From contig JAXLQJ010000034.1 in the NCBI GenBank assembly GCA_046331705.1, positions 1-64,000 of the forward strand: a stretch of 64,000 nt of DNA. The letters run 5' to 3'. The notes below the pieces were generated by a model that did not search any database, was not told the DNA's origin, and saw nothing but the letters and a program-made list of their open reading frames with translations. Shown in pieces: positions 1-64,000 of the stretch. Both the position numbers and the translations under genes were made by a program. This DNA comes from a bacterium. GTDB taxonomy: Bacteria > JADJOY01. Position 1 is the first letter of the stretch. Each line of letters opens with the position of its first letter.

Positions 1-1242
1 GGTGAAGCTCGCCACGAGCCCGGACGGGGCGAGCTTGGCGACGTACTCGCGCAGCGCTTCGCGCGTGAGCAGGAACGAGCCGTCGATCAAGAGGTCGAGG
101 CTGTTGAAGCGAGCCGCTCCCGCGTCCGCGATGTAGACCAGCCCGAGCCCCGGCTCCATCCGCGCCACCGCAGCACGCCCCTCACCCGCGAGAGCGCGAA
201 CCGACTCGTGCAGGAACACGCCACGGTTCGCCTCGGGCCGGATCCGGGTGAAGTAGTCGATCACCGCCGGCTCGAGCTCGATCGCCCGGATCTCACGCGA
301 GCCGGCGGCGATGGCCATCGCCACCTGTCGACCGCCGCCCGCGCCGATGACGACCGCCGGCAACTCGGATTCGGCGAGCACGAAGGGGAGGCCGTCGACA
401 CCGATGGTGCTCTCGAACGCGGGATCGCCGTACGACCAATGCACGATGTCGTTGAGCAGCCCGAGCCCAGCGGGAGTTCCCGGCTTCTCGCGCAAGCTCA
501 CGAGGCCGTAGCGGCCCCACCGCGTGAAAACCTCGCGGTAGCCGTCGCGCTCGAGCCCCTGGCTCTGCCAGTGGATCGCCAGCGCGCGGTGAAGCCAGCT
601 CGGCCCGGTGAGCGCCGTGAGCGCGACCGCCAGCGCCAGCGCGGCCGCACCGAGCGGCGGGACCCTGGATCGTGGCGCGGCGCCGCTCGCCGCGTAGGCG
701 GCAGCGACCGCGCAACCGAACGCCGCGCCGACGACGCTCGTCGGCCCCAGCGCGTGCTGAAGCGCGAATCCCGCGACCAAGCCGACCGCATGACCGACCA
801 GGAGCCACGCGTACGTACGATGGCCGGCGCCCGACGCGGCACCCCGCTCGTAGAGCGCCAGCTCCACGAACCCATGCGCCACGAAGAACGGCAGCGGTGC
901 CAGAAGCGGCACCAACGTCACCCAGATCGGCCAAAACGGATGGGCGTCGGCGCCGTCCGCCGGCGGCAACCCGGCGTGGAGCTGCGGCAACGCCCACGCC
1001 GCCGCCGTGGCGACCGCCAGCCACGCGAGATCCCGCGCCAGCGGGGCGCCGGAGGCCCGGCGCCATTGACGCAGCACGCCGCCGACGGGCCACGCCACGA
1101 GCGCCAGCAGGAAGACCAGCCGCGGCGGACAGCCGAAACAGGTGAGGAAGAGGTACTCGAAGGTGAGCCCCAGGCTCACCGCTGCGCCGGTCAGCGCCGC
1201 GACGCGTGCGTCGCCGTTCGCGTCCGCAGCGCCCGCGCTCAT
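1..1242 (-). CDS. Membrane protein fused to a spermidine-synthase-like SAM-dependent methyltransferase domain (partial, runs off the window start)
   Basis: Open frame from ATG at 1242 to the window edge, read manually and absent from the ORF track. Several hydrophobic helices, then VVIGAGGG (SAM motif I) and AIELEPAVI (motif II-like). Confidence 0.7.
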   Translation of the reverse strand, partial: MSAGAADANGDARVAALTGAAVSLGLTFEYLFLTCFGCPPRLVFLLALVAWPVGGVLRQWRRASGAPLARDLAWLAVATAAAWALPQLHAGLPPADGADAHPFWPIWVTLVPLLAPLPFFVAHGFVELALYERGAASGAGHRTYAWLLVGHAVGLVAGFALQHALGPTSVVGAAFGCAVAAAYAASGAAPRSRVPPLGAAALALAVALTALTGPSWLHRALAIHWQSQGLERDGYREVFTRWGRYGLVSLREKPGTPAGLGLLNDIVHWSYGDPAFESTIGVDGLPFVLAESELPAVVIGAGGGRQVAMAIAAGSREIRAIELEPAVIDYFTRIRPEANRGVFLHESVRALAGEGRAAVARMEPGLGLVYIADAGAARFNSLDLLIDGSFLLTREALREYVAKLAPSGLVASFT

Positions 1243-1251
1243 GCCCTCGGG

Positions 1252-1824
1252 CTACCGCGCGGAGGCCGCGCTCGAAGCCGGTGAGGTCGCGCCACCCGCC
1301 GCGCCATTAACACCGGGCCCTGCCTCGAGCCGCGCGATCTCGGCCTCCACTCGCGCGAAGAGCTCGCGCCGCAGGCCGAGCATCTTGTAGACCTCCGCGA
1401 CCACGAACAGCGGCGCGGTGATCTGCGCGAGCAACAGGTTGTCGAAGAGCGCCGGCTTCTTGCCCTCGATGCCGTGGGTCACGAACTGGAGCGTGTAGCC
1501 GCCCAGAAAGAGCCCTGCGGCCCAGCCCAGGGCCGAACCCGTGGGCAGCGCCGCGACCGCGTGCACGGCGACCATCACCCCCGCCAGCATCACCAGCGCG
1601 CCGATCGCGAACCCGCGATCCAGCCGGAAATAGGTCTCGCCCAGCGCCACCGCGGCGATCCACGCCAGGGTCAACGAGAGCCCGGGCAGCGATACCTGAA
1701 TCAGCGCCAGCGGCACCAGCGCACCGGTGAGGATGATCGGCACGCCGAAGAGGTGCGCGATCACGTTCACCCGGCTCCGGTGGTGCGAGCCGTAGAACAC
1801 CATCATTTGTTCCCAACGAGTCAT
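1252..1824 (-). CDS. Mpo1-like / DUF962 family membrane protein
   Basis: YGSHHRSRVNVIAHLFGVP and LQFVTHGIEGKKPALFDNL motifs with hydrophobic segments. Confidence 0.85.
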   Translation of the reverse strand: MTRWEQMMVFYGSHHRSRVNVIAHLFGVPIILTGALVPLALIQVSLPGLSLTLAWIAAVALGETYFRLDRGFAIGALVMLAGVMVAVHAVAALPTGSALGWAAGLFLGGYTLQFVTHGIEGKKPALFDNLLLAQITAPLFVVAEVYKMLGLRRELFARVEAEIARLEAGPGVNGAAGGATSPASSAASAR

Positions 1825-1890
1825 CCGCATCCTCACTCGACCCGTCGCGCGCGCCGCCGACGCGCGTCCCCGGGGAGTACCCAATCCTAG

Positions 1891-4107
1891 CTAGGACGCG
1901 GGGCATTCCGCGAGCGAATCGATCCAGCTCGCGAACACGCCGGCCGCGCGCTCGTCCACGATCGCGGTGGCGAGCGGCGGCATGCGCCGCGAATCCGTCG
2001 CGGTGAGACGCAACCACAGCACCGATCTCGCATGATCGCCCGGCACCAGCACCCGTGCGCCGGGGATGCCGAAATCGTCGCGCACCTCGGCGTTGCAGAT
2101 GCCCATGGCCGCGAACGGCACGGTGGCGCGGAAATCAGCCGTGCCTCCGCCCGGCCCGCCCGGGCGATGGCAATGCGAGCAATTCGAGTCCAGGTAGGCC
2201 CGCGCGCGATTACCGGCGGGCACGCTCTCGTCGTCGAGCGCGGGAAACGCGGCGACGTCGCCGACACCCGGCGCCGCCAGGCCGTTCACCCCGAGCATCC
2301 CGATGGCTTCCAGCGTGGCGACCTGGTTCGCCGTGCGCCCGGTGGTGGGGTACGTGGTGTCGCGATCGAGCTGCTGGGTCTTCGGGCCGAGGGTGCGCCC
2401 GGCGGCCTCGGTATGGCAGCGCAGGCAATCGGCGCCGCTCGGGAACGTCCACACCTGTCCGTTCGCCAACTGGTCGACGGCGCCCGACTCGACGAGCACC
2501 GCTTCCTTCTCTGCGGCATCCCAGCGGTACGAATAGCCCGCCCAGCCGCCGTCGAGCTGACCGGCTCCGTCGTCGTGGTGCATCAGCAGACGCGTCTCGA
2601 CCAGCTTGCCCTCGATGGCGAAATCCTTGCGGAGCACCGTACCGATCGGGAACGACCAGTCTCCATCCGCGGCCACCTCGATGGCACCGCCCGCGGGCAC
2701 CGCGAACCAGCGCGATTTCTCGGCACCGTCGGACCAAAGCGGCGCGATCATGTCGTAGGGAACCATTCCCTCCGCCGCGAGCCTCGGGTCCGACGCCTGG
2801 GCGCAGCCGGTCCGCGAGAGTGTGGTGGCGATCGCGCTCGCGCCAGCGCTGCCACCGGGAACGAGCCGTGCGATCTGTCCGGTCGCGTAATCGAGCAGGT
2901 AGAGCTCGCCGTCCTGGTCCTCGGCGAAGCTGCCGATGGCGCGCGCCGACTCGAGCAGCAACCGCGCCGAGGTGGGCGGGTCGCCAGGACGATATGCCCA
3001 GATCTTGCCCTTGACGAAGTCGCCGAAGACATAGGCCCCGACCAGCTCGGGCATGGCGCTGCCGCGATAGACGTAGCCGCCCGTCATCGAGTTCGCCGCC
3101 GAGTGGTCGAGCTCCACCACCGGCGGGACGAGGCCGGGGTCGGCGCAGGCGTCGCCGCGCTGACACAGGGTGCCCTCGACGATCGGCCAGCCGTAGTTTC
3201 CGCCGCGCTCGACGCGGTCGACCTCCTCGCGCGAGTGCCAACCGACGTCGCCGAGCCAGAGCTCGCCGGTCTCGCGATCGAAGCTCCACTTCCACGGGTT
3301 GCGAAAGCCGCGCGCCCAGATCTCGGCGAGCCCCCCGCCCGCCGCGTACGGGTTGTCGGCGGGAATGCCGTAGCCGCGGGGACCCTCGCCGTCGACGTCG
3401 ATTCGGATCACCTTGCCGAGCAGCGTGTCGAGGTCTTGGGCGGCGGTGGTGGGCGCTTCGCCGGGGCCGCCTTCGCCGATCGCGGCGTAGAGCATGCCGT
3501 CGGCGCCGAAATGGATCGTGCCGCCGTTGTGCTCGTGGCTGCGAAGCCCGGCACGGACGAGGTCGCGCCGGCTACCCGGATCGAGCCGCGCGCCGTCGGC
3601 GCTCGCGACGAAGCGCGCCAGCACCACCGAGGTCCCGATCGGAGCGCTCGGATCGGCCACCGTGAAATAGAGGAAAACCTGCCGGTTGGCCGCGTAATTC
3701 GGATGGAACGCCATCCCCAGGAGGCCGATCGATTCCTGGATGTCGGGGCCCTGGATGAACGACGTGATCTCGCCCCAGGTCGTGGCCTCGGATGCGGCGT
3801 CGGCGTTGTCGAAGCGCAGGATCCGCCCGGTCTGCACGACCGCGTACCAATGACCGGCGTCTCCCGGTGCCTGAACGAGCGCGATCGTCTTGGGGACGTG
3901 GACGCCGGGGTAGACGGGCTTGAGCCCCAGCCCCTGCGCGACGAGCGAGCGCGGCGGCGCGATGCACGTTGCGCTGACGGGACGAACGTCGAGGCCGGAG
4001 ACGCGCGGATCGACGGACGCCGATCCGCCGCCACCGCCGCCACAACCGATCGTGAGCCAGGCCACCGCGGCAGCCGCGCCGCACAGCCGTGCACGCATCC
4101 TCGTCAT
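1891..4107 (-). CDS. Lipoprotein: PQQ-dependent glucose/sorbosone dehydrogenase beta-propeller fused to a C-terminal diheme cytochrome c domain
   Basis: Lipobox-like LTIGC; HNGGTIHFGADGMLY, GFRNPWKWSFD and GGNYGWP motifs; two CxxCH motifs (CLRCH, CSHCH); PLWSDGAEKSRW. Confidence 0.85.
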   Translation of the reverse strand: MTRMRARLCGAAAAVAWLTIGCGGGGGGSASVDPRVSGLDVRPVSATCIAPPRSLVAQGLGLKPVYPGVHVPKTIALVQAPGDAGHWYAVVQTGRILRFDNADAASEATTWGEITSFIQGPDIQESIGLLGMAFHPNYAANRQVFLYFTVADPSAPIGTSVVLARFVASADGARLDPGSRRDLVRAGLRSHEHNGGTIHFGADGMLYAAIGEGGPGEAPTTAAQDLDTLLGKVIRIDVDGEGPRGYGIPADNPYAAGGGLAEIWARGFRNPWKWSFDRETGELWLGDVGWHSREEVDRVERGGNYGWPIVEGTLCQRGDACADPGLVPPVVELDHSAANSMTGGYVYRGSAMPELVGAYVFGDFVKGKIWAYRPGDPPTSARLLLESARAIGSFAEDQDGELYLLDYATGQIARLVPGGSAGASAIATTLSRTGCAQASDPRLAAEGMVPYDMIAPLWSDGAEKSRWFAVPAGGAIEVAADGDWSFPIGTVLRKDFAIEGKLVETRLLMHHDDGAGQLDGGWAGYSYRWDAAEKEAVLVESGAVDQLANGQVWTFPSGADCLRCHTEAAGRTLGPKTQQLDRDTTYPTTGRTANQVATLEAIGMLGVNGLAAPGVGDVAAFPALDDESVPAGNRARAYLDSNCSHCHRPGGPGGGTADFRATVPFAAMGICNAEVRDDFGIPGARVLVPGDHARSVLWLRLTATDSRRMPPLATAIVDERAAGVFASWIDSLAECPAS

Positions 4108-4215
4108 CGTCGCCCTCGCTCGCGAGCCACCCGCCACGCGCGCGCAGCGAACCACCCATGGCTCACCGCGTCAACCGCGGATCCACGGCGCGGATCGACG
4201 GCGTTGGCGAGCGAC

Positions 4216-5787
4216 TCAGTAGTGGAACGTGAGCAGGAAACCGACGTTGAAGATGTGGCCGCCGACGGTCGCGGCGAAGGTGTCGTTGGGGCCGAAGTTG
4301 CCGCTCGAGATGCCGTTCTCGTCGGGAACGCCGATGTCGCGCGAGCCGCCCGCCATCTGGCTCTCGCCCACGGCCAGGTGACGGGGCACGATCTGCGCGA
4401 ACTGGAAGTGGGTCGCGACGTCGATCGCGCCGTCGTCGAGACCGCGCAGCTGAACGCCACCCGAATAGTAGAGCCGCGTGTTTGGATCCGAGCCGAACTC
4501 GTAAAAGCGGTCGGGCGTGGGCGTCGGGTCGTACCAGAAGCCGGTGGTGAGCACCAGCGGATCGAGCGGCTTCCACTCGACACCGAAGCGCGCGGCGTGG
4601 GTGCTGCGCGGGTTGCGGGCGATGCGGATCTCCTGGATCCCCCGCGGCGTGAGCAGGTTCGGATTGAGCCCGCCGCTCACGATCCGGATGTGATCGACCA
4701 CGCGGGCGTGCGCCCAGTCCGTGAAGTCGTATTCCGCCGTCACCATCCATTCGGCGTTGAGCTGGGCGCTCGCGCCGAAGGAGACGCGCTGGGGCAACGG
4801 GAAGTCGAGGTGGAAGTGGTCGCGATCGTCCTGGATGCCCGCTGCGCGGTAGATCGGGTGATCGAGGATCGCCTGCTCCCAATGGGTCTCGATCGAGCCC
4901 TGGACGGTCGGCTCGAGCTTGCTGCGATACGCGACCCCCACCCGTAGCCAATCGGTCGGGAAGAGCATCACGCCGAGGCGAAAGCCGGGCGTCTCGAAAT
5001 CCAGGTTGATGTCGTTGACCGGTGAGATGCCGAGCGGGAACCGTTGTGCGGCGCGTAGCAGCGTGTAGCCATCGTCGGTGCCGTTTTCCGTGGTGACGAT
5101 CGGCGTGAGCACGGACTCGGAGCTGCCGGTGACCGAGCGCGAGATGGACCGGCCCAAGGCGCCGTCGCCGAAGACCGCCTTTTGCCAGATGTCGTCGCCG
5201 ATCACGAGATCGAAGCCCGCCCCCACCGAGAGCCAGCCGTTCACCCTGGCCGCGAGCGTCGGCGACCAGGTGATGAACATCTGGCCGCCCTCGGCCGCCG
5301 AGAAACGCCCATCCCCGAAGGTCGCGGGCCACTGGGTCGTGCCGGCGAAAGGGGTCTGGATGACGAACGGGGTGAGATAGAGCCGCTCGTTGAGCTCGAA
5401 TCCGGACGGGAAGAAGGGCTGCGGGATCCAGTCCGGGAACTCGTCGTCCATGCGCACGGTCTGCCCGGCGCGAACGCGCGAGAGGCCGTCGACGGTCGAT
5501 TCACGGTATTCGAGACGGATGCCGCTCAGCGAGCCGCCGATGCTGGTCTCGCGCGTCGGTCCGCCGAGGAGCTGGGTCAGCCCCGCCGGGTTGTAGTAGT
5601 TCGCGGACAGATCGTCGGCGACCGCCACGAACGCATTGCCGAGCGAGATCGCGCGCGAGCCGAGGCCCAAGGTCTCCAGATAGGAAGCGTCGGCATCGCG
5701 TCGCGCGAGCAACGACGCGAGCGCGACCACGAACATCGCGCGTCGCCGGAAGCCGGTCGGTTCGCGCGTCGCTGCTGTTCGTGACAT
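4216..5787 (-). CDS. Outer-membrane transporter for hydrophobic compounds (FadL/OmpP1/TodX family)
   Basis: Signal peptide; GSRAISLGNAFVAVADDLSANYYNPAGL (FadL NPA motif); C-terminal beta strand ending in an aromatic residue. Confidence 0.85.
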   Translation of the reverse strand: MSRTAATREPTGFRRRAMFVVALASLLARRDADASYLETLGLGSRAISLGNAFVAVADDLSANYYNPAGLTQLLGGPTRETSIGGSLSGIRLEYRESTVDGLSRVRAGQTVRMDDEFPDWIPQPFFPSGFELNERLYLTPFVIQTPFAGTTQWPATFGDGRFSAAEGGQMFITWSPTLAARVNGWLSVGAGFDLVIGDDIWQKAVFGDGALGRSISRSVTGSSESVLTPIVTTENGTDDGYTLLRAAQRFPLGISPVNDINLDFETPGFRLGVMLFPTDWLRVGVAYRSKLEPTVQGSIETHWEQAILDHPIYRAAGIQDDRDHFHLDFPLPQRVSFGASAQLNAEWMVTAEYDFTDWAHARVVDHIRIVSGGLNPNLLTPRGIQEIRIARNPRSTHAARFGVEWKPLDPLVLTTGFWYDPTPTPDRFYEFGSDPNTRLYYSGGVQLRGLDDGAIDVATHFQFAQIVPRHLAVGESQMAGGSRDIGVPDENGISSGNFGPNDTFAATVGGHIFNVGFLLTFHY

Positions 5788-5871
5788 GCGCCTCCGCGCC
5801 CGCTATCGTCCCGCCAGCGAGACGGCCCGACGCCCGAGCGGCGGCCGATCATAGACCAGCACCTCCGCGGG

Positions 5872-5885
5872 CCAAACACGTTCGA
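5872..5885. promoter_or_regulatory. Near-consensus KstR-type operator (CCAAACACGTTCGA) in the divergent fadL-like/SCP2 intergenic region
   Basis: Matches TnnAACnnGTTnnA except at the first T. Confidence 0.45.
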
Positions 5886-5933
5886 CATTCGCCGCCACGG
5901 CAGACGCGCGCGACCACGACGGAGGCTCGACGA

Positions 5934-6551
5934 ATGGCACGCTCCGATCGCGGCGCACGCACCCGGACGCTCACGATCCCCGACGATCCGGACGCCTTCT
6001 TCCGGGAGTTCTTCCCCGCTCGTTACGCGGAGGACCCGCACCGATACGGCACCGCGGACACGCCCGGTGCCGCGGTCTTCCACGTGGCCGGCGCCGGCGC
6101 GTGGAGCGTCCGCATCGCGCGCTCGCGGTTGGCGGTGGAACGCGGCACGCCCGCGGACGCACGGATACAGATCCACGTCTCGCGCGACGATTTCCACGCG
6201 GTGTTCGTGCACCGCACCCGCGAGGAGCTCGCGCGCGACGGTCGACTCTCGGAGCTCTCGCGGAACGCGTTCGTACCGCTCTTCGTGACCCCCAAGCGGC
6301 TGGCGATCGTCGAGAGAGCGCGCGGCAACCTCGCGTTCGACCTCGAGCACGCGGGCGCGCGACGGCGTCTCACCATCGCGCCGCGCCCGCCACTGGAAGC
6401 CGATCCGCGGGCCACGATCCGGATGTCACTCGACGATTTTCTGCACGTGCTCGCGGGCCAGAAGAACCCGAAAGTGCTGTTCTTGACCGGACGACTCAAG
6501 GTGAAGGGCGACCTCGGCTACGCCCTCCACATGAGCGGCCTGATCTCCTGA
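5934..6551 (+). CDS. SCP2 sterol-carrier domain protein (probably two SCP2-like halves)
   Basis: C-terminal ATIRMSLDDFLHVLAGQKNPKVLFLTGRLKVKGD is typical of SCP2; GGAGG RBS before ATG 5934. Confidence 0.75.
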   Translation: MARSDRGARTRTLTIPDDPDAFFREFFPARYAEDPHRYGTADTPGAAVFHVAGAGAWSVRIARSRLAVERGTPADARIQIHVSRDDFHAVFVHRTREELARDGRLSELSRNAFVPLFVTPKRLAIVERARGNLAFDLEHAGARRRLTIAPRPPLEADPRATIRMSLDDFLHVLAGQKNPKVLFLTGRLKVKGDLGYALHMSGLIS

Positions 6552-6600
6552 GGCTGGAATCGCCGCGGGCGGGCTCGCCCGAGCGGCCGCTGGCGCGCGC

Positions 6601-7290
6601 TCAGTCCGCGTGCGCGGCGGACTCGGCGCGCAGGCGCTGGACATCCCGGATCAGGATGCGCGCACGGCCGGTGCGCAACAGGCCCTCGGCCTCGAGAACC
6701 TTGAGCGTTCGCGACACGACCTCGCGCGCGGAGCCGGTCGAGCCCGCCAGCATCTCGTGGGTGACGTCCTCGACCACGATTCCGTCGGGCGCCATGCGCC
6801 CGTGGCGGTCGGCGAGATCGACGAGGACGTGCGCCAGGCGCCGTCGCACCGGCTCGCACGCGAGCGATTCGGTGAGCTGCGCGAGCTCGCCCAGGCGCTG
6901 CGCGAGGCAGCGGATGACGCCCGCGTCGAAGCGAGCGTCGCCTTGCAGCAACTCGCGACATTGATCGCCCGAGATCCGCATCAGCGCCACGTCGGTGAGG
7001 CATTCCACCGAGTACGGGCTCGGCAGACAGTGGTGGACCGAGCTGAAGCAGAAGCACTGGCCGGTGCCGAGGATCCAGAGCGTCTGCTCGCGCCCCTCCT
7101 CCGAGAGCCGATAGAGACGCACCTTGCCGCTGCTCAGGATGTAGATGCTCGGGTCCACGTCACCCTGGCGGCGGAACACCGCGCCGCGAGGATGGCGGAT
7201 CCGATCCGCGCGCTGCTCGAGGGAGTGGAGGACGTTCGACTCGAGTGCCTTGAGGCACCCGACCTCGCCAAGCGCTGCTGCGTCTCGCAT
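6601..7290 (-). CDS. Crp/Fnr family transcriptional regulator
   Basis: cNMP-binding barrel (IYILSSGKVRLYRLSEEGRE) and HTH THEMLAGSTGSAREVVSRTLK. Confidence 0.9.
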   Translation of the reverse strand: MRDAAALGEVGCLKALESNVLHSLEQRADRIRHPRGAVFRRQGDVDPSIYILSSGKVRLYRLSEEGREQTLWILGTGQCFCFSSVHHCLPSPYSVECLTDVALMRISGDQCRELLQGDARFDAGVIRCLAQRLGELAQLTESLACEPVRRRLAHVLVDLADRHGRMAPDGIVVEDVTHEMLAGSTGSAREVVSRTLKVLEAEGLLRTGRARILIRDVQRLRAESAAHAD

Positions 7291-7394
7291 GATCGTTCAG
7301 GCTCCCACGTAGGTCGTGGTGATTGCCCAGCCCGTGCTCGACAGTACCAACGAGTCTCGCTTGGCCGCGCGTGCCTCACAAGTGGCGAAAGCCC

Positions 7395-8657
7395 TCATGG
7401 GCACGTCGCGGCAGGCACGGCCGCGGTCCAGCCGCAGAGCCCACCGGACTCGAAATCGTCGACGTAGACTCCCTGCACCTCGAAGTTGAAGGTGAGGGGC
7501 GGGTGGCCCGTGAAGCCGACGCTCACCTCGTCCAGGCAGCCCCGCCAATAGCTGCCGGCGATGCGGCGCAGGTGGAGCTCGGCGATGGGCGCATCGGCGG
7601 GGATGTCCTCGATCGACGCCGGCGGCGGATCGCCCTCCGCCTGCTCGATCAGGAGCGACCCGAGCAAGCTCGAGTGATTCCAGACACCCGTGGTGTGCGG
7701 CGCGCCGCTCGAATCCCAGCGCAGCCAGAACGTCCGCGAATCGCCCAAGGGATAGATCCGCAGCGCCACCTCGGGCGGCACGGCGGAGGAGCTCGCGGGG
7801 TCGAGGAACCAGTCCGCGGCGAGCACGTTCAGGTCACCGAACGTGCCGAAGTCCCACGACGATCCGGCCGTGACCCAGTTGGCGCCGTGCAGCGCCGTTC
7901 CCGCGAGCTCGAGCGAGCCCAGCCCGGCGCGCGGCTCGTAGCCCGAGATCCGCGCGACCGACGACGGCGGATCCTGGGAGGCGAGCCAGCGGGGATCGCC
8001 GGGGAAGACCAGCACCTCACCCACCCACGGCTCGAAGTCGAACGTCTTGGACGCGGCACCGGTCAAGCCGATCGTGATCTGATCGACGAACCCATGCCAG
8101 CTCGTCAGTGGGGTCGCCGCCGCCAGCGCCGCGACCAGGACGATCGGCGCGTCCGCGGCGATCTCGTCGAGCGAGCCCGGCGCCGAGGCGCCGATCGGCA
8201 CGATGGTGAGCGCGCTCGTCGGATGGGTGGTGGTCTGCCAGGCGTCCGTCGGCCGGTCGTCGCAGTAGCTGGGGCAGACGTCGGAGGAGAGACAGAAGGC
8301 CTTCGGATCGTCGTCCGGGTAGAAGCACACCAGCGCAGACGGCGGGGCAGCATCGGTGCTCGCCGAGTCGATGTACCAGTCGAAGCCGAGCGACACGAGG
8401 TCGGAGAACCGTGCGGCCGGCGCCGGGAAGCCCACGGCGACCGCGGCGCCCTCGCTGCCGAGCGGCGAGGTCATCTCGATCGAGCCGTACCCGCCGCGCG
8501 GCTGCGATTCGGAGATCGCCGCGCTCGCCGACGAGCCGGCAGGCACGTCGACGAAGATCTCGTTCGGGCGAACCGTGACGGTTTCAGCCGACGCTGGCGC
8601 GGCGGCGACCCAGACCCAGCCCCACACCACCAGCCACGCCCAGCTCGATCGCGTCAT
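7395..8657 (-). CDS. Secreted hypothetical protein with two tandem ~190-aa domains and a C-terminal DDFESG motif
   Basis: Signal peptide ending APASA; internal repeat (FSDLVSLGFDWYID / FGDLNVLAADWFLD; WHGFVDQITIGLTG..TFDFE / WRGCLDEVSVGFTG..TFNFE). Confidence 0.7.
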   Translation of the reverse strand: MTRSSWAWLVVWGWVWVAAAPASAETVTVRPNEIFVDVPAGSSASAAISESQPRGGYGSIEMTSPLGSEGAAVAVGFPAPAARFSDLVSLGFDWYIDSASTDAAPPSALVCFYPDDDPKAFCLSSDVCPSYCDDRPTDAWQTTTHPTSALTIVPIGASAPGSLDEIAADAPIVLVAALAAATPLTSWHGFVDQITIGLTGAASKTFDFEPWVGEVLVFPGDPRWLASQDPPSSVARISGYEPRAGLGSLELAGTALHGANWVTAGSSWDFGTFGDLNVLAADWFLDPASSSAVPPEVALRIYPLGDSRTFWLRWDSSGAPHTTGVWNHSSLLGSLLIEQAEGDPPPASIEDIPADAPIAELHLRRIAGSYWRGCLDEVSVGFTGHPPLTFNFEVQGVYVDDFESGGLCGWTAAVPAATCP

Positions 8658-8713
8658 CGTCGTCTCTCTCCCCTCGCCTACCCTGCGCCGGCCCCGCACA
8701 GCTTGGGCGGCGG

Positions 8714-8737
8714 AACCGGGGCCCCGGGGCCCCGGTT
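8714..8737. other. Perfect 24-bp GC palindrome (possible terminator or processing hairpin)
   Basis: AACCGGGGCCCCGGGGCCCCGGTT just downstream of the Rieske pair. Confidence 0.4.
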
Positions 8738-8801
8738 GCTGCGCAGTCGAAACAGGCTTCGGACGGGAGGGAGCGACACCTCATGAAACCGCAAACCGGG
8801 C

Positions 8802-9836
8802 TCAGTGTGCAACGGCGTGCAGGCTGGCGCGCGATCGCTTGCCGCTCGCGGGCTTGTAGCCAGGCAGGAACTGGCGGGCCCATTTGCGGTAGAGCGCGAT
8901 CGGGCCGTCGCCGTCGCACAGCACGGGCCGCTCCAGGTACTTCTTGTTTTCCCAGATCACCGCGTCCTCGCGCACCTGCTGCGCGATGTCGTCGACCACC
9001 TGCTGCACCACGAGATCGGTCATCGAAGGATCGTCGAGCTTCTTGACGGTGAAGGCGAAGCGCGCGTCGAGGTGCTCCTCGTCGATCGGCGTGACCGTCG
9101 CGATGGTGATGATCTCGGAGAGCAGGCTGAGGCGCACCACCGAGAAGCCGAAGCCGTGCGTGGTGACCTGCGCCGAGCCCTCGAGCTGACCGTCGGGCAT
9201 CCCCCACCGCGTCAGATCCACCTCCATCTTGTTGAAGGTGCGGAAGATGTGGCCGTCGATCTTGGCCTCGGCGGTCTTGGCGCGCAGCGCCTTGTGGACG
9301 TAGAGGAAATGCGGTCCGTCCACCGAGTTCTCGGCCATCTCCTGGTTGTGGCTCTTGATCCGGAACCGCACCGTGCGCACCGGCGTCCATTCGTCGGACT
9401 CGAGCTCGGGCAACGTGGGCACCTCCCACGCCGGCTCCTCACCGTTCACGCCGTGGTAGGCGAAGATGATGCCGTTCACCTCGCGCAGGATCCACGGATG
9501 GACGCGCGCCTTCTTGGGGATCTTGGTGGCGTACGGGATCTCGGTGCACACGCCGGTGCCGTCGAAGCGCCAGGCGTGGAACGGGCACTCGATGGTCTCG
9601 CCGGCGACGTGCCCGCCGCAGCCCATGTGCGCGCCGAGGTGCGGACAATAGCCGTCGAGGAGATAGGGCTTGCCGCTCTCGCCGCGGAACAGCACCAAGT
9701 CCTCGCCGAAATACTGCACGCGCTGCACGTCGAGCGGTCCGAGCTCGGCGGAATAGCCGACCTGGAACCAGCCGACGGGATACTGGGTGAACGGGAAACG
9801 ACGCTTGCTGGCGCGTGCCTTGGTGGTCTCCGACAT
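8802..9836 (-). CDS. Rieske [2Fe-2S] oxygenase, KshA/Neverland (sterol hydroxylase/desaturase)-like
   Basis: CPHLGAH...CPFHAW; ENSVDGPHFLYVH; EDAVIWENK; DGPIALYRKWARQF. Confidence 0.9.
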   Translation of the reverse strand: MSETTKARASKRRFPFTQYPVGWFQVGYSAELGPLDVQRVQYFGEDLVLFRGESGKPYLLDGYCPHLGAHMGCGGHVAGETIECPFHAWRFDGTGVCTEIPYATKIPKKARVHPWILREVNGIIFAYHGVNGEEPAWEVPTLPELESDEWTPVRTVRFRIKSHNQEMAENSVDGPHFLYVHKALRAKTAEAKIDGHIFRTFNKMEVDLTRWGMPDGQLEGSAQVTTHGFGFSVVRLSLLSEIITIATVTPIDEEHLDARFAFTVKKLDDPSMTDLVVQQVVDDIAQQVREDAVIWENKKYLERPVLCDGDGPIALYRKWARQFLPGYKPASGKRSRASLHAVAH

Positions 9837-9922
9837 GAGGTCCTCTCGCGCTCTCGACGCGCGTGGCGCGGAGCGAATGGGAAGTCGACGAACGGGATCG
9901 CGTGGTTGCGCGGTGGCCCTTC

Positions 9923-10921
9923 TCAGCTCGCCAATGCGAGCGCACGCTCGCCGTCGAGCGCGGTCCACCAATCCTTCGAGTAGAACTGCCGGTACCACTT
10001 GCGCCACACCGGGATCGGACCGTCGGCGTCCGACAGCAGCGGCCGGTGGACGAAGCGCTTGGTGTTCCACACCGGGATGTCCTGCTCGTACTGCATCGTC
10101 AGGTAGCTCTGGTACATCTCGGCGATGGTGTCGTCGGTCTCGGGGTCGCCCTGGCGCTTGAGCGTGAACACGATCCACGCGTCGATGACGTCCTCGTCGA
10201 CCGGCGTCTGATTGACGAACGCCAACGTCTCGACGGGCCCCACCTCGACGCGCAGGATCGCGACGCCGGGACCAACGGTCCGGGTCTTCACCGGCACCTC
10301 GATGTCCGCCATCACGCCCTCGCCCATCCGCATGTGCTGGAACACGTGCAGCTCGTGCCCGTGCACCTCGACGTTGTTGCCGGCGTTCTCGGGCGGGACC
10401 ATGCCGTGGACGCCGAGCAGGTGCATCGCGTCGAGCACGTTCTCGCCGACCTCCTGGCAATGCGTCTGGATGCGGTAGTGACTCACGCGCAGCGGCGTCC
10501 AGTCGTCGCCGAGAATCCCGTCGAGCAGCGGAATCTCCCACTCCGGCGCCTTGCCTTCGGCGTGGTGCCAGACGAAGACCAGCCCGTTGCGCTCCAGCAC
10601 CGGCCAGCACGCCACCGCCGCCTTGGCCGGGATGTGCTTGGCGTGCGGCACGACGGTGGTGTGGCCGTCGCTCGCCGCGAAACGCCAACGGTGCATGAGG
10701 CATTCGAGGTCGCCGTCGACGACGCGCCCGAGCCCGAGATGCGCTCCGAGATGCGGACAGTACGCGTCGAAGACCCGCGCCTCGCCCTCTTGGGTGCGAA
10801 ACAGCACGAGGTCCTTGCCGAAGTAGTGGATCGACTTCACCTCACCGGGGCTCAGGTCACGCGAGAGTGCCACCTGGAACCAGCCGTTCGGGTTTTGAGG
10901 CATCGGAAAGCGCGACGTCAT
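9923..10921 (-). CDS. Second Rieske [2Fe-2S] oxygenase, KshA/Neverland-like
   Basis: CPHLGAH...CLMHRW; ENVLDAMHLLGVH; QDIPVWNTK; DGPIPVWRKWYRQF. Confidence 0.9.
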   Translation of the reverse strand: MTSRFPMPQNPNGWFQVALSRDLSPGEVKSIHYFGKDLVLFRTQEGEARVFDAYCPHLGAHLGLGRVVDGDLECLMHRWRFAASDGHTTVVPHAKHIPAKAAVACWPVLERNGLVFVWHHAEGKAPEWEIPLLDGILGDDWTPLRVSHYRIQTHCQEVGENVLDAMHLLGVHGMVPPENAGNNVEVHGHELHVFQHMRMGEGVMADIEVPVKTRTVGPGVAILRVEVGPVETLAFVNQTPVDEDVIDAWIVFTLKRQGDPETDDTIAEMYQSYLTMQYEQDIPVWNTKRFVHRPLLSDADGPIPVWRKWYRQFYSKDWWTALDGERALALAS

Positions 10922-10959
10922 TCACTCCTCCGTTGTGCGAGCACCGAGCGCTCGGCGTC

Positions 10960-10981
10960 GAAGTAGAACATGTTCTACTTC
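10960..10981. promoter_or_regulatory. Perfect 22-bp palindromic operator containing a KstR-type box
   Basis: GAAGTAGAACATGTTCTACTTC; core TAGAACATGTTCTA fits TnnAACnnGTTnnA; about 40 bp upstream of the Rieske start. Confidence 0.75.
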
Positions 10982-11008
10982 ATGCTCGACGATGCACCAG
11001 AGCGTGTC

Positions 11009-11024
11009 TGTGACGCTCGTCACA
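11009..11024. promoter_or_regulatory. Consensus CRP-type binding site
   Basis: TGTGA-CGCTCG-TCACA upstream of the Rieske pair. Confidence 0.7.
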
Positions 11025-11126
11025 CAACGAAACGCGCCCGGGCAACGCCCCGCCTCGATCGCCAGCGCTGCCGCCAACCCCTCGAAATCCCGAGAGATCC
11101 TTGCGGGCGGCCAAGCCGCCCCGGAA

Positions 11127-12734
11127 TCAGGGAGCGGCGGAGGCGTCGATCGGGAAGCGTTCGGCGAGCGTCGCGGACACACCTCCGCGCAGCGCGATGT
11201 CCCGGTAGACACCCGCCACCGCGCGGGGGCTGCGCGTCTTCGCGGGATCGGCGGCGTCGACGGCGTAGAGGCCGAACGGCGTCCCCATGCCTTGATTCCA
11301 CTCGTAGTTGTCCATCAGCGACCAGTAGAAGTAGCCGCGCACGTCGGCGCCTTCGTCGATGGCCCGGGCGATCCAAGCGAGGTTCTCCACCAGGAACCGG
11401 TCCTGGGGCGGATATCCGGCTTCGTCGGGCGCGCCGTTCTCGGTGACGTAGATCGGCAGATGGAAGCGTTGCGCCGCGTAGCTCACGGCTTCGTAGATGC
11501 CGCGCGCGTAGTCGCGGTCGTAGGCGAGCGTGAGCGGATTGAACGTGGTGAGCGACGAGAGCCCCGGCAGGATCGCGAGGCCGGGCACCAGGAACTGCTC
11601 GACGAAGATCCGGTTGTAGTAGTTCACACCCAGCCAATCCATGCGGCCGGCGAGCTCGGGCGGCATCGCGTCGACGGTGCCGTCGAGATCGGTGTCGAGC
11701 TCGCCGAGCGCGACCGCTCGCAGGAAGACCTCGTCGTAGAGGTACTGGACGTTCTGGGCGGCGAGCCGATCTCCCGGCTTGGACGCGTCCTTCGGATAGA
11801 CGGGGCTCAGGTTGTAGACGAGGCCGATGCTGGCGGCGCTGCCATCGCCGTCGGCGTCCGTGAGGTCGTTCGCCTTCACGGCGTCGAACATGCGCGCGTG
11901 GGCGTCGATCATCGCGAAGATCGCGGTCTTGGCGGCCTCGGTCTGGAGCAAGAGCGCCGGCGGGTTGCTGCGCTCCTGCGACGGATAGAGGTAGCCGGGA
12001 TAGAAGACGGCCAGCGGCTCGTTGAGCGTTGCCCAACGATCGACCTCGGCGCCGAACTCGGCGGCCACGAAGCCCGCGTACTTGGCGATCTCGCGCACGA
12101 TCCGCTCGCGATCCACCCAGCCGCGCCGCGTACACGACGCGAAATCGAGATGGCACCCCACGCCGTCGTGGATCCAGCTCGGCAACGTGTAGTGATCGAG
12201 CGTCACCATGGGCTCGAGCCCGCGCGCCCGGAGCGCCGCCAGCATGTCGTGGTATCGGGCGAGCGCCGCGGGATTCGCCAGTGCGCGCAACGCCTCGAGC
12301 GTGGTTGCGTCATCGGTGGCGGTGGGAAAGATCCGGCTCCACTCGAAGCTCATCCGATAGGCATCGTTGGCGAGCGCGTGGGCCGCGCGGTCGAAATCCT
12401 CCTCGAAGAGCTCCCAATGGCCCGGCCCTGCCGACGGCGGGTCGCCGCTCAGGTAGGCCGTGGGCGACGCCAGCGTCTCGGGCGAGGTGATGAACGCGTA
12501 CCAATCGGAGCCGCGGTCCTCGCACTCGTTCGCGGCGACCGTCGGGCAGCCCATCTCCACCTGGAATCCCGCCGTGGCGGTGCCCCAGCGAAATCCCGCC
12601 GGGAAGGCGTAGGCGAGCGGACCACCCGGCCCGCCCGAGCCATCGCACGCGCCGAGCACCGTCCCCGCGGCGAGAATCGCCCAGGCACCGCGCACCGCAC
12701 GCACCGCACGCGTCGTCGTGAGCCGAGTCGCCAT
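11127..12734 (-). CDS. Glycoside hydrolase family 1 (beta-glucosidase-like) lipoprotein
   Basis: Lipobox VLGAC; FRWGTATAGFQVE; catalytic TLNEP and VTENG motifs; WSLMDNYEW. Confidence 0.92.
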   Translation of the reverse strand: MATRLTTTRAVRAVRGAWAILAAGTVLGACDGSGGPGGPLAYAFPAGFRWGTATAGFQVEMGCPTVAANECEDRGSDWYAFITSPETLASPTAYLSGDPPSAGPGHWELFEEDFDRAAHALANDAYRMSFEWSRIFPTATDDATTLEALRALANPAALARYHDMLAALRARGLEPMVTLDHYTLPSWIHDGVGCHLDFASCTRRGWVDRERIVREIAKYAGFVAAEFGAEVDRWATLNEPLAVFYPGYLYPSQERSNPPALLLQTEAAKTAIFAMIDAHARMFDAVKANDLTDADGDGSAASIGLVYNLSPVYPKDASKPGDRLAAQNVQYLYDEVFLRAVALGELDTDLDGTVDAMPPELAGRMDWLGVNYYNRIFVEQFLVPGLAILPGLSSLTTFNPLTLAYDRDYARGIYEAVSYAAQRFHLPIYVTENGAPDEAGYPPQDRFLVENLAWIARAIDEGADVRGYFYWSLMDNYEWNQGMGTPFGLYAVDAADPAKTRSPRAVAGVYRDIALRGGVSATLAERFPIDASAAP

Positions 12735-12832
12735 GCCGGCCTCCCGCATCGTCAGCGCTTCGTTCGCATTCTCGCTCCGTCGAGCGGCGAAGCGAGATGC
12801 ATCTCGGCGCGGGTGCGCGACGAAAGCGACCC

Positions 12833-14128
12833 TCAGTGGGTCACGAACGACTCGATGGCGTGCGCGTAGGATTCCGCGTCTCGCTCGCCGAGCTCGATGA
12901 GCGCCCGCAGATAGCGCGGTTCGAAGAGGATGAAGCTGAGCGAGTCGGCGCTGTCGGTCTCGCGTGTGCCGAGACCGCGCGTCAGGAACCTGAGCGCGCT
13001 CGGCAGGTGGGGCTCGAATTGGCGCGCCAGCACCCCGGGGTCCTGGGAGGGCCGGATCACGAAGAGCTCGACCTGGCGGGTCCCGTTGGGCAGCGGGCCG
13101 CCGCCGCGCAGCAAGAGCTCGTTCACCTGCACCAGCCGAAGCGCGTCTTGCTCCAGCATGTCGAGGAACACGGTGTTGAGGATCGTGCCGATCACTTGAG
13201 CGGGTGGCGGATAGGCCGCGGTCGGGTTCGCCGCCTCCCGCTCGAAGGCCGCGAAGCGCGTCGACACCGCGAGGATGCGGCGCGCGCCCAGGTGCAGCGC
13301 TGGCGAGAGCGGTGCCGCGAGCCGTACGTCGCCGTCGCCGTGCCAGGTGCCGCCGATGCGCACCGCGGGGAACAGCAAGGGCAGCGCCGCCGAAGCGAGC
13401 ACGTGATCGACACCGAGCTGGGTGCGGATGCCGACCCGCTGCGGCCGCGCCCACGGCTCCACCTCCGGCCCCTGGAACCACGTGACCGATCGTCCGGTCG
13501 CGTAGCAGGTGGTGGTGATGGCGACCGCCCGCAGCCGATCGCTCGCGACGTTCGCGTCGATGCCCGCGAGCGCGTGCCCCTCGCGGGTCAGCACGCGCGT
13601 CACCAGCTCGCGCAGCGGCGCCGTGTCGACCAAGCTGGTGAAGCGCGGCGCGCTCGCCGATCCGCCCGAGAAGAGCCGCAACCCGAACCGCGCGGCGTGT
13701 GAGGCCAGCGAGCGCCGATCCACGCGGAACACCTGCTCCACGCTCAAGCTCGACCACAGCTCGGCCAGCTCTTCCACCGCGCTCACGAGCGAGCCCGGAT
13801 GATTCGCGAGCGCCACCGCGTTGAGGGCGCCGGCGGAGACTCCGGTGAGAATCGGGATGGTGAGCTCGGGGAAGCGGCGCGCCAGGAACTTGAGCAGCCC
13901 GACCTGGTAGGCCGCGCGCGCGCCGCCGCCGGTGAGGACCAGCGCCATGCCCCTTCCGTCGGCGGGCCGCGGCACGATCCGCGCGGCTTGGGGCGCCCCG
14001 CGGACACTCGGCGCCTCGCTGGCGGGATCGAGCGCGCGAGCGGACGCCGGTAGAGGCGCGCTCGGAGCCACGCGGGCGGGCAGCGAATCGTCGCAAGGGT
14101 CTGCCGGCGGGCGCGTCCACTCGAGCAC
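12833..14128 (-). CDS. Patatin-like phospholipase
   Basis: GGGARAAY glycine loop, GVSAG nucleophile, GDG catalytic Asp; GGGAGG RBS 7 nt before GTG 14128. Confidence 0.9.
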   Translation of the reverse strand: MLEWTRPPADPCDDSLPARVAPSAPLPASARALDPASEAPSVRGAPQAARIVPRPADGRGMALVLTGGGARAAYQVGLLKFLARRFPELTIPILTGVSAGALNAVALANHPGSLVSAVEELAELWSSLSVEQVFRVDRRSLASHAARFGLRLFSGGSASAPRFTSLVDTAPLRELVTRVLTREGHALAGIDANVASDRLRAVAITTTCYATGRSVTWFQGPEVEPWARPQRVGIRTQLGVDHVLASAALPLLFPAVRIGGTWHGDGDVRLAAPLSPALHLGARRILAVSTRFAAFEREAANPTAAYPPPAQVIGTILNTVFLDMLEQDALRLVQVNELLLRGGGPLPNGTRQVELFVIRPSQDPGVLARQFEPHLPSALRFLTRGLGTRETDSADSLSFILFEPRYLRALIELGERDAESYAHAIESFVTH

Positions 14129-14149
14129 GGCATGGCCTCCCGGCTCTGG

Positions 14150-14176
14150 TTATCGGCGCGCGGCCTTCGCCCTTGA
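14150..14176 (-). promoter_or_regulatory. sigma28 (FliA) promoter upstream of the patatin gene
   Basis: Minus strand TCAAG-N14-GCCGATAA. Confidence 0.7.
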
Positions 14177-14352
14177 GCGCTCGGCCCGGCCGAGCGCGCG
14201 GGGTGGTGTGCGTCAGCGGACTCCGCAGGTTGCGGAGCCGGCTGACGGTGGCATCCGCGGCAGGCACCGGCGGCCTTCCGATGCGAGTGCGATTCCGCGA
14301 GCGATGTCCACCACTTACACGGGCCTCCCGGACGCGGCGCGAAGCCGTCGCC

Positions 14353-14368
14353 AGGCATTCGGCTTGCT
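14353..14368 (+). promoter_or_regulatory. sigma54 -24/-12 promoter of the fliL operon
   Basis: AGGCATTCGGCTTGCT (GG-N10-GC), about 40 bp before fliL. Confidence 0.65.
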
Positions 14369-14408
14369 CGAAGGGCCGGCATCCCCTCGAGCAACGGAGC
14401 GCTCCCCC

Positions 14409-15041
14409 ATGGCGGAAGGTGCAAAGGACAAAGAGAAGGTCGTGATCGAGGAAGGCGCCGCGGCGGCCCCTCCCAAGAGCTCGAAGACCAAGCTCATCGT
14501 CATCATCGCGGTGGTGGTGCTCTTGCTCGGCGGCGGAGGTGGCGCGGCCTACTTCTTCGTGCTCAAGCCGAAGCTGGCCGCGGCCAAGAGCGACACGCCG
14601 GCCGACGCCGAAAGCGAAGGCGAGGCCGAGAGCGCGCACGGCGACAAGAAGGAGCCGCCGGCGAGCGAGCACGGCGAGAAGAAGGAAAGCGGCGGCGAGA
14701 AAGGCGCCAAGGGCGGCCACGGCGCCAAGGGTGCCGCGGAGTCGAACAACGTCGCCCTCGAGCCCTTCATCGTGAACCTCAACGACCCGAGCGGGAACCG
14801 CTACCTGAAGGTCGACATGGTTCTCGAGATGCGCGGCGAAGGCTGCGCCGAGGCGATCGCCGCCAAGCGCGAGCGGCTGCGTGACTCGATCATCCTGCTG
14901 CTGCGCTCGAAGACCATGGCTGACCTCCAGGACGTCGACGGCGTCCTCAATCTCAAGAAAGAGGTCATCACCCGCGCCAACTACGAGCAGGACCGCTGCA
15001 AGGCCCTCGACCTGCTGTTCACGGACCTGGTCATCCAATGA
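14409..15041 (+). CDS. fliL: Flagellar basal body-associated protein FliL
   Basis: N-terminal TM followed by GGGGGAAYFF; LEPFIVNL..RYLK; LLFTDLVIQ end. Confidence 0.92.
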   Translation: MAEGAKDKEKVVIEEGAAAAPPKSSKTKLIVIIAVVVLLLGGGGGAAYFFVLKPKLAAAKSDTPADAESEGEAESAHGDKKEPPASEHGEKKESGGEKGAKGGHGAKGAAESNNVALEPFIVNLNDPSGNRYLKVDMVLEMRGEGCAEAIAAKRERLRDSIILLLRSKTMADLQDVDGVLNLKKEVITRANYEQDRCKALDLLFTDLVIQ

Positions 15042-16048
15042 CCTCGCCGGTGTTGCGCACCCACCACGGGGCACCGGACGAGCCGGTGCTCTCGCAGGCC
15101 GAGATCGATGCCCTCCTGGAGGCGATCCACGACGGCGCGATCGACCTGAAGTCGGCGGCCCAGGAGGCCACCGAGGTCGAGGCCTTCGATTTCAGCCGCC
15201 AGTACCGCGTCGCGCAGAAGATGCCGACGCTCGACCTGATCCACAAGCGCTTCTCGACCGGGCTACGCGCGGCGCTGGCCGCGATGCTCGGCCGCAACGT
15301 CGAGGTGGCGGTGTTGTCGACGCGCACCACGCCGTACGGCCGCTTCCTCGCCTCGCTGCCGCCGATCGCGAGCTTCAGCCTCTTCGGCCTCGATCCGCTC
15401 GGCGGCTACGGGATGGTGGTGCTGCACCCCGAGCTGATCTCGATCTTCATCGATCTGCTGCTCGGCAATCGCGAGCTCAACACGCCGGTGGCGCTCACCC
15501 GCGACCTCACCGCCGTGGAGCTGCGGCTCGGCCGGCGCATCGCCGAGTCCGTGCTCGCGTCCTATCGCGAGGGCTGGCAAGCGGTGCAGCCGCTCAAGCT
15601 CAATTACCTGCGCACCGAGCAGGCGAGCCTCTTCACGCCGATCGCCCCCAACGACGAGATGGTGGTGGTCGTCGACGTCGAGGTGACCATCGCCACCTTC
15701 ACCGAGTCGCTGGCGGTGGTGATCCCCGACGCGTCGCTCGAGAGCGTCCGGCAGAAGCTCATCAAGGACTTCCGCATCACCGACCCCAAGGCCACGCGCT
15801 CGTTCGGCGAGCTGATCGCGGAGCGCCTGCCCGCCCTCGAAGTGCTGGTGCAAGTCGAGCTGGGCCGGATGCACGCACGGGTCGGCGACGTCGTGAACCT
15901 CGCCGTCGGCGACGTGCTGACGCTGAGCCAGCGGGTCGAGGATCCGCTCACCGCCTTCGTCGAGGGCGTCCCGAAGTTCGCCGGCACCACGGGTGCGTCG
16001 GGCGGCAGCGTGGCGCTCGAGCTGACCAACCGAATCCAAGCTCGTTGA
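15038..16048 (+). CDS. fliM: Flagellar motor switch protein FliM
   Basis: LSQAEIDALL CheY-binding motif, CheC-like middle domain, C-terminal SpoA domain. Confidence 0.95.
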   Translation: MTSPVLRTHHGAPDEPVLSQAEIDALLEAIHDGAIDLKSAAQEATEVEAFDFSRQYRVAQKMPTLDLIHKRFSTGLRAALAAMLGRNVEVAVLSTRTTPYGRFLASLPPIASFSLFGLDPLGGYGMVVLHPELISIFIDLLLGNRELNTPVALTRDLTAVELRLGRRIAESVLASYREGWQAVQPLKLNYLRTEQASLFTPIAPNDEMVVVVDVEVTIATFTESLAVVIPDASLESVRQKLIKDFRITDPKATRSFGELIAERLPALEVLVQVELGRMHARVGDVVNLAVGDVLTLSQRVEDPLTAFVEGVPKFAGTTGASGGSVALELTNRIQAR

Positions 16049-16096
16049 GCTTGGGAACCGAGCCACCACCGATTCGCGCGCCACGAGGATCCTTCC

Positions 16097-16429
16097 ATGA
16101 GCAAGCCCGGCGATACCCAGCCCTCCACGGCCAACGACCCCGCGCTCGACGGCGGCGCCAGCCAGGCCGTGCAGGACCTCTCGTTCGTGATGGACATTCC
16201 CCTCGAGATCTCGGTCGAGCTGGGACGCACGCGTCTCAAGATCGAGGATCTCCTCTCCCTCGGCAGCGCTTCGGTGATCGAGCTCGATCGCTTCGCCGGC
16301 GAGCCGGTGGACGTGCTCGTGAACCGCAAGCTCATCGCGCGCGGCGAGTGCGTGGTGGTGCACGACAAGTTCGGCGTTCGCCTCACCGAGGTGGTGAGCG
16401 CGCGCGACCGGCTCGAGCCGCTGCGATGA
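16097..16429 (+). CDS. fliN: Flagellar motor switch protein FliN
   Basis: DIPLEISVELGRT...GEPVDVLVN...GECVVVHDKFGVR. Confidence 0.95.
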   Translation: MSKPGDTQPSTANDPALDGGASQAVQDLSFVMDIPLEISVELGRTRLKIEDLLSLGSASVIELDRFAGEPVDVLVNRKLIARGECVVVHDKFGVRLTEVVSARDRLEPLR

Positions 16430-16452
16430 CACCGCTTCGGGGAGCTGCGCCG

Positions 16453-17526
16453 ATGACCACCCGCGACCGCTTCCGCCCGTACCGCCAACGCCTCGCGTCG
16501 CTCGCCAGCCTGGCGCTCGGGCTCGTGCTCGCCGCCGACGCGCGCGCCTACGACGACTCCGGCAGCCGCGCTCCCACGCTCGCCGCCGAGCTCGACACCA
16601 GCGCCGTCAGCGCGAGCCGCGTCGACACCGAGGAGCCGCCCGCGGCACCCAAGCCCAAGACCCGCAAACCGTCGGTCGCGACCAAGCGCGCAGCCGACAC
16701 CGCGCCCGTGGCCGAGCAGCCCTCCGCGACCGCCGCGACGGCAGCAGCCGCGGCACCTGCGCCAACGAGCGTCGCTCGGGCCGCCGCCCCGGCCCCCGAG
16801 GCCACGGCCGCCGAGCCCCGCGCCGCGATTCAGCCGCTCACGCCGATCGCGCTGCCCACACCCGAGCCCTCGGCGCTCTCGACGCCGGTGTGGCCGCGAC
16901 CGGAGGCCGAGCGCAATGCCAGGCGCGTCGATTCCAGCGCACGCGGCGGCGACTCGACCGTGAGCCGCACCGCGCTCGGAGGCGGACTCGGCCTCGGCAA
17001 TCCGATCGATCTCGGCGCCGCGTTGACCCGCAGCGCCGCGTCGGTCGTGGTGTGCGTGCTGGTCGGCGGCGCGCTGCTCTTCTGGAGCAAGCGCCGCGGC
17101 CACGGTGCCCTCGCCGCCGCCGGCAACGACCGCGACCGCTTGCTGGTGATCGCGAGCCGGGCGCTGGCACCCCGTCGCAGCCTGCACCTGATCGAGGTCG
17201 AGGGTGTGCGGCTCTTGATCGGCGTCGACGCCGAGCAGATCCGTCCGCTGGCGCTGGTGCCGGCGACGCCGCACCCCGCCACGGCGGCCGCGGTCGCGTC
17301 GACGGTCGCCGCCACCGAGACCATGCGCGCCGCGGCAGCGCCGAAGCCCGCGGCAGCGGCCCGTCCGACGGCGCCCGAGCCCTCCCTCGAGACCGTCGAC
17401 GTGCGCGCCTCGCTCGAGCGCGCGACTCGCTCCGGCGCCGTGCGCGCCCCCGATCCGAGCGCGTTGCTCGGCCTCGCCTCGACCCTCAAGCGACATCTCA
17501 AGAACGGCAACGGGAGCGCGGCGTGA
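16453..17526 (+). CDS. fliO: FliO/FliZ-like export protein with a long Ala/Pro-rich N-terminal extension
   Basis: Lies between fliN and fliP; TM followed by LLVIASRALAPRRSLHLIEVEGVRLLIGV; start could be 16426. Confidence 0.75.
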   Translation: MTTRDRFRPYRQRLASLASLALGLVLAADARAYDDSGSRAPTLAAELDTSAVSASRVDTEEPPAAPKPKTRKPSVATKRAADTAPVAEQPSATAATAAAAAPAPTSVARAAAPAPEATAAEPRAAIQPLTPIALPTPEPSALSTPVWPRPEAERNARRVDSSARGGDSTVSRTALGGGLGLGNPIDLGAALTRSAASVVVCVLVGGALLFWSKRRGHGALAAAGNDRDRLLVIASRALAPRRSLHLIEVEGVRLLIGVDAEQIRPLALVPATPHPATAAAVASTVAATETMRAAAAPKPAAAARPTAPEPSLETVDVRASLERATRSGAVRAPDPSALLGLASTLKRHLKNGNGSAA

Positions 17527-18302
17527 ACCGCTCGTACCGACGGACCGCGGCCCGGGTGCTCGGGTACGCCGCCTGCGCGACGGTCGTCGCGCTGGCCTGG
17601 ACGGTTTCCGCTCACGCGCAAGCCAGCGGCGGGCCGTCGCTCAAGCTCGACCTCGGCGACCTGAGCGCCGGGCGTGCCTCCAACCTCATCGAGATGGTGG
17701 CGCTCATCACGGTGATCGGGCTCGCGCCCTCGGTGCTGGTGCTCTTCACCTCGTTCACGCGCATCCTGATCTCGCTCTCGATCCTGCGCCAGGCGCTCGG
17801 CCTGCCGCAGGTGCCGCCGAACCAGGTGCTGATCGGCCTGGCCCTCTTCCTGTCGGTGTTCGTGATGCGGCCGGTCTGGGAGCAGGTCGACACGCAGGCG
17901 CTCACGCCCTACCTCGCCGAGGAGATCGACGCTCGCGAGGGCCTAACGCGCGCCTGGGGCCCGGTGCGCACGTTCATGCTGGCGCAGACCCGCGACAGCG
18001 ACCTGGCGCTCTTCGTCGAGCTGTCGCGGCAGCCGATCCCGACGCAGCGCGAGGACGTGCGCTTCGACGCGCTCGCACCCGCGTTCCTCCTGAGCGAGCT
18101 CAAGACCAGCTTCCTGATCGGATTCCTGCTCTACGTGCCGTTCCTGGTGCTCGACCTGGTGGTGGGCTCGGTGCTGCTGGCGATGGGCATGATGGTGCTC
18201 CCGCCGGTGGTGATCTCCCTGCCCTTCAAGCTGCTGCTGTTCGTGATGGTCGACGGCTGGTCCCTGGTCGTCGGCTCGCTGGTACGGGGATTCCACACGT
18301 GA
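17523..18302 (+). CDS. fliP: Flagellar export protein FliP
   Basis: TSFTRILI..LRQALGLPQVPPNQVLIGLALFL; PAFLLSELK; LPFKLLLFVMVDGW. Confidence 0.95.
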   Translation: MNRSYRRTAARVLGYAACATVVALAWTVSAHAQASGGPSLKLDLGDLSAGRASNLIEMVALITVIGLAPSVLVLFTSFTRILISLSILRQALGLPQVPPNQVLIGLALFLSVFVMRPVWEQVDTQALTPYLAEEIDAREGLTRAWGPVRTFMLAQTRDSDLALFVELSRQPIPTQREDVRFDALAPAFLLSELKTSFLIGFLLYVPFLVLDLVVGSVLLAMGMMVLPPVVISLPFKLLLFVMVDGWSLVVGSLVRGFHT

Positions 18303-18381
18303 GTCGAGCGACGACGAGAGACCTCGGGCGGTTTCCCGCCCCTCCCCCGCGCGTGCTCACGGCAGACCGGAGGATCGCGCG

Positions 18382-18645
18382 ATGAGCTCGGTGGACGTGG
18401 CACAGGTGGCCGGGATGGCGCTCAGGACCGGAATCCTGGTGGCCGGGCCGTTGCTCACCGCCGGGATGCTGGTCGGGATCCTCTTCGGCGTGCTGCAAGC
18501 GATGACGCAGATCCACGAGGCGACCCTCGCGGTGGTGCCGAAGATGGCCGCCGTGATCGGCGCGCTGGCGGTGGGCGGGCCGTGGATGTTCCAGACCTTG
18601 CGCCAGCTCATCGTCGGCCTCTACCGACTGATCCCCAGCGTCTGA
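18382..18645 (+). CDS. fliQ: Flagellar export protein FliQ
   Basis: LQAMTQIHEATLAVVPK; GPWM. Confidence 0.93.
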   Translation: MSSVDVAQVAGMALRTGILVAGPLLTAGMLVGILFGVLQAMTQIHEATLAVVPKMAAVIGALAVGGPWMFQTLRQLIVGLYRLIPSV

Positions 18646-18669
18646 GCCGATGGGCGCCGAGCGTCGACC

Positions 18670-19458
18670 GTGATCGAGCTGCACGCCACCAGCGCCTGGA
18701 TCACCACCTTCGCGGCCGTGCTGGCGCGAGTGGCGGCGTTCGTGATCGCGGCGCCCATCCTCGGTCAGAACGTGATTCCCGCGCGCGTGCGGCTGCTGCT
18801 CATCGTGGCCATCGCGGCGTCGTTGGTCTCCGTCGCTCCCGCGCCGGCGCTCGACGCCGGGCACGCGCCGCTCTCGGTCGCCTTCGGGTTGGTGCTGGAG
18901 GCGCTGGTGGGCGCGCTGCTCGGCTTCGTCGCGCGGCTGGTCTTCGACGCGGTGAGCTTCGCGGCCGAGGCGATCTCCATCAGCATGGGCCTCGGCTCGG
19001 CGAGCCTCTTCGATCCGATGCTCGGACAGCAGGGCTCGGTGCTCACGCTCTTCGAGGGGCAGGTGGCGGTGGCGCTGTTCGTGGCGCTCGACGGCCATCA
19101 CGTGCTCTTCGAGGTGCTCGGCCGATCGCTGCAAGCGGTGCCGTTGCTCACCCCGCACATCGGCCCGGGCCTCGCGTGGGGGTTGGTGCAGGTGGTCACG
19201 ACCACCGCCGCCGCCGGTCTCGCGCTGGCCGCGCCGGTGCTCACGACGCTGCTGCTCTTCCAGACCGGCCTCGCCGTCTTGACCCGCGCGGTGCCCTCGC
19301 TCGGATCGTTCGCGAGCATGGGCTTTCTCGCGACTGTGGCGGTGGGCTTGCTCCTGCTGCAGGCGACCCACAGCCACTGGCTACAGGCGGTCGCGGGTCT
19401 CATCGATCTCACGGGCCGGCAGATGAACGCCGCCTTCGGAGCGCTGGCGACACCCTGA
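18670..19458 (+). CDS. fliR: Flagellar export protein FliR
   Basis: Hydrophobic; P..VR, MGLG..DP and LDGHH motifs; synteny. Confidence 0.9.
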   Translation: MIELHATSAWITTFAAVLARVAAFVIAAPILGQNVIPARVRLLLIVAIAASLVSVAPAPALDAGHAPLSVAFGLVLEALVGALLGFVARLVFDAVSFAAEAISISMGLGSASLFDPMLGQQGSVLTLFEGQVAVALFVALDGHHVLFEVLGRSLQAVPLLTPHIGPGLAWGLVQVVTTTAAAGLALAAPVLTTLLLFQTGLAVLTRAVPSLGSFASMGFLATVAVGLLLLQATHSHWLQAVAGLIDLTGRQMNAAFGALATP

Positions 19459-19482
19459 CGAGGGGTGCGCGAGGACGGGACC

Positions 19483-20577
19483 ATGTCCGAGACCAGCGCG
19501 GACGATCGCACAGAACAACCCACCTCGCGACGGCTCCAGAAGGCGCGCGAGCAGGGTCAGATCGCGCGCAGCCGCGAGGTCAACACCGTGGCGCTGCTGG
19601 TGGGAGTCGCCACCGTGTACCACTACTTCGGCGCCCATTCGCTCGACGAGCTCATCGCCATCGGGCGCGCCTGCTGGAGCGCGATCGGCGACGTGGCGGA
19701 CGGCGACGTCCTCGCCACCGCGTACGTGTCCGCTGGCCGCGCCTCTGCGTTGGTGGCGGTGCCGCTCCTGACCGTGATGGTGCTGGGCGTGGTCTCGCAA
19801 CTCGCCCAGGGCGGCTGGCTCATCACCCTCGCGCCCATCGCGCCCAAGCTCACGCCCTTCGATCCCACCGCGATGCTCGGCCGCCTCGCCGGACGGCGGA
19901 ACTGGGCGGACCTCGGCCGCACCGCCCTCGCCGCGACGCTCGCGATCTACGTGGTCACCCGCGAGCTGCGCGCGGACCTGGGGCCCGCCGTCGATCTCCA
20001 CCACGCCAACGCGCGCGGCATCCTCGCCTTCCTGGGCACCCGCCTCGACCACCTCGTGCTCATGACCGGCGCGGCACTCGTCGCGCCGGCGGTCGTCGAC
20101 TACTTCTACCAGCGCTACAGCCTCAACAAGCGCCTCAAGATGACCAAGCAAGAGGTCAAGGAAGAGGCGCGCGACGAGGACGGCGATCCGCTGGTCAAGG
20201 GCCGGGTGTCGGGCATGCGGCGCGAGATGGTGCTGCGCCGCTCGCTCGCGCAGGTGCCCACCGCCGACGTCGTCATCACCAACCCGCAACACGTCGCGGT
20301 GGCGCTGCGCTACCGGAGCGGCTCGATGGCGGCTCCCAAGCTGGTGGCCAAGGGCGCGGACACGATCGCGGCCAAGATCCGCGAGATCGCCCGCGCCCAC
20401 GACGTGCCGATCCTCGAGCGCCCGCCGCTCGCGCGCTGGATCTACCGGCACGTCGCGGTGGGCGCCGAGATCCCCGAGTCGCTCTACAAGGCGATCGCCG
20501 AGATCCTGGCCTTCGTCTATCGCACTCGGGGCGCGCGCAAGCGCACCGCGCTGGCGGCGCTCGGAGCTAGGCGATGA
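19483..20577 (+). CDS. flhB: Flagellar export protein FlhB
   Basis: RTEQPTSRRLQKAREQGQI; KMTKQEVKEE..DGDP; NPQH cleavage loop. Confidence 0.95.
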   Translation: MSETSADDRTEQPTSRRLQKAREQGQIARSREVNTVALLVGVATVYHYFGAHSLDELIAIGRACWSAIGDVADGDVLATAYVSAGRASALVAVPLLTVMVLGVVSQLAQGGWLITLAPIAPKLTPFDPTAMLGRLAGRRNWADLGRTALAATLAIYVVTRELRADLGPAVDLHHANARGILAFLGTRLDHLVLMTGAALVAPAVVDYFYQRYSLNKRLKMTKQEVKEEARDEDGDPLVKGRVSGMRREMVLRRSLAQVPTADVVITNPQHVAVALRYRSGSMAAPKLVAKGADTIAAKIREIARAHDVPILERPPLARWIYRHVAVGAEIPESLYKAIAEILAFVYRTRGARKRTALAALGARR

Positions 20578-22724
20578 GCGCGGCGACGCCTGCCACCACG
20601 CGCGCACCGGCGCCCGCCGCCACCCCGGCGCGCGCCGGAGCGCCCGCTGCCGCCGGCGCGGTACCGGCCAAGGGCACCGCCGCCAAGGCCGCGGGCGCCC
20701 CCATGCGAATCCCGGTGAGCGAGCTGGTGGTGGCGATCGGCCTCGTCGGCATCTTGCTGCTGATGCTGGTGCCGGTGGCGCCGGTGCTCCTCGACGTCTT
20801 CATCACGCTCAACCTGACCATCGCCGTGCTGGTGCTGATGATCGCGGTCTACGTGTCGAAACCCCTCGATTTCGAGGGATTCCCCACGGTGCTGCTGTTC
20901 ACGACCTTGTTCCGCCTGTCGCTCAACGTCGCGACCACGCGGCTCATCCTGACCTCCGGCGAGCACGGCGCCGCCGCGGTCGGCCGCGTGGTGACCGCGT
21001 TCGGCGAGTTCGTCGCCGGCGGCGATCCGGTGGTGGGCGGTGTCGTCTTCCTGATCCTGGTGGTCATCAACTTCGTGGTCATCACCAAGGGCGCCGGCCG
21101 CATCGCCGAGGTGAGCGCGCGCTTCACCTTGGACGCCATGCCCGGCAAGCAGCTCTCGATCGACGCCAACCTCTCGAGCGGGCTGATCGGCGAGCAGGAA
21201 GCGCGCGAGCGCCGCCGCGCGCTGGAGCGCGAGGCCGAGTTCTACGGCTCGATGGACGGCGCCAGCAAATTCGTCCGCGGCGACGCGATGGCCGGCTTGA
21301 TCATCACCGCCATCAACATCATCGGCGGCTTGGTGATCGGCGTCGCGCGCCACGAGCTGAGCTTCGCCGAGGCGGGCCACATCTACACCGTGCTCACCAT
21401 CGGCGACGGGCTCGCGGCCCAGATCCCGGCGCTCTTGATCTCGACCGCCGCCGGTCTGGTGGTCACGAAGGTGAGCGACGGCGAGAGCCTCGGCACCACG
21501 CTGCAGAGCCCGGTGCGGAAGTTCCCGCGCGCGGCGCTCTTCACCAGCGGGATCCTGGGGGCGATGGCCTTCGTGCCCGGTCTGCCCTTCCCGCCGTTCG
21601 CGGTGCTCGCCATCGGCGCGGGACTCGTCGGGCGCAGCATGGCGCGGGCGAGCCAGGCACCCGAGGCGACGCCCGAGCCGCAGGCGCCGGTGGAGAAGGA
21701 CATCGAGTCGCTGCTGCCGGTGGACCCGATCGCGATCGAGGTCGGCTACGCGCTGGTGCCGCTGGCGGACCGCCGCCGTGAGGGAAATCTCACGGTGCGC
21801 GTGAAGTCGCTGCGGCGCCAGCTCGCCGAGGAGCTGGGGCTGGTGGTCCCACCGGTACACATCCGCGACAACCTGAGCCTCAAGCCCGAGAGCTATCGGA
21901 TCCTGCTCAAGGGCGCCGAGGTCGCCAGCGGCGAGCTGCGCGCCGAGGGATTGCTGGCGCTCAAGCCCGGCGGCGAGCTGCCGGCGATCGAGGGACGCGC
22001 GACACAGGACCCGGCCTTCGGCATCCCGGCGCTGTGGATCTCGAAGTCGAAGAAGGCCGAGGCGGAGCGCGCCGGCTGCACGGTGGTCGATCCCGCGAGC
22101 GCGCTCACCACCCACGTGAGCGTGGTGCTGCGGCGAAACGGCCACGAGATCCTCGGTCTCTCCCAGGTCATCGCCGGGCTCGAGCGCATCGCCCAGGAGC
22201 ACCCGCGGCTGGTCGAGGACCTGGTGCCCGATCCGTTGCCGCGCCCGGTGCTGCTGCGGGTGCTCAAGAACCTGCTCCGCGAGGGCGTCTCGATCCGCGA
22301 CCTCGCCACGATCCTGGAAGCGCTCGCCGAGGTCGCGCCCGCGACCAAGGACCCCTACGTGCTCACCGAGCGCGTGCGCGCGGCGCTGGCGCGCACGATC
22401 CTCGCACCGCATCTGGGCGATGGACGCACGCTGGCGGTGCTCACCCTCGAACGCGAGCTCGAGCGGCGCATGCTCGACGCCGCCGCGCACGGCACCACCG
22501 CCGCGGCGCTCGACCCGGTGACGCTGCGGCGGGTGATCGAGCGCGCCCGCGACGGCATCGCCACACCCGCCATCACCGGCGAGCCGCCGGTGCTCTTGGT
22601 CCCGGGAGCGTTGCGCCGGCCGCTGCGCGAGGCCCTCGAGCCGTTCCTTCCCGACGTCACCATCCTCGGCCAGGGCGAATTGGTCTCCGGCATTCAAGTG
22701 CGATCCGTGGGAACCGTGGGGTAA
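20574..22724 (+). CDS. flhA: Flagellar export protein FlhA
   Basis: GRIAEVSARFTLDAMPGKQLSIDA; FYGSMDGASKFVRGD. Confidence 0.97.
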   Translation: MSAATPATTRAPAPAATPARAGAPAAAGAVPAKGTAAKAAGAPMRIPVSELVVAIGLVGILLLMLVPVAPVLLDVFITLNLTIAVLVLMIAVYVSKPLDFEGFPTVLLFTTLFRLSLNVATTRLILTSGEHGAAAVGRVVTAFGEFVAGGDPVVGGVVFLILVVINFVVITKGAGRIAEVSARFTLDAMPGKQLSIDANLSSGLIGEQEARERRRALEREAEFYGSMDGASKFVRGDAMAGLIITAINIIGGLVIGVARHELSFAEAGHIYTVLTIGDGLAAQIPALLISTAAGLVVTKVSDGESLGTTLQSPVRKFPRAALFTSGILGAMAFVPGLPFPPFAVLAIGAGLVGRSMARASQAPEATPEPQAPVEKDIESLLPVDPIAIEVGYALVPLADRRREGNLTVRVKSLRRQLAEELGLVVPPVHIRDNLSLKPESYRILLKGAEVASGELRAEGLLALKPGGELPAIEGRATQDPAFGIPALWISKSKKAEAERAGCTVVDPASALTTHVSVVLRRNGHEILGLSQVIAGLERIAQEHPRLVEDLVPDPLPRPVLLRVLKNLLREGVSIRDLATILEALAEVAPATKDPYVLTERVRAALARTILAPHLGDGRTLAVLTLERELERRMLDAAAHGTTAAALDPVTLRRVIERARDGIATPAITGEPPVLLVPGALRRPLREALEPFLPDVTILGQGELVSGIQVRSVGTVG

Positions 22725-22730
22725 TCACCG

Positions 22731-23927
22731 ATGGATACGAAGAGCTTTCACGCCTCGACCGTCCGCGAGGCATTGGGCCTCGTCAAGAGCGAGCTCGGCG
22801 ACGAAGCCGAGATCCTGGACACGCGCGCCGTGGGCGAAGGAGCCACGCGTCGCGTCGAGATCCGGGCTCGCGCCGGAAGCCTGCGGGCGCTCGCCGGCCA
22901 GCACGCGAGCGACATCGGCCTGCCGACCGTGGCCGCCGGTCAGCCCGCGCCGCTGGCGGGACTCGGCTCGCTGCTGAGCTTCGCTCCCAGCGCCGTCGCC
23001 CCAGCGTCCGCCGCGCGCGAGCCCACGAGCGCGGCCACGCCCGCCGACGCCTCGGTGGGCTCGCTCGCCCGCGACCTCGAGCGCGTCGCGCGAAACGTCG
23101 AGGGATTCCGTGAGTCGCTCACGCAAATCACCTGGCTCACCGAGCACTTCTCGCTAGGCGTCCTGTCCGAGATCGAGCGCGAGGCCTACCGCAACCTGCG
23201 GGCGCGCGGCCTCGACGCGCGCACCGCGCTCACCTTGCTCACCGACGCGCGTGCCTGCGAGCCGCTCGGCGGCTGGCTGCGCGATCGGCTGCTGGCGGTG
23301 CTCGGGCAGCGCGTCACGGTCGCCGACCCGCCCTCGCCGACCGGGCCGCGGGTGGTGGTGTTCGCCGGGTCCTCGGGGGCCGGCAAGACCACGCTCATCG
23401 CGAAGCTCGCCGCCGCCGCGCAGCTCGAGGGTGTGCCCGGCGTCCACCTCGTCACCACCGACCTCTTCCGGGTCGGCGGCGCCTCGGAGCTGGTGACCTA
23501 CGGTCGGCTGCTCGGCATTCCGACCCACGTGTTGCGAGAGCCGGCGACGCTCGCGCGGATGATCGAGCGCCTCGATCGCGGCTGGCTCTTGATCGACACC
23601 GCGGGACGCGCCGCCGATGACCCGCGCCAGCGCGCGCTGCTCGCACCCGCCGTCGCGGCGCGCGACCGGATCGAAGTCCACCTGACGCTCAACGTCACCA
23701 CCAAGCCCGAGGATCAGCTCGAGTCGGCGCGCCGCTGGTCGTGGCTCACGCCCGATCGCGCGGCGCTCACGCACCTCGACGAGACCGCCTCGCCCGGCAG
23801 CGTCCTGGCCCCACTCGAGGAGCTCGAGCGCCCGCTCTCGTATCTGTCGTCGAGCGGCAACGTCCCGGGCGGGCTCGAGGTCGCGCGCACCGATCTGCTG
23901 GCGGGCTGGATCCTCGGCGAGGGCTGA
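22731..23927 (+). CDS. flhF: SRP-type GTPase FlhF
   Basis: N-terminal ALGLVKSELG; GSSGAGKTT, DTAGR, THLDET; follows flhA. Confidence 0.88.
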   Translation: MDTKSFHASTVREALGLVKSELGDEAEILDTRAVGEGATRRVEIRARAGSLRALAGQHASDIGLPTVAAGQPAPLAGLGSLLSFAPSAVAPASAAREPTSAATPADASVGSLARDLERVARNVEGFRESLTQITWLTEHFSLGVLSEIEREAYRNLRARGLDARTALTLLTDARACEPLGGWLRDRLLAVLGQRVTVADPPSPTGPRVVVFAGSSGAGKTTLIAKLAAAAQLEGVPGVHLVTTDLFRVGGASELVTYGRLLGIPTHVLREPATLARMIERLDRGWLLIDTAGRAADDPRQRALLAPAVAARDRIEVHLTLNVTTKPEDQLESARRWSWLTPDRAALTHLDETASPGSVLAPLEELERPLSYLSSSGNVPGGLEVARTDLLAGWILGEG

Positions 23928-24059
23928 TCGACGCGCACCATCCGGCGCGCGAATGCCGTCGCCGGCGCCGACACGAGGCGCGCGCGGCCCGCGTACCGAT
24001 TCGCACCCGAACCTGGACGGGCGGCCTGTGTCGCCGCCGCCGCGAGAGACGAGGTCGCC

Positions 24060-24899
24060 ATGAACGCCCAACCCGGTGCACACGCGCTTCCGTTCCTGCC
24101 CCGCGCGCGCTCGCATTGGCTCGCGGTGGTGGGGGGCAAGGGAGGCGTCGGCAAGACCCACGTGGCGGCGAGCCTCGCGCACGCGTGGGCCGCCGCCGGC
24201 GAGCGCGTGCTGCTGGTCGACGCCGACCTCGGTTTGGGCAACGTCGAGATCCTGCTCGGGCTTCGGCCGCGCTTCGACCTCGCCGACGCGATCACGGGCC
24301 GGGTCTCGCTCTCCGACGTCGTCGTGCAAGCACCCAACGGCGTGCACGTGCTGCCTGCGGGCTCGGGCTCGCTCGACCTCGCCACGTTCACGCTGCCCGA
24401 GCGCGCGCGCCTCACGGCGAGCCTCACGGCGCTGGGACACCTCTACGACCGGGTCGTCCTCGACGTCGGCGCCGGCATCGGTCCGGTGGTGCTCTTCTTC
24501 CAGGGCCTCGCGCACGAGACCCTCGTGGTCACGCACGCCGAGCCCACGGCGCTCACCGACGCCTACGCGTTCGTGAAGGTCGCGTATCGCGCCAACGCCA
24601 CCCGGCGATTCCGGCTGCTCGTGAACCAGGCGCGTGACGGCGAGGACGCCACTCGCGCGCACCGCGTCATCGAGGAGCTGGCGCAACGCTTCCTCGGCGT
24701 CGCCGTCGACGACGCCGGCGCCATCCCCTACGACGCCCAGGTCGGTCGCGCGGTGCGGCTGCAGAAGGTGGTGGTCGAATCGAACCCCACCTGCCCCGCC
24801 TCCCACGCCCTCGAACGGTTGGCACGCACCCTGCTCTCTCACGATTCCGCCGGCTCGGCGACCACGGCGCACCGTCACGTGCCAGGGAAGGCAAGATGA
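24060..24899 (+). CDS. flhG: MinD-like ATPase FlhG/FleN
   Basis: GKGGVGKT, DADLGLGN, EPTALTDAYA. Confidence 0.92.
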   Translation: MNAQPGAHALPFLPRARSHWLAVVGGKGGVGKTHVAASLAHAWAAAGERVLLVDADLGLGNVEILLGLRPRFDLADAITGRVSLSDVVVQAPNGVHVLPAGSGSLDLATFTLPERARLTASLTALGHLYDRVVLDVGAGIGPVVLFFQGLAHETLVVTHAEPTALTDAYAFVKVAYRANATRRFRLLVNQARDGEDATRAHRVIEELAQRFLGVAVDDAGAIPYDAQVGRAVRLQKVVVESNPTCPASHALERLARTLLSHDSAGSATTAHRHVPGKAR

Positions 24900-25672
24900 G
24901 AGCGGAGCTCGCGTATTACCGGATAGATCACGAGCCTCGCGGCCAAGACCGCGAGGCCACGATCCTCGCGCACGTCGGCTTGGTGCGACAGGTTGCGCGC
25001 CGCATCGGGCACTTCTTGCCCACCGCGGTGGACCGAGATGACCTGGTTCAGGCCGGGATGATCGGCCTGATTCTGGCGGTCGATCGGTTCGATCCCACCA
25101 ACGGCGCTCAGTTCACCACCTACGCCGAGCACCGGGTGCGGGGCGCGATCCTCGATCACCTGCGCGAATCCGACTGGGCGCCGCGCTCGCTGCGTCACGC
25201 GGCCCAGACGCTGGACCACGCCCGCCACGCGCTCACCGGCGAGCTCGGCCGGACTCCGGATCACGCCGAGCTGGCGAACCACCTCGGCGTATCGGTGGAC
25301 GAGATCGCCGAAACCGACCGCGCCGTGGACGGCTTGCGGCTCTTGAGCCTCAACGATCCCGTCACACTCTCCGACGACGAGGTCACCGAGGTGATCGACG
25401 TCCTCGACGGCAGCGACTCGATGACGCCGCTCGCCAACGCCGAGCTCCAGCAGTTCCGCGACCGGCTGGTGCGCGCCATCGCCGCGCTGCCCACCAAGGC
25501 GCAGACCGTGCTGTCGCTCTACCACTCCGAAGGACTGACCATGAAGGAGGTCGGCGACGTGCTGGGCGTCACCGAGTCGCGGGTGAGCCAGATCTACTCG
25601 CAAACGATGCGCACGCTGCGCGAGTGGCTCGAAGCGCACGGCGCCGAGGACCCGCGGGAATCGGCGTCGTGA
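24896..25672 (+). CDS. fliA: RNA polymerase sigma28 factor FliA
   Basis: DLVQAGMIGL; RVRGAILDHLRESDWAPRS; LGVTESRVSQI. Confidence 0.95.
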   Translation: MRAELAYYRIDHEPRGQDREATILAHVGLVRQVARRIGHFLPTAVDRDDLVQAGMIGLILAVDRFDPTNGAQFTTYAEHRVRGAILDHLRESDWAPRSLRHAAQTLDHARHALTGELGRTPDHAELANHLGVSVDEIAETDRAVDGLRLLSLNDPVTLSDDEVTEVIDVLDGSDSMTPLANAELQQFRDRLVRAIAALPTKAQTVLSLYHSEGLTMKEVGDVLGVTESRVSQIYSQTMRTLREWLEAHGAEDPRESAS

Positions 25673-25698
25673 GCGCCGCCACCGCACGAGGGTGATTC

Positions 25699-25911
25699 GT
25701 GGCCAGCTCGTCGATCGGCCCGGCGGTTCCCGTGAGCGTGCCGGCGGTGATCGGCGAGCAGCCGCGCCGCCGCCGCGACGCACCGAACCGCGATCCGCGC
25801 CAGCCGCGCCACCACGAGCCACCCGCCCCCGAGCCCCCCATCGCCAACACCGATCCCACGGCCAGCGACGAGCCCGACGGCGCGCAGCCTTCTCTCGACG
25901 TCTTCGTCTGA
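25699..25911 (+). CDS. Small Pro-rich hypothetical protein ending SLDVFV
   Basis: Fills the gap after fliA; GAGGG RBS-like sequence upstream. Confidence 0.4.
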   Translation: MASSSIGPAVPVSVPAVIGEQPRRRRDAPNRDPRQPRHHEPPAPEPPIANTDPTASDEPDGAQPSLDVFV

Positions 25912-25940
25912 CCCTGCCCGCGACGCATCACGGAGATCCC

Positions 25941-26519
25941 ATGAGCCCCACGTTCTGGATCACGCAGATCGCCTTCGACACGCTGCTCATCGGCGGATTC
26001 GTGTGGATGCTTTACGAAGGCCGCCGCCTGCGTCGGCTCGCCGCCAACGTGCGCGGCAGCGCCCACGGCACCGCCGCGCTGGCCGAGATCGTCGACGACC
26101 TGGAGGCGCTGACGCGCGCCTCGGCCCTCACCGCGCGCGAGATCGAGCAATCGGTGAAAGCCAACGGCGAGGAGATCCAGCGCCGGCTGCTGCTGGTCGA
26201 GCAGAAGCGCGACGAGCTGGAGCGCGCCATCGATCGCGCCGAGGAGCTCGCGGCGCGGGTCGCCGAGCCGGTGGCGGCGAGCGCGGCCGCGAGCGCGAGC
26301 AGCGCGCCCCGCGCCGGTGCCCACGCTGGCGGCCCCGCGCTCGCATCGCTGGTCGACCCGGCGGCGCCCACCTACGACCTCGCGTGCGATCTCTTGCTTG
26401 GCGGACTCGATCCCGACGACGTGGCGCGCGACACCCGGCTGCCCATCGCCGAGGTGGAAGTGCTGCGCGCGCTGCGCCTCGCGAGCACGGCGCCCATCAC
26501 CCGAGCCTCGCTTCGCTGA
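25941..26519 (+). CDS. Membrane-anchored coiled-coil protein with C-terminal HTH (DUF2802/DUF6115/SwrB-like)
   Basis: N-terminal TM, coiled coil, YDLACDLLLGGLDPDDVARDTRLPIAEVEVL; location after fliA. Confidence 0.7.
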   Translation: MSPTFWITQIAFDTLLIGGFVWMLYEGRRLRRLAANVRGSAHGTAALAEIVDDLEALTRASALTAREIEQSVKANGEEIQRRLLLVEQKRDELERAIDRAEELAARVAEPVAASAAASASSAPRAGAHAGGPALASLVDPAAPTYDLACDLLLGGLDPDDVARDTRLPIAEVEVLRALRLASTAPITRASLR

Positions 26520-26523
26520 CGCC

Positions 26524-27261
26524 ATGCGCATCGAGGACGGACTCTACACCGCGATCGCGAGCGGTCGGCTGCTCGAGCGAGATCTCGACGCCGTGACCGA
26601 GAACCTCGCGAACGTGGCCACCGCCGGCTACAAGAGCGCGCGGCCGGTGACGCAGGAGTCGCCGTTCGCCCGCGTCCTCGCCGACAAGTCGACGCCGATC
26701 CCGCTGCCGAACGACGGCGCGCTGGGTCGCGACTGGTCGCACGGCCCGCTCACCCGCACCGGCGGCGCCTTCGACGTGGCGCTGGGCTCGGACGCGTTCC
26801 TGCAAGTGAGCACCGAGCGCGGCCCGCGCTTCACGCGCGACGGACGGCTCACGACCGATTCCGAGGGCAAGCTCACCCGCATCACCGGCGAGCCCGTGCT
26901 CGACGCGCAGGGCTCCGAGATCCGGCTGCCCCCGGGAGCGCCGACGATCCGCACCGACGGCACCGTGATCGTGAACGGCTCCGAGGTGGCCAAGCTCGCG
27001 GCCTTCGAGGTCAGCGATCGCAGCCAGCTCATCGGCGACGGCGAGGGGCTCTACCGCCTCGCGGGCGCCGACCCGAGCGCCAGCGTCCCGAGCACCGCGC
27101 CGCGCTTCCTGCAAGGCGAGATCGAGGGATCGAACGTCAACGCACCGCGAGCCATGGTCGACATGATCGAGGTGCACCGCAGCTACGAAGCCGTGATGCG
27201 CGCGGTCAAGACCCTCGACGGTCTGCTCGCGCGTGCCACCCAGAGCCACGGAGGCTCGTGA
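26524..27261 (+). CDS. flgF: Flagellar rod protein FlgF
   Basis: NLANVATAGYK; TRDG; IEGSNVN..MVDMIEVHRSYE. Confidence 0.92.
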   Translation: MRIEDGLYTAIASGRLLERDLDAVTENLANVATAGYKSARPVTQESPFARVLADKSTPIPLPNDGALGRDWSHGPLTRTGGAFDVALGSDAFLQVSTERGPRFTRDGRLTTDSEGKLTRITGEPVLDAQGSEIRLPPGAPTIRTDGTVIVNGSEVAKLAAFEVSDRSQLIGDGEGLYRLAGADPSASVPSTAPRFLQGEIEGSNVNAPRAMVDMIEVHRSYEAVMRAVKTLDGLLARATQSHGGS

Positions 27262-27263
27262 CC

Positions 27264-28049
27264 ATGATCCGCGCCCTGCACACCGCCGCCACCGGCCTCG
27301 ACGCCCAGCAGCTCGAGATCGACAACATCACCAACAACCTGGCGAACGTGAACACCACGGGCTTCAAGCGAGCCCGCGCCGAGTTCCAGGATCTGCTCTA
27401 CGAGAACCTGACGGCGCCGGGCACGCAGGACGCCGCCGGCACCGAAACGCCCACCGGCACCCAGATCGGCCACGGCGTGCGCACGGTGGCGATCCGGCGC
27501 TTCTTCGGGCAGGGCCCGGTGCGCAACACCGGCAACCCGCTCGACGTGACCATCGACGGCGACGGCTTCTTCCAGGTGACGCGCCCGGAAGGCGACATCG
27601 CCTACACCCGCGCCGGTGCGTTCAGCCTGTCGAGCCAAGGGCAGCTCGTCACCGCGGACGGCATTCCGATCGAGCCGTCGATCCAGATCCCACCCGACGC
27701 CAGCGACGTCACCATCTCGGCGGACGGAACCGTCTCCGCGATGCAGCCGGGACAGACCACGCCCACGCAGCTCGGCCAGCTGACGCTGGCGCGCTTCGCC
27801 AACCCGCCCGGTCTGCAGGCGATCGGCGGGAACCTGTTCCTCGAGACCGCCGCCTCCGGCGCCCCGACCACCGGCAATCCGTCGAGCGACGGCCTCGGCA
27901 AGCTCGAACAGGGCTTCCTCGAGGGCTCGAACGTGAACGTCGCCGAGGAGCTCGTGAGCATGATCGTCGCCCAGCGTGCCTACGAGATCAATTCACGCAC
28001 GGTGCGAGTGGCCGACGAGATGATGCAGCTCGCCAACAACATGCGGTGA
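27264..28049 (+). CDS. flgG: Flagellar distal rod protein FlgG
   Basis: NNLANVNTTGFKRARAEFQDLLY; LEGSNVNVAEELVSMIVAQRAYEINS. Confidence 0.97.
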   Translation: MIRALHTAATGLDAQQLEIDNITNNLANVNTTGFKRARAEFQDLLYENLTAPGTQDAAGTETPTGTQIGHGVRTVAIRRFFGQGPVRNTGNPLDVTIDGDGFFQVTRPEGDIAYTRAGAFSLSSQGQLVTADGIPIEPSIQIPPDASDVTISADGTVSAMQPGQTTPTQLGQLTLARFANPPGLQAIGGNLFLETAASGAPTTGNPSSDGLGKLEQGFLEGSNVNVAEELVSMIVAQRAYEINSRTVRVADEMMQLANNMR

Positions 28050-28053
28050 TGCC

Positions 28054-28806
28054 GTGCCCCTCGCCTCTCGCCTCGTTTCGATCGTCGCGCTCGCGGCGTG
28101 CCTCGCGTGGTGCGAGCGCGCCGCAGCCGCGGCGGGCGACGGCGCGCACCCGGCGCCGGCGAGCCTCGACGCCCACGCCCAGGTCGCGCGCTGGATCGCC
28201 GACCGTCTGCAGGTGCCCGCGGAGCTGATTCGGGTCGACGGATTCGAGCTGCCCTTCGGCGTTCCCCCGAGCGAGACCCTCGAGATCCTCGAGGACGGCA
28301 GCGGAGCGATGGTGGGCGCGCTCACGCTGCGCGCCCGTGTCGCCGGCCCGGACGGCCACGCGCGCTTGCTCAGCTTGCGCGGTCGCGTGGCGCTGCGCCG
28401 CGAGCGGCTGCGCGCAGCCCGCGCCGTTCCGCGCGGGCACGTGATCGAGCCCGAGGACGTGGTCGCCGATCTGGTGTGGGACGACGGCGGCCAACCGCTA
28501 CCGGTCGCCGAGGACGTGATCGGCCTGGAGGCGCGCCGCGCGATCCCCGCGAACCAGCCGCTGCGCGCAGCCGACGTGGGCGAGCCCACGCTGGTGAAGC
28601 GCGGCCAGCCGCTCAAGGTCGACTACCTGACGCCCGGCCTCACGGTGGTCGGGACGGGTCGTGCGCTCGGCGACGGACGGCGCGGCGAGCTCGTGCGCGT
28701 CGAGATGCCGGGCGCGCGACGCGTCATCACCACCAAGGTGATCGGCGAGGGGTGGGTCCGCGCCTCGCCCGATGCCCAGCCGATGCTGGTCGGGAGGAAC
28801 CGATGA
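28054..28806 (+). CDS. flgA: P-ring assembly chaperone FlgA
   Basis: Signal peptide, SAF domain, LVKRGQ..GRALGDGRRGELVRV; synteny. Confidence 0.85.
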   Translation: MPLASRLVSIVALAACLAWCERAAAAAGDGAHPAPASLDAHAQVARWIADRLQVPAELIRVDGFELPFGVPPSETLEILEDGSGAMVGALTLRARVAGPDGHARLLSLRGRVALRRERLRAARAVPRGHVIEPEDVVADLVWDDGGQPLPVAEDVIGLEARRAIPANQPLRAADVGEPTLVKRGQPLKVDYLTPGLTVVGTGRALGDGRRGELVRVEMPGARRVITTKVIGEGWVRASPDAQPMLVGRNR

Positions 28807-29543
28807 ACGCCGCGATCTCGGCGCGACGGGGCGCGCGTGGAGCCTGTGGCCTCGGGTCGTTCGCGCTCGTGCTCGTCTGTGGCTGCGCCGCGAAGACCCC
28901 GCCCACTCCCGACGGCACGCCGATCGCCAGCCTGCCGGCCTCGACCGCGACCAGCGAGCCGCAGGCCAACGCGCGCCCCGCGAGCGCGGGCTCGCTGTGG
29001 CCGACCGACGAGCAGGGCTACCTCTTCAGCGACCACAAGGCGCGGCGGGTGGGCGACCTGCTCACGGTCAAGATCATCGAGCGCGCCGAGGCGTCGAAGG
29101 ACGCGGGCACCAAGCTGAGCCGCGACAACGCCATCGACGCCTCCATCGAGAACCTCTTCGGGCTCGAGAAATCGGTGGTCGCGAGCAATCCCTACGTCAA
29201 TCCCGCCTCGCTGATCAAAGGCGAGATGAGCAACAAATTCGAAGGCAACGGATCGACCAAGCGCAGCGACGACCTCACCACGCAGATGACCGTGGTGGTG
29301 GATCAGGTGCTGCCCAACGGCAATCTGGTGATCCGCGGCAGCCGCGTGGTCGGGCTCAACTTCGAGCAGCAGGTGCTCACGCTGAGCGGCTTGGTCCGCC
29401 CCGAGGACATCGATTCGCAGAACACGGTGCTCTCGACGTTCATCGCCAACGCCGACATCCGCTACGGCGGCAACGGCGTGGTCAACGACAAGCAGCGGCC
29501 CGGGTGGTTCACGTGGCTTGTGGACTGGGTATGGCCATTGTGA
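28803..29543 (+). CDS. flgH: L-ring lipoprotein FlgH
   Basis: Lipobox VCGC; LFSDHKARRVGDLLTV; VLPNGNLVIRG; VRPEDI. Confidence 0.95.
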   Translation: MNAAISARRGARGACGLGSFALVLVCGCAAKTPPTPDGTPIASLPASTATSEPQANARPASAGSLWPTDEQGYLFSDHKARRVGDLLTVKIIERAEASKDAGTKLSRDNAIDASIENLFGLEKSVVASNPYVNPASLIKGEMSNKFEGNGSTKRSDDLTTQMTVVVDQVLPNGNLVIRGSRVVGLNFEQQVLTLSGLVRPEDIDSQNTVLSTFIANADIRYGGNGVVNDKQRPGWFTWLVDWVWPL

Positions 29544-29915
29544 ACACGAGCGAGCGGTGGGGGAACCCAGTCGTGCGCCTCGCGGGTGTTGTCTGCGGGG
29601 GGCTGTTCCAGCCCCCCGCCCCACGAAGAGCGCGATCTTCGTGGGGCCCCACCCCCGAGTCACTCGCTGCGCTCGTGCGGCGCCGCTGGCGCCGGCCGAG
29701 CGAAACCGCTCGAGAACCGCGACTGGGTATGGCCATGGTGAGCACGAGCGAGCGGTGGGGGAACTCCGTCGTGCGCCTCGCGGATGCTGTCTGCGGGGGG
29801 CTGTTCCAGCCCCCCACCCCCGAGTCACTCGCTGCGCTCGTGCGGCGCCGCTGGCGCCGGCTGGACGAAGACAGTCGGGAACCCATGCTCGGTGCAGCCA
29901 CGGTGAGCACGAGCG
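29523..29915. repeat. Imperfect tandem repeat (unit starts 29523 and 29721, partial third near 29896) containing GC hairpins
   Basis: gactgggtatggcca...gcggcgccgctggcgccgg duplicated; copy 1 carries an extra 33-nt hairpin at 29618-29650. Confidence 0.9.
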
Positions 29916-29946
29916 CCAGACACGGTGCGAGATTCGAGGCGGTGCG

Positions 29947-31260
29947 ATGAAGACGACGGCGAATGAAAGCTCGCGTCGACGGGCGGCGCGACGTGGAGAT
30001 CCGGGCGCCACGACCGGGTCCGCCTCGACGTCGCGTGCGCGCGCCGCGCGCGAACCCGCGTCCGTCGACGACCTCGCGTACGGCACCGCGATCTGCGTGT
30101 GGCACCCCACGGCGCCCACCGCGCCCGCGATCCGACGCTCCTCGACACGCGCCCGGGCACGCGCCGCCGCACTCGGTCTGCTCGCGCTGGTGCTGGTCGC
30201 CACCGACGCCCGCGCCGCGCGCATCCGCGACATCGCCGACCTGCGCGGCGTGCGCGGCAACGACCTCGTCGGCTACGGCCTGATCGTCGGCCTCGATGGC
30301 ACCGGCGACGACATGGCGGTCACGCGCCAGTCGCTGGCGAGCTTCCTCGATCGCCTCGGCGTCACCCTCGACGAAGCCGAGGTGCGCAAGATGAAGCCGG
30401 ACAACGTCGCGGCGGTCTCGGTGACGGCGGTTCTACCGCCGTTCGCCAGCCCGGGCGCGCGGATCGACGTGATCGTCTCCTCGATCGGCAACGCCAAGAC
30501 CCTCCAGGGCGGCACGCTGCTCATGACTCCGCTACGCGCCGCGGACGGCCACGTCTATGCCGTCGCGCAGGGCCCGATCTCGCTCGGTGGCTTCTCCGCG
30601 CAGAGCAAGGGCGGCGGCGACGTGGCGCAGAAGAACCAGAAGAGCGTCGGTCGAATCCCCGCCGGCGCGCGCGTGGAGCGCGCCGTGGACGTGACGTTCG
30701 AGGGTAGCCGCGACCTCACCTACGCGCTGCGCGAGCCGAGCTTCACCACCGCGCGCCGCGTCGCCGACGCCATCAATCAGGACCTCGGCAGCGCCGCCGC
30801 CATCGCCACCGACGCCGGCACCGTCAAGGTGGCCGTGCCCGAATCCCTCGCGAGCGATGGCGTGGCGGTGGCGGCGCGGCTCGAAGCCCTGAGCGTCGAG
30901 CCGGATCGGCCGGCGCGCGTCGTGATCAACGAACGCACCGGCACCGTGGTGATGGGGGCCGACGTCCGTCTCGCGCGAATCGCGCTCGCCCATGGCGGGC
31001 TCACCATCGAGGTGAACCAGACGATGGGCGTCTCGCAGCCGACCCCCTTCTCCCAAGGCGGTCAGACCGTCGTGGTGCCCAACTCGGACGTGCAAGTCCG
31101 CGAGGAAACGCGACAGCTCGCGGTGGTCGAGCCCGGTGCCACGATCTCGGATCTGGTGCGCGCGCTCAACAGTCTCGCGGTCTCGCCGCGCGATCTGATC
31201 GCCATCCTGCAGGCCATCCGACAGGCGGGCGCCATGGACGCCGAGCTCGAGATCATCTGA
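29947..31260 (+). CDS. flgI: P-ring protein FlgI (true start uncertain, probably further downstream)
   Basis: ARIRDIA..GVRGNDLVGYGLIVGLDGTGD; VVINERTGTVVMG; LQAIRQAGAMDAELEII. Confidence 0.95.
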   Translation: MKTTANESSRRRAARRGDPGATTGSASTSRARAAREPASVDDLAYGTAICVWHPTAPTAPAIRRSSTRARARAAALGLLALVLVATDARAARIRDIADLRGVRGNDLVGYGLIVGLDGTGDDMAVTRQSLASFLDRLGVTLDEAEVRKMKPDNVAAVSVTAVLPPFASPGARIDVIVSSIGNAKTLQGGTLLMTPLRAADGHVYAVAQGPISLGGFSAQSKGGGDVAQKNQKSVGRIPAGARVERAVDVTFEGSRDLTYALREPSFTTARRVADAINQDLGSAAAIATDAGTVKVAVPESLASDGVAVAARLEALSVEPDRPARVVINERTGTVVMGADVRLARIALAHGGLTIEVNQTMGVSQPTPFSQGGQTVVVPNSDVQVREETRQLAVVEPGATISDLVRALNSLAVSPRDLIAILQAIRQAGAMDAELEII

Positions 31261-31306
31261 TGAACCGGCCCGCGATCGCCCCACCCGCCCACCTCGCGCG
31301 GGATGC

Positions 31307-31798
31307 GTGGATGCAGCCATGAAGAGCCCCGATCTCGCCCTGGGTTCCTACACCGCGCCGGAGATCGGGCCGGGGTGGGGCTCGACCCTCGGCATGAACC
31401 GCGCGACCAAGCCACGCGATCCCGCCCAGGTCGCCGAGCAATTCGAGTCGTTGCTGGTGCAGAAGATGGTCGAGTCGATGCGCGCGTCGCTGAGCGGAGA
31501 CGACCTCACGGGCGGACCTGGCTCTGACCTGGCGCGAAACCTGCTAGACGAGACCCTGTGCGCGGCGGTCGCCCACGCCGGCGGTCTGGGGCTCGCCAGA
31601 TCGCTCGGCGCCTCCTTCGCAAGCGGGCCTCCAAGCACGCGAAATGACGCCACAATCGAAATCAACGCGGGCGAGACGGCCCAAGCCTCAAGTCACGCGA
31701 GCGATGTGCCGATGACTAGGGTGCCGAGAACGGTGGAAAGCCCAGAGCAGCAGCGCTCGGCAGAACGGCACCTGGGCAAGGACGGGAACGCACCATGA
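31307..31798 (+). CDS. flgJ: FlgJ-like rod-binding protein without a muramidase domain
   Basis: AEQFESLLVQKMVESMR..GGLGLA; follows flgI. Confidence 0.75.
   Translation: MDAAMKSPDLALGSYTAPEIGPGWGSTLGMNRATKPRDPAQVAEQFESLLVQKMVESMRASLSGDDLTGGPGSDLARNLLDETLCAAVAHAGGLGLARSLGASFASGPPSTRNDATIEINAGETAQASSHASDVPMTRVPRTVESPEQQRSAERHLGKDGNAP
31688..31715 (+). promoter_or_regulatory. sigma28 promoter for flgM (inside the flgJ 3' end)
   Basis: TCAAG-N15-GCCGATGA. Confidence 0.75.
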
Positions 31799-32154
31799 AG
31801 ATCTCGACTCCCCCGAAAACGGAACAAGTGGCCAGCCGATCCCCGGCGAACGCTGCGCGTGCCGCGCAGACCTCGGGTCCGATCGCTCGAGCACGCTCGG
31901 GGCCGAGCCCGGTGGCGGAGGGTGGAGAGGACAAGATCACCCTCTCCAGCACCGCCGCCCAGCTCATCGAGATCGCGAACGCCAGCGAGGACGCCGAGGC
32001 CGCGCATCGGCAACGCCTCGAGCAGCTCAAGGCGCAGGTCGCCAACGACCAGTACCAGGTGAACCCAGCCCGCATCGCGAACGCGATGGTGCGCGACATC
32101 GTCGCCCAAGGCGGCGCAGCCGCCCAGGCGCCGAAGGACGAGTCCACGAGCTAG
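31795..32154 (+). CDS. flgM: Anti-sigma28 factor FlgM
   Basis: DKITLSS..RLEQLKAQVANDQYQVNPARIANAMV. Confidence 0.88.
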   Translation: MKISTPPKTEQVASRSPANAARAAQTSGPIARARSGPSPVAEGGEDKITLSSTAAQLIEIANASEDAEAAHRQRLEQLKAQVANDQYQVNPARIANAMVRDIVAQGGAAAQAPKDESTS

Positions 32155-32212
32155 CGGCTGCGGGCACTCCTCGCTGTTCCGGTCATGGACGACCGGTCAC
32201 GGATGATCGCGC

Positions 32213-32758
32213 ATGGATGCAAGGAATCGCGCTTCCCAGGACGTCGCCGTCGCAGCCGAGGCGCTCGAGCGGGCGTATCGGGCGTTGATCGACCACTGGA
32301 AGGCCGAACGGGCGCTGCTGGCGCGCCCGGAGCCCGGGCGGATCGAGCGCGCGACCATCCGTGAGAGCGAGATCCTCGCGGCGATCGCCGCCGAGGAGGC
32401 GCACCTGCGCCGCGCCGGCGACGCGCTGACGCGCGTGCTCGGCGTCGTTCCGCCCGCCCCGGGCTCCCCGACCGCGGCGAGCGGCGAGGCACCCACGCTG
32501 CTCGTGCTGGTCACGCGCCTCGACGATCCCGCGGCGCGGCAGCGGCTGCGCGATGCGCTGGTCTCCTTGCGCGAGACGGTGCGCACCGCTCGCGCGCTCG
32601 GCAAGGCACAAGCACAGTTCGTGGAACGCGGGCTCCACAGCCTGCAAGACGCCCTCTCCCGCTGGGCACGCGAATCCCGACCGCTGGCGGGCTACGGAGA
32701 CATGGCGCGGCACGTTCCCGCCGCGGCCTCCGGCACTTTCGTGCGAGAGACGGCATGA
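32213..32758 (+). CDS. flgN: FlgN-like export chaperone
   Basis: Helical protein between flgM and flgK with a C-terminal GYG motif. Confidence 0.6.
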   Translation: MDARNRASQDVAVAAEALERAYRALIDHWKAERALLARPEPGRIERATIRESEILAAIAAEEAHLRRAGDALTRVLGVVPPAPGSPTAASGEAPTLLVLVTRLDDPAARQRLRDALVSLRETVRTARALGKAQAQFVERGLHSLQDALSRWARESRPLAGYGDMARHVPAAASGTFVRETA

Positions 32759-34128
32759 GCGACAGCACCACCGCCAGCCTGCTCGGTCTCGGCCGCAGCG
32801 CGCTGCTCACCTCGCAGGCGGGACTGAACGCCGTCGGGCGCAACATCGCCAACGCGTCCACTCCCGGCTATTCGCGACTGCGCACCGAGCTCAGCACGTG
32901 GGTGGGCGGCGGGGTCGCCGCGATCCGGCTCGCGGCGATCCGCGACCACCTCCTCGAGTCGCGGCTACGCGGCGCCACCTCCGAGCAATCGGCTCCCCAG
33001 GCGCGCCACGACATGCTGGTGCGCATCGAGGACCTGCTCCAGGGCACGGACGGCTCGCGCCTGCAGGACAGCGTGAGCAAGCTCTTCGCCTCGTTCTCCG
33101 ACCTCGCCTCGAGCCCCAACGGCCGCACCGAGCGGAACACGGTGCAGTCGCAAGCCTCGTCGCTGGTGTCCACGTTCCACGATCTCGCGAACGAGGTGGC
33201 GCAAGTCCGCGGCGAGACCGAGACCGCGCTGCGCGACCAGCTCCAGGACGTGAACGAGACCGTCGCCCAGGTGGCGCAGCTCAACTCGCTCATCGCCAGC
33301 GCCGTTCCCGGCAGCGCCGACCGCGAAGCGCTCATCGACCAGCGCAACCAGACGCTGCGCACGCTCTCGTCCCGGATCGGGATCGAGGTGACCGAGTCGA
33401 GCGACGCGATGGTGCAAGTCTCCCTGCCCGGCGGCCCGCTGCTGGTGGACTCCGACGGCGTCGCGGGCACGCTCAGCCTCGATCTCTCGAGCGCGACCAC
33501 GGCGGCGATCGATTACGTGCTGCCCGGCGGCACCGGGCTCGACGTGACGACGCTGGTGTCGAGCGGCAGCGTGCGCGGCCTCCTCGACACGCGCAACGAC
33601 GACCTGCCCGCGCTGCAGAATCAGCTCGACACCCTCGCCGCGGCGCTGGTGACCGAGGTGAACGCGCTGCACGCGCCCGGCATCAACGCCAACGGCACCA
33701 GCAACGACTTCTTCCTCGCCACGGGCCTCACCGCCGCCACGCTGTCGCTCGACCCGGCGATCGCCGCCGATCCTGGCAACATCGCCGCAGGCGCCACCGC
33801 GACCGTGGGCGACAACACCGTGGCGCTCGCGATCGCCGGGCTCGCGGACCGGTCGTTGGTGATCGGCGGCGGCAACCCGCAGACCTTCGCGAGCTACATC
33901 TCGAGCGTGTCGGCCGATCTCGGCTCGCGCTCGAAGAACGCGGCCGAGCTCGCCGATTACTCGGAGGGCCTGGTCGCGTCCCTCGACGAGCAACGGGCGC
34001 AGGTCTCGGCGGTGTCCCTCGACGAGGAAGGCACCTACATGCTGTCGTTCCAGCGCTCCTACGAAGCGGCCGCCAAGTTCATCCGTGCCGCCGACGAAGC
34101 GATGCAAGCGACGCTCTCGATGCTCTGA
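32755..34128 (+). CDS. flgK: Hook-associated protein FlgK
   Basis: NIANASTPGYSR; VSAVSLDEE..FQRSYEAAAK. Confidence 0.93.
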   Translation: MSDSTTASLLGLGRSALLTSQAGLNAVGRNIANASTPGYSRLRTELSTWVGGGVAAIRLAAIRDHLLESRLRGATSEQSAPQARHDMLVRIEDLLQGTDGSRLQDSVSKLFASFSDLASSPNGRTERNTVQSQASSLVSTFHDLANEVAQVRGETETALRDQLQDVNETVAQVAQLNSLIASAVPGSADREALIDQRNQTLRTLSSRIGIEVTESSDAMVQVSLPGGPLLVDSDGVAGTLSLDLSSATTAAIDYVLPGGTGLDVTTLVSSGSVRGLLDTRNDDLPALQNQLDTLAAALVTEVNALHAPGINANGTSNDFFLATGLTAATLSLDPAIAADPGNIAAGATATVGDNTVALAIAGLADRSLVIGGGNPQTFASYISSVSADLGSRSKNAAELADYSEGLVASLDEQRAQVSAVSLDEEGTYMLSFQRSYEAAAKFIRAADEAMQATLSML

Positions 34129-34138
34129 GAGGCAGCCC

Positions 34139-35068
34139 ATGATCCGCGTCACGCCCATGAGCGCCTACGCCACGTTCACCCGCAACATCACGCGGTTGGC
34201 GTCGGACATGGCGCGGCTCAACAACGACATCGGCTCGGGCAAGCGCGTGCACCGGCCCTCGGACGATCCCGCGGCCGCCGCGCAGGCGGTGCGGCTGCGC
34301 GCCGATCTCGATCGCTTCGCACAGCTCGATCGCGCCCGCGGCGCCGCCGAAGACCGCCTCAAGACCACCGAGAGCACGCTGGCGGCGGTCGGCGACGTGC
34401 TCTCGCAGGCACGCGTGCTGGCCGTACAGGGCGGCAGCACCCAGGGTGCCGACAGCCGCAACGCCATCGCCGACGGCCTGGAAGGGCTCTTCCAGGACCT
34501 CGCGACGCTCGCGAACACCCGCGACGGCGTGAACTACGTCTTCGCCGGCTACGCCACCGAGACCGCGCCCTTCCCGGTCACCGGCTCGTTCTCGAGCACG
34601 GTGCCGCCGGCGTCCACCATCGCAGTGACGTATGCGGGCACCAGCGACACCACGGAGGCGGAGATCGCGCCCAACGATCACGCCACCGTCGGCTGGCCCG
34701 GCGATCGGATCTTCCTGGGCGGCGGCGACCCGAATCAGGACCTCTTCCAGATCCTCGTGCGGGTGCGCGACGCCGTGCTGTCGGGAGACACCACCGCGGT
34801 GAACGCCGAGCTCGGCAACCTCGACGACGCCATCGATCATATCTCGGGCGCGCGCGGTGAGCTCGGCACGGAGCTTCGACGCGTCCAGGACGCCGAGCAA
34901 CGCCTCACCGAGCGCAAGGCCGACCTCGAGCTGCGCCTCGATGCCGCCCAGGGCGTCGATCTGGTGGGCACCGTCGCCGAGCTGCAGCAGCGCCAGAGCG
35001 CCTATCAGGCGGCCCTCAGTGCCGGATCGTCCTCGCTCGGACTGTCGCTCCTCGACTACCTCGGCTGA
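34139..35068 (+). CDS. flgL: Hook-associated protein FlgL
   Basis: SGKRVHRPSDDP; YVFAG; YQAAL..LSLLDYL. Confidence 0.93.
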   Translation: MIRVTPMSAYATFTRNITRLASDMARLNNDIGSGKRVHRPSDDPAAAAQAVRLRADLDRFAQLDRARGAAEDRLKTTESTLAAVGDVLSQARVLAVQGGSTQGADSRNAIADGLEGLFQDLATLANTRDGVNYVFAGYATETAPFPVTGSFSSTVPPASTIAVTYAGTSDTTEAEIAPNDHATVGWPGDRIFLGGGDPNQDLFQILVRVRDAVLSGDTTAVNAELGNLDDAIDHISGARGELGTELRRVQDAEQRLTERKADLELRLDAAQGVDLVGTVAELQQRQSAYQAALSAGSSSLGLSLLDYLG

Positions 35069-35252
35069 CCGAGCCGAGGGCAGCTCGCGGCGATCTTCGC
35101 GGCTGCTCGGCGCTTCGCACCCACGCCCTTCGCTGGTCCCGAGGGCCGCGGGTCACGGCCGGGTCACGGCCGCTGCGCGGCGTGATCGGGGCGCACGCAT
35201 CCCCACGAAGTCGCACGGCAAAATGCCCGAGATCGAGCGCACCCACCGCCGC

Positions 35253-35279
35253 TCAAGATCTCGCGCTGGCGACCGAAAA
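35253..35279 (+). promoter_or_regulatory. Putative sigma28 promoter for csrA
   Basis: TCAAG-N14-ACCGAAAA. Confidence 0.5.
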
Positions 35280-35358
35280 GACTTGCATCGGACCCACGTC
35301 GAGCGGGCTCGCAGGCAACGCGCCGAGCCCACCGGTCCACAACGAGCGAGGGACTGCC

Positions 35359-35589
35359 ATGTTGGTTCTGACACGCAAGGCTGGTGAAGGGTTTCGGATC
35401 GGCGGCGACATTCGCGTCTCGGTCATCTCCCTCAAGGGAAATTCCGTGCGAATCGGGATCGAGGCCGAGGGCCGCGTTCCGGTCCATCGGGACGAGGTGT
35501 ACCTCCGGATCGAGGACGAGAACCGGCGCGCTGCGGGGCTCCCACCCGTGGACGCCGTGAGCAACGCCGTCGCGGCGTCGAGCGGCTGA
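35359..35589 (+). CDS. csrA: Carbon storage regulator CsrA
   Basis: MLVLTRKAGE..IGGDI..VRIGIEA..VHRDEVY. Confidence 0.95.
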   Translation: MLVLTRKAGEGFRIGGDIRVSVISLKGNSVRIGIEAEGRVPVHRDEVYLRIEDENRRAAGLPPVDAVSNAVAASSG

Positions 35590-35615
35590 GTGGCCGAACG
35601 CGATCCGCTCGCCCC

Positions 35616-35628
35616 GGCAATTCTTGCC
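35616..35628. promoter_or_regulatory. Palindrome GGCAATTCTTGCC, candidate enhancer/regulator site (copy 1)
   Basis: About 75 bp upstream of a sigma54 promoter; identical copy at 40590. Confidence 0.5.
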
Positions 35629-35702
35629 CCTGGGCAACCGCGAGCGCTCGGGGCGGCACGAAAAAAAGCGCGTCGTTTCGCGGCGTGAACGATTCATGGC
35701 GT

Positions 35703-35718
35703 CGGCACGAGGGTTGCT
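35703..35718 (+). promoter_or_regulatory. sigma54 promoter for fliW
   Basis: CGGCACGAGGGTTGCT. Confidence 0.75.
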
Positions 35719-35800
35719 CAGCACCGATGGCGAGACCTGGCCGATCGGGAGCCAACCCACCGAACGAAAGCCTCGTGCCGGGCGAAGGAAGGCCAACGCC

Positions 35801-36331
35801 ATGCAGATCCACACGACTCGCTTCGGTACCATCGACATCGCCAACGACAAGGTGTTGATCGTCGAAGGCGGCCTCATCGGGTTTCCCGAGCTCGAGCGCT
35901 TCGTGCTCCTCGAGCATCGACCCGGCTCGCCGCTGCACTGGCTGCAGAGCATCGAGGATCCGACCATGGCGTTCGTGGTCGCGAACCCACTCTCGTTCTT
36001 CCCCGACTACACGGTGGACGTGAACGAGTCCGATCTCGAGCAGCTCGCGATCCGCGACGTCGAGTCGGTGGCGCTCTTGGCCATCCTCACGATCCGCTCG
36101 GGAGGCCGCGACGTCACCGCGAACCTGGTCGGCCCGCTGCTCATCAACGCCGACAACTTGCGGGGACGCCAGCTCGTCTTGGACCGGCCCGATCTGAGCA
36201 CCCGGCACATCGTGATCTCCCAGCCGATCGAGCAATCGCTGGCGGCGGCGCCGATCGCGACGGCCGAGCCCGATCTCGAGGTTCCGTTCCTGACGCCCGG
36301 CCCCGCCGTCCAGTACGAGCGAGCCACCTGA
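35801..36331 (+). CDS. fliW: Flagellar assembly factor FliW
   Basis: TTRFGTI..GLIGF..WLQS..VTANLVGPLLIN. Confidence 0.95.
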   Translation: MQIHTTRFGTIDIANDKVLIVEGGLIGFPELERFVLLEHRPGSPLHWLQSIEDPTMAFVVANPLSFFPDYTVDVNESDLEQLAIRDVESVALLAILTIRSGGRDVTANLVGPLLINADNLRGRQLVLDRPDLSTRHIVISQPIEQSLAAAPIATAEPDLEVPFLTPGPAVQYERAT

Positions 36332-36386
36332 CTCGCCCCACCGCGGCGCGGGCGGATGCGGCTGCACCGCCCGCACGGCCATCCCC

Positions 36387-36755
36387 GTGACCACCACCGC
36401 GCCCCTCTTCGCCGACCCGCGCGAGCTACTCGCGCGGCTCCTCCTCGGCAGCGCCGCGATCGAAGCCGCCCTCGATCGCGGTGACAGCCACGGCGCTCTC
36501 GACCAGATCCGCCGCCGCGAGCTCCTGGTGCGCTCGCTCACGCAGCAGCTCGCGGGAGCGCCATCGACCTCGATCGACCCGCTTCGCGACCTCTACGCCG
36601 AGCTCGCCGAGCGCGATCGCCGCATCGAGGTCCGTCTCGAGCGCTTGCGCGCCGAGACCATGAACGCGCTGCGCGCCGTGCATCGCGAGCGGCGCAGCTT
36701 GACGTCGTTCCAGGCTCCCGACGCGGGGCCCGCGCTGCTCTCCGACCACGGCTGA
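36387..36755 (+). CDS. Helical hypothetical protein, FliT-like
   Basis: Size, helical pattern (IRRRELL, DRRI) and flagellar context. Confidence 0.5.
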   Translation: MTTTAPLFADPRELLARLLLGSAAIEAALDRGDSHGALDQIRRRELLVRSLTQQLAGAPSTSIDPLRDLYAELAERDRRIEVRLERLRAETMNALRAVHRERRSLTSFQAPDAGPALLSDHG

Positions 36756-36990
36756 CCGCTGGGTATCGGTCTCGGGGCCTCGCGGTCCCGGGCCGTCGAG
36801 CTCCCCGCCCGCGCGCTTCGGCTTCACCGTCCCCCCCACCGCCGTCGAGGTCCGACGCGTTTCGCCGCCCGCGCCGTGCTCGGCGCGCTCGCGCCCATCC
36901 CCGCGCGACGTTCGCGCCGCTCGGGCGCAGCGCATGGCGCCGCGCGTGGCGCCGTGCGTGGCGACGATGGTCCGCAATCGTCCCGACGGC

Positions 36991-37018
36991 TCAAGTTGCC
37001 GAGCGAATTGGTCGATCA
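36991..37018 (+). promoter_or_regulatory. sigma28 promoter of flagellin 1
   Basis: TCAAG-N15-GTCGATCA. Confidence 0.6.
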
Positions 37019-37312
37019 TTCCCCACGAGCGGAGCGCGGCAATGGCGCCGCAGCCGCGAGGAAGAGCCCCAGGCGAGCGACCTCAGGACCGAGGAAAGGA
37101 GGATGCGGTGATTCATCGGATCTCGAATGAGGCGCGCGTCGAGGGCACGACGGCCATGACGGACGTCGAGCAGGCCCCACGGTGCGGCGAGCCAATGGGT
37201 GGCGCGTCGACGGTGCGAGTCACATCCCAAGGGTAAGGAAGCCCTCCCAACGAACACCAACAGGCGCCCCCTTCGTGGGCGCAACAACGACCAACGTAGG
37301 AGGGTTTGAGCC

Positions 37313-38134
37313 ATGGCACTTCGAGTCAACACCAACGTCGGCGCACTGCAAGCCCAACGCGCCCTGAGCCTCGTGTCGTCACGCGTCGATACGAACCTGC
37401 AGCGGTTGTCTTCCGGTCTGCGGATCAACAGCGCGGCGGACGATGCCGCCGGCCTCGCGGTCAGCGAGAAGTTGTCGTCCGACATCCGCGGTTACAACCA
37501 AGCCACGCGCAACGCCAACGACGGCATCAGCTTGATCCAGGTCGGTGAGAGCGCGTTGGGCGAGATCAGCTCCAGCCTGAGCCGTCTTCGCGAGCTGGCG
37601 CTGCAGAGCTCCAACGGCACGCTGGCGAACACCGACCGCAACGCGATCGACAAGGAGTTCCAAGCGCTGGTCTCGGAAATCGACCGAATCGCGTCGACCA
37701 CCGACTTCTCCGGCACGAACCCCATCAACAACACCAACTCGGTGTCGATCCAGGTGGGCCTCAACTCGGGCGGCAACAACGTCATCAGCCTCACCGGCGT
37801 GAACGCCACCAAGACCTCGCTGGGACTCTCGGGTCTCACCGTCTCGACGCAGTCGAACGCCAGCGGCGCGTTGGACAACATCTCCGCTGCGCTCACCAGC
37901 GTCTCCGGGTTCCGCGCGCAGTTCGGCGCCGTGCAGAACCGCCTCCAGGTGTCGATCCGCAACCTGGGCGTCGCCGCCGAGAACTCGACGGCCGCCGCGT
38001 CGCGAATTCGCGACGTGGACGTCGCGAGCGAGGCCAGTGAGCTCGCGAAGAACCAGATCATCCAGCAGGCCGCCGTGGCTTCGCTGGCGCAGGCGAACGT
38101 GTCCGGTCAGCTCGCACTTCGGTTGCTCGGCTGA
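37313..38134 (+). CDS. fliC: Flagellin 1 (short, 273 aa)
   Basis: LSSGLRINSAADDAAGLA; NANDGISL; SRIRDVD. Confidence 0.98.
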   Translation: MALRVNTNVGALQAQRALSLVSSRVDTNLQRLSSGLRINSAADDAAGLAVSEKLSSDIRGYNQATRNANDGISLIQVGESALGEISSSLSRLRELALQSSNGTLANTDRNAIDKEFQALVSEIDRIASTTDFSGTNPINNTNSVSIQVGLNSGGNNVISLTGVNATKTSLGLSGLTVSTQSNASGALDNISAALTSVSGFRAQFGAVQNRLQVSIRNLGVAAENSTAAASRIRDVDVASEASELAKNQIIQQAAVASLAQANVSGQLALRLLG

Positions 38135-38241
38135 TTCGGATCCCTCTCACGCCGACCGGGCGGTCCTCGCCGAGAGCGAAGCCGCCCGGATTGGCGACCC
38201 CCCGCGCCCCGCGGGCGCAGGGGTAGGCCCGAGGAGAAACC

Positions 38242-39648
38242 ATGGCCAGCTCCAGCTCGAACGTCAGCTTTTCCGGCCTCGCCTCGGGCATCGACACGGC
38301 CAGCATCATCCAGGCCATGGTCACGGCGCGCTCGCAGCCGATCCAGACCATGCAGTCGCAGCGCGCGGCGCTGCAATCGAAACGCAGCGCATTCTCGACC
38401 CTCTCGTCGCAGCTCTCGGCGATCGAGGCGATCTCGAAGAAGCTCGACAACCTGAGCGACGTCTCGTTCTCGAGCTCGTCGCTGGGCGAGGAGTTCCGCA
38501 GCCTCTCCGCGACCTCGTCCAACACCGCGCTCTTCAGCGCCCAGGTCGACTCGGCGCGCGGTGTCACTGGCACGCACACCGTGACGGTGGAGCGGCTCGC
38601 CAAGGTCGCGGTCGCGAGCGCGGGCAACGGCAACGGCAGCACGTTCGCGTCGCTCGACGCGGAGATCGCGACCGGCACCCTCACCCTCACCACCGGCGGC
38701 ACCACCACCTCGATCACCGTCGATTCGTCGAACCACACGCTCACCGGCGTGCGCGACGCGATCAACGCCTCGGGCGCCGCGGTGCGGGCCACCACGATCT
38801 ACGACGGCACCGGCTACAAGCTGGTGGTGACCGGAACCAAGACCGGGGTGGCGAACGACGTCACGCTCGACGCGAGCGGGCTCAACCAATCCGACCTCGC
38901 CAAGACGCTGTCGTTCGCGAAGACGCAGTCGGCCGTCGACTCCCGCGTGCTCGTGGACGGCGTCAAGATCGAGCACGGCGACAACGTGATCGAGGACGCG
39001 CTCTACGGCGTCACGCTGACGCTCAACTCGGAATCCGCCACCGCCGCGACGCTGTCGGTGGGCACCAACGTGGCCGGCGTGAAGTCGTCGATCCAGTCGT
39101 TCGTGTCGAGCTACAACACCGCGATCGGCAACATCAACGCGCAGAACACGTACACGGCGGGTCAGACCACGTCGACCCCGGCGCTCTTCGGCAACTCGAC
39201 GGTGCGAGGGCTTCAAGCCTCGCTCGCGCAAGCGGTGTCCGACCCCGTGAGCGGCACCAGCACGTACAAGATGCTCGCGGACGTCGGCATCCACCTCGAG
39301 AAGGACGGCACGCTCTCGGTGGACTCGGCCAAGCTCGAGGATGCGCTGACCAACGACTTCGAGGGCGTGCGCGCGCTCTTCGTGACCCGCAACGGCAACG
39401 ACGGAGTGGCCGGACGCGTCACCAAGCTGATCGACGCCTACGTGAACAGCAGCACCGGCTACATCGGCGACGCGCAGGAAGCGATCGACGATCAGGTCTC
39501 GGACCTCGACGACCGCATCGACGCCGCGAACCGCTCGCTCGAGGAATACCAAACCACGATCACCCAACAGTTCCTGGCGATGGAAAGCACCATCTCCGCG
39601 CTCAAGGGGCAGCAGACGTCGCTGCAGGCGATCTTCGGCTTCAATTGA
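38242..39648 (+). CDS. fliD: Filament cap protein FliD
   Basis: GLASGIDT..II; IRDAIN-like motif; C-terminal QFLAMES. Confidence 0.93.
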   Translation: MASSSSNVSFSGLASGIDTASIIQAMVTARSQPIQTMQSQRAALQSKRSAFSTLSSQLSAIEAISKKLDNLSDVSFSSSSLGEEFRSLSATSSNTALFSAQVDSARGVTGTHTVTVERLAKVAVASAGNGNGSTFASLDAEIATGTLTLTTGGTTTSITVDSSNHTLTGVRDAINASGAAVRATTIYDGTGYKLVVTGTKTGVANDVTLDASGLNQSDLAKTLSFAKTQSAVDSRVLVDGVKIEHGDNVIEDALYGVTLTLNSESATAATLSVGTNVAGVKSSIQSFVSSYNTAIGNINAQNTYTAGQTTSTPALFGNSTVRGLQASLAQAVSDPVSGTSTYKMLADVGIHLEKDGTLSVDSAKLEDALTNDFEGVRALFVTRNGNDGVAGRVTKLIDAYVNSSTGYIGDAQEAIDDQVSDLDDRIDAANRSLEEYQTTITQQFLAMESTISALKGQQTSLQAIFGFN

Positions 39649-39685
39649 AGAGCCCAGCGACTCACGGACACGAGGAGAGCAGCTC

Positions 39686-40075
39686 ATGATCTCGTACAAC
39701 CAGATTCGCGCGTACCGAAAGACGATGGTGACCACCGCCGAGCCGGTGGAGCTGGTGCGCCTGCTCGTCGACAGCGCGCTGCGATTCACCAGCCAGGCCC
39801 AGGAATCGATCCGCGCCGGGCGCGTGAAGGAGAAGTGCGAGGACTTGTCGCGCGCCGGCCAGATCGTGACCGAGCTCATGAGCTGCCTCGACTTCCGTCG
39901 CGGCGGCGAGATCGCGCTGACCCTCGAGAGCCTCTACATCTTCATCCTGCAGAAGCTCACCGACGCCAACGTCACCAACGACGCGAGCCACTTGGACGGC
40001 GTGGTGAAGGTGCTCGCCGACCTGAGCGGCGCCTGGGCTTCCATCAGCAACGAGCCGTCCTCGGTCGCGTGCTGA
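39686..40075 (+). CDS. fliS: Flagellin chaperone FliS
   Basis: TAEPVELVRLL; LDFRRGGEIA..LY..L; AW. Confidence 0.93.
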   Translation: MISYNQIRAYRKTMVTTAEPVELVRLLVDSALRFTSQAQESIRAGRVKEKCEDLSRAGQIVTELMSCLDFRRGGEIALTLESLYIFILQKLTDANVTNDASHLDGVVKVLADLSGAWASISNEPSSVAC

Positions 40076-40091
40076 GAATGCGTGGTCGACG

Positions 40092-40451
40092 ATGTCTCAC
40101 GTTGGACACTACATCGCGGCGCAATGCCAAGACCTGCGCGAGATCCTCGCGACCGGTCGCGACCTGCGCCGGGCGCTCGCCAAGGGCGATCCCGATGCCG
40201 CGACCCGCGCCGTCGGCCGGCGCTGGGGAATCATCGATCGCATGACGGCCCGCGAGCAGCTGGCACCACCCGCGCCCGGCGCGGAGGTGGCCGGCACGCT
40301 CGACGTGGCGGAGCTGCGCGACCTGAGCGCCGAGCTCGAGCGCCTGGCCCACGCCGTGGTGGTCGAGGATCGAGCCCTGCTCGCGCACATCGGCCATCGC
40401 CGCACGTACGGGCGCCTGCACACACCCGCCGGCGCCCCGCTGCCCGACTGA
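40092..40451 (+). CDS. Hypothetical protein downstream of fliS (FliT position)
   Basis: 119-aa helical ORF with host-like codon usage. Confidence 0.5.
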   Translation: MSHVGHYIAAQCQDLREILATGRDLRRALAKGDPDAATRAVGRRWGIIDRMTAREQLAPPAPGAEVAGTLDVAELRDLSAELERLAHAVVVEDRALLAHIGHRRTYGRLHTPAGAPLPD

Positions 40452-40589
40452 GGCTCGACGAGACGAGCGAGCGCTCCGCGCAGCGGCATCGCGCTTGCGA
40501 CGCTCGTCCTGCCAGAGCGCCAAGCGGCGCGCGCACGCCGCCGTCGTGCCCGTGACGACCGGCGTTGCCGCGCGACACCGCGTGGACGC

Positions 40590-40602
40590 GGCAATTCTTG
40601 CC
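40590..40602. promoter_or_regulatory. Palindrome GGCAATTCTTGCC (copy 2), upstream of maf
   Basis: Identical to 35616-35628. Confidence 0.5.
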
Positions 40603-40682
40603 GCCCCCGTGGGCGTCGCCTCGGCGCCGCGTGAGCACCGGCGCCACGCGCTCGCCACCCGCGCCAACGCCACGAGGAACCC

Positions 40683-42473
40683 ATGGCCAGCCCAGCGATC
40701 GCACCGTCTCTCGATCCCGCGCCGTCGGCCCGTGTGGTGCCGACGCGCTCCGGGTCCGCGACCCTCGAGCTCGACGGCGTCGCGCTGGCGAGCCGCATGG
40801 ACCCGGCGCGCGAGGCGGAATCCCTGATCGCAGCGCTCGACCCGGACGTGGAGTGGGTGTGGCTGATCGGCTGGAGCACGGGGCATCTGGCGCGGGCGAT
40901 CCTGGCGCGTTGCCGGCGCGCGCGAGTGCTCGTGTACGAGCCGAGCGCCACGATCCTCGCGGCCGCCCTCGCGCACCCGGAGCTCGCGCGGGGCAGCGAC
41001 GATCCGCGCGTCACCGTCGCCAGCGAGCCGTTCGCGCTGCGCTTCGAGTTCGAGGAGCATTTCCTGCCCGGCGCCACCCTCGCGACAGTGGTGCCGCCGG
41101 TCTATCGCCGGCTCTTCGGCGCCGCGATCGAAGAGCTCCTCGCGACCCTGGACCAGAGCCGGGTGCGCGTCGAGGCCAACGTCTTGAGCCGCATGGTGGT
41201 GGGCGGGACGTGGCTCGATCACCTGCTCCACAACGCGGCCACCATCGCCGCGTCCCCGTTCCTGGAAGACCTGCGCGATCGATTCCGTGGCGTGCCCGCG
41301 ATCTGCGTCGCCGCGGGGCCTTCGCTGGAAGGCAACGCCGACGTGCTGCGCGACGCTGGCGACCGCGCCCTGGTGATCTCCGTCGGCTCGGCGCTTCGGC
41401 CCCTGCAGCGGCGCGGCATCGATCCGCACTTCGCGGCGGCGATCGAGTGGCGCGACGGCGTGCTGAAGCAATTCGCCGACGCCGACCTGCAGCGCGTGTT
41501 CCTGCTGCTCTCGGCGGTGTCGCACCCCGACCTGCACCGGCTCAGCGCGGCGGGCCGCTTCACGGAGCTGCCCATGGGCAGTCCCGCCACCACGTGGCTC
41601 GGCGAGGTGCTCGACGTGCGACACGGCTTCCTGGAAGGCGGCTCGGTCGCGCACACGGCGTTCTCGACCGCGTTGCTTCTGGGGTGCGACCCGGTCGTGC
41701 TCGTCGGCCAGGACCTCGCGCTCAGCGCCACGCGCCACACGCACGCGGCGAGCTCGGTCCACGGACACCTGCAGGCGCACACCCCCAACCCGAACGAGAT
41801 CGATCCGCGCATGCGCCGCTACGTGCTGCCTGGCTATCACGGCGGCGAGGTCGAGACGTTGCGCGAGTTCTATTGCTACCACGCGTGGTTCGAGGACCGG
41901 ATCCACCAGCTCGACGGCGCGACCCGCATCATCAACGCCACCGAGGGCGGCGCGCGCATCCGCGGCACCGTGCAGCTCGGGCTGCGCGAGGTCGTCGACG
42001 GCCTGCAGCGCATCGGCGACCCGCGGCCGATCCTCGCCGACGCCGTGCTGCACGCACGGCGTCGGGACCCGTCGGTGCTGCACGCGGCGCTGCGCGAACG
42101 GCGGCGCGTGGCGAGTCGCGCCGCGCGGCTCGCCCGCGAGGCGCTGGCACAGATCGAGGCACTCGAAAAGCTGCCGCCCGGATCGGCACCGAGCGCGCGC
42201 GATGCGCGGCAGCTCGATCGCGCCGAGCGACAGCTGACACGCATCCTGGACGACGATCCCTTGATTCGGAGCCTCACCGGCGCCGCCATGTACCGATTCG
42301 AGCGGATGCGGGCAGCGGGCCCGCCGGCGGATCGCGCCGCCGCGTACCGTTGGTCGCTCGAGCTTTCGCGCCTCATCCACGGGGCCGTCGGCACCGCCGC
42401 GCGCGACCTCGCGCCCTTGCTCGACGAGGTGATCGCGACACTCGAGCACCAACCCGCCGAATCCAGCTCCTGA
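40683..42473 (+). CDS. maf: Motility-associated factor (Maf) flagellin glycosyltransferase family
   Basis: AICVAAGPSL; GGSVAH..LLGCDPVVLVGQDLA; IINATEGGARIRG. Confidence 0.9.
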   Translation: MASPAIAPSLDPAPSARVVPTRSGSATLELDGVALASRMDPAREAESLIAALDPDVEWVWLIGWSTGHLARAILARCRRARVLVYEPSATILAAALAHPELARGSDDPRVTVASEPFALRFEFEEHFLPGATLATVVPPVYRRLFGAAIEELLATLDQSRVRVEANVLSRMVVGGTWLDHLLHNAATIAASPFLEDLRDRFRGVPAICVAAGPSLEGNADVLRDAGDRALVISVGSALRPLQRRGIDPHFAAAIEWRDGVLKQFADADLQRVFLLLSAVSHPDLHRLSAAGRFTELPMGSPATTWLGEVLDVRHGFLEGGSVAHTAFSTALLLGCDPVVLVGQDLALSATRHTHAASSVHGHLQAHTPNPNEIDPRMRRYVLPGYHGGEVETLREFYCYHAWFEDRIHQLDGATRIINATEGGARIRGTVQLGLREVVDGLQRIGDPRPILADAVLHARRRDPSVLHAALRERRRVASRAARLAREALAQIEALEKLPPGSAPSARDARQLDRAERQLTRILDDDPLIRSLTGAAMYRFERMRAAGPPADRAAAYRWSLELSRLIHGAVGTAARDLAPLLDEVIATLEHQPAESSS

Positions 42474-42741
42474 ATCCGAATCACGCGGCGCGCCCGAGGA
42501 CTCCGTCGAGAGCATCCACGGCGCGAACGCGGCGGACGAGCACGCAACTCCGGCGCGGGCCCTCTCGCGCGTGTGCAGCTCGTCGCGCTCCCACCACGCC
42601 CACGCCGGGGCTGCTCGGTGCGCCCTGGCGTTCGCGGGTGGCGCGAACGCCGAGGCGCAGCCCCGTAGCCCCGCGCGGCGAGATCCCGAGCAATCCTGCG
42701 ACGCGCCGCGCGGCACGCCGCGTGCCTTGCAGCGTCGCGCC

Positions 42742-43671
42742 ATGGCGCGACCGCTCCGCTGGCTTCGGCCCAAGACCACGTGGTTCTGCACCAGCCGCGC
42801 GTTTCAGCGGCGGTTCTTGCTTCGGTGCGACCCCGATGCCAACGCGGTGTTCTTGCTCGCGCTCGCCCGCGCGCTCAAGCGATACACCGGCGTGAAGATC
42901 CACGCGGCGGTCACGGTTTCGAACCACTGGCACATGTTGCTCACCGACGAGCGATCCGAGCTCTCCGACTTCATGCGAGACTTCCTCACCGCGACCGCCA
43001 AGGGCATCAACCAGATTCGCGATCGCGAGGGACGCGTCTTCGATCGACGGTTCAGCGCCGAGCCCGTGCTCGACACCGCCGCGGCGATCGGGAGGCTCCT
43101 GTACACGGTCCTCAACCCGACGGCCGCGGGACTCGTTTCTCGATTCGAGGAATGGCCCGGAGTGATGCTCTTCGCGAAGGGCGACCAGCCCGAGGAGCAC
43201 CGCGTCCGCTGGTTCAACGAGAAGCGATACCGGGACGCCGTTCGCGAAGCGGCGGGATCGACGAAGACGATCGATCCCGCGTGGTTCTGGGAGGAAGAGA
43301 CGCTCACCGTCCATCCCCTCGAGGGGCTCGCCGAAGAGAACGTGACGCCCGAGCAGATCCTCGAGCGCATCCGCGCGGCCGAGGCCGAATGCGCGCGCGA
43401 GCGCAACGGGGTGCCGGTGCTCGGCGCGGCCACCGTGGTGCGGCAAGATCCGCGATCGAGACCGAAGCGCTCCAACCGATCGCCACGGCCGCTCTGCCAC
43501 GCGAGCAGCGACGCGCAGCGCAAGACCTATCGCGAGATGTTCAAGGAGTTTTGCGGGCGGTTCTGGGCCGCGGCGCTCGCCCTGCGGCGTGGCAACGGCG
43601 GGCAGCCGTTCCCCGAGTACTCGTTCCCCCCGTGGAAGCCGTTGGTGCGACCGGCGATCTCCACCGCGTAG
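42742..43671 (+). mobile_element. RAYT-like HUH (Y1) tyrosine transposase
   Basis: N-terminal TSR; SNHWH (HUH); G.VF.RRF; catalytic LLYTVLNP..AGLV..EEWP; no tnpB adjacent. Confidence 0.85.
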
Positions 43672-43853
43672 CGCTCGCTTCGCGTTCAGACTTCGTCGCA
43701 ACAACGGGAGTGATCCGTCCGCGATCGGCGGATGGGGCTCGTTCTCCGTCTGCGCGCTCGAGATCGACGTCGTGAAGCACATCGACGACCGCGAAACGGT
43801 GCGCTCAGCGCGTCAGTGACGGAGATTTCGAACGCTCCGCACGCGTCGCGAGC

Positions 43854-44127
43854 GAAACGCCGACTGGCACCAGCGAAAAGATGAGTGTCACCAATCCGGG
43901 GGGTCACCGAGGCGGCGGCCGCCTAGTAACACGACCCCTCCCCGCCTTTTCGGCCCAACTCCCCGTACTCAAGGAAGAATGTGTGCCTCCCGGCTGGGTC
44001 GAGAAGTCAAAGTCGGGTGTGTCCGTGGGCGCTCGTTCAACGCGCGCGATCAACAAGGTGGGTGGCACCCTGTCCTCCGGGGTCCACGAAACCGGGGCAA
44101 CTTCACAGCTGTGCTGGGGCAACTTCA
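43854..44127 (+). repeat. Array of short degenerate direct motifs (about AAAGY-GRGTGTCACC) plus a 12-bp direct repeat
   Basis: Copies at 43854-71, 43876-92, 43893-908, 43974-90, 44009-24 and 44052-69; GGGGCAACTTCA at 44094 and 44116. Confidence 0.55.
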
Positions 44128-44145
44128 GACACCCTATCCCTTATC

Positions 44146-44775
44146 TCAGTGGCTCGGGGGAAGCCCAGCACATAGCCCGGTCGATTCATTCCGAATTTCA
44201 AGCGGCATCCAGTCGCTCCAGATCTCACCAACCCATGACAAACCGTCAGACGTTTGCATCGAACTTGGCACTACGAGACCTACACGCAATCTGAATTGCC
44301 CGGGGGTGACAAGATCCCAGTTTTCCTCCGTTACAGGGGCGGCAATACTGTCCGCACAATCCGCGCTAATCGGAGGTGGCGATCGCCAAACCCACACTTT
44401 TCGCAATGCATCGCAACGCGTCAAATCCACATCGATGCGCAGCTCTGCTCCAGCCCCAAGCTTCGTCGCATCAACAGGTCCGACAAAGGTCGCAGATCGG
44501 AACTGACTCGCCTGCATCGACCGACACGCTGCTCGCTGAACATCCAACACGATGAATCGATCCACCGGAGGAAGCACAACCATTTCGGTTGATCGGTTCA
44601 CAAGCGTTACGCTTCCATGCACGACGGATCGCTGCACGGAAGGACTGACTAAAATTTCAATCCGCTGATCCGACGCCTTGCCCATCGCCCCGCTGGCCAC
44701 ACAGACAACAACAAAACATGAGAGCGCGAGCAGTCGTAGCGCCATCTCCATCGAAACGTGACGAGACCTGTACAT
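44146..44775 (-). CDS. Putative immunity protein (signal peptide, lower GC)
   Basis: Starts 7 bp after the Rhs stop; LALSCFVVVCVASGA hydrophobic signal; atypical composition. Confidence 0.6.
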   Translation of the reverse strand: MYRSRHVSMEMALRLLALSCFVVVCVASGAMGKASDQRIEILVSPSVQRSVVHGSVTLVNRSTEMVVLPPVDRFIVLDVQRAACRSMQASQFRSATFVGPVDATKLGAGAELRIDVDLTRCDALRKVWVWRSPPPISADCADSIAAPVTEENWDLVTPGQFRLRVGLVVPSSMQTSDGLSWVGEIWSDWMPLEIRNESTGLCAGLPPSH

Positions 44776-44781
44776 AGCAAC

Positions 44782-46960
44782 CTATCGGGGCGAACGCGAC
44801 GCATACCCCGGCGACAAATATTGCGTGGGGTCTTCCGCGAACGACTCACCCTTTTTTAGCGGGATCGCCCGTATATCCTCCTCCTCCCACACCAAGACAA
44901 CCCGAAAAATAGCCACCTTACTCCGATCGCGCACATCTCGCAAAATCCAATTTTGATACTTGACCTGCCACGGCGCCTTACCATCACTTGTTGGAATTCG
45001 ACATCCCCAAAAAGTCGCAGGATCACAATCCCAGTAGACTGCAAGCTCGTCCTGCAATGAAACATTATTTTGCATAGTCCAATTACTTGTCTCGCGAACC
45101 TGAAATTGAGCAGCAATATTTGTCTTCTCGCTTGTAAACTCTTCCCGAACGTCTCCGTCAAAGATTACGATTCGATCGTCAACGCTCTTATAAAAATAAG
45201 TAACTATTCTAGTATTTGTATATGGATGCAAGTCGCAGTGATCATCCAGCGGGCCAGGTCGATAGTCTAGGTGATCGATAGTCGCATGAGTCGGAAGATT
45301 TGGGCCGGAAGTGTTTGTGAGACCAATATTTACGCCGGACACCGTGCCAACAAGGTCCACGCGCGTAATATTGATACCCACTCCAATTTCAATCAATCCA
45401 GATGGGTCGAATCGATTCAGAGGGTTATTAGAGACATACGCATATCGATGTAGCGACCGTGGATCTCCGACAGTACCCTCCCATGGATCCCTCGCCGTAA
45501 ACCTCCCCGTTGCGTTATCGAGCCATCTTGCGCGGTGGTACCCCATCTCCAGCTGCGGATCGAAAACCTCCCCAAACGCCCGATGATTGAAGATCCACCC
45601 ACTCGGCTGCGTCTGCGCCAGGGTGTTCCCAAACGCATCATAGTCATACGACGCCACCACCGACGCGGAGGCATCCACCACCTTCCGGACCGAGTTCTGC
45701 CCATCCTTCAACACCCAATACCGCGCCGCCACTCCGGACCGTTCATCCTTGAACCCAATCAGATCCCCATCCAGATACAGGTAATCCGCCATCACCGCGT
45801 TCCCGACGTTGTCCCACTCTTGCAACACCTGCGCATACGGCAACGTCCGGTCGTACACGTACCGACGCTTCTGCGTCGTCGTGGGGCTCGACGTCACCCA
45901 CTGCTTCGTCCGCACGATCCCGTCCGGCGAGTACGCAAACTGGGTCTGGCTCCCATCGTCCTTCTTCACCAGCCGATCCCACGGATTCCAGACCAGGGGC
46001 GTCGCGCCGCGGAGCGTCAGACGGCCGCTCTCGTCCCAGCTCTGCAAGGTCTCCGCCTCGCCGTCCGGCGTGATCGACGTCAGGTGGTCGGCGTTGTCGT
46101 ACGCGTACGTCGTGGGACCCGAGAGCGTCGAGTCCGTCCGCTCCAGCCGGTTCCCCACGTCGTCGTACGTGAAGCCCTGGGTCCGATTCCCGTTCACCGA
46201 GTCGGTGATCGCCTCGCCCGTCAGCCGGTAGAGGTCGTCGTAGTCCCAGTGGATCGTCCGGCCAGAGGGCTGCTCCTCCACGTCGGTGCGGTTACCCGAC
46301 GGGCCGAGGGTGTAACTGTACGCCGCAAGCGTGCTGCTCGCCGTGGCGTGCTCGAGCAGCGTGAGCCGGTTCTGCTCGTTGTACTGGTAGCTCGTCGTCA
46401 CCCCGTTCGGGTACGCGATCGACTCGCGGTTCCCGTTCGGGTCGTAGCTCACGTGCACCGTCCCCGAGACTCCGGGAACGTGGACGTCCTTCGGTCGATT
46501 CAGCTCGTCGTAGTCCGTGGTGACCGTTCCGTACGGCGCTGGCGCCGTCACTGAGGTGCGGTTCCCGGCAGCATCGTACCCGAACGCCAACGTGTCCGGG
46601 AACGCGCCAGCACCTTCCGGGGTGGACTGGGTTTGGATCCGGCCGCGCGCGTCGTAGGTGAAGGCGATCGACCGGACGACGTCCGTCCCGCGCTTGATCT
46701 CCTTCTTCGAGAGCCGGCCGCCACCGCCCTGGTACGTGTAGTGGATCGACTCGGTGCCGGCCCCCGTGCCACTCGGGGTCTCGCTCAGCACCCGGTTCAT
46801 GGCGTCGTAGGTGTAGGTCGTGGTCACGCCGCCCACGGTCTTCGTGAGCCGGTTGCCGTTCGCATCGTAGGTGTAGGTCTCGACGTCGCGGTGGTCGTTG
46901 GCGTCGGGCGGGTAGGTCTTCTGGGTCATCCGACCGAGCGCATCATACGCAAAGCGGGTG
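44782..46960 (-). CDS. 5'-truncated (orphan) Rhs/YD-repeat protein with a novel ~200-aa C-terminal domain
   Basis: YD repeats (YDALGR, YDANGNR, YDAAGNR), Rhs core ending YVSNNPLNRFDPSGL, AT-richer tip; Rhs-like sequence stops near 46960; first ATG at 46929. Confidence 0.88.
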
Positions 46961-47367
46961 TCACGATCGTTGCCGGGGGTGGAGCGCCTCGCCCAGGGCC
47001 CGCGAGAGTCCGGGAGAGCCGGGACCGCGCATGGAGGACGTGGGGCCAGCCCGCCTGCTGCGCACGCCGCCGGTAATCGGTGTGATCCGGACTTCGCCCG
47101 GTGATCGGCGCCGGGCGGTCGCCCGGGCGCCCGGCCGCACTCCGCCGTAGGCCGCGACGATCGATTCCTTCCGGGGCGCCCTGGAACTTCCTGCCTAGCC
47201 TCGGGCCAATCGCCCCCGCCCGGTGTGCACCCAGACCGGTTCAGATCGCTCCTCCGAGCCAGTCTGGAGCCCAGGGGCGCCCGCGCCGAGCCGCCGTGGC
47301 GCCGCCGTGCTTGCGAAAAACGCGCGCAAATCACGGCGGAAGGAGCAGAACGCCCGGTGCGCGGGGC

Positions 47368-47383
47368 CGGCACGACCCTTGCT
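47368..47383 (+). promoter_or_regulatory. sigma54 promoter of the glycosylation operon
   Basis: CGGCACGACCCTTGCT. Confidence 0.75.
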
Positions 47384-47464
47384 CACCGACCGTTCTGCCA
47401 CCGAACGGTGAGCGCCTGCAGCGATCAACCCGATCGCGCGCAGCGTTCCCCCGGTGAGAACCGC

Positions 47465-48121
47465 ATGGACTCGACGACCTTCGATCTGGACGCGCCGAAC
47501 TTTCCCGCGCCCTTCCTGGAGCGCGCTGCCTTTCTCTCCCCCGCGCGACCGCTGCGCGAGCTGTGGCTCTTGATGTCGCTCGGCCACGACGAGTCGCTGA
47601 GCCAGCATCGCCTCGCGCGCCGCGTGGGACTCAGCCCCGCGCGGGTGAACGAGTATCTGCGCGAGCTCGAGGAGCGCGGCTGGGTGGCACGCGAGGGCGA
47701 GACCAACCGCACGATCCGCTATCGCTTGACCGAGGCCGGACGCAGCGCGCGCCGCGACGCGTTCCTGGCGTTTTGCGGCGAGATGGTGCGCCTCTACGGT
47801 CATACCAAGCTGCCGTTTCGCGCGGCGCTCAGCGAGCTGGCGGCGAGCGGCCTCAAGCGGTTGGTGCTGTTCGGCGCCGCCGAGACTTGCGAGATGGTGA
47901 GCGCCGCCGCGCGCGGCTTGCCGATCGAGGTCGCCGGGGTCGTCGACGGCGACCCGGCGCGGGTCGGCACCTGGCTCGGCGGCCACTGCGTCGCCTCGCC
48001 CGACTCCATCCCCGCCTTCGAGCCCGACGCGGTGCTGATCACCTCGTTCGGCGCGCGTCACGCCATCTACGAATCCATCCGCGGGCTCGAGAGCCGCGGT
48101 ATCGCGGTGCGCCAGCTCTGA
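47465..48121 (+). CDS. Winged-helix (MarR-like) regulator with a C-terminal Rossmann-like domain
   Basis: SQHRLARRVGLSPARVNEYL..Y.LT..G; then LVLFGAAE..VAGVVD..DAVLITS. Confidence 0.75.
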   Translation: MDSTTFDLDAPNFPAPFLERAAFLSPARPLRELWLLMSLGHDESLSQHRLARRVGLSPARVNEYLRELEERGWVAREGETNRTIRYRLTEAGRSARRDAFLAFCGEMVRLYGHTKLPFRAALSELAASGLKRLVLFGAAETCEMVSAAARGLPIEVAGVVDGDPARVGTWLGGHCVASPDSIPAFEPDAVLITSFGARHAIYESIRGLESRGIAVRQL

Positions 48122-48149
48122 ATCGGGCGCGCACCCCGGAGGACGGTTC

Positions 48150-49256
48150 ATGCAACGCTTTCCCATCGACGGTCGCGAGATCGGCCCCGGCGCACCCACC
48201 TTCATCGTGGCCGAGGCCGGCATCAATCATCAGGGCGATCGCGAGATGGCGCTGGAGCTGATCCGCGCCGCGGACGAGGCCGGCGCGGACGCCATCAAGT
48301 TCCAGAAGCGAAGCCTGGACCGCATCCTCACCCGCAGCGGGCTGGCGATGCCCTACGAGCACGCCAACAGCTTCGGCCGCACCTACGGCGAGCACAAGGC
48401 GGCGCTCGAGCTCTCCGAGGACGATTGGCACGCCTTGCGCGACGCCGCCGAGGACCGCGGCCTCTTCTTCTTCGCGTCCGTGTGGGACGAGGAGAGCGCC
48501 GACTTCTGCGCCGACCTCGGCGCCCCGCTCTTCAAGATCGCCTCGGCGGACGTCACCAACCTCCCGCTGCTGTTGCACGTCGCACGGAAGAACCGGCCGG
48601 TGTTCGTGTCGACCGGCATGTCGGATCTCGACGAGATCGACAACGTGGTGCGCGTGCTGCGCGCAGCGGGAACGCCGCACGTGCTCTTGCAGTGCACCTC
48701 GACGTACCCCACTCGCGACGCCGACGTGAACCTGCGGGCGATGGAGCTCCTGCGTTCGCGCTATGGCTGCCCGGTCGGCTACTCGGGCCACGAATCGGGC
48801 ATCGAGATCTCGCTGGCGGCGGTGGCCCTCGGTGCCTGCGTGATCGAGCGCCACCTGACGATCGACAAGACGCTCAAGGGCGGCGACCACGCCGCGAGCC
48901 TCGAGCCCGACGAGCTCGCCCGAATGGTGCGCGGCATCCGCCGCATCGAGGCCGCGCTCGGCAGCCCGCAGAAGCGCTGCTTGCCGGCCGAGCGCACGGT
49001 GCGCCGCAAGCTCGCCAAGAGCCTGGTCACGACCACGGCGATCACGCCGGGGCAGCGCATCGAGGAATGGATGCTCACCACCAAGGGACCGGGCACGGGG
49101 TTCTCGCCCGACCGCATCGGCGAGATCGTGGGACGCATCGCGTCGCGCTCGATCCCCGAGGACGTGGTGCTCACCGACGACGATCTCATCCCCACCCTCG
49201 GCGACGCGTACGTCGCCCGCGTCACCGGCCGGCGCTTCGTCGTCGGGCTGAACTGA
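48150..49256 (+). CDS. NeuB/SpsE/PseI-family nonulosonate synthase with C-terminal SAF domain
   Basis: IVAEAGINHQGD; GADAIKFQK; KIASAD; STGMS; GYSGHE; IERHLT; DHAASLEP. Confidence 0.93.
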   Translation: MQRFPIDGREIGPGAPTFIVAEAGINHQGDREMALELIRAADEAGADAIKFQKRSLDRILTRSGLAMPYEHANSFGRTYGEHKAALELSEDDWHALRDAAEDRGLFFFASVWDEESADFCADLGAPLFKIASADVTNLPLLLHVARKNRPVFVSTGMSDLDEIDNVVRVLRAAGTPHVLLQCTSTYPTRDADVNLRAMELLRSRYGCPVGYSGHESGIEISLAAVALGACVIERHLTIDKTLKGGDHAASLEPDELARMVRGIRRIEAALGSPQKRCLPAERTVRRKLAKSLVTTTAITPGQRIEEWMLTTKGPGTGFSPDRIGEIVGRIASRSIPEDVVLTDDDLIPTLGDAYVARVTGRRFVVGLN

Positions 49257-49266
49257 GGCGGCGATC

Positions 49267-50598
49267 ATGAACGTGTTGCTGGTGAATCCGCCGATCGGGG
49301 TCGCCGAGAATCGGCCACCGAACAACATCCCCACGGGTCTCGCGATCCTGACGGCGATGCTTCGCGACTGCGGCCACCACGTCGCGGTCCTCGATCTGAA
49401 CGCCACCAGGCCGGATGCCGCGACCACCGAAGCGCTGATCCAGGACGACCCCCACGAGTACGACCTCATCGGTCTCTCCGGGCTCATCACCACGCTCGCC
49501 TGGCAGGAGCGGCTGGCACGCTCGCTGCGCGCGCGCCATCCGAAGGCGCTGCTGGTGAGCGGCGGCGGGCTCGCCACCGACATCGGGCCGGACCTGCTGA
49601 GCTGGATTCCGGCCCTCGACGGCATCGTGCGCGGCGAAGGCGAGCAAGCGCTCGCGACGCTCCTCGAGCTCGCCCGCGAACGCGAAGGCATCGCCGCGCG
49701 GCCCGGGTTGAGCTGGCGCGACGGCCGCTTCGTGCTCGCAGCCGAAGCGCCCCAGGACCTCGACTTGCTCCCCTTCCCGGCCTGGGACGCGCTGCCCATC
49801 GAGATCTACCTCGCCAACCCGATCTGGGGCGGCAACAGCAACAACTCCTCGGCGCTCGGCTTCACGAGCCAGCGCAGCATGAACGTGCTCACGTCGCGCG
49901 GCTGCCCGTGGACCTGCAAGTTCTGCGTGTCGGCGATGGGCTTCGGCCGCTACCGCTTCCGCGACGCCGGCAACGTCGTCGCCGAGATCGAGACCGTCAT
50001 CGCCGAGTTCGGCGTCGACTTCATCGGCTTCGTGGACGACAACTTCATGGTGCACCGGCCGCGGTTGCGCGAGGTGTGCGCCGAGCTCAAGCGAATCGGC
50101 ATCCGCTGGGGCTGCCACGGCCGTCTCGATCAGGCGCGTCCCGAGGTGCTGGAGCTGATGGCGGACGCGGGCTGCGTCTACATCGGCTACGGCGGCGAGA
50201 GCGCCAGCCAGCCGATCCTCGACGCGATGGAGAAGCGCATCACGGTCGAGGAGATGCGCGACGCGGTGCGCTCCACCAAGCGCGTGGGCATCACGCCGAA
50301 CCTGACCTGGATCTCGGGCTACCCGGGCGAGACGCGCGACGACCTGCGAGCGACGGCGCGCTTCATCCTCGACGAGGAGCTCGCCAATCGGCGCTTGTTC
50401 GTCGCGACTCCCTACCCCGGCACGCCGCTCTTCCGTGACGCGCTGCCGCGAATCGAAGCGCATTTCCCTTCGGTGCGCGATTACGTCGCGGGCCTCGGCG
50501 ACGCCGATCGCCTGCTGGTGAACCTGAGCGCGATGTCGGACCACGAGTTCCGGGAATGTCGCGAGCTGATCGAGGCCGGCGAGCTCGCCCGCATCTGA
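49267..50598 (+). CDS. B12-binding domain radical SAM enzyme (class B methyltransferase-like)
   Basis: N-terminal cobalamin-binding fold; TSRGCPWTCKFC; FVDDNF; GGESAS; TPYPGTPL. Confidence 0.9.
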   Translation: MNVLLVNPPIGVAENRPPNNIPTGLAILTAMLRDCGHHVAVLDLNATRPDAATTEALIQDDPHEYDLIGLSGLITTLAWQERLARSLRARHPKALLVSGGGLATDIGPDLLSWIPALDGIVRGEGEQALATLLELAREREGIAARPGLSWRDGRFVLAAEAPQDLDLLPFPAWDALPIEIYLANPIWGGNSNNSSALGFTSQRSMNVLTSRGCPWTCKFCVSAMGFGRYRFRDAGNVVAEIETVIAEFGVDFIGFVDDNFMVHRPRLREVCAELKRIGIRWGCHGRLDQARPEVLELMADAGCVYIGYGGESASQPILDAMEKRITVEEMRDAVRSTKRVGITPNLTWISGYPGETRDDLRATARFILDEELANRRLFVATPYPGTPLFRDALPRIEAHFPSVRDYVAGLGDADRLLVNLSAMSDHEFRECRELIEAGELARI

Positions 50599-50617
50599 CC
50601 CCAACCCCGAGGCTCCC

Positions 50618-51688
50618 ATGCGCGTGCTGATGATCGCCCCCAACGATCCCGCGGGCGCAGCGATCAATCTGCTGAAGGCGCTGCGCAAGCATCCCGCGGG
50701 CGCGGACGCACGCCTCGTGACGGTCACGCGGCGCTACGACTTCCGCTTCGCGCGCGACATCTACGTGCCCGACGTCTGCGGTCGCCCGGATTGCGACCGC
50801 GCGGTGCTCGGTCCTCCCACGCGCGGTTGCGTCGGCTGCACGCGTCCCGCCGAGATCGGGATCCACGCCTTCGACGAGATCCGCGAGCTGCTCCGCGCCG
50901 CCGACGTGATCCACTTCCACATCCTGGCGGACGAAGACCTTCGGATCGGTCCGCTGCGCGTGGGCGATCACGTGCGCTCCTCGGCCGAGCTCGTGCACCA
51001 CCACCACGGTCATCCGGATTTCCGCGCGAACCCCGGGCGCTATCGCACGAAATACGCGGTCCTCGGCCGGCGCGCGCTGGTCAGCACGCCGGACCTCCTG
51101 CGGCTCTTGCCGGAGGCGACCTGGCTTCCGAACTGCGTGCCGGTCGACGAGCCGCTCTATCGCCCGTTTCGCACGCGGCACGCCGGTCGCGCGGTGCGGC
51201 TCGCGCACTCGCCCACCCGCCGCGACCTCAAGAACACCGCCGAGCTGCTGCAGATCGTCGCCGCTTTGCGCGCGGAGGGCACCGCGCTCGAGCTCGATCT
51301 GCTCGAGAACCTGCGCCACGTCGCGTGCCTGGAGCGCAAGCGACGCGCCGATCTCTGCTTCGACCACATGCAGGGCTATTTCGGCATGTCGTCGCTCGAG
51401 GCGCTGGCCCAAGGGGTACCGACGCTCGCCGGCATCGATGCCTGGAACGAGGCCGCGATCCGGGAATTCTTCGGCTGCGGGACGATCCCGTGGGTGGTGG
51501 TGCGCGACGCCGCGACCCTCACGCGCACCTTGCGCCGGCTGGCGGCCCATCCGCGCGAGCGTCTCGAGATCGGCGACCAGGCGCGCAACTTCATGAAAAC
51601 CGTGTGGACCGAGCGTCGCGTCGCCGACGCCCTGGTCGACTTCTACCAGGCGCGCGCGACCGCGGCGCCGAGGCTCGCTCATGGATAG
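50618..51688 (+). CDS. GT-B fold glycosyltransferase-like protein
   Basis: HSPT..LKNT; ADLCFDHMQGYFGMSSLEALAQGVP. Confidence 0.7.
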   Translation: MRVLMIAPNDPAGAAINLLKALRKHPAGADARLVTVTRRYDFRFARDIYVPDVCGRPDCDRAVLGPPTRGCVGCTRPAEIGIHAFDEIRELLRAADVIHFHILADEDLRIGPLRVGDHVRSSAELVHHHHGHPDFRANPGRYRTKYAVLGRRALVSTPDLLRLLPEATWLPNCVPVDEPLYRPFRTRHAGRAVRLAHSPTRRDLKNTAELLQIVAALRAEGTALELDLLENLRHVACLERKRRADLCFDHMQGYFGMSSLEALAQGVPTLAGIDAWNEAAIREFFGCGTIPWVVVRDAATLTRTLRRLAAHPRERLEIGDQARNFMKTVWTERRVADALVDFYQARATAAPRLAHG

Positions 51689-52823
51689 ACGTCGTTTCGA
51701 GAGCCTGCTCACGGGTCTGCCGGAGTTCGGCGGGCGACTCGTCGGCTGGATGCGCATCTCCACCTGGGCCGCCGGCGCGTCGTCGCCGACCGTGCTGCCG
51801 CCGGCCTCGCTCGACGACGACGGCGGCCAGCGCTCGGCCAGCGCCGCGTGGGCGTGGCTCGGCGATCTGCCCGGCACGTGGCCGCTCGACCGGACCGTGG
51901 CGCGGCTCGTCCGTCGCGTGGCACCGGGCGGATGGGTGGCGGTGTCGTGGGGGCCGGACAGCCGCTGGAGCGTGGGGCTGCTCTGCGAGCGCGACGCCCA
52001 GAATCGCGCGGCCTGCGTGAGAGATGCGCTCCAGCTCGCGGGCGTGCGCGACATCGCGACCGTCGCGGGAGTGTTCCCGACGCTCGTCGGCCGTCGCATC
52101 TCCGACGAGCGCGAGCGGGTCTCGGTCGCGGTGCTCGCACGCGATCAGGAGCGCACGCTGCGCGCGACGCTCGACTCGCTGCTCGTCCAGACCCATCCCG
52201 AGGTCGAGATCCTGGTGATCGACGACGGCTCGCGCGACGGCACCGCCCGCGTCGCCGACCACTACCGCGACCGGGTGCGCGTGCTCACACACGCCAACTG
52301 GGGCGTGGCGCGCTCCCTGAATCACGCGTTCCTCCAGAGCACCGGCGCCCACTTCACGTGGATCGGCGGCGACAACCTGCTCTACCCCACGGCGCTCGAG
52401 CTGATGGCGAGCGAGCTCGCCAGCGATCGCACCCTGGGCGGCGTGTACGCCGACCACGACGTGATCTCGGATGCGGGCCGCTACCTCACCACCGAGCGCA
52501 AGCCGGACTTCGATCTCGCGATCGTGCGGCAGCGCTACCTCATGGGCATCGTCTTCCTCACGCCCCGCGCCGTGGTCGACGCCGTGGGCGGCTTCGACTC
52601 CGAGCTCGACGTCGCCGAAGACGACGCCTTCTGGCTCGCGGTGGCGGAACGTTTCCCGGTGCTGCACGTGCCACAGGTGCTGGGCGCCTATCGCTTCCAC
52701 GGCCCGGCGGCGAGCCTCGCCGCCGCCCGCGCCCGCGCCACGAAGCTCGCCGCCGCGCGTCGCGTCTCCCAGCTCCTGCGCCAGGGAGCCGACGCCGAGC
52801 AGTCGTGCCCGAGGTTCGCATGA
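51681..52823 (+). CDS. Glycosyltransferase family 2
   Basis: SLLVQTHPEVEILVIDDGSRDGT; N.GVARSLN; AED. Confidence 0.85.
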   Translation: MDRRRFESLLTGLPEFGGRLVGWMRISTWAAGASSPTVLPPASLDDDGGQRSASAAWAWLGDLPGTWPLDRTVARLVRRVAPGGWVAVSWGPDSRWSVGLLCERDAQNRAACVRDALQLAGVRDIATVAGVFPTLVGRRISDERERVSVAVLARDQERTLRATLDSLLVQTHPEVEILVIDDGSRDGTARVADHYRDRVRVLTHANWGVARSLNHAFLQSTGAHFTWIGGDNLLYPTALELMASELASDRTLGGVYADHDVISDAGRYLTTERKPDFDLAIVRQRYLMGIVFLTPRAVVDAVGGFDSELDVAEDDAFWLAVAERFPVLHVPQVLGAYRFHGPAASLAAARARATKLAAARRVSQLLRQGADAEQSCPRFA

Positions 52824-53560
52824 GCGCCGCGCCGCGCGTCGAGCCGTTCGTGAGCGTGGTGATCCCGCTCTACGACGGCAGGCGCTTCCTCGCCGAGGCG
52901 ATCGCGTCGGTGCGCGCCCAGACCTTCGGCGACTGGGAGCTCGTGGTCGTCGACGACGGCTCGCGCGACGGCGGAGCCGAGCTGGCGCAGGCGATCTACC
53001 CGGCGGTGCGCGTGGTGCGACACGACGCGAACCGCGGCCTCGGCGCCGCGCGCAACAGCGGCGCGCGCCACGCTCGCGGGCGCTACGTGGCCTACCTCTC
53101 GGCCGACGATCTGTGGGACCCCGAGTTCCTGGAGCGCACGGTGGCCAGCGCCGAGCGCGAGCCCGAGGCCGTCCACTTCAGCCGCTACCGCTTCATCGAC
53201 GCCGAGCGCAACGCGCGCTTCTCGCTGGTGCTGCCGGTCTTCACCGACGTGGGGTCGTTTCGCGAACGGGTGTGGGAGTGGTCGGAGGCCAAGAACTGCT
53301 TCGTGAGCTTCTCCGCCGCGCTCTTCCCGCGCTCGCTCTTCGACACGGTGCCGTTCGACGAGGAGCTGCGCTTCAACGAGGACCTGCTCTTCTTGCTTCA
53401 GTCCATGTATCGCGTTCCGTACCGGCTGGTGAACGCCGAGCTCGGCAGCTATCGGTTGCACGCCGAGCAAACCACCCAGCGCGTGCTCGCGGAGATCCCC
53501 GCCCAGGTGGAGCGGATTCTCGCGCGCGCCAAGCAGGAGCTCCGCCCCGCAGCGGCGTGA
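52820..53560 (+). CDS. Glycosyltransferase family 2
   Basis: VSVVIPLY; VVDDGSRDG; NRGLGAARNSG; LSADD; ED. Confidence 0.9.
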   Translation: MSAAPRVEPFVSVVIPLYDGRRFLAEAIASVRAQTFGDWELVVVDDGSRDGGAELAQAIYPAVRVVRHDANRGLGAARNSGARHARGRYVAYLSADDLWDPEFLERTVASAEREPEAVHFSRYRFIDAERNARFSLVLPVFTDVGSFRERVWEWSEAKNCFVSFSAALFPRSLFDTVPFDEELRFNEDLLFLLQSMYRVPYRLVNAELGSYRLHAEQTTQRVLAEIPAQVERILARAKQELRPAAA

Positions 53561-53594
53561 GCGCCGGACCGAGCCATCCCGAGGAGATCCCGCC

Positions 53595-54728
53595 ATGAAT
53601 TCCACGAACGACGACGACGTCTACTCGGCCTGGAAGTTCGTCCACCATCCCGAGCGGATCCATGCCATCCGCGAGCGGCGCCCCGTGGCGCCCGCCAACC
53701 TGCAGATCGACCTGGAAGGCCGCTGCAACCACAACTGCCGGTTCTGCGCCTACCGCAACGCGGGCTTCGACGAGGTCGGCATGCGCTTCACCGAGCCGCT
53801 GCGCATCTCGCGCGAGCGCGGCTTCCGGCTCATCGACGAGATCCACGAGCTCGAGATCCCGAGCGTCGAGATCACCGGCGGCGGCGAGAGCATGCTGTGG
53901 CCGTGGATCGAGGAGTTCGTGGATCGGCTCGACCACACGGAGCTGGCGATCGTCACCCACGGGCACTCGCTTCGGCCCGCGATCGTCGACCGGATCCAGC
54001 GCGACTCGCTGCGCTGGATTCGCTTCTCGCTCGACTCCTGCACGCGCGAGACGCACGCACGCGTCCATCGCGTGAAGGAGACGCAGTTCGCGCGCGTGCT
54101 CGATCACATGGCGTACGTGCTCAACAAGGGCTTCCCCAACGCGCGCATCGGCGTGAGCTACGTGGTGGTACCCGAGAACGTCCACGAGATCGCGGCCGCC
54201 GCGCGCTTCTGGAAGGCCTTCGGCGTCCACAACATCCGCTACAGCTTCACCTACGACGCGGGCTACGAAGGACGCCTCTCCAGCGAGGCGCGCGAGCGGG
54301 TGTTCGCGCTCATGGACGAGGCGCGCGCCGAGCAAGACGACGGCTTTCGCGTCTTCGGCTGGAAGGAGCGGCTCGACAACTACGCCCCCGGCAACAGCGA
54401 CTTCGCGACCTGCGGCTACCAGTACGGCACCATCGCGATCGGCAACGACGGCGGCGTGTGGCCGTGCTGCATCGTGAAGTACTACCCGGCCTACGCGATC
54501 GGAAACATCAACGAGCAGAGCCTGGGCACGATCCTGCTCGGCCCCGGCCGCGAGACCTATCTCAAGACCTTCGACCCCAAGGGCTGCCCGCCCTGCTGGT
54601 TGCGTGACAAGAACAAGTTCATCGAGGCGCTCGCCAGCGGCTGCACCCGCGACCTGCTCGGCGAACGCCACGGCGAGTTCGAACGCTACGCGCGGCGCAC
54701 CGACGCGCCGCACCTCAACTTCCCGTGA
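53595..54728 (+). CDS. Radical SAM/SPASM-twitch domain protein
   Basis: CNHNCRFC; ITGGGE; C-terminal C..GGVWPCC..IGNI..CPPC. Confidence 0.9.
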   Translation: MNSTNDDDVYSAWKFVHHPERIHAIRERRPVAPANLQIDLEGRCNHNCRFCAYRNAGFDEVGMRFTEPLRISRERGFRLIDEIHELEIPSVEITGGGESMLWPWIEEFVDRLDHTELAIVTHGHSLRPAIVDRIQRDSLRWIRFSLDSCTRETHARVHRVKETQFARVLDHMAYVLNKGFPNARIGVSYVVVPENVHEIAAAARFWKAFGVHNIRYSFTYDAGYEGRLSSEARERVFALMDEARAEQDDGFRVFGWKERLDNYAPGNSDFATCGYQYGTIAIGNDGGVWPCCIVKYYPAYAIGNINEQSLGTILLGPGRETYLKTFDPKGCPPCWLRDKNKFIEALASGCTRDLLGERHGEFERYARRTDAPHLNFP

Positions 54729-54792
54729 GCGCGCGACGGTCGCGCACCCACGCACGAATGGTCCCACTGCGAACGCGACGGGAGAGCGAGCC

Positions 54793-56001
54793 GTGAACCT
54801 GCTCATGGTGGGATGGGCGTCCGCCGACGAACGCGCCGGGGGCGTGGAAAGCATCCAGGTCGACATGGTGCGGCACCTGGGAGCGCGCCTGGTCGACGTG
54901 CGCGAGGCCGCGCATCAGCTGGGCGTGGATCTCGGCCCCTATCAACGACACTCGAACATCGATCGCGCCTGCCTGCTCGCCGAGTACGTGGCGCTCGTCG
55001 AGCAGCACCAGGACTTCGATGCCGTCATCTCGGCGGCCGACTGCGGCGCCTTCCTGCGCACCCGCGCGCCGCTCATCCTCTACTGGCACAATCCCTACCG
55101 CGACATCGCCGAGCTGCTTCACCGCGAGGGCGCTTACGACCGGCTGCGGCTCTACGAGTACGGCCAGCAATACCCTGCGCTCCAGGAGCACGGCGCCAAG
55201 CGCGCCATCGCCAACGTGGCGGTGAGCCCCTGGATGGGCGGCTACCTGGGACGCTGCCGCACGCGCTGCGATCGAGTGATCCCGCTCGGCGTGGACGCCG
55301 ATCAGTTCGCCCCCGCCTCCAGCGCCGAGCGTGAGCGCATGCGCAAGAGCCTGGGGCTGCCCGCGGATCGGCCGCTGGTGCTCTTCACCGGCGCCTTCCA
55401 CCCGGTCTCGGGCTACGCGGTCGTCGACGCGCTGCGCGCGCGGGTGCCGGAATGGTCGTGGCTGATGGTGTTCAAGGAGCTCAAGCCTCGCAAGACCACG
55501 CTGCTCGGCAGGGAGTCGGTCGTCTATCCCGAGCCCGACGGACGCACGTGCGTGCTCGAATGCCTGCGTCGCGGCGACATGGCCGACGTGTACCGCGCCG
55601 CCGACGTGATGGTGAGCGCGTCGCCGATCGAGAGCTTCAACCTGAAGGCGGTGGAGGCGCTCACCTGCGGCACGCCGGTGGTGACCACGCGCGCCGGCAT
55701 CTTCGCCGACTGGCCGTCGGAAGGCCCGTTCGGCGCGGTGGTGGACAGCCGCGATCCCGCCGCGTTCGAGGCGGCGATCGGGCGCGTGCTCTCCGGTGAG
55801 ATCGGTCGCGATCCGCGCTCGGCCTCGGTTCCCTACCTGACGCTCGACCGCTTCGAGCGCGACTGGCGCGCGCTGCTCACGCACGTCGTCGATCACCACC
55901 AGCGCCGGGTGAGCGCACGCCGATTGCCGGCGCTCGCGTCCGCGGGCAACGCGCTCCGGCGCGCTGGCACCGAAAGCGCAACACCGCTCGCGTCGCTCTG
56001 A
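54793..56001 (+). CDS. Glycosyltransferase family 4
   Basis: VIPLGVD..F; YRAADVMV..ESFNLKAVEALTCGTPVV. Confidence 0.88.
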   Translation: MNLLMVGWASADERAGGVESIQVDMVRHLGARLVDVREAAHQLGVDLGPYQRHSNIDRACLLAEYVALVEQHQDFDAVISAADCGAFLRTRAPLILYWHNPYRDIAELLHREGAYDRLRLYEYGQQYPALQEHGAKRAIANVAVSPWMGGYLGRCRTRCDRVIPLGVDADQFAPASSAERERMRKSLGLPADRPLVLFTGAFHPVSGYAVVDALRARVPEWSWLMVFKELKPRKTTLLGRESVVYPEPDGRTCVLECLRRGDMADVYRAADVMVSASPIESFNLKAVEALTCGTPVVTTRAGIFADWPSEGPFGAVVDSRDPAAFEAAIGRVLSGEIGRDPRSASVPYLTLDRFERDWRALLTHVVDHHQRRVSARRLPALASAGNALRRAGTESATPLASL

Positions 56002-56050
56002 ACGAGCACGTCGATCCCTGCCCAGCACGGCACGAGCCTCGGAGGACCAC

Positions 56051-56614
56051 ATGAACATCCAGCTCAACGGGGACCGCGTCGCGACGGTCACGGGCGTGGC
56101 GCCGCTCGCGTCGCTCCTCGATCACCTCCACCGGGAGGTCCTGCCACGCGGCCACGTGCTCACCTCGGTGCGTCTCGACGAGCGCGAGCTCATGGATCTC
56201 GACCCCGCGAGCACCGTCATCGACGCCGACGCCGGCCAGTCGCTCGAGGTCTCGAGCAACGGCCCGGCCGTGCTCCTGACCGAGAGCCTCGTCGAGATGC
56301 GCACGTGGATGGGCCGACTCGAGCTCGCGCTGACGCGTTGCGCCGGCATGGTGCGAGAGGGCGAGGCGTGGAGCACGCCCTATCTCCAATGCCTCGAGGC
56401 GTTCGACGTGTTCATCCGCTACGTGCACCCCGCCGGACCGCTGCTCGAGCGCGCGGGACGCGGGCGCTCGCCGTCCCTCGGCCAGGTCGGTGAGATGCTG
56501 CGCGCGCTGGAGGAGGCGTTCCGCCGCGGCGACGAGATCGGCGTCGCCGACGCCCTCGAGTACGAGCTCGCGCCGCTGGTGCGCGACTGGCAGCGCTACC
56601 TCGACGCCGTGTGA
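56051..56614 (+). CDS. Hypothetical protein of flagellar glycosylation loci (ADALEYEL motif)
   Basis: GGAGG RBS; C-terminal D..GVADALEYELAP..W. Confidence 0.65.
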   Translation: MNIQLNGDRVATVTGVAPLASLLDHLHREVLPRGHVLTSVRLDERELMDLDPASTVIDADAGQSLEVSSNGPAVLLTESLVEMRTWMGRLELALTRCAGMVREGEAWSTPYLQCLEAFDVFIRYVHPAGPLLERAGRGRSPSLGQVGEMLRALEEAFRRGDEIGVADALEYELAPLVRDWQRYLDAV

Positions 56615-56659
56615 GCCCGACCGCGCGCGCCGTCCTCCGCAAGGCGCGTCCGTTCCACG

Positions 56660-56990
56660 CCCGCGCGTCGTTCGCTCGATCCGGCGTTGACGTCGCCGTT
56701 CTCGAGCTCGTCCGAGAAGCGGTCGACGAGCCCGGCTCGCACCACCTCGCCCGGCGCGATGTCGAGATCCGTCTCGGCACAGTCGACCACCGGACCGCCG
56801 TTCAGTTGATCGGAAAATCCCGCCGATGGGACGGTTCGTCGTGGCGCTGTTCGCGATCCGCACGAGGATCGGCAGCGCGCTGGCGGCGAAGGGCTCGGGG
56901 TGATCGAGCACGTTCGCCTCGACGTCGCTCGCAAGCGTGAGCGCGACAGCGTCGTCGCCGGCGAAGCCATCGGAAGCGCGCGACGACGCG
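56660..56990 (-). pseudogene. Possible frameshifted remnant of a secreted protein
   Basis: Protein-like text switches frame near 56815; ends DRFSDELENGDV. Confidence 0.25.
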
Positions 56991-57196
56991 CGCTGCGCCC
57001 TCGTCCAAACACGCGCGGGTGCGTGGTCGGGCAGCGAGGATGTCCGTCGCACCAGCTGGTGCATGCCGGACGAGACCGAGCGACGCCTTTCGGTGCGGGC
57101 TCGGCGACGGGTGCGCCCGGACGTGACGATCCAGGCACGGCGGGTGGGCGCGTACCGTGGGCCGCCCGTCGCAGCGGCCCGCCCACCGAGGATCGA

Positions 57197-58021
57197 TCAG
57201 CCTTGCAGGAGGCGCAGCGCTGCCTGGACGGACGAGTTCGCCTGGGCGAGCACCGCGATGCCGGACTGCTGCAGGATCTGGTTGCGCACCAGCTCCGACG
57301 ACTCGGCGGCGACGTCCACGTCGCGGATCCGCGATTCGGCGGCGCTCTCGTTCTCGGTCGCCGCTTGCAGATTGCGGATCGTGACCTGAAGCCGGTTCTG
57401 CGTCGCGCCGAAGGAGGCGCGATAGGCCGACAGGCTGTTGATCGCGGCCGAGATCTTGTCGAGGGTCGAGCTGGCGTTGGACGTCGTCGAGACCGTCAGA
57501 CCCGAGAGCCCGAGGGTGCTCACGCTGACGTTCACGGCGGACACGCTGATGACGTTGTTGCCGCCCGAGTTGAGCCCCACCTGGAACGAGATCGTCTGCG
57601 TCGAGGCGAGCGGCTTCATGCCCGCGAACTCGGTGGTCTGCGCGATCCGGTTGATCTCGGTCAGGAGCTGCTGGAACTCGGTGTCGATCGCGCCGCGCTC
57701 GGAGTTCGAGAGCGTGCCGTTGGCGCTCTGCAGCGCCAGCTCGCGAAGCCGCGTCAGGATCGAGGCTTGCTCGCCCATCGCGCCTTCACCGATCTGCAGA
57801 AGGCTGATCCCGTCGTTGGCGTTGCGGACCGCCTGGCCGAGGCCGCGGATCGAGGCTCGGAGGTTTTCCGAGATCGCGAGGCCCGCGGCATCGTCTGCCG
57901 CGCTGTTGATGCGGAGCCCCGAGGAAAGTCGCGTGAGGCTCGAGTTGAGGCGCCCCATCGTGATTTCGAGGTTGCGCTGGGCGTTGATCGCCGCCGTGTT
58001 GGTATTGACCCGGAGAGCCAT
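57197..58021 (-). CDS. fliC: Flagellin 2 (short, 274 aa)
   Basis: LSSGLRINSAADDAAGLA; SRIRDVD; paralog of 37313-38134. Confidence 0.98.
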   Translation of the reverse strand: MALRVNTNTAAINAQRNLEITMGRLNSSLTRLSSGLRINSAADDAAGLAISENLRASIRGLGQAVRNANDGISLLQIGEGAMGEQASILTRLRELALQSANGTLSNSERGAIDTEFQQLLTEINRIAQTTEFAGMKPLASTQTISFQVGLNSGGNNVISVSAVNVSVSTLGLSGLTVSTTSNASSTLDKISAAINSLSAYRASFGATQNRLQVTIRNLQAATENESAAESRIRDVDVAAESSELVRNQILQQSGIAVLAQANSSVQAALRLLQG

Positions 58022-58144
58022 GGTGCATCCTCCCTGATGCGTCGCTCCCGAGGATGGGAGGCGACTCGAGCGTCCGTGCTTGGTGCGTCACTGAGAACCG
58101 GTCGCCACTTCGAATCCGTCGACGTGCCGCTCGGTTCCCTCCGA

Positions 58145-58172
58145 TCATCGGCACCGACGCGACGGCACTTGA
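58145..58172 (-). promoter_or_regulatory. sigma28 promoter of flagellin 2
   Basis: Minus strand TCAAG-N15-GCCGATGA. Confidence 0.75.
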
Positions 58173-58262
58173 GCGAGCTCGCAGCAATGGAGCGCTCGAT
58201 CGCCGCGCCGCGGTGGCGCCCCTCCCGGCCACTGCGGCCGGACCCGGAGCGCTCCCGCGAGT

Positions 58263-58278
58263 TGGCACGAGATCGGCA
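58263..58278 (+). promoter_or_regulatory. Putative sigma54 promoter of the cgeB-like gene
   Basis: TGGCACGAGATCGGCA (GG-N10-GC). Confidence 0.5.
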
Positions 58279-58328
58279 AAGGGTCGGGTGGTACGCGTCC
58301 AGGAGCACGGGGAGGAGGGCAATCCACC

Positions 58329-59504
58329 ATGCGGATCGTGTCCGTCTGGGCAAAAGGTGCCGCGGTTCGGCCGATTCAGACCGATGCGCTGGCGGCGCTG
58401 AGCGAGTTGGGTCACGAGGTCACGACGTTCCCGACCGAGGCCCTGCTCGATTTGGCCCGCCTGCGCGACGAGGTCCGGGCCATCCAGCCTCATTTCGCGT
58501 TCTTCGTCGCCAACCTGTCGGTGCCCCTCGAGGTCCTCGACGAGCTCGGGGTCCCGTTCGCGACGTGGTTCGCCGACAACCCGTTCCGCGTCCTGGACGA
58601 GCGCTTCCGCGGCGCGCGGATGAGCCTCTTCTCGTGGGATCGCGCCTACCTCGCCGAGCTCCGCGAGCACGGCATCGAGCACGCCCACTGGCTGCCGCTG
58701 GCGGCCAACCCGGGACGCTTCACGGCCGGCCCGCAAGATCCCGAGCGCGTGGCGCCGCTCTCCTTCTGCGCGGACTGCGGCGACGACGAGCAGCTGAGCG
58801 ACCTGCCCTTCGCGGAGGTGCCGGGGCTCAAGGAGATCGTCGACGAGCTGATCGACGCCCAGGCGCTCGACCCCACTCGGCGCATCCCGACGCTGGTCCG
58901 CGAGCGCGCCTCCGCATCGCAGACTCACGAGCTCTTGGCGCGGGCGCTCGCCGGCGACGCGGCGCTCGCGCGCGAGCTCGAGATCTGCGTCGAGGCCTCC
59001 GCGGGTGTGCGCTACCGGCGCAACGTGCTGCTGGCGCTGGTCACGGGAGGCGTCCCCCTCGACGTCTACGGCCCGGCGGGCTGGGGACCGCAAGTGGGCG
59101 GCCTGCCGCGCGTGCGCGTGCTCGGCTGGCTCGAGAACGGCGAGCCGCTCGCGTCGCTCTACCGATCCTCCACGGTCAATCTCAATCTCACGATCCCGCA
59201 GCTTCGCACCGCGCTGCCGATGCGGGTGTTCGACGCCCTCGCCGCGGGCGGCGCCGTCCTCACGGACTACCGCGCCGACGTGGAGGAGCTCTTCGATCCG
59301 CGGAGTGAGCTGCACGTGGCGCGCTCGACGCCCGAGCTGGTCGAGCTGGCGCAATGGCTGCTGCGTCATCCCCGCTACGCCGCCGAGGCCGCGCGCGCCG
59401 GACAGGCGCGGGTGCTCGCCGAGCACACGTTCCGCCACCGCATGGAGGCGCTGGTGAACCAGGTCTGCGCCGACCACGCACTGAGCCTCCCCGCCGCCGC
59501 GTGA
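58329..59504 (+). CDS. CgeB/YkvP-family glycosyltransferase-like protein
   Basis: WFADNP; LPLAAN; YRSSTVNLN..MRVFDALAAGG..LTD; AEHTFRHR. Confidence 0.85.
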   Translation: MRIVSVWAKGAAVRPIQTDALAALSELGHEVTTFPTEALLDLARLRDEVRAIQPHFAFFVANLSVPLEVLDELGVPFATWFADNPFRVLDERFRGARMSLFSWDRAYLAELREHGIEHAHWLPLAANPGRFTAGPQDPERVAPLSFCADCGDDEQLSDLPFAEVPGLKEIVDELIDAQALDPTRRIPTLVRERASASQTHELLARALAGDAALARELEICVEASAGVRYRRNVLLALVTGGVPLDVYGPAGWGPQVGGLPRVRVLGWLENGEPLASLYRSSTVNLNLTIPQLRTALPMRVFDALAAGGAVLTDYRADVEELFDPRSELHVARSTPELVELAQWLLRHPRYAAEAARAGQARVLAEHTFRHRMEALVNQVCADHALSLPAAA

Positions 59505-59540
59505 CGCCGCCCCGCCGACACCGCCGCCGAGACCCACGCC

Positions 59541-61237
<1,697 letters not shown>

Positions 61238-61241
<4 letters not shown>

Positions 61242-61738
61242 AACTCCAGGTCGACGAGGCCCTGCTCGACGCCGTGCTCCACGGCACGGAACGCGGGCTC
61301 GAGATGACGGGTGTCCAGCCGCCCGCCGTGGGTGCCAGCAACCTCTTCAGCGCCGACCGCTCGCTGGCGGTGATGGTCGGTTTGGTGGGACGCGACAGCG
61401 GCACGCTCACGCTCAACGTGAGCGAGCGCGCGATGCTGGTGCTCGCCGGCAAGCTGCTCGGCGACGATCAGCACGAGATCAACGACGACAGCATCGACGC
61501 GATCATGGAGATCGGGAACATGATCGCGGGCTGCGCCAAGGATCGGCTGCTCGAGCACGGCTACGAGGTCCAGGCGATCTCGGTTCCTTCGCTCATCTTC
61601 GGCGCCAGCTACGACGTCTACTACGCCCGCGGCATCCGCACGGTCTCGGTGCAGTTCGAGCTGCCGGCGATGCCGGTGGCCTTCCACCGCGACCGCATCT
61701 TCTCCACCACGCTCTCGCTGCTGCGGCGCCTGGCGTGA
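61238..61738 (+). CDS. cheX: CheX-family chemotaxis phosphatase
   Basis: VGLVG; DAIMEIGNMIAG; ISVPSLI. Confidence 0.85.
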
Positions 61739-61751
61739 CGGGCTCGAATCG

Positions 61752-62591
61752 GTGAAGGCCTCGCTGGTCGCCGCGATCGGGAACGCGCCAGTCGGCGTCG
61801 AGCCCCCGAGCGAGCGCGCCCCGAGCGGTGAGTCCTCGTTCGCCGCGCGCTACCAGGCTGCGGTCGCGGAGGGACCCGCCGACGTCTCCGCTGCGCCGTG
61901 CTCCGTCCGGGTCGAGTCCGGCGACACGCTGTGGGCGCTGGTTCGTCGCCAGCTCGAGTCCGGCGGCAATCGCGCCTCCGATGGCGACGTGCTCGCGGGC
62001 GTGCGCAGCGTGGCCGCGCGCAATCGCATCGACGATCCCAATGTGATCGTGCCCGGCCAGACGATCGATCTCGCCGCCGTCGCCGACGTGGATCCGGGCG
62101 GCGACTCTCCGCGGCTACCGGCGCTCGACGATGTGCCGGGTCCGGCGCCGGAGTCCGCGTCGGCGCCCGTCCCGGAAACGCTCGACCTCGGGGGCTTGGT
62201 GGCCGGCGGCGGCGACCGGGTCACCAGTCGCTTCGGGCTGCGTCGCGATCCGCTCTGTGGCGAGCGCCGCTTCCACTCCGGCATCGACATCGCCGCGCCG
62301 CAGGGCGCCGGCGTGCGTGCGGCTGCCGGGGGAACGGTCACCTTCGCCGGCCAGCAAGCGGGCTACGGCCGCACGGTCGTCATCGACCACGGCGACGGCC
62401 GCTCGACGGTGTACGCGCACCTGAGCGCGATCCTGGTTCGTCCCGGCGATCGCGTGGATGCGTCGACGGAGGTCGCCCGCGTCGGCCGCACCGGCCGCGC
62501 CACGGGTCCGCATCTGCACTTCGAGCTGCGCCAGGACGGCGTCGCAGTCGATCCCGCGCTCGCCAGCCTCGCGATCGACGATCGCGCCTGA
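61752..62591 (+). CDS. LysM + M23 peptidase (peptidoglycan endopeptidase)
   Basis: VESGDTLW..I.DPNVIVPGQ; HSGID; YAHL; TGPHLHFE. Confidence 0.92.
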   Translation: MKASLVAAIGNAPVGVEPPSERAPSGESSFAARYQAAVAEGPADVSAAPCSVRVESGDTLWALVRRQLESGGNRASDGDVLAGVRSVAARNRIDDPNVIVPGQTIDLAAVADVDPGGDSPRLPALDDVPGPAPESASAPVPETLDLGGLVAGGGDRVTSRFGLRRDPLCGERRFHSGIDIAAPQGAGVRAAAGGTVTFAGQQAGYGRTVVIDHGDGRSTVYAHLSAILVRPGDRVDASTEVARVGRTGRATGPHLHFELRQDGVAVDPALASLAIDDRA

Positions 62592-62733
62592 AGGGCCGCT
62601 GACGCACGCGCCGCTGCGCGTTTCTCGCGCCGGCCGCGGCTTCCTCGGGGGTCGGTCTCGGACCCCCGCCTGCCCGTCGACTGGCTGCGCTCGTCGCGGC
62701 GCCGTCAACGCGCGCCAGCGCGAGCAGCGCTCG

Positions 62734-63714
62734 TCAGGCGAACGCAGCCATCGCCTTCTGATGGGCCTCGTGCGCCTCGCGCATCAGCAAGTCCACGTCG
62801 GGCGCGCTCACCTCGAGTCCCACCGCGCTCGCGCGATTCACGACCTCCTCGAAGAAGGTCGCGGTCGACGCGGTGCCATCGGCCTCGGCTTCGAGCGCGT
62901 AGCAGAGCCGGTCCGCGAGATGCACGGCGGCCACCAGCAGGCTGTGCTCGTCGTCGTCTTGGGGCCGATGGTGGTACTCGATGGCGCGGCGGCACGTGCT
63001 GGGCAGCTTCCAGCTCGACGCCACCAGCGCTCCCACCTTCTCGTGGAACTCGTCGAACACCACCTCGAAGTAGTCGCCCGGCTCGAACTGGATGCCGGCC
63101 CGATCCCGCAGCACGCGCTCGATGTTCATGAGCGAGATCACGAGGGTGGGCTTGCCGATGTCGTGGAGCAGCCCGGCCAGGAACGCCTCGTCCATGGGCA
63201 GGCGCTTCATCTTGGCGACCTGGCGCGTGATGTTCCCGCACAGCAGCGCGTGCTCCCAGAGTCGCGTCATCGCGGCCTTGTAACGCTGATCGCGCAGGAT
63301 CGCGGAGCGGAACGAGATGGCCAGCACGATGTCGCGCACGTTCACCACGCCGAGCCGCTGCACGGCCTCGCGCAAGCTGGCGACCTCGCGGGTGCCGGCG
63401 AAGAACGCCGAGTTCGCGGTCTTGAGCACCTTCGCGGTGATGAACTGATCGCGCTCGATCACGCTCACCACGTCGCGAAGCTGGAACTCGCTGGTGGCCG
63501 TGAGCCGCATCAGCTCGACCGCGACCGACGGCAGCAAGGGCGCCTCGATCCGGTCCTCGCGGATGTCCTCCGAGACCTGACGACGCAGTGTCTTGAGGAG
63601 CGCCTCGATGCGGCGCTGCTCACGGTCGACCTCGATCGACGACCGAACCTCGATGGGGGTGGCTGCGGAGCGTGGAGGATGGCTCGAAACCGTCGCGGTC
63701 ATGCGTGTCTCCAT
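62734..63714 (-). CDS. HDOD domain signalling protein
   Basis: P.LP.V; D..ITAKVLKTANS; AVQRLG; AFLAGLLHDIGK; W.LP..I.YHH. Confidence 0.9.
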   Translation of the reverse strand: METRMTATVSSHPPRSAATPIEVRSSIEVDREQRRIEALLKTLRRQVSEDIREDRIEAPLLPSVAVELMRLTATSEFQLRDVVSVIERDQFITAKVLKTANSAFFAGTREVASLREAVQRLGVVNVRDIVLAISFRSAILRDQRYKAAMTRLWEHALLCGNITRQVAKMKRLPMDEAFLAGLLHDIGKPTLVISLMNIERVLRDRAGIQFEPGDYFEVVFDEFHEKVGALVASSWKLPSTCRRAIEYHHRPQDDDEHSLLVAAVHLADRLCYALEAEADGTASTATFFEEVVNRASAVGLEVSAPDVDLLMREAHEAHQKAMAAFA

Positions 63715-63782
63715 CCGTTCTGGGGGAGTGGGCGGGGATCACCCGTGGTGGCTGGCCGCATCGTGCGGTCGCGCTACCGCTC

Positions 63783-63810
63783 CTTTCGGCCGGCCATGCG
63801 CGCGACTTGA
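63783..63810 (-). promoter_or_regulatory. sigma28 promoter of the HDOD gene
   Basis: Minus strand TCAAG-N15-GCCGAAAG. Confidence 0.65.
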
Positions 63811-63924
63811 GCGATTCCGAGCAGGAGGCCGGTTTTGCCCGGTTCCCAGGCAAGGCTGACCGGCGAATGGCCCCGCAACCGAGCGCGGACGCCCCTTTCT
63901 TCGCGCTTCTCGTCGGTTCCGTCG

Positions 63925-63940
63925 CGGCACGCATGTTGCG
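63925..63940 (+). promoter_or_regulatory. sigma54 promoter for an operon beyond the window
   Basis: CGGCACGCATGTTGCG. Confidence 0.7.
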
Positions 63941-64000
63941 AAGGGCCACCGTGACCTGGCGATCCGCGGCCGCTCCGATGTCGACCGCGAAACGCCACCG

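What the first reader, a model, noticed from the sequence alone, without database searches (positions are those of the whole stretch)
42742..46966. RAYT-like HUH transposase with a motif array that brackets a captured Rhs toxin/immunity cassette: candidate integron-like capture system
Seen: a Y1 HUH nuclease (NHWH; Y..NP) without tnpB. About 180 bp downstream are same-strand copies of a short motif: gaaacgccgactggcacc (43854), aaaagatgagtgtcacc (43876), aatccggggggtcacc (43893), gaagaatgtgtgcctcc (43974), aaagtcgggtgtgtcc (44009) and aacaaggtgggtggcacc (44052). They are separated by unrelated 0-65 bp pieces. After the last copy comes a ~2.9-kb, partly lower-GC block (immunity gene plus 5'-truncated Rhs). 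A further copy, aaagcgggtgtcacga (46951-46966), lies exactly where Rhs-like coding stops and host-like non-coding DNA resumes. The unit interrupts a flagellar locus between maf and the glycosylation operon. Known: HUH/Y1 enzymes cut and rejoin ssDNA at short motifs. Inference: each motif is a cleavage/joining scar, and the enzyme accumulates foreign fragments in a polar array rather than spreading classical REP palindromes. The motifs are degenerate, so this remains a hypothesis.
Basis: partly seen in the sequence, partly recalled or inferred. Interest (0 to 1): 0.82.

Follow-up and report, generated by a model that had tools for sequence, protein, structure and literature searches.

The report
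Y1 transposon carrying an Rhs toxin cassette
A small single-strand-DNA transposon of a previously undescribed RAYT/IS200-like family sits in a flagellar gene cluster together with a toxin/immunity cassette, and relatives of this transposon are repeatedly found next to such cassettes, which suggests that it moves them.

Summary

- **Enzyme.** Window 42742-43671 encodes a 309-aa Y1/HUH protein. Its best fold match is the E. coli RAYT structure 4ER8.
- **Family.** It is one of 10 full-length paralogs in this genome. Each has a GTGnCAC core, a spacer and a G-run about 200 nt after its stop codon, often in tandem. A PWM shows the same motif downstream in 6 of 17 external loci (9 hits against 0.07 expected).
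- **Insertion.** Three relatives have maf directly followed by the regulator and neuB. The roughly 4.5-kb block is therefore an insertion.
- **Rhs piece.** It is 87% identical in DNA to the inside of a 4632-aa Rhs gene of a same-genus genome. Homology stops at 46977, not 46966. That is 13 nt after the motif core and inside a G-run, the same geometry as at genuine right ends.
- **Second case.** An 88%-identical element elsewhere carries a different cargo between two right-end copies, and this genome has the empty site.
- **Association.** Both Rhs core domains of this genome lie 1.7 kb downstream of, and convergent with, a family member.

Best reading: an IS200/RAYT-like element co-mobilises flanking DNA by using alternative right ends. 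Integron-like capture remains possible.

The parts
42474..42577 (.). Left part of the inserted block, of unassigned origin, between the maf stop codon and the first sequence shared with other family members.
   Evidence: G001 similarity ends at 42436. Similarity to other copies starts at 42578.
42578..42741 (+). Left end and 5' leader of the Y1 element. It contains a conserved imperfect hairpin at 42619-42659 and a small hairpin (ggcacgccgcgtgcc) at 42712-42726 just before the ATG.
   Evidence: RNAalifold on 14 copies gives 15 pairs, 4 of them with compensatory changes. The region is shared with C8, C72, C105 and L032.
42742..43671 (+). Y1/HUH transposase-like gene, 309 aa. The N-terminal ~140 aa form a RAYT-like domain. 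The ~170-aa C-terminal extension carries invariant SPRPLCH and FP..P motifs.
   Evidence: Pfam Y1_Tnp 18.5 bits, below the cut-off of 23. NCBIfam REP_Tyr_transpos 56.4 bits, below 80, over residues 6-139. Invariant N61, H62, H64 and Y121 in 15 sequences. Fold match to 4er8_A.
43672..43853 (+). 3' leader between the stop codon and the right end, conserved within the subfamily.
   Evidence: 80-86% DNA identity to C8, L031 and L032 up to 43896-43901.
43854..43903 (+). Right end (RE) of this element: ctggcacc, then gagtgtcacc, aatcc and gggggg. Homology to the closest elements stops here.
   Evidence: PWM 24.5 at 43876. L032 homology ends at 43896 and L031 homology at 43901. Joints and loose ends in metagenome contigs fall at 43892-43901.
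43904..44026 (+). Two short pieces, each ending in a weak motif and a G-run (cores near 43980 and 44015). Their origin is unknown.
   Evidence: PWM 7.3 at 43974 and below 6 at 44009. Contigs in X1 and X8 carry this piece behind a different sequence (loose ends at 43901).
44027..44082 (+). 5'-truncated terminal piece of another subfamily's 3' end, with its RE unit ggtgggtggcacc ctgtcctcc gggg.
   Evidence: 89-95% identity to the 3' ends of the C6, C72 and C31 copies, whose proteins are only 38-39% identical to this one. PWM 27.7. Loose ends at 44027.
44146..44775 (-). Candidate immunity gene, 209 aa, with an N-terminal hydrophobic signal-like segment.
   Evidence: ORF. No Pfam or NCBIfam family. 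The assignment rests on its position directly after the toxin gene (inference).
44782..46977 (-). 5'-truncated Rhs gene. It has YD repeats, the Rhs-associated core (45394-45642) and a low-GC C-terminal domain of unknown family (44782-~45390).
   Evidence: RHS_repeat 8e-34. TIGR03696 and YD_repeat_2x. 87.5% DNA identity to G002's 4632-aa Rhs over 46977-45480, with divergence beyond.
46949..46979 (+). RE-like pseudo-site inside the Rhs-derived DNA: gggtgtcac, gatcgttgcc, ggggg. The Rhs breakpoint lies in its G-run.
   Evidence: PWM 8.6, p = 3e-5 per position. The breakpoint is at 46977. The geometry equals that of the C6 RE/Rhs junction.
46980..47100 (.). Unassigned DNA between the Rhs breakpoint and host-like DNA. 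It may belong to the insertion.
   Evidence: No significant match in the 6 genomes of the family. Weak similarity of 47019-47072 to the G001 empty site (z about 1.9). One X1 contig has 2- and 9-nt deletions at 46994 and 46999.
47108..47132 (+). GC-rich hairpin, probably the displaced maf terminator. Host-like DNA starts here.
   Evidence: Similarity to the G003 interval seen by eye in the alignment. G001 matches from 47167.

Best explanation
Window ~42480-47100 is one composite insertion with three parts.

1. **A 1.3-kb element of a RAYT/IS200-related Y1/HUH family** that my searches did not find described. It consists of a left hairpin, the tnp gene, a ~190-nt 3' leader and a right end. The right end is made of units of a GTGnCAC core, about 6-10 nt of spacer and a G-run.
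2. **A short stack of RE-terminated remnants.**
3. **An orphan-type Rhs cassette.** It holds an immunity gene, a C-terminal toxin domain, the Rhs core and 1.3 kb of YD repeats. It lies convergent to tnp.

Proposed mechanism, inferred and not shown: the HUH enzyme cuts single-stranded DNA just 3' of an RE unit. When it uses a more distal RE or an RE-like site instead of the proximal one, the DNA in between travels with the element. This is 3' transduction, as in ISCR/IS91 elements and Helitrons. Here the distal site was a look-alike inside an Rhs gene that lay tail-to-tail with the element in a donor.

The product is by construction a 5'-truncated rhs with its toxin tip and immunity gene, that is, a mobile orphan cassette. 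The immunity gene could explain why such composites are retained.
For: **The block is an insertion**
- Three relatives have the uninterrupted maf-regulator interval.
- Contigs from 4 independent studies span both junctions.

**The right end is the end of the conserved unit**
- Homology to the 88%- and 91%-identical elements L032 and L031, which sit at other loci, stops at 43896-43901.

**The motif is family-wide and oriented**
- A core-like motif lies 190-240 nt after the stop codon in 10 of 10 full-length paralogs.
- In external loci there were 9 downstream hits against 0.074 expected, 4 inverted upstream hits against 0.061, and 0 in the wrong orientation.

**The far boundary has right-end geometry**
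- The pseudo-site reads gggtgtcac + 13 nt ending in a G-run, with the breakpoint at 46977.
- The genuine C6 unit reads ggcacc ctgtca ggggg|Rhs fragment.

**There is a second composite**
- L032 is a ~3.0-kb insertion against the empty site at G000:C6:131552/131516.
- It carries a lower-GC HEAT-repeat ORF between RE1 and a 26.5-bit RE2.

**The association with Rhs recurs and is polar**
- Rhs_assc_core hits lie within 2 kb downstream of, and convergent with, a Y1 gene in G000 for 2 of 2, G002 for 1 of 3 and G003 for 1 of 5.
- Further Rhs pieces lie downstream and convergent in C6, L046 and L048.
- All 6 tblastn hits to external loci were downstream and on the opposite strand.

**The parent gene is missing here**
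- The only two pieces of the G002-type YD region in G000 (C34 and C6) both abut Y1 right ends. No full-length parent is present.

**The enzyme fits**
- The HUH and Tyr residues are invariant and the fold is RAYT/IS608-like.
Against: - No excised circle, RE-LE junction or donor configuration was observed. One search used contigs, which drop rare forms.
- The outer right boundary of the insertion is unresolved (46978 to ~47100-47166). About 40-190 nt there are unexplained.
- In L032 about 350 nt follow RE2 before host DNA resumes. The last motif is therefore not the outer edge in either composite.
- The pseudo-site is a weak PWM hit found post hoc.
- G002's intact gene has a poorer version at the same place.
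- The empty sites show no motif; the best PWM score is 3.3. The targeting rule is unknown.
- G005 has 5 Rhs cores, including orphan-like ones, and no Y1 gene. Y1 is therefore not needed to make orphans.
- In G003:C13 three orphans are truncated at the usual conserved core position. Two of them have a palindromic junction and none has an RE-like core there.
- The genomes are MAGs and related to each other, so the counts are not independent.
Confidence: 0.42

Rival explanations
1. Integron-like capture. Segments that end in an RE unit ([cargo-RE]) are excised as single strands and inserted one at a time just 3' of a resident RE. This builds a polar array next to tnp. The Rhs cassette would be one such unit.
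For: - The array reads as successive RE-terminated units: 43854-43903, 43904-~43998, ~43999-44026, 44027-44082, then the cargo ending in the pseudo-RE.
- 5'-truncated tnp copies sit directly after an RE in C72 and L038.
- The same pattern appears in metagenome contigs as the joints 43897->43570, 43892->43769 and 44078->43769.
- A 50-aa, 96%-identical copy of part of the neighbouring toxin gene lies between motif copies in the C3 array.
- Piece 43904-44026 occurs behind another core-like sequence in other contigs.
- Closely related elements carry different cargo after the same RE.
Against: - No circles were seen.
- The Rhs unit ends in a coding-sequence look-alike, not a dedicated site.
- The cargo is convergent and not driven from the array.
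- Both composites with a known empty site are absent as a whole from relatives. This fits movement as one piece at least as well.
- The same junctions can arise by tandem insertion followed by deletion.
Confidence: 0.25
2. The association is due to site preference and hitch-hiking only. The element inserts between a stop codon and the terminator, often between convergent genes. Rhs loci are recombination-prone islands. The block reached the maf site by homologous recombination or another island mechanism, and the far motif is chance.
For: - The left ends of several copies start right after the stop codon of a co-oriented gene (L032, C8, C1, C3).
- A GC hairpin follows the insertion at 47108-47132.
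- The pseudo-site scores only 8.6 bits.
- G002's full-length Rhs is followed by an IS3-type element, not a Y1 element.
- G005 has orphan-like Rhs cores without any Y1 gene.
Against: - 4 of 10 Rhs cores in the three Y1-bearing genomes of the genus that have Rhs cores (G000, G002, G003) lie within 2 kb downstream of a Y1 gene. About 0.04 would be expected from the fraction of genome covered (related genomes are not independent).
- The orientation is always convergent.
- The C6 junction falls exactly after a G-run.
- A second, non-Rhs cargo is bracketed by true REs.
Confidence: 0.2
3. A domesticated RAYT with its REP arrays. The gene is a vertically inherited host gene, the motifs are its REP or REPIN partners, and the neighbouring cassette is unrelated.
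For: - The best fold and family matches are to RAYT.
- 7 of 12 paralog loci have inverted motif arrays on both sides.
- The paralogs are old, at 37-86% identity.
Against: - There are 10 full-length paralogs instead of one.
- Copy number ranges from 0 (G005) to 13-14 matches (G000, G002) within one family of genomes.
- The elements show presence/absence polymorphism.
- The motif is not dispersed.
- The NCBIfam and Pfam cut-offs are not reached.
Confidence: 0.08

Closest known systems
RAYT / TnpA_REP (REP-associated tyrosine transposase, E. coli; PDB 4ER8)
   Same: - Y1/HUH fold; it is the best structural match.
- It is the best family match, over the whole 146-position profile.
- In most subfamilies the gene is flanked by short repeats in inverted orientation.
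   Different: - About twice as long, with a conserved 170-aa C-terminal extension.
- Multi-copy and variable in number between relatives.
- The repeats are tandem units of core, spacer and G-run confined to the gene's flanks, not hundreds of dispersed REPINs.
- The score is below the family cut-off (56.4 against 80).
IS200/IS605 TnpA elements (IS608, ISDra2)
   Same: - HUH and a single Tyr, and the same fold.
- A conserved imperfect hairpin near the left end.
- Different left and right ends.
- No terminal inverted repeats of the classical kind.
- Single-strand 'peel and paste' chemistry is the natural model (recalled knowledge).
   Different: - No near-identical copies.
- The right end consists of tandem short repeats.
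- Passenger DNA lies between right-end copies.
- Pfam Y1_Tnp is below its cut-off.
- The target and cleavage sites are unknown.
ISCR / IS91 elements and Helitrons (capture of flanking DNA by read-through of the terminator end)
   Same: Works alike: an HUH enzyme, a polar element, and downstream DNA carried along when the normal end is skipped. This is recalled knowledge.
   Different: Those enzymes are Y2 or Rep-helicase proteins of other folds and sizes that act by rolling circle. This is a Y1 protein, so it is not a member.
Integron gene cassettes
   Same: - A polar array next to the enzyme gene.
- Each unit ends in a recombination site.
- Sites are probably read as single strands.
   Different: - The enzyme is HUH, not a tyrosine recombinase.
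- There is no attI/attC and no cassette promoter.
- The cargo is convergent and includes gene fragments.
Orphan rhs toxin/immunity modules (as described for Enterobacteria; recalled: Poole et al. 2011, Koskiniemi et al. 2014, not read here)
   Same: A 5'-truncated rhs that retains the core (TIGR03696), a variable C-terminal domain and a downstream small ORF.
   Different: - It is not downstream of a full-length rhs; none is found in this genome.
- It retains 1.3 kb of YD repeats.
- It sits in a flagellar glycosylation locus, attached to a Y1 element.

Membership tests
IS200/IS605-type Y1 HUH transposase superfamily | HUH metal-binding motif and a single catalytic Tyr on the following helix | tested here: met
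   NHWH (N61, H62, H64) and Y121 are invariant in 15 sequences.
IS200/IS605-type Y1 HUH transposase superfamily | Y1 transposase fold | tested here: met
   Model pLDDT 83. Foldseek matches are 4er8_A (1.9e-6), 2a6m, 2xm3, 2vjv and 2f4f.
IS200/IS605-type Y1 HUH transposase superfamily | Pfam PF01797 above its gathering score | tested here: not met
   18.5 bits against 23.
IS200/IS605-type Y1 HUH transposase superfamily | Subterminal imperfect hairpins at both ends, recognised on one strand | tested here: inconclusive
   The left hairpin is conserved, with 4 of 15 compensatory pairs. A 3'-leader hairpin was seen by eye only. Binding was not tested.
IS200/IS605-type Y1 HUH transposase superfamily | Mobility (presence/absence at orthologous sites) | tested here: met
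   Empty sites exist for C34 (G001, G003, G005) and for L032 (G000:C6).
RAYT (REP-associated tyrosine transposase) | NCBIfam NF047646 equivalog cut-off | tested here: not met
   56.4 bits against 80.
RAYT (REP-associated tyrosine transposase) | Single or few copies per genome, vertically inherited | tested here: not met
   10 full-length paralogs plus 2 cut at contig ends. Between 0 and 14 matches in five related genomes.
RAYT (REP-associated tyrosine transposase) | Flanked by REP sequences in inverted orientation | tested here: inconclusive
   Met for 7 of 12 paralog loci. For C34, C8 and C1 only the downstream side carries the motif.
RAYT (REP-associated tyrosine transposase) | Cognate REP/REPIN dispersed through the genome in many copies | tested here: not met
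   GGGTGGCACC has 82 hits, 21 of them in paralog flanks. The 61 elsewhere compare with a median of 51 for same-composition words.
Integron | IntI tyrosine recombinase with attI, and cassettes of ORF plus attC expressed from Pc | tested here: not met
   The enzyme is HUH. The cargo is convergent and partly made of fragments.
ISCR/IS91 (Y2 HUH rolling-circle elements) | Y2 Rep-like transposase with oriIS/terIS | tested here: not met
   The fold and family matches are Y1. The ends were not compared.
Rhs orphan toxin/immunity cassette | 5'-truncated rhs with core domain, variable C-terminal domain and adjacent immunity ORF | tested here: met
   TIGR03696 at 45394-45642. The truncation is shown against G002's 4632-aa gene. 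A 209-aa ORF follows. Toxin and immunity activity were not tested.
Rhs orphan toxin/immunity cassette | Located downstream of a full-length rhs of the same type | tested here: not met
   There is no other long Rhs match in G000. The only other YD piece is a 106-nt fragment on C6.

The most novel reading that the evidence does not exclude
A family of Y1/HUH elements in these Myxococcota-like bacteria acts as a single-strand, HUH-based counterpart of the integron. Its right-end unit (GTGnCAC core, spacer, G-run) would serve both as the end of the element and as the docking site for further RE-terminated segments. In this way the element would create, stack and move orphan Rhs toxin/immunity cassettes and other genes between loci and genomes.
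Probability: 0.25. Interest if true: 0.85.

Novelty: new variant of a known kind. Interest (0 to 1): 0.62.

Why it matters
How orphan Rhs and other polymorphic-toxin cassettes arise and move between genomes is poorly understood.

Y1/HUH elements are thought of either as minimal insertion sequences or as domesticated RAYTs. Neither is known for carrying cargo. A Y1 family that repeatedly carries toxin/immunity cassettes behind its right end would give a concrete and testable route for spreading immunity genes and toxin tips.

It would also extend gene capture by end read-through, known from ISCR/IS91 elements and Helitrons, to the Y1 class. The short, well-defined right-end unit is directly testable in vitro.

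Tried and rejected
- **Rfam scan** of 42300-47400 at E <= 1 gave only two sub-threshold chance hits.
- **Origin of 46978-47170** in 6 related genomes: nothing beyond 30-38-nt chance matches.
- **Homology of the G001 empty site** to the window's inner flanks was not significant (left z about 0, right z about 1.9). The exact outer junctions therefore stay open.
- **A target site resembling the motif** is rejected. The best PWM score in the three empty sites is 3.3.
- **PF03527 as an Rhs marker** was too insensitive, with 3 hits in 5 genomes. It was replaced by TIGR03696.
- **tblastn with the whole G002 Rhs protein** is swamped by its N-terminal repeat domains. Only the YD part (aa >3300) is informative.
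- **A full-length protein with the same C-terminal domain** was not found among 1281-3655-aa proteins. This is weak evidence.
- **The protein atlas** gave no usable relative for the C-terminal domain.
- **Our-findings look-up** returned nothing.
- **Excision joints.** The contig joints that skip the whole insertion (41968->47362, 42415->47606, 42435->47506) have sides of 20-24 letters or filler. They may come from other organisms and are not used as evidence of excision.
- **Literature.** Searches with the terms 'RAYT'+'Rhs'; 'orphan'+'Rhs'+'transposase'+'toxin-immunity'+'horizontal'; 'REP-associated tyrosine transposase'+'Myxococc'; and 'IS200'+'IS605'+'passenger gene'+'single-strand' found no paper linking Y1/RAYT elements to Rhs cassettes. 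For the one candidate preprint, 10.1101/2024.07.17.603846, I read the passages found for the terms 'rhs' and 'RAYT'. It treats the two topics separately. For all other papers I saw only the search listings.

Full report
**What is there**

The window is contig C34 of an 8.17-Mb, 118-contig genome with about 70% GC. The ORFs in and around the reported interval are listed below.

| Coordinates | Strand | Content |
|---|---|---|
| 40683-42473 | + | maf, MptE-like, 1e-31 |
| 42742-43671 | + | 309-aa ORF with NHWH and Y..NP |
| 44146-44775 | - | 209-aa ORF without family |
| 44782-~46977 | - | Rhs-repeat ORF, RHS_repeat 8e-34 |
| 47465-48121 | + | winged-helix regulator |
| 48150-49256 | + | neuB |

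GC falls from about 0.72 to 0.42 around 45000-45300.

**The enzyme**

- Pfam Y1_Tnp scores 18.5 bits, below its cut-off of 23.
- NCBIfam REP_Tyr_transpos matches residues 6-139 over the whole profile at 56.4 bits, below its cut-off of 80.
- An alignment of 15 family members keeps N61, H62, H64 and Y121 invariant. It also shows a conserved C-terminal half with SPRPLCH and FP..P motifs.
- The AlphaFold model (pLDDT 83) is closest to the E. coli RAYT bound to a REP hairpin (4er8_A, E 1.9e-6). IS608, ISDra2 and IS200 transposases follow.
- The protein is therefore a Y1/HUH nuclease most like RAYTs, about twice their size.

**The family and its ends**

The genome holds 12 matches. Ten are full-length at 37-86% identity, and two are cut by contig ends.

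About 190-240 nt after the stop codon of all 10 full-length copies there is a core of the form (a/g)aGGTG(g/a)GTGnCAC(c). It is followed by 6-10 nt and a G-run. This core-spacer-G-run unit is often repeated in tandem with a subfamily-specific spacer. Examples are 'ggcaccgttcggggg' five times after the C29 copy, and 'caaggtgggtggcaccctgtcaggggg' three times after the C6 copy.

Seven of the 12 loci have the reverse complement (..ggtgccaccc) in arrays upstream. The C34, C8 and C1 subfamily does not.

All copies share an imperfect hairpin about 85-130 nt before the ATG (window 42619-42659). It has 15 pairs, 4 of them with compensatory changes across 14 copies.

The motif is not a dispersed REP:
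- GGGTGGCACC occurs 82 times in the genome, 21 of them in paralog flanks, which make up about 0.4% of the genome.
- The remaining 61 compare with a median of 51 for same-composition words.
- A few solo sites exist.

I built a PWM from 18 instances next to the other nine paralogs and scanned 42400-47300.

| Position | Score (bits) | Comment |
|---|---|---|
| 44053-44069 | 27.7 | strong |
| 43876-43892 | 24.5 | strong |
| 46949-46965 | 8.6 | weak, p = 3e-5 per position |
| 43974-43990 | 7.3 | weak |
| 43855-43871 | 6.6 | weak, but conserved in the closest homologs |
| 44009 | below 6 | not detected |

As an independent test I scanned 17 loci from other genomes that were not used for training:
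- 9 same-strand hits of at least 12 bits in the 700 nt after the stop codon, against 0.074 expected; 6 of the 17 loci have at least one.
- 4 inverted hits upstream, against 0.061 expected.
- 0 hits in the wrong orientation among 16,000 positions.

More distant homologs (33-37% identity) show the same architecture with other repeat words. The PWM does not see these.

**Anatomy of the array**

- Homology to the two closest elements stops at 43896-43901. These are L032 (88% protein identity) and L031 (91%), and they sit at other loci. The element proper therefore ends with 'gagtgtcacc aatcc gggggg' at about 43903.
- 44027-44082 is 89-95% identical to the last ~50 nt of the 3' regions of the C6, C72 and C31 copies. 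Their proteins are only 38-39% identical to this one. It is a 5'-truncated end of another subfamily.
- 43904-44026 holds the two weak motif copies. In metagenome contigs this piece also occurs behind another sequence (loose ends at 43901).
- 5'-truncated second copies directly after a right end are also seen in C72 and L038. Contig joints show the same: 43897->43570, 43892->43769 and 44078->43769.

**The block is an insertion**

- In G001 (same genus, Maf 81% identical), G003 and G005, maf is followed within about 300 nt by the regulator and neuB.
- G001 matches the window up to 42436 and again from 47167.
- G003 similarity, including a GC hairpin, starts near 47100 by eye from the alignment.
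- Contigs from four independent studies span both junctions. Examples are 42183-42762 and 46950-47192. The structure is therefore not an assembly artefact.

**The Rhs piece**

- A same-genus genome (G002) has a 4632-aa Rhs ORF.
- Window 46977-45480 is 87.5% identical in DNA to its codons ~3914-4412. The C-terminal domain and the following gene differ.
- The breakpoint is 13 nt after the CAC of 'gggtgtcac' and within the G-run 46975-46979.
- This matches genuine units. The 106-nt Rhs fragment on C6 corresponds to G002 codons ~3585-3620. It is joined exactly after 'ggcacc ctgtca ggggg' of the last C6 unit.
- These two pieces are the only matches to the YD region of that Rhs type in the genome. 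No full-length Rhs is present.

**A second composite**

L032's flanks are syntenic with G000:C6. There, positions 131552 and 131516 are only about 35 nt apart, so G000 has the empty site for a ~3.0-kb insertion.

That insertion holds, in order:
- the left hairpin and tnp;
- RE1 (7129-7190);
- a lower-GC (55-60%) HEAT-repeat ORF;
- a 26.5-bit RE2 with the same subfamily spacer (8445-8470);
- a further ~350 nt.

The same kind of element therefore carries different cargo behind its right end at another locus.

**Association with Rhs**

| Genome | Rhs_assc_core hits | Within 2 kb downstream of, and convergent with, a Y1 gene |
|---|---|---|
| G000 | 2 | 2 |
| G002 | 3 | 1 |
| G003 | 5 | 1 |
| G005 | 5 | 0 (no Y1 gene in this genome) |

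- These counts come from TIGR03696 compared with the Y1 matches.
- In G003 the other four cores have strong right-end motifs nearby on the opposite strand.
- In the other G000 case (C3), a 653-aa protein with FG-GAP repeats and an Rhs core, plus a 133-aa ORF, follow the array. A 96%-identical 50-aa fragment of that gene lies between motif copies.
- tblastn of Rhs queries against the 20 external loci (L031-L050) gave 6 hits in 3 loci (L033, L046, L048). All are downstream and on the opposite strand.
- The genomes are related MAGs, so these counts are not independent.

**Interpretation**

Shown:
- the enzyme class;
- a family-wide, oriented right-end unit;
- the insertion status of two composites;
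- the origin of the Rhs piece;
- junctions that fall after G-runs;
- a recurrent, polar linkage to Rhs cassettes.

Inferred:
- the enzyme cuts after the unit;
- use of a distal or look-alike unit carries the intervening DNA along.

An integron-like mode also fits the stacked remnants. In that mode, RE-terminated segments insert next to a resident right end. It cannot be excluded.

Against both readings:
- No circles or donor sites were seen.
- The outer right edge is unresolved (46978 to ~47100-47166).
- DNA follows the last motif in both composites.
- The empty sites have no motif.
- G005 and the G003:C13 orphan array show that orphan cassettes also arise without this geometry.

**Literature**

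Four full-text searches found nothing that links Y1/RAYT elements to Rhs cassettes. For one preprint I read the passages found for the search terms; for the rest I saw only search listings. Statements about IS608 chemistry, ISCR/IS91 elements, Helitrons, integrons and enterobacterial orphan rhs modules are recalled knowledge and were not read here.

Noticed in passing
window 29579-29698; G000:C1:205890-207108 and 24 other contigs; L031:1130-1545: A ~155-nt repeat family with an internal 12-bp hairpin occurs in tandem arrays and dispersed. It has 91 HSPs, 63 of them near full length, on 25 contigs. In L031 it starts directly after the Y1 right end, and there the unit junction reads 'gatcggtcacccggg'. 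It may be a non-autonomous partner of the family.
   Followed up: partly
L064 (G003:C13:55000-64000) 1040-1100 and 3205-3250: In an array of three orphan Rhs cassettes, two 5' truncation points carry a perfect palindrome (gttctgcccat ccttca atgggcagaac). About 170 shared nt and a cluster of strong right-end motifs follow, with no tnp gene nearby.
   Followed up: partly
L022 (G000:C3:21500-29500) 1665-2025 and 2354-4719: This is a second toxin locus behind a paralog. A 653-aa protein has FG-GAP repeats, an Rhs core and a low-GC tip, and a 133-aa hydrophobic ORF follows. A 50-aa, 96%-identical copy of part of the toxin gene lies between motif copies in the array.
   Followed up: partly
G000:C49:27795-27850 and C49:1-150; C43:25958; C44:23197 and 18523: Solo right-end arrays or single strong motif copies occur without an adjacent tnp gene. 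The C43 site is followed by lower-GC DNA.
   Followed up: no
window 46994-47008: One contig of run X1 lacks 2 and 9 nt at 46994 and 46999, directly beside the Rhs breakpoint. This region varies between populations.
   Followed up: no
window 42437-42473: The last ~12 codons of maf do not align with G001, G003 or G005. The insertion may have replaced the original end of the gene.
   Followed up: no
L032:5829-5866; G000 C8, C1 and C3 paralog loci: The left ends of several family members begin within a few to ~40 nt after the stop codon of a co-oriented host gene, ahead of a GC hairpin. This hints at insertion between stop codon and terminator.
   Followed up: no
3' leaders of the C6, C72 and C31 copies (about 70-100 nt after the stop codon): A conserved hairpin GCGTCG..CGACGC is replaced by GCATCG..GATGC in C31, an apparently compensatory change. 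This was seen by eye only.
   Followed up: no
L063 (G002:C25) 16390-17560: The full-length 4632-aa Rhs gene of G002 and its small downstream ORF are followed by what looks, from the sequence alone, like a two-ORF IS3-type transposase, not a Y1 element. No family scan was run.
   Followed up: no
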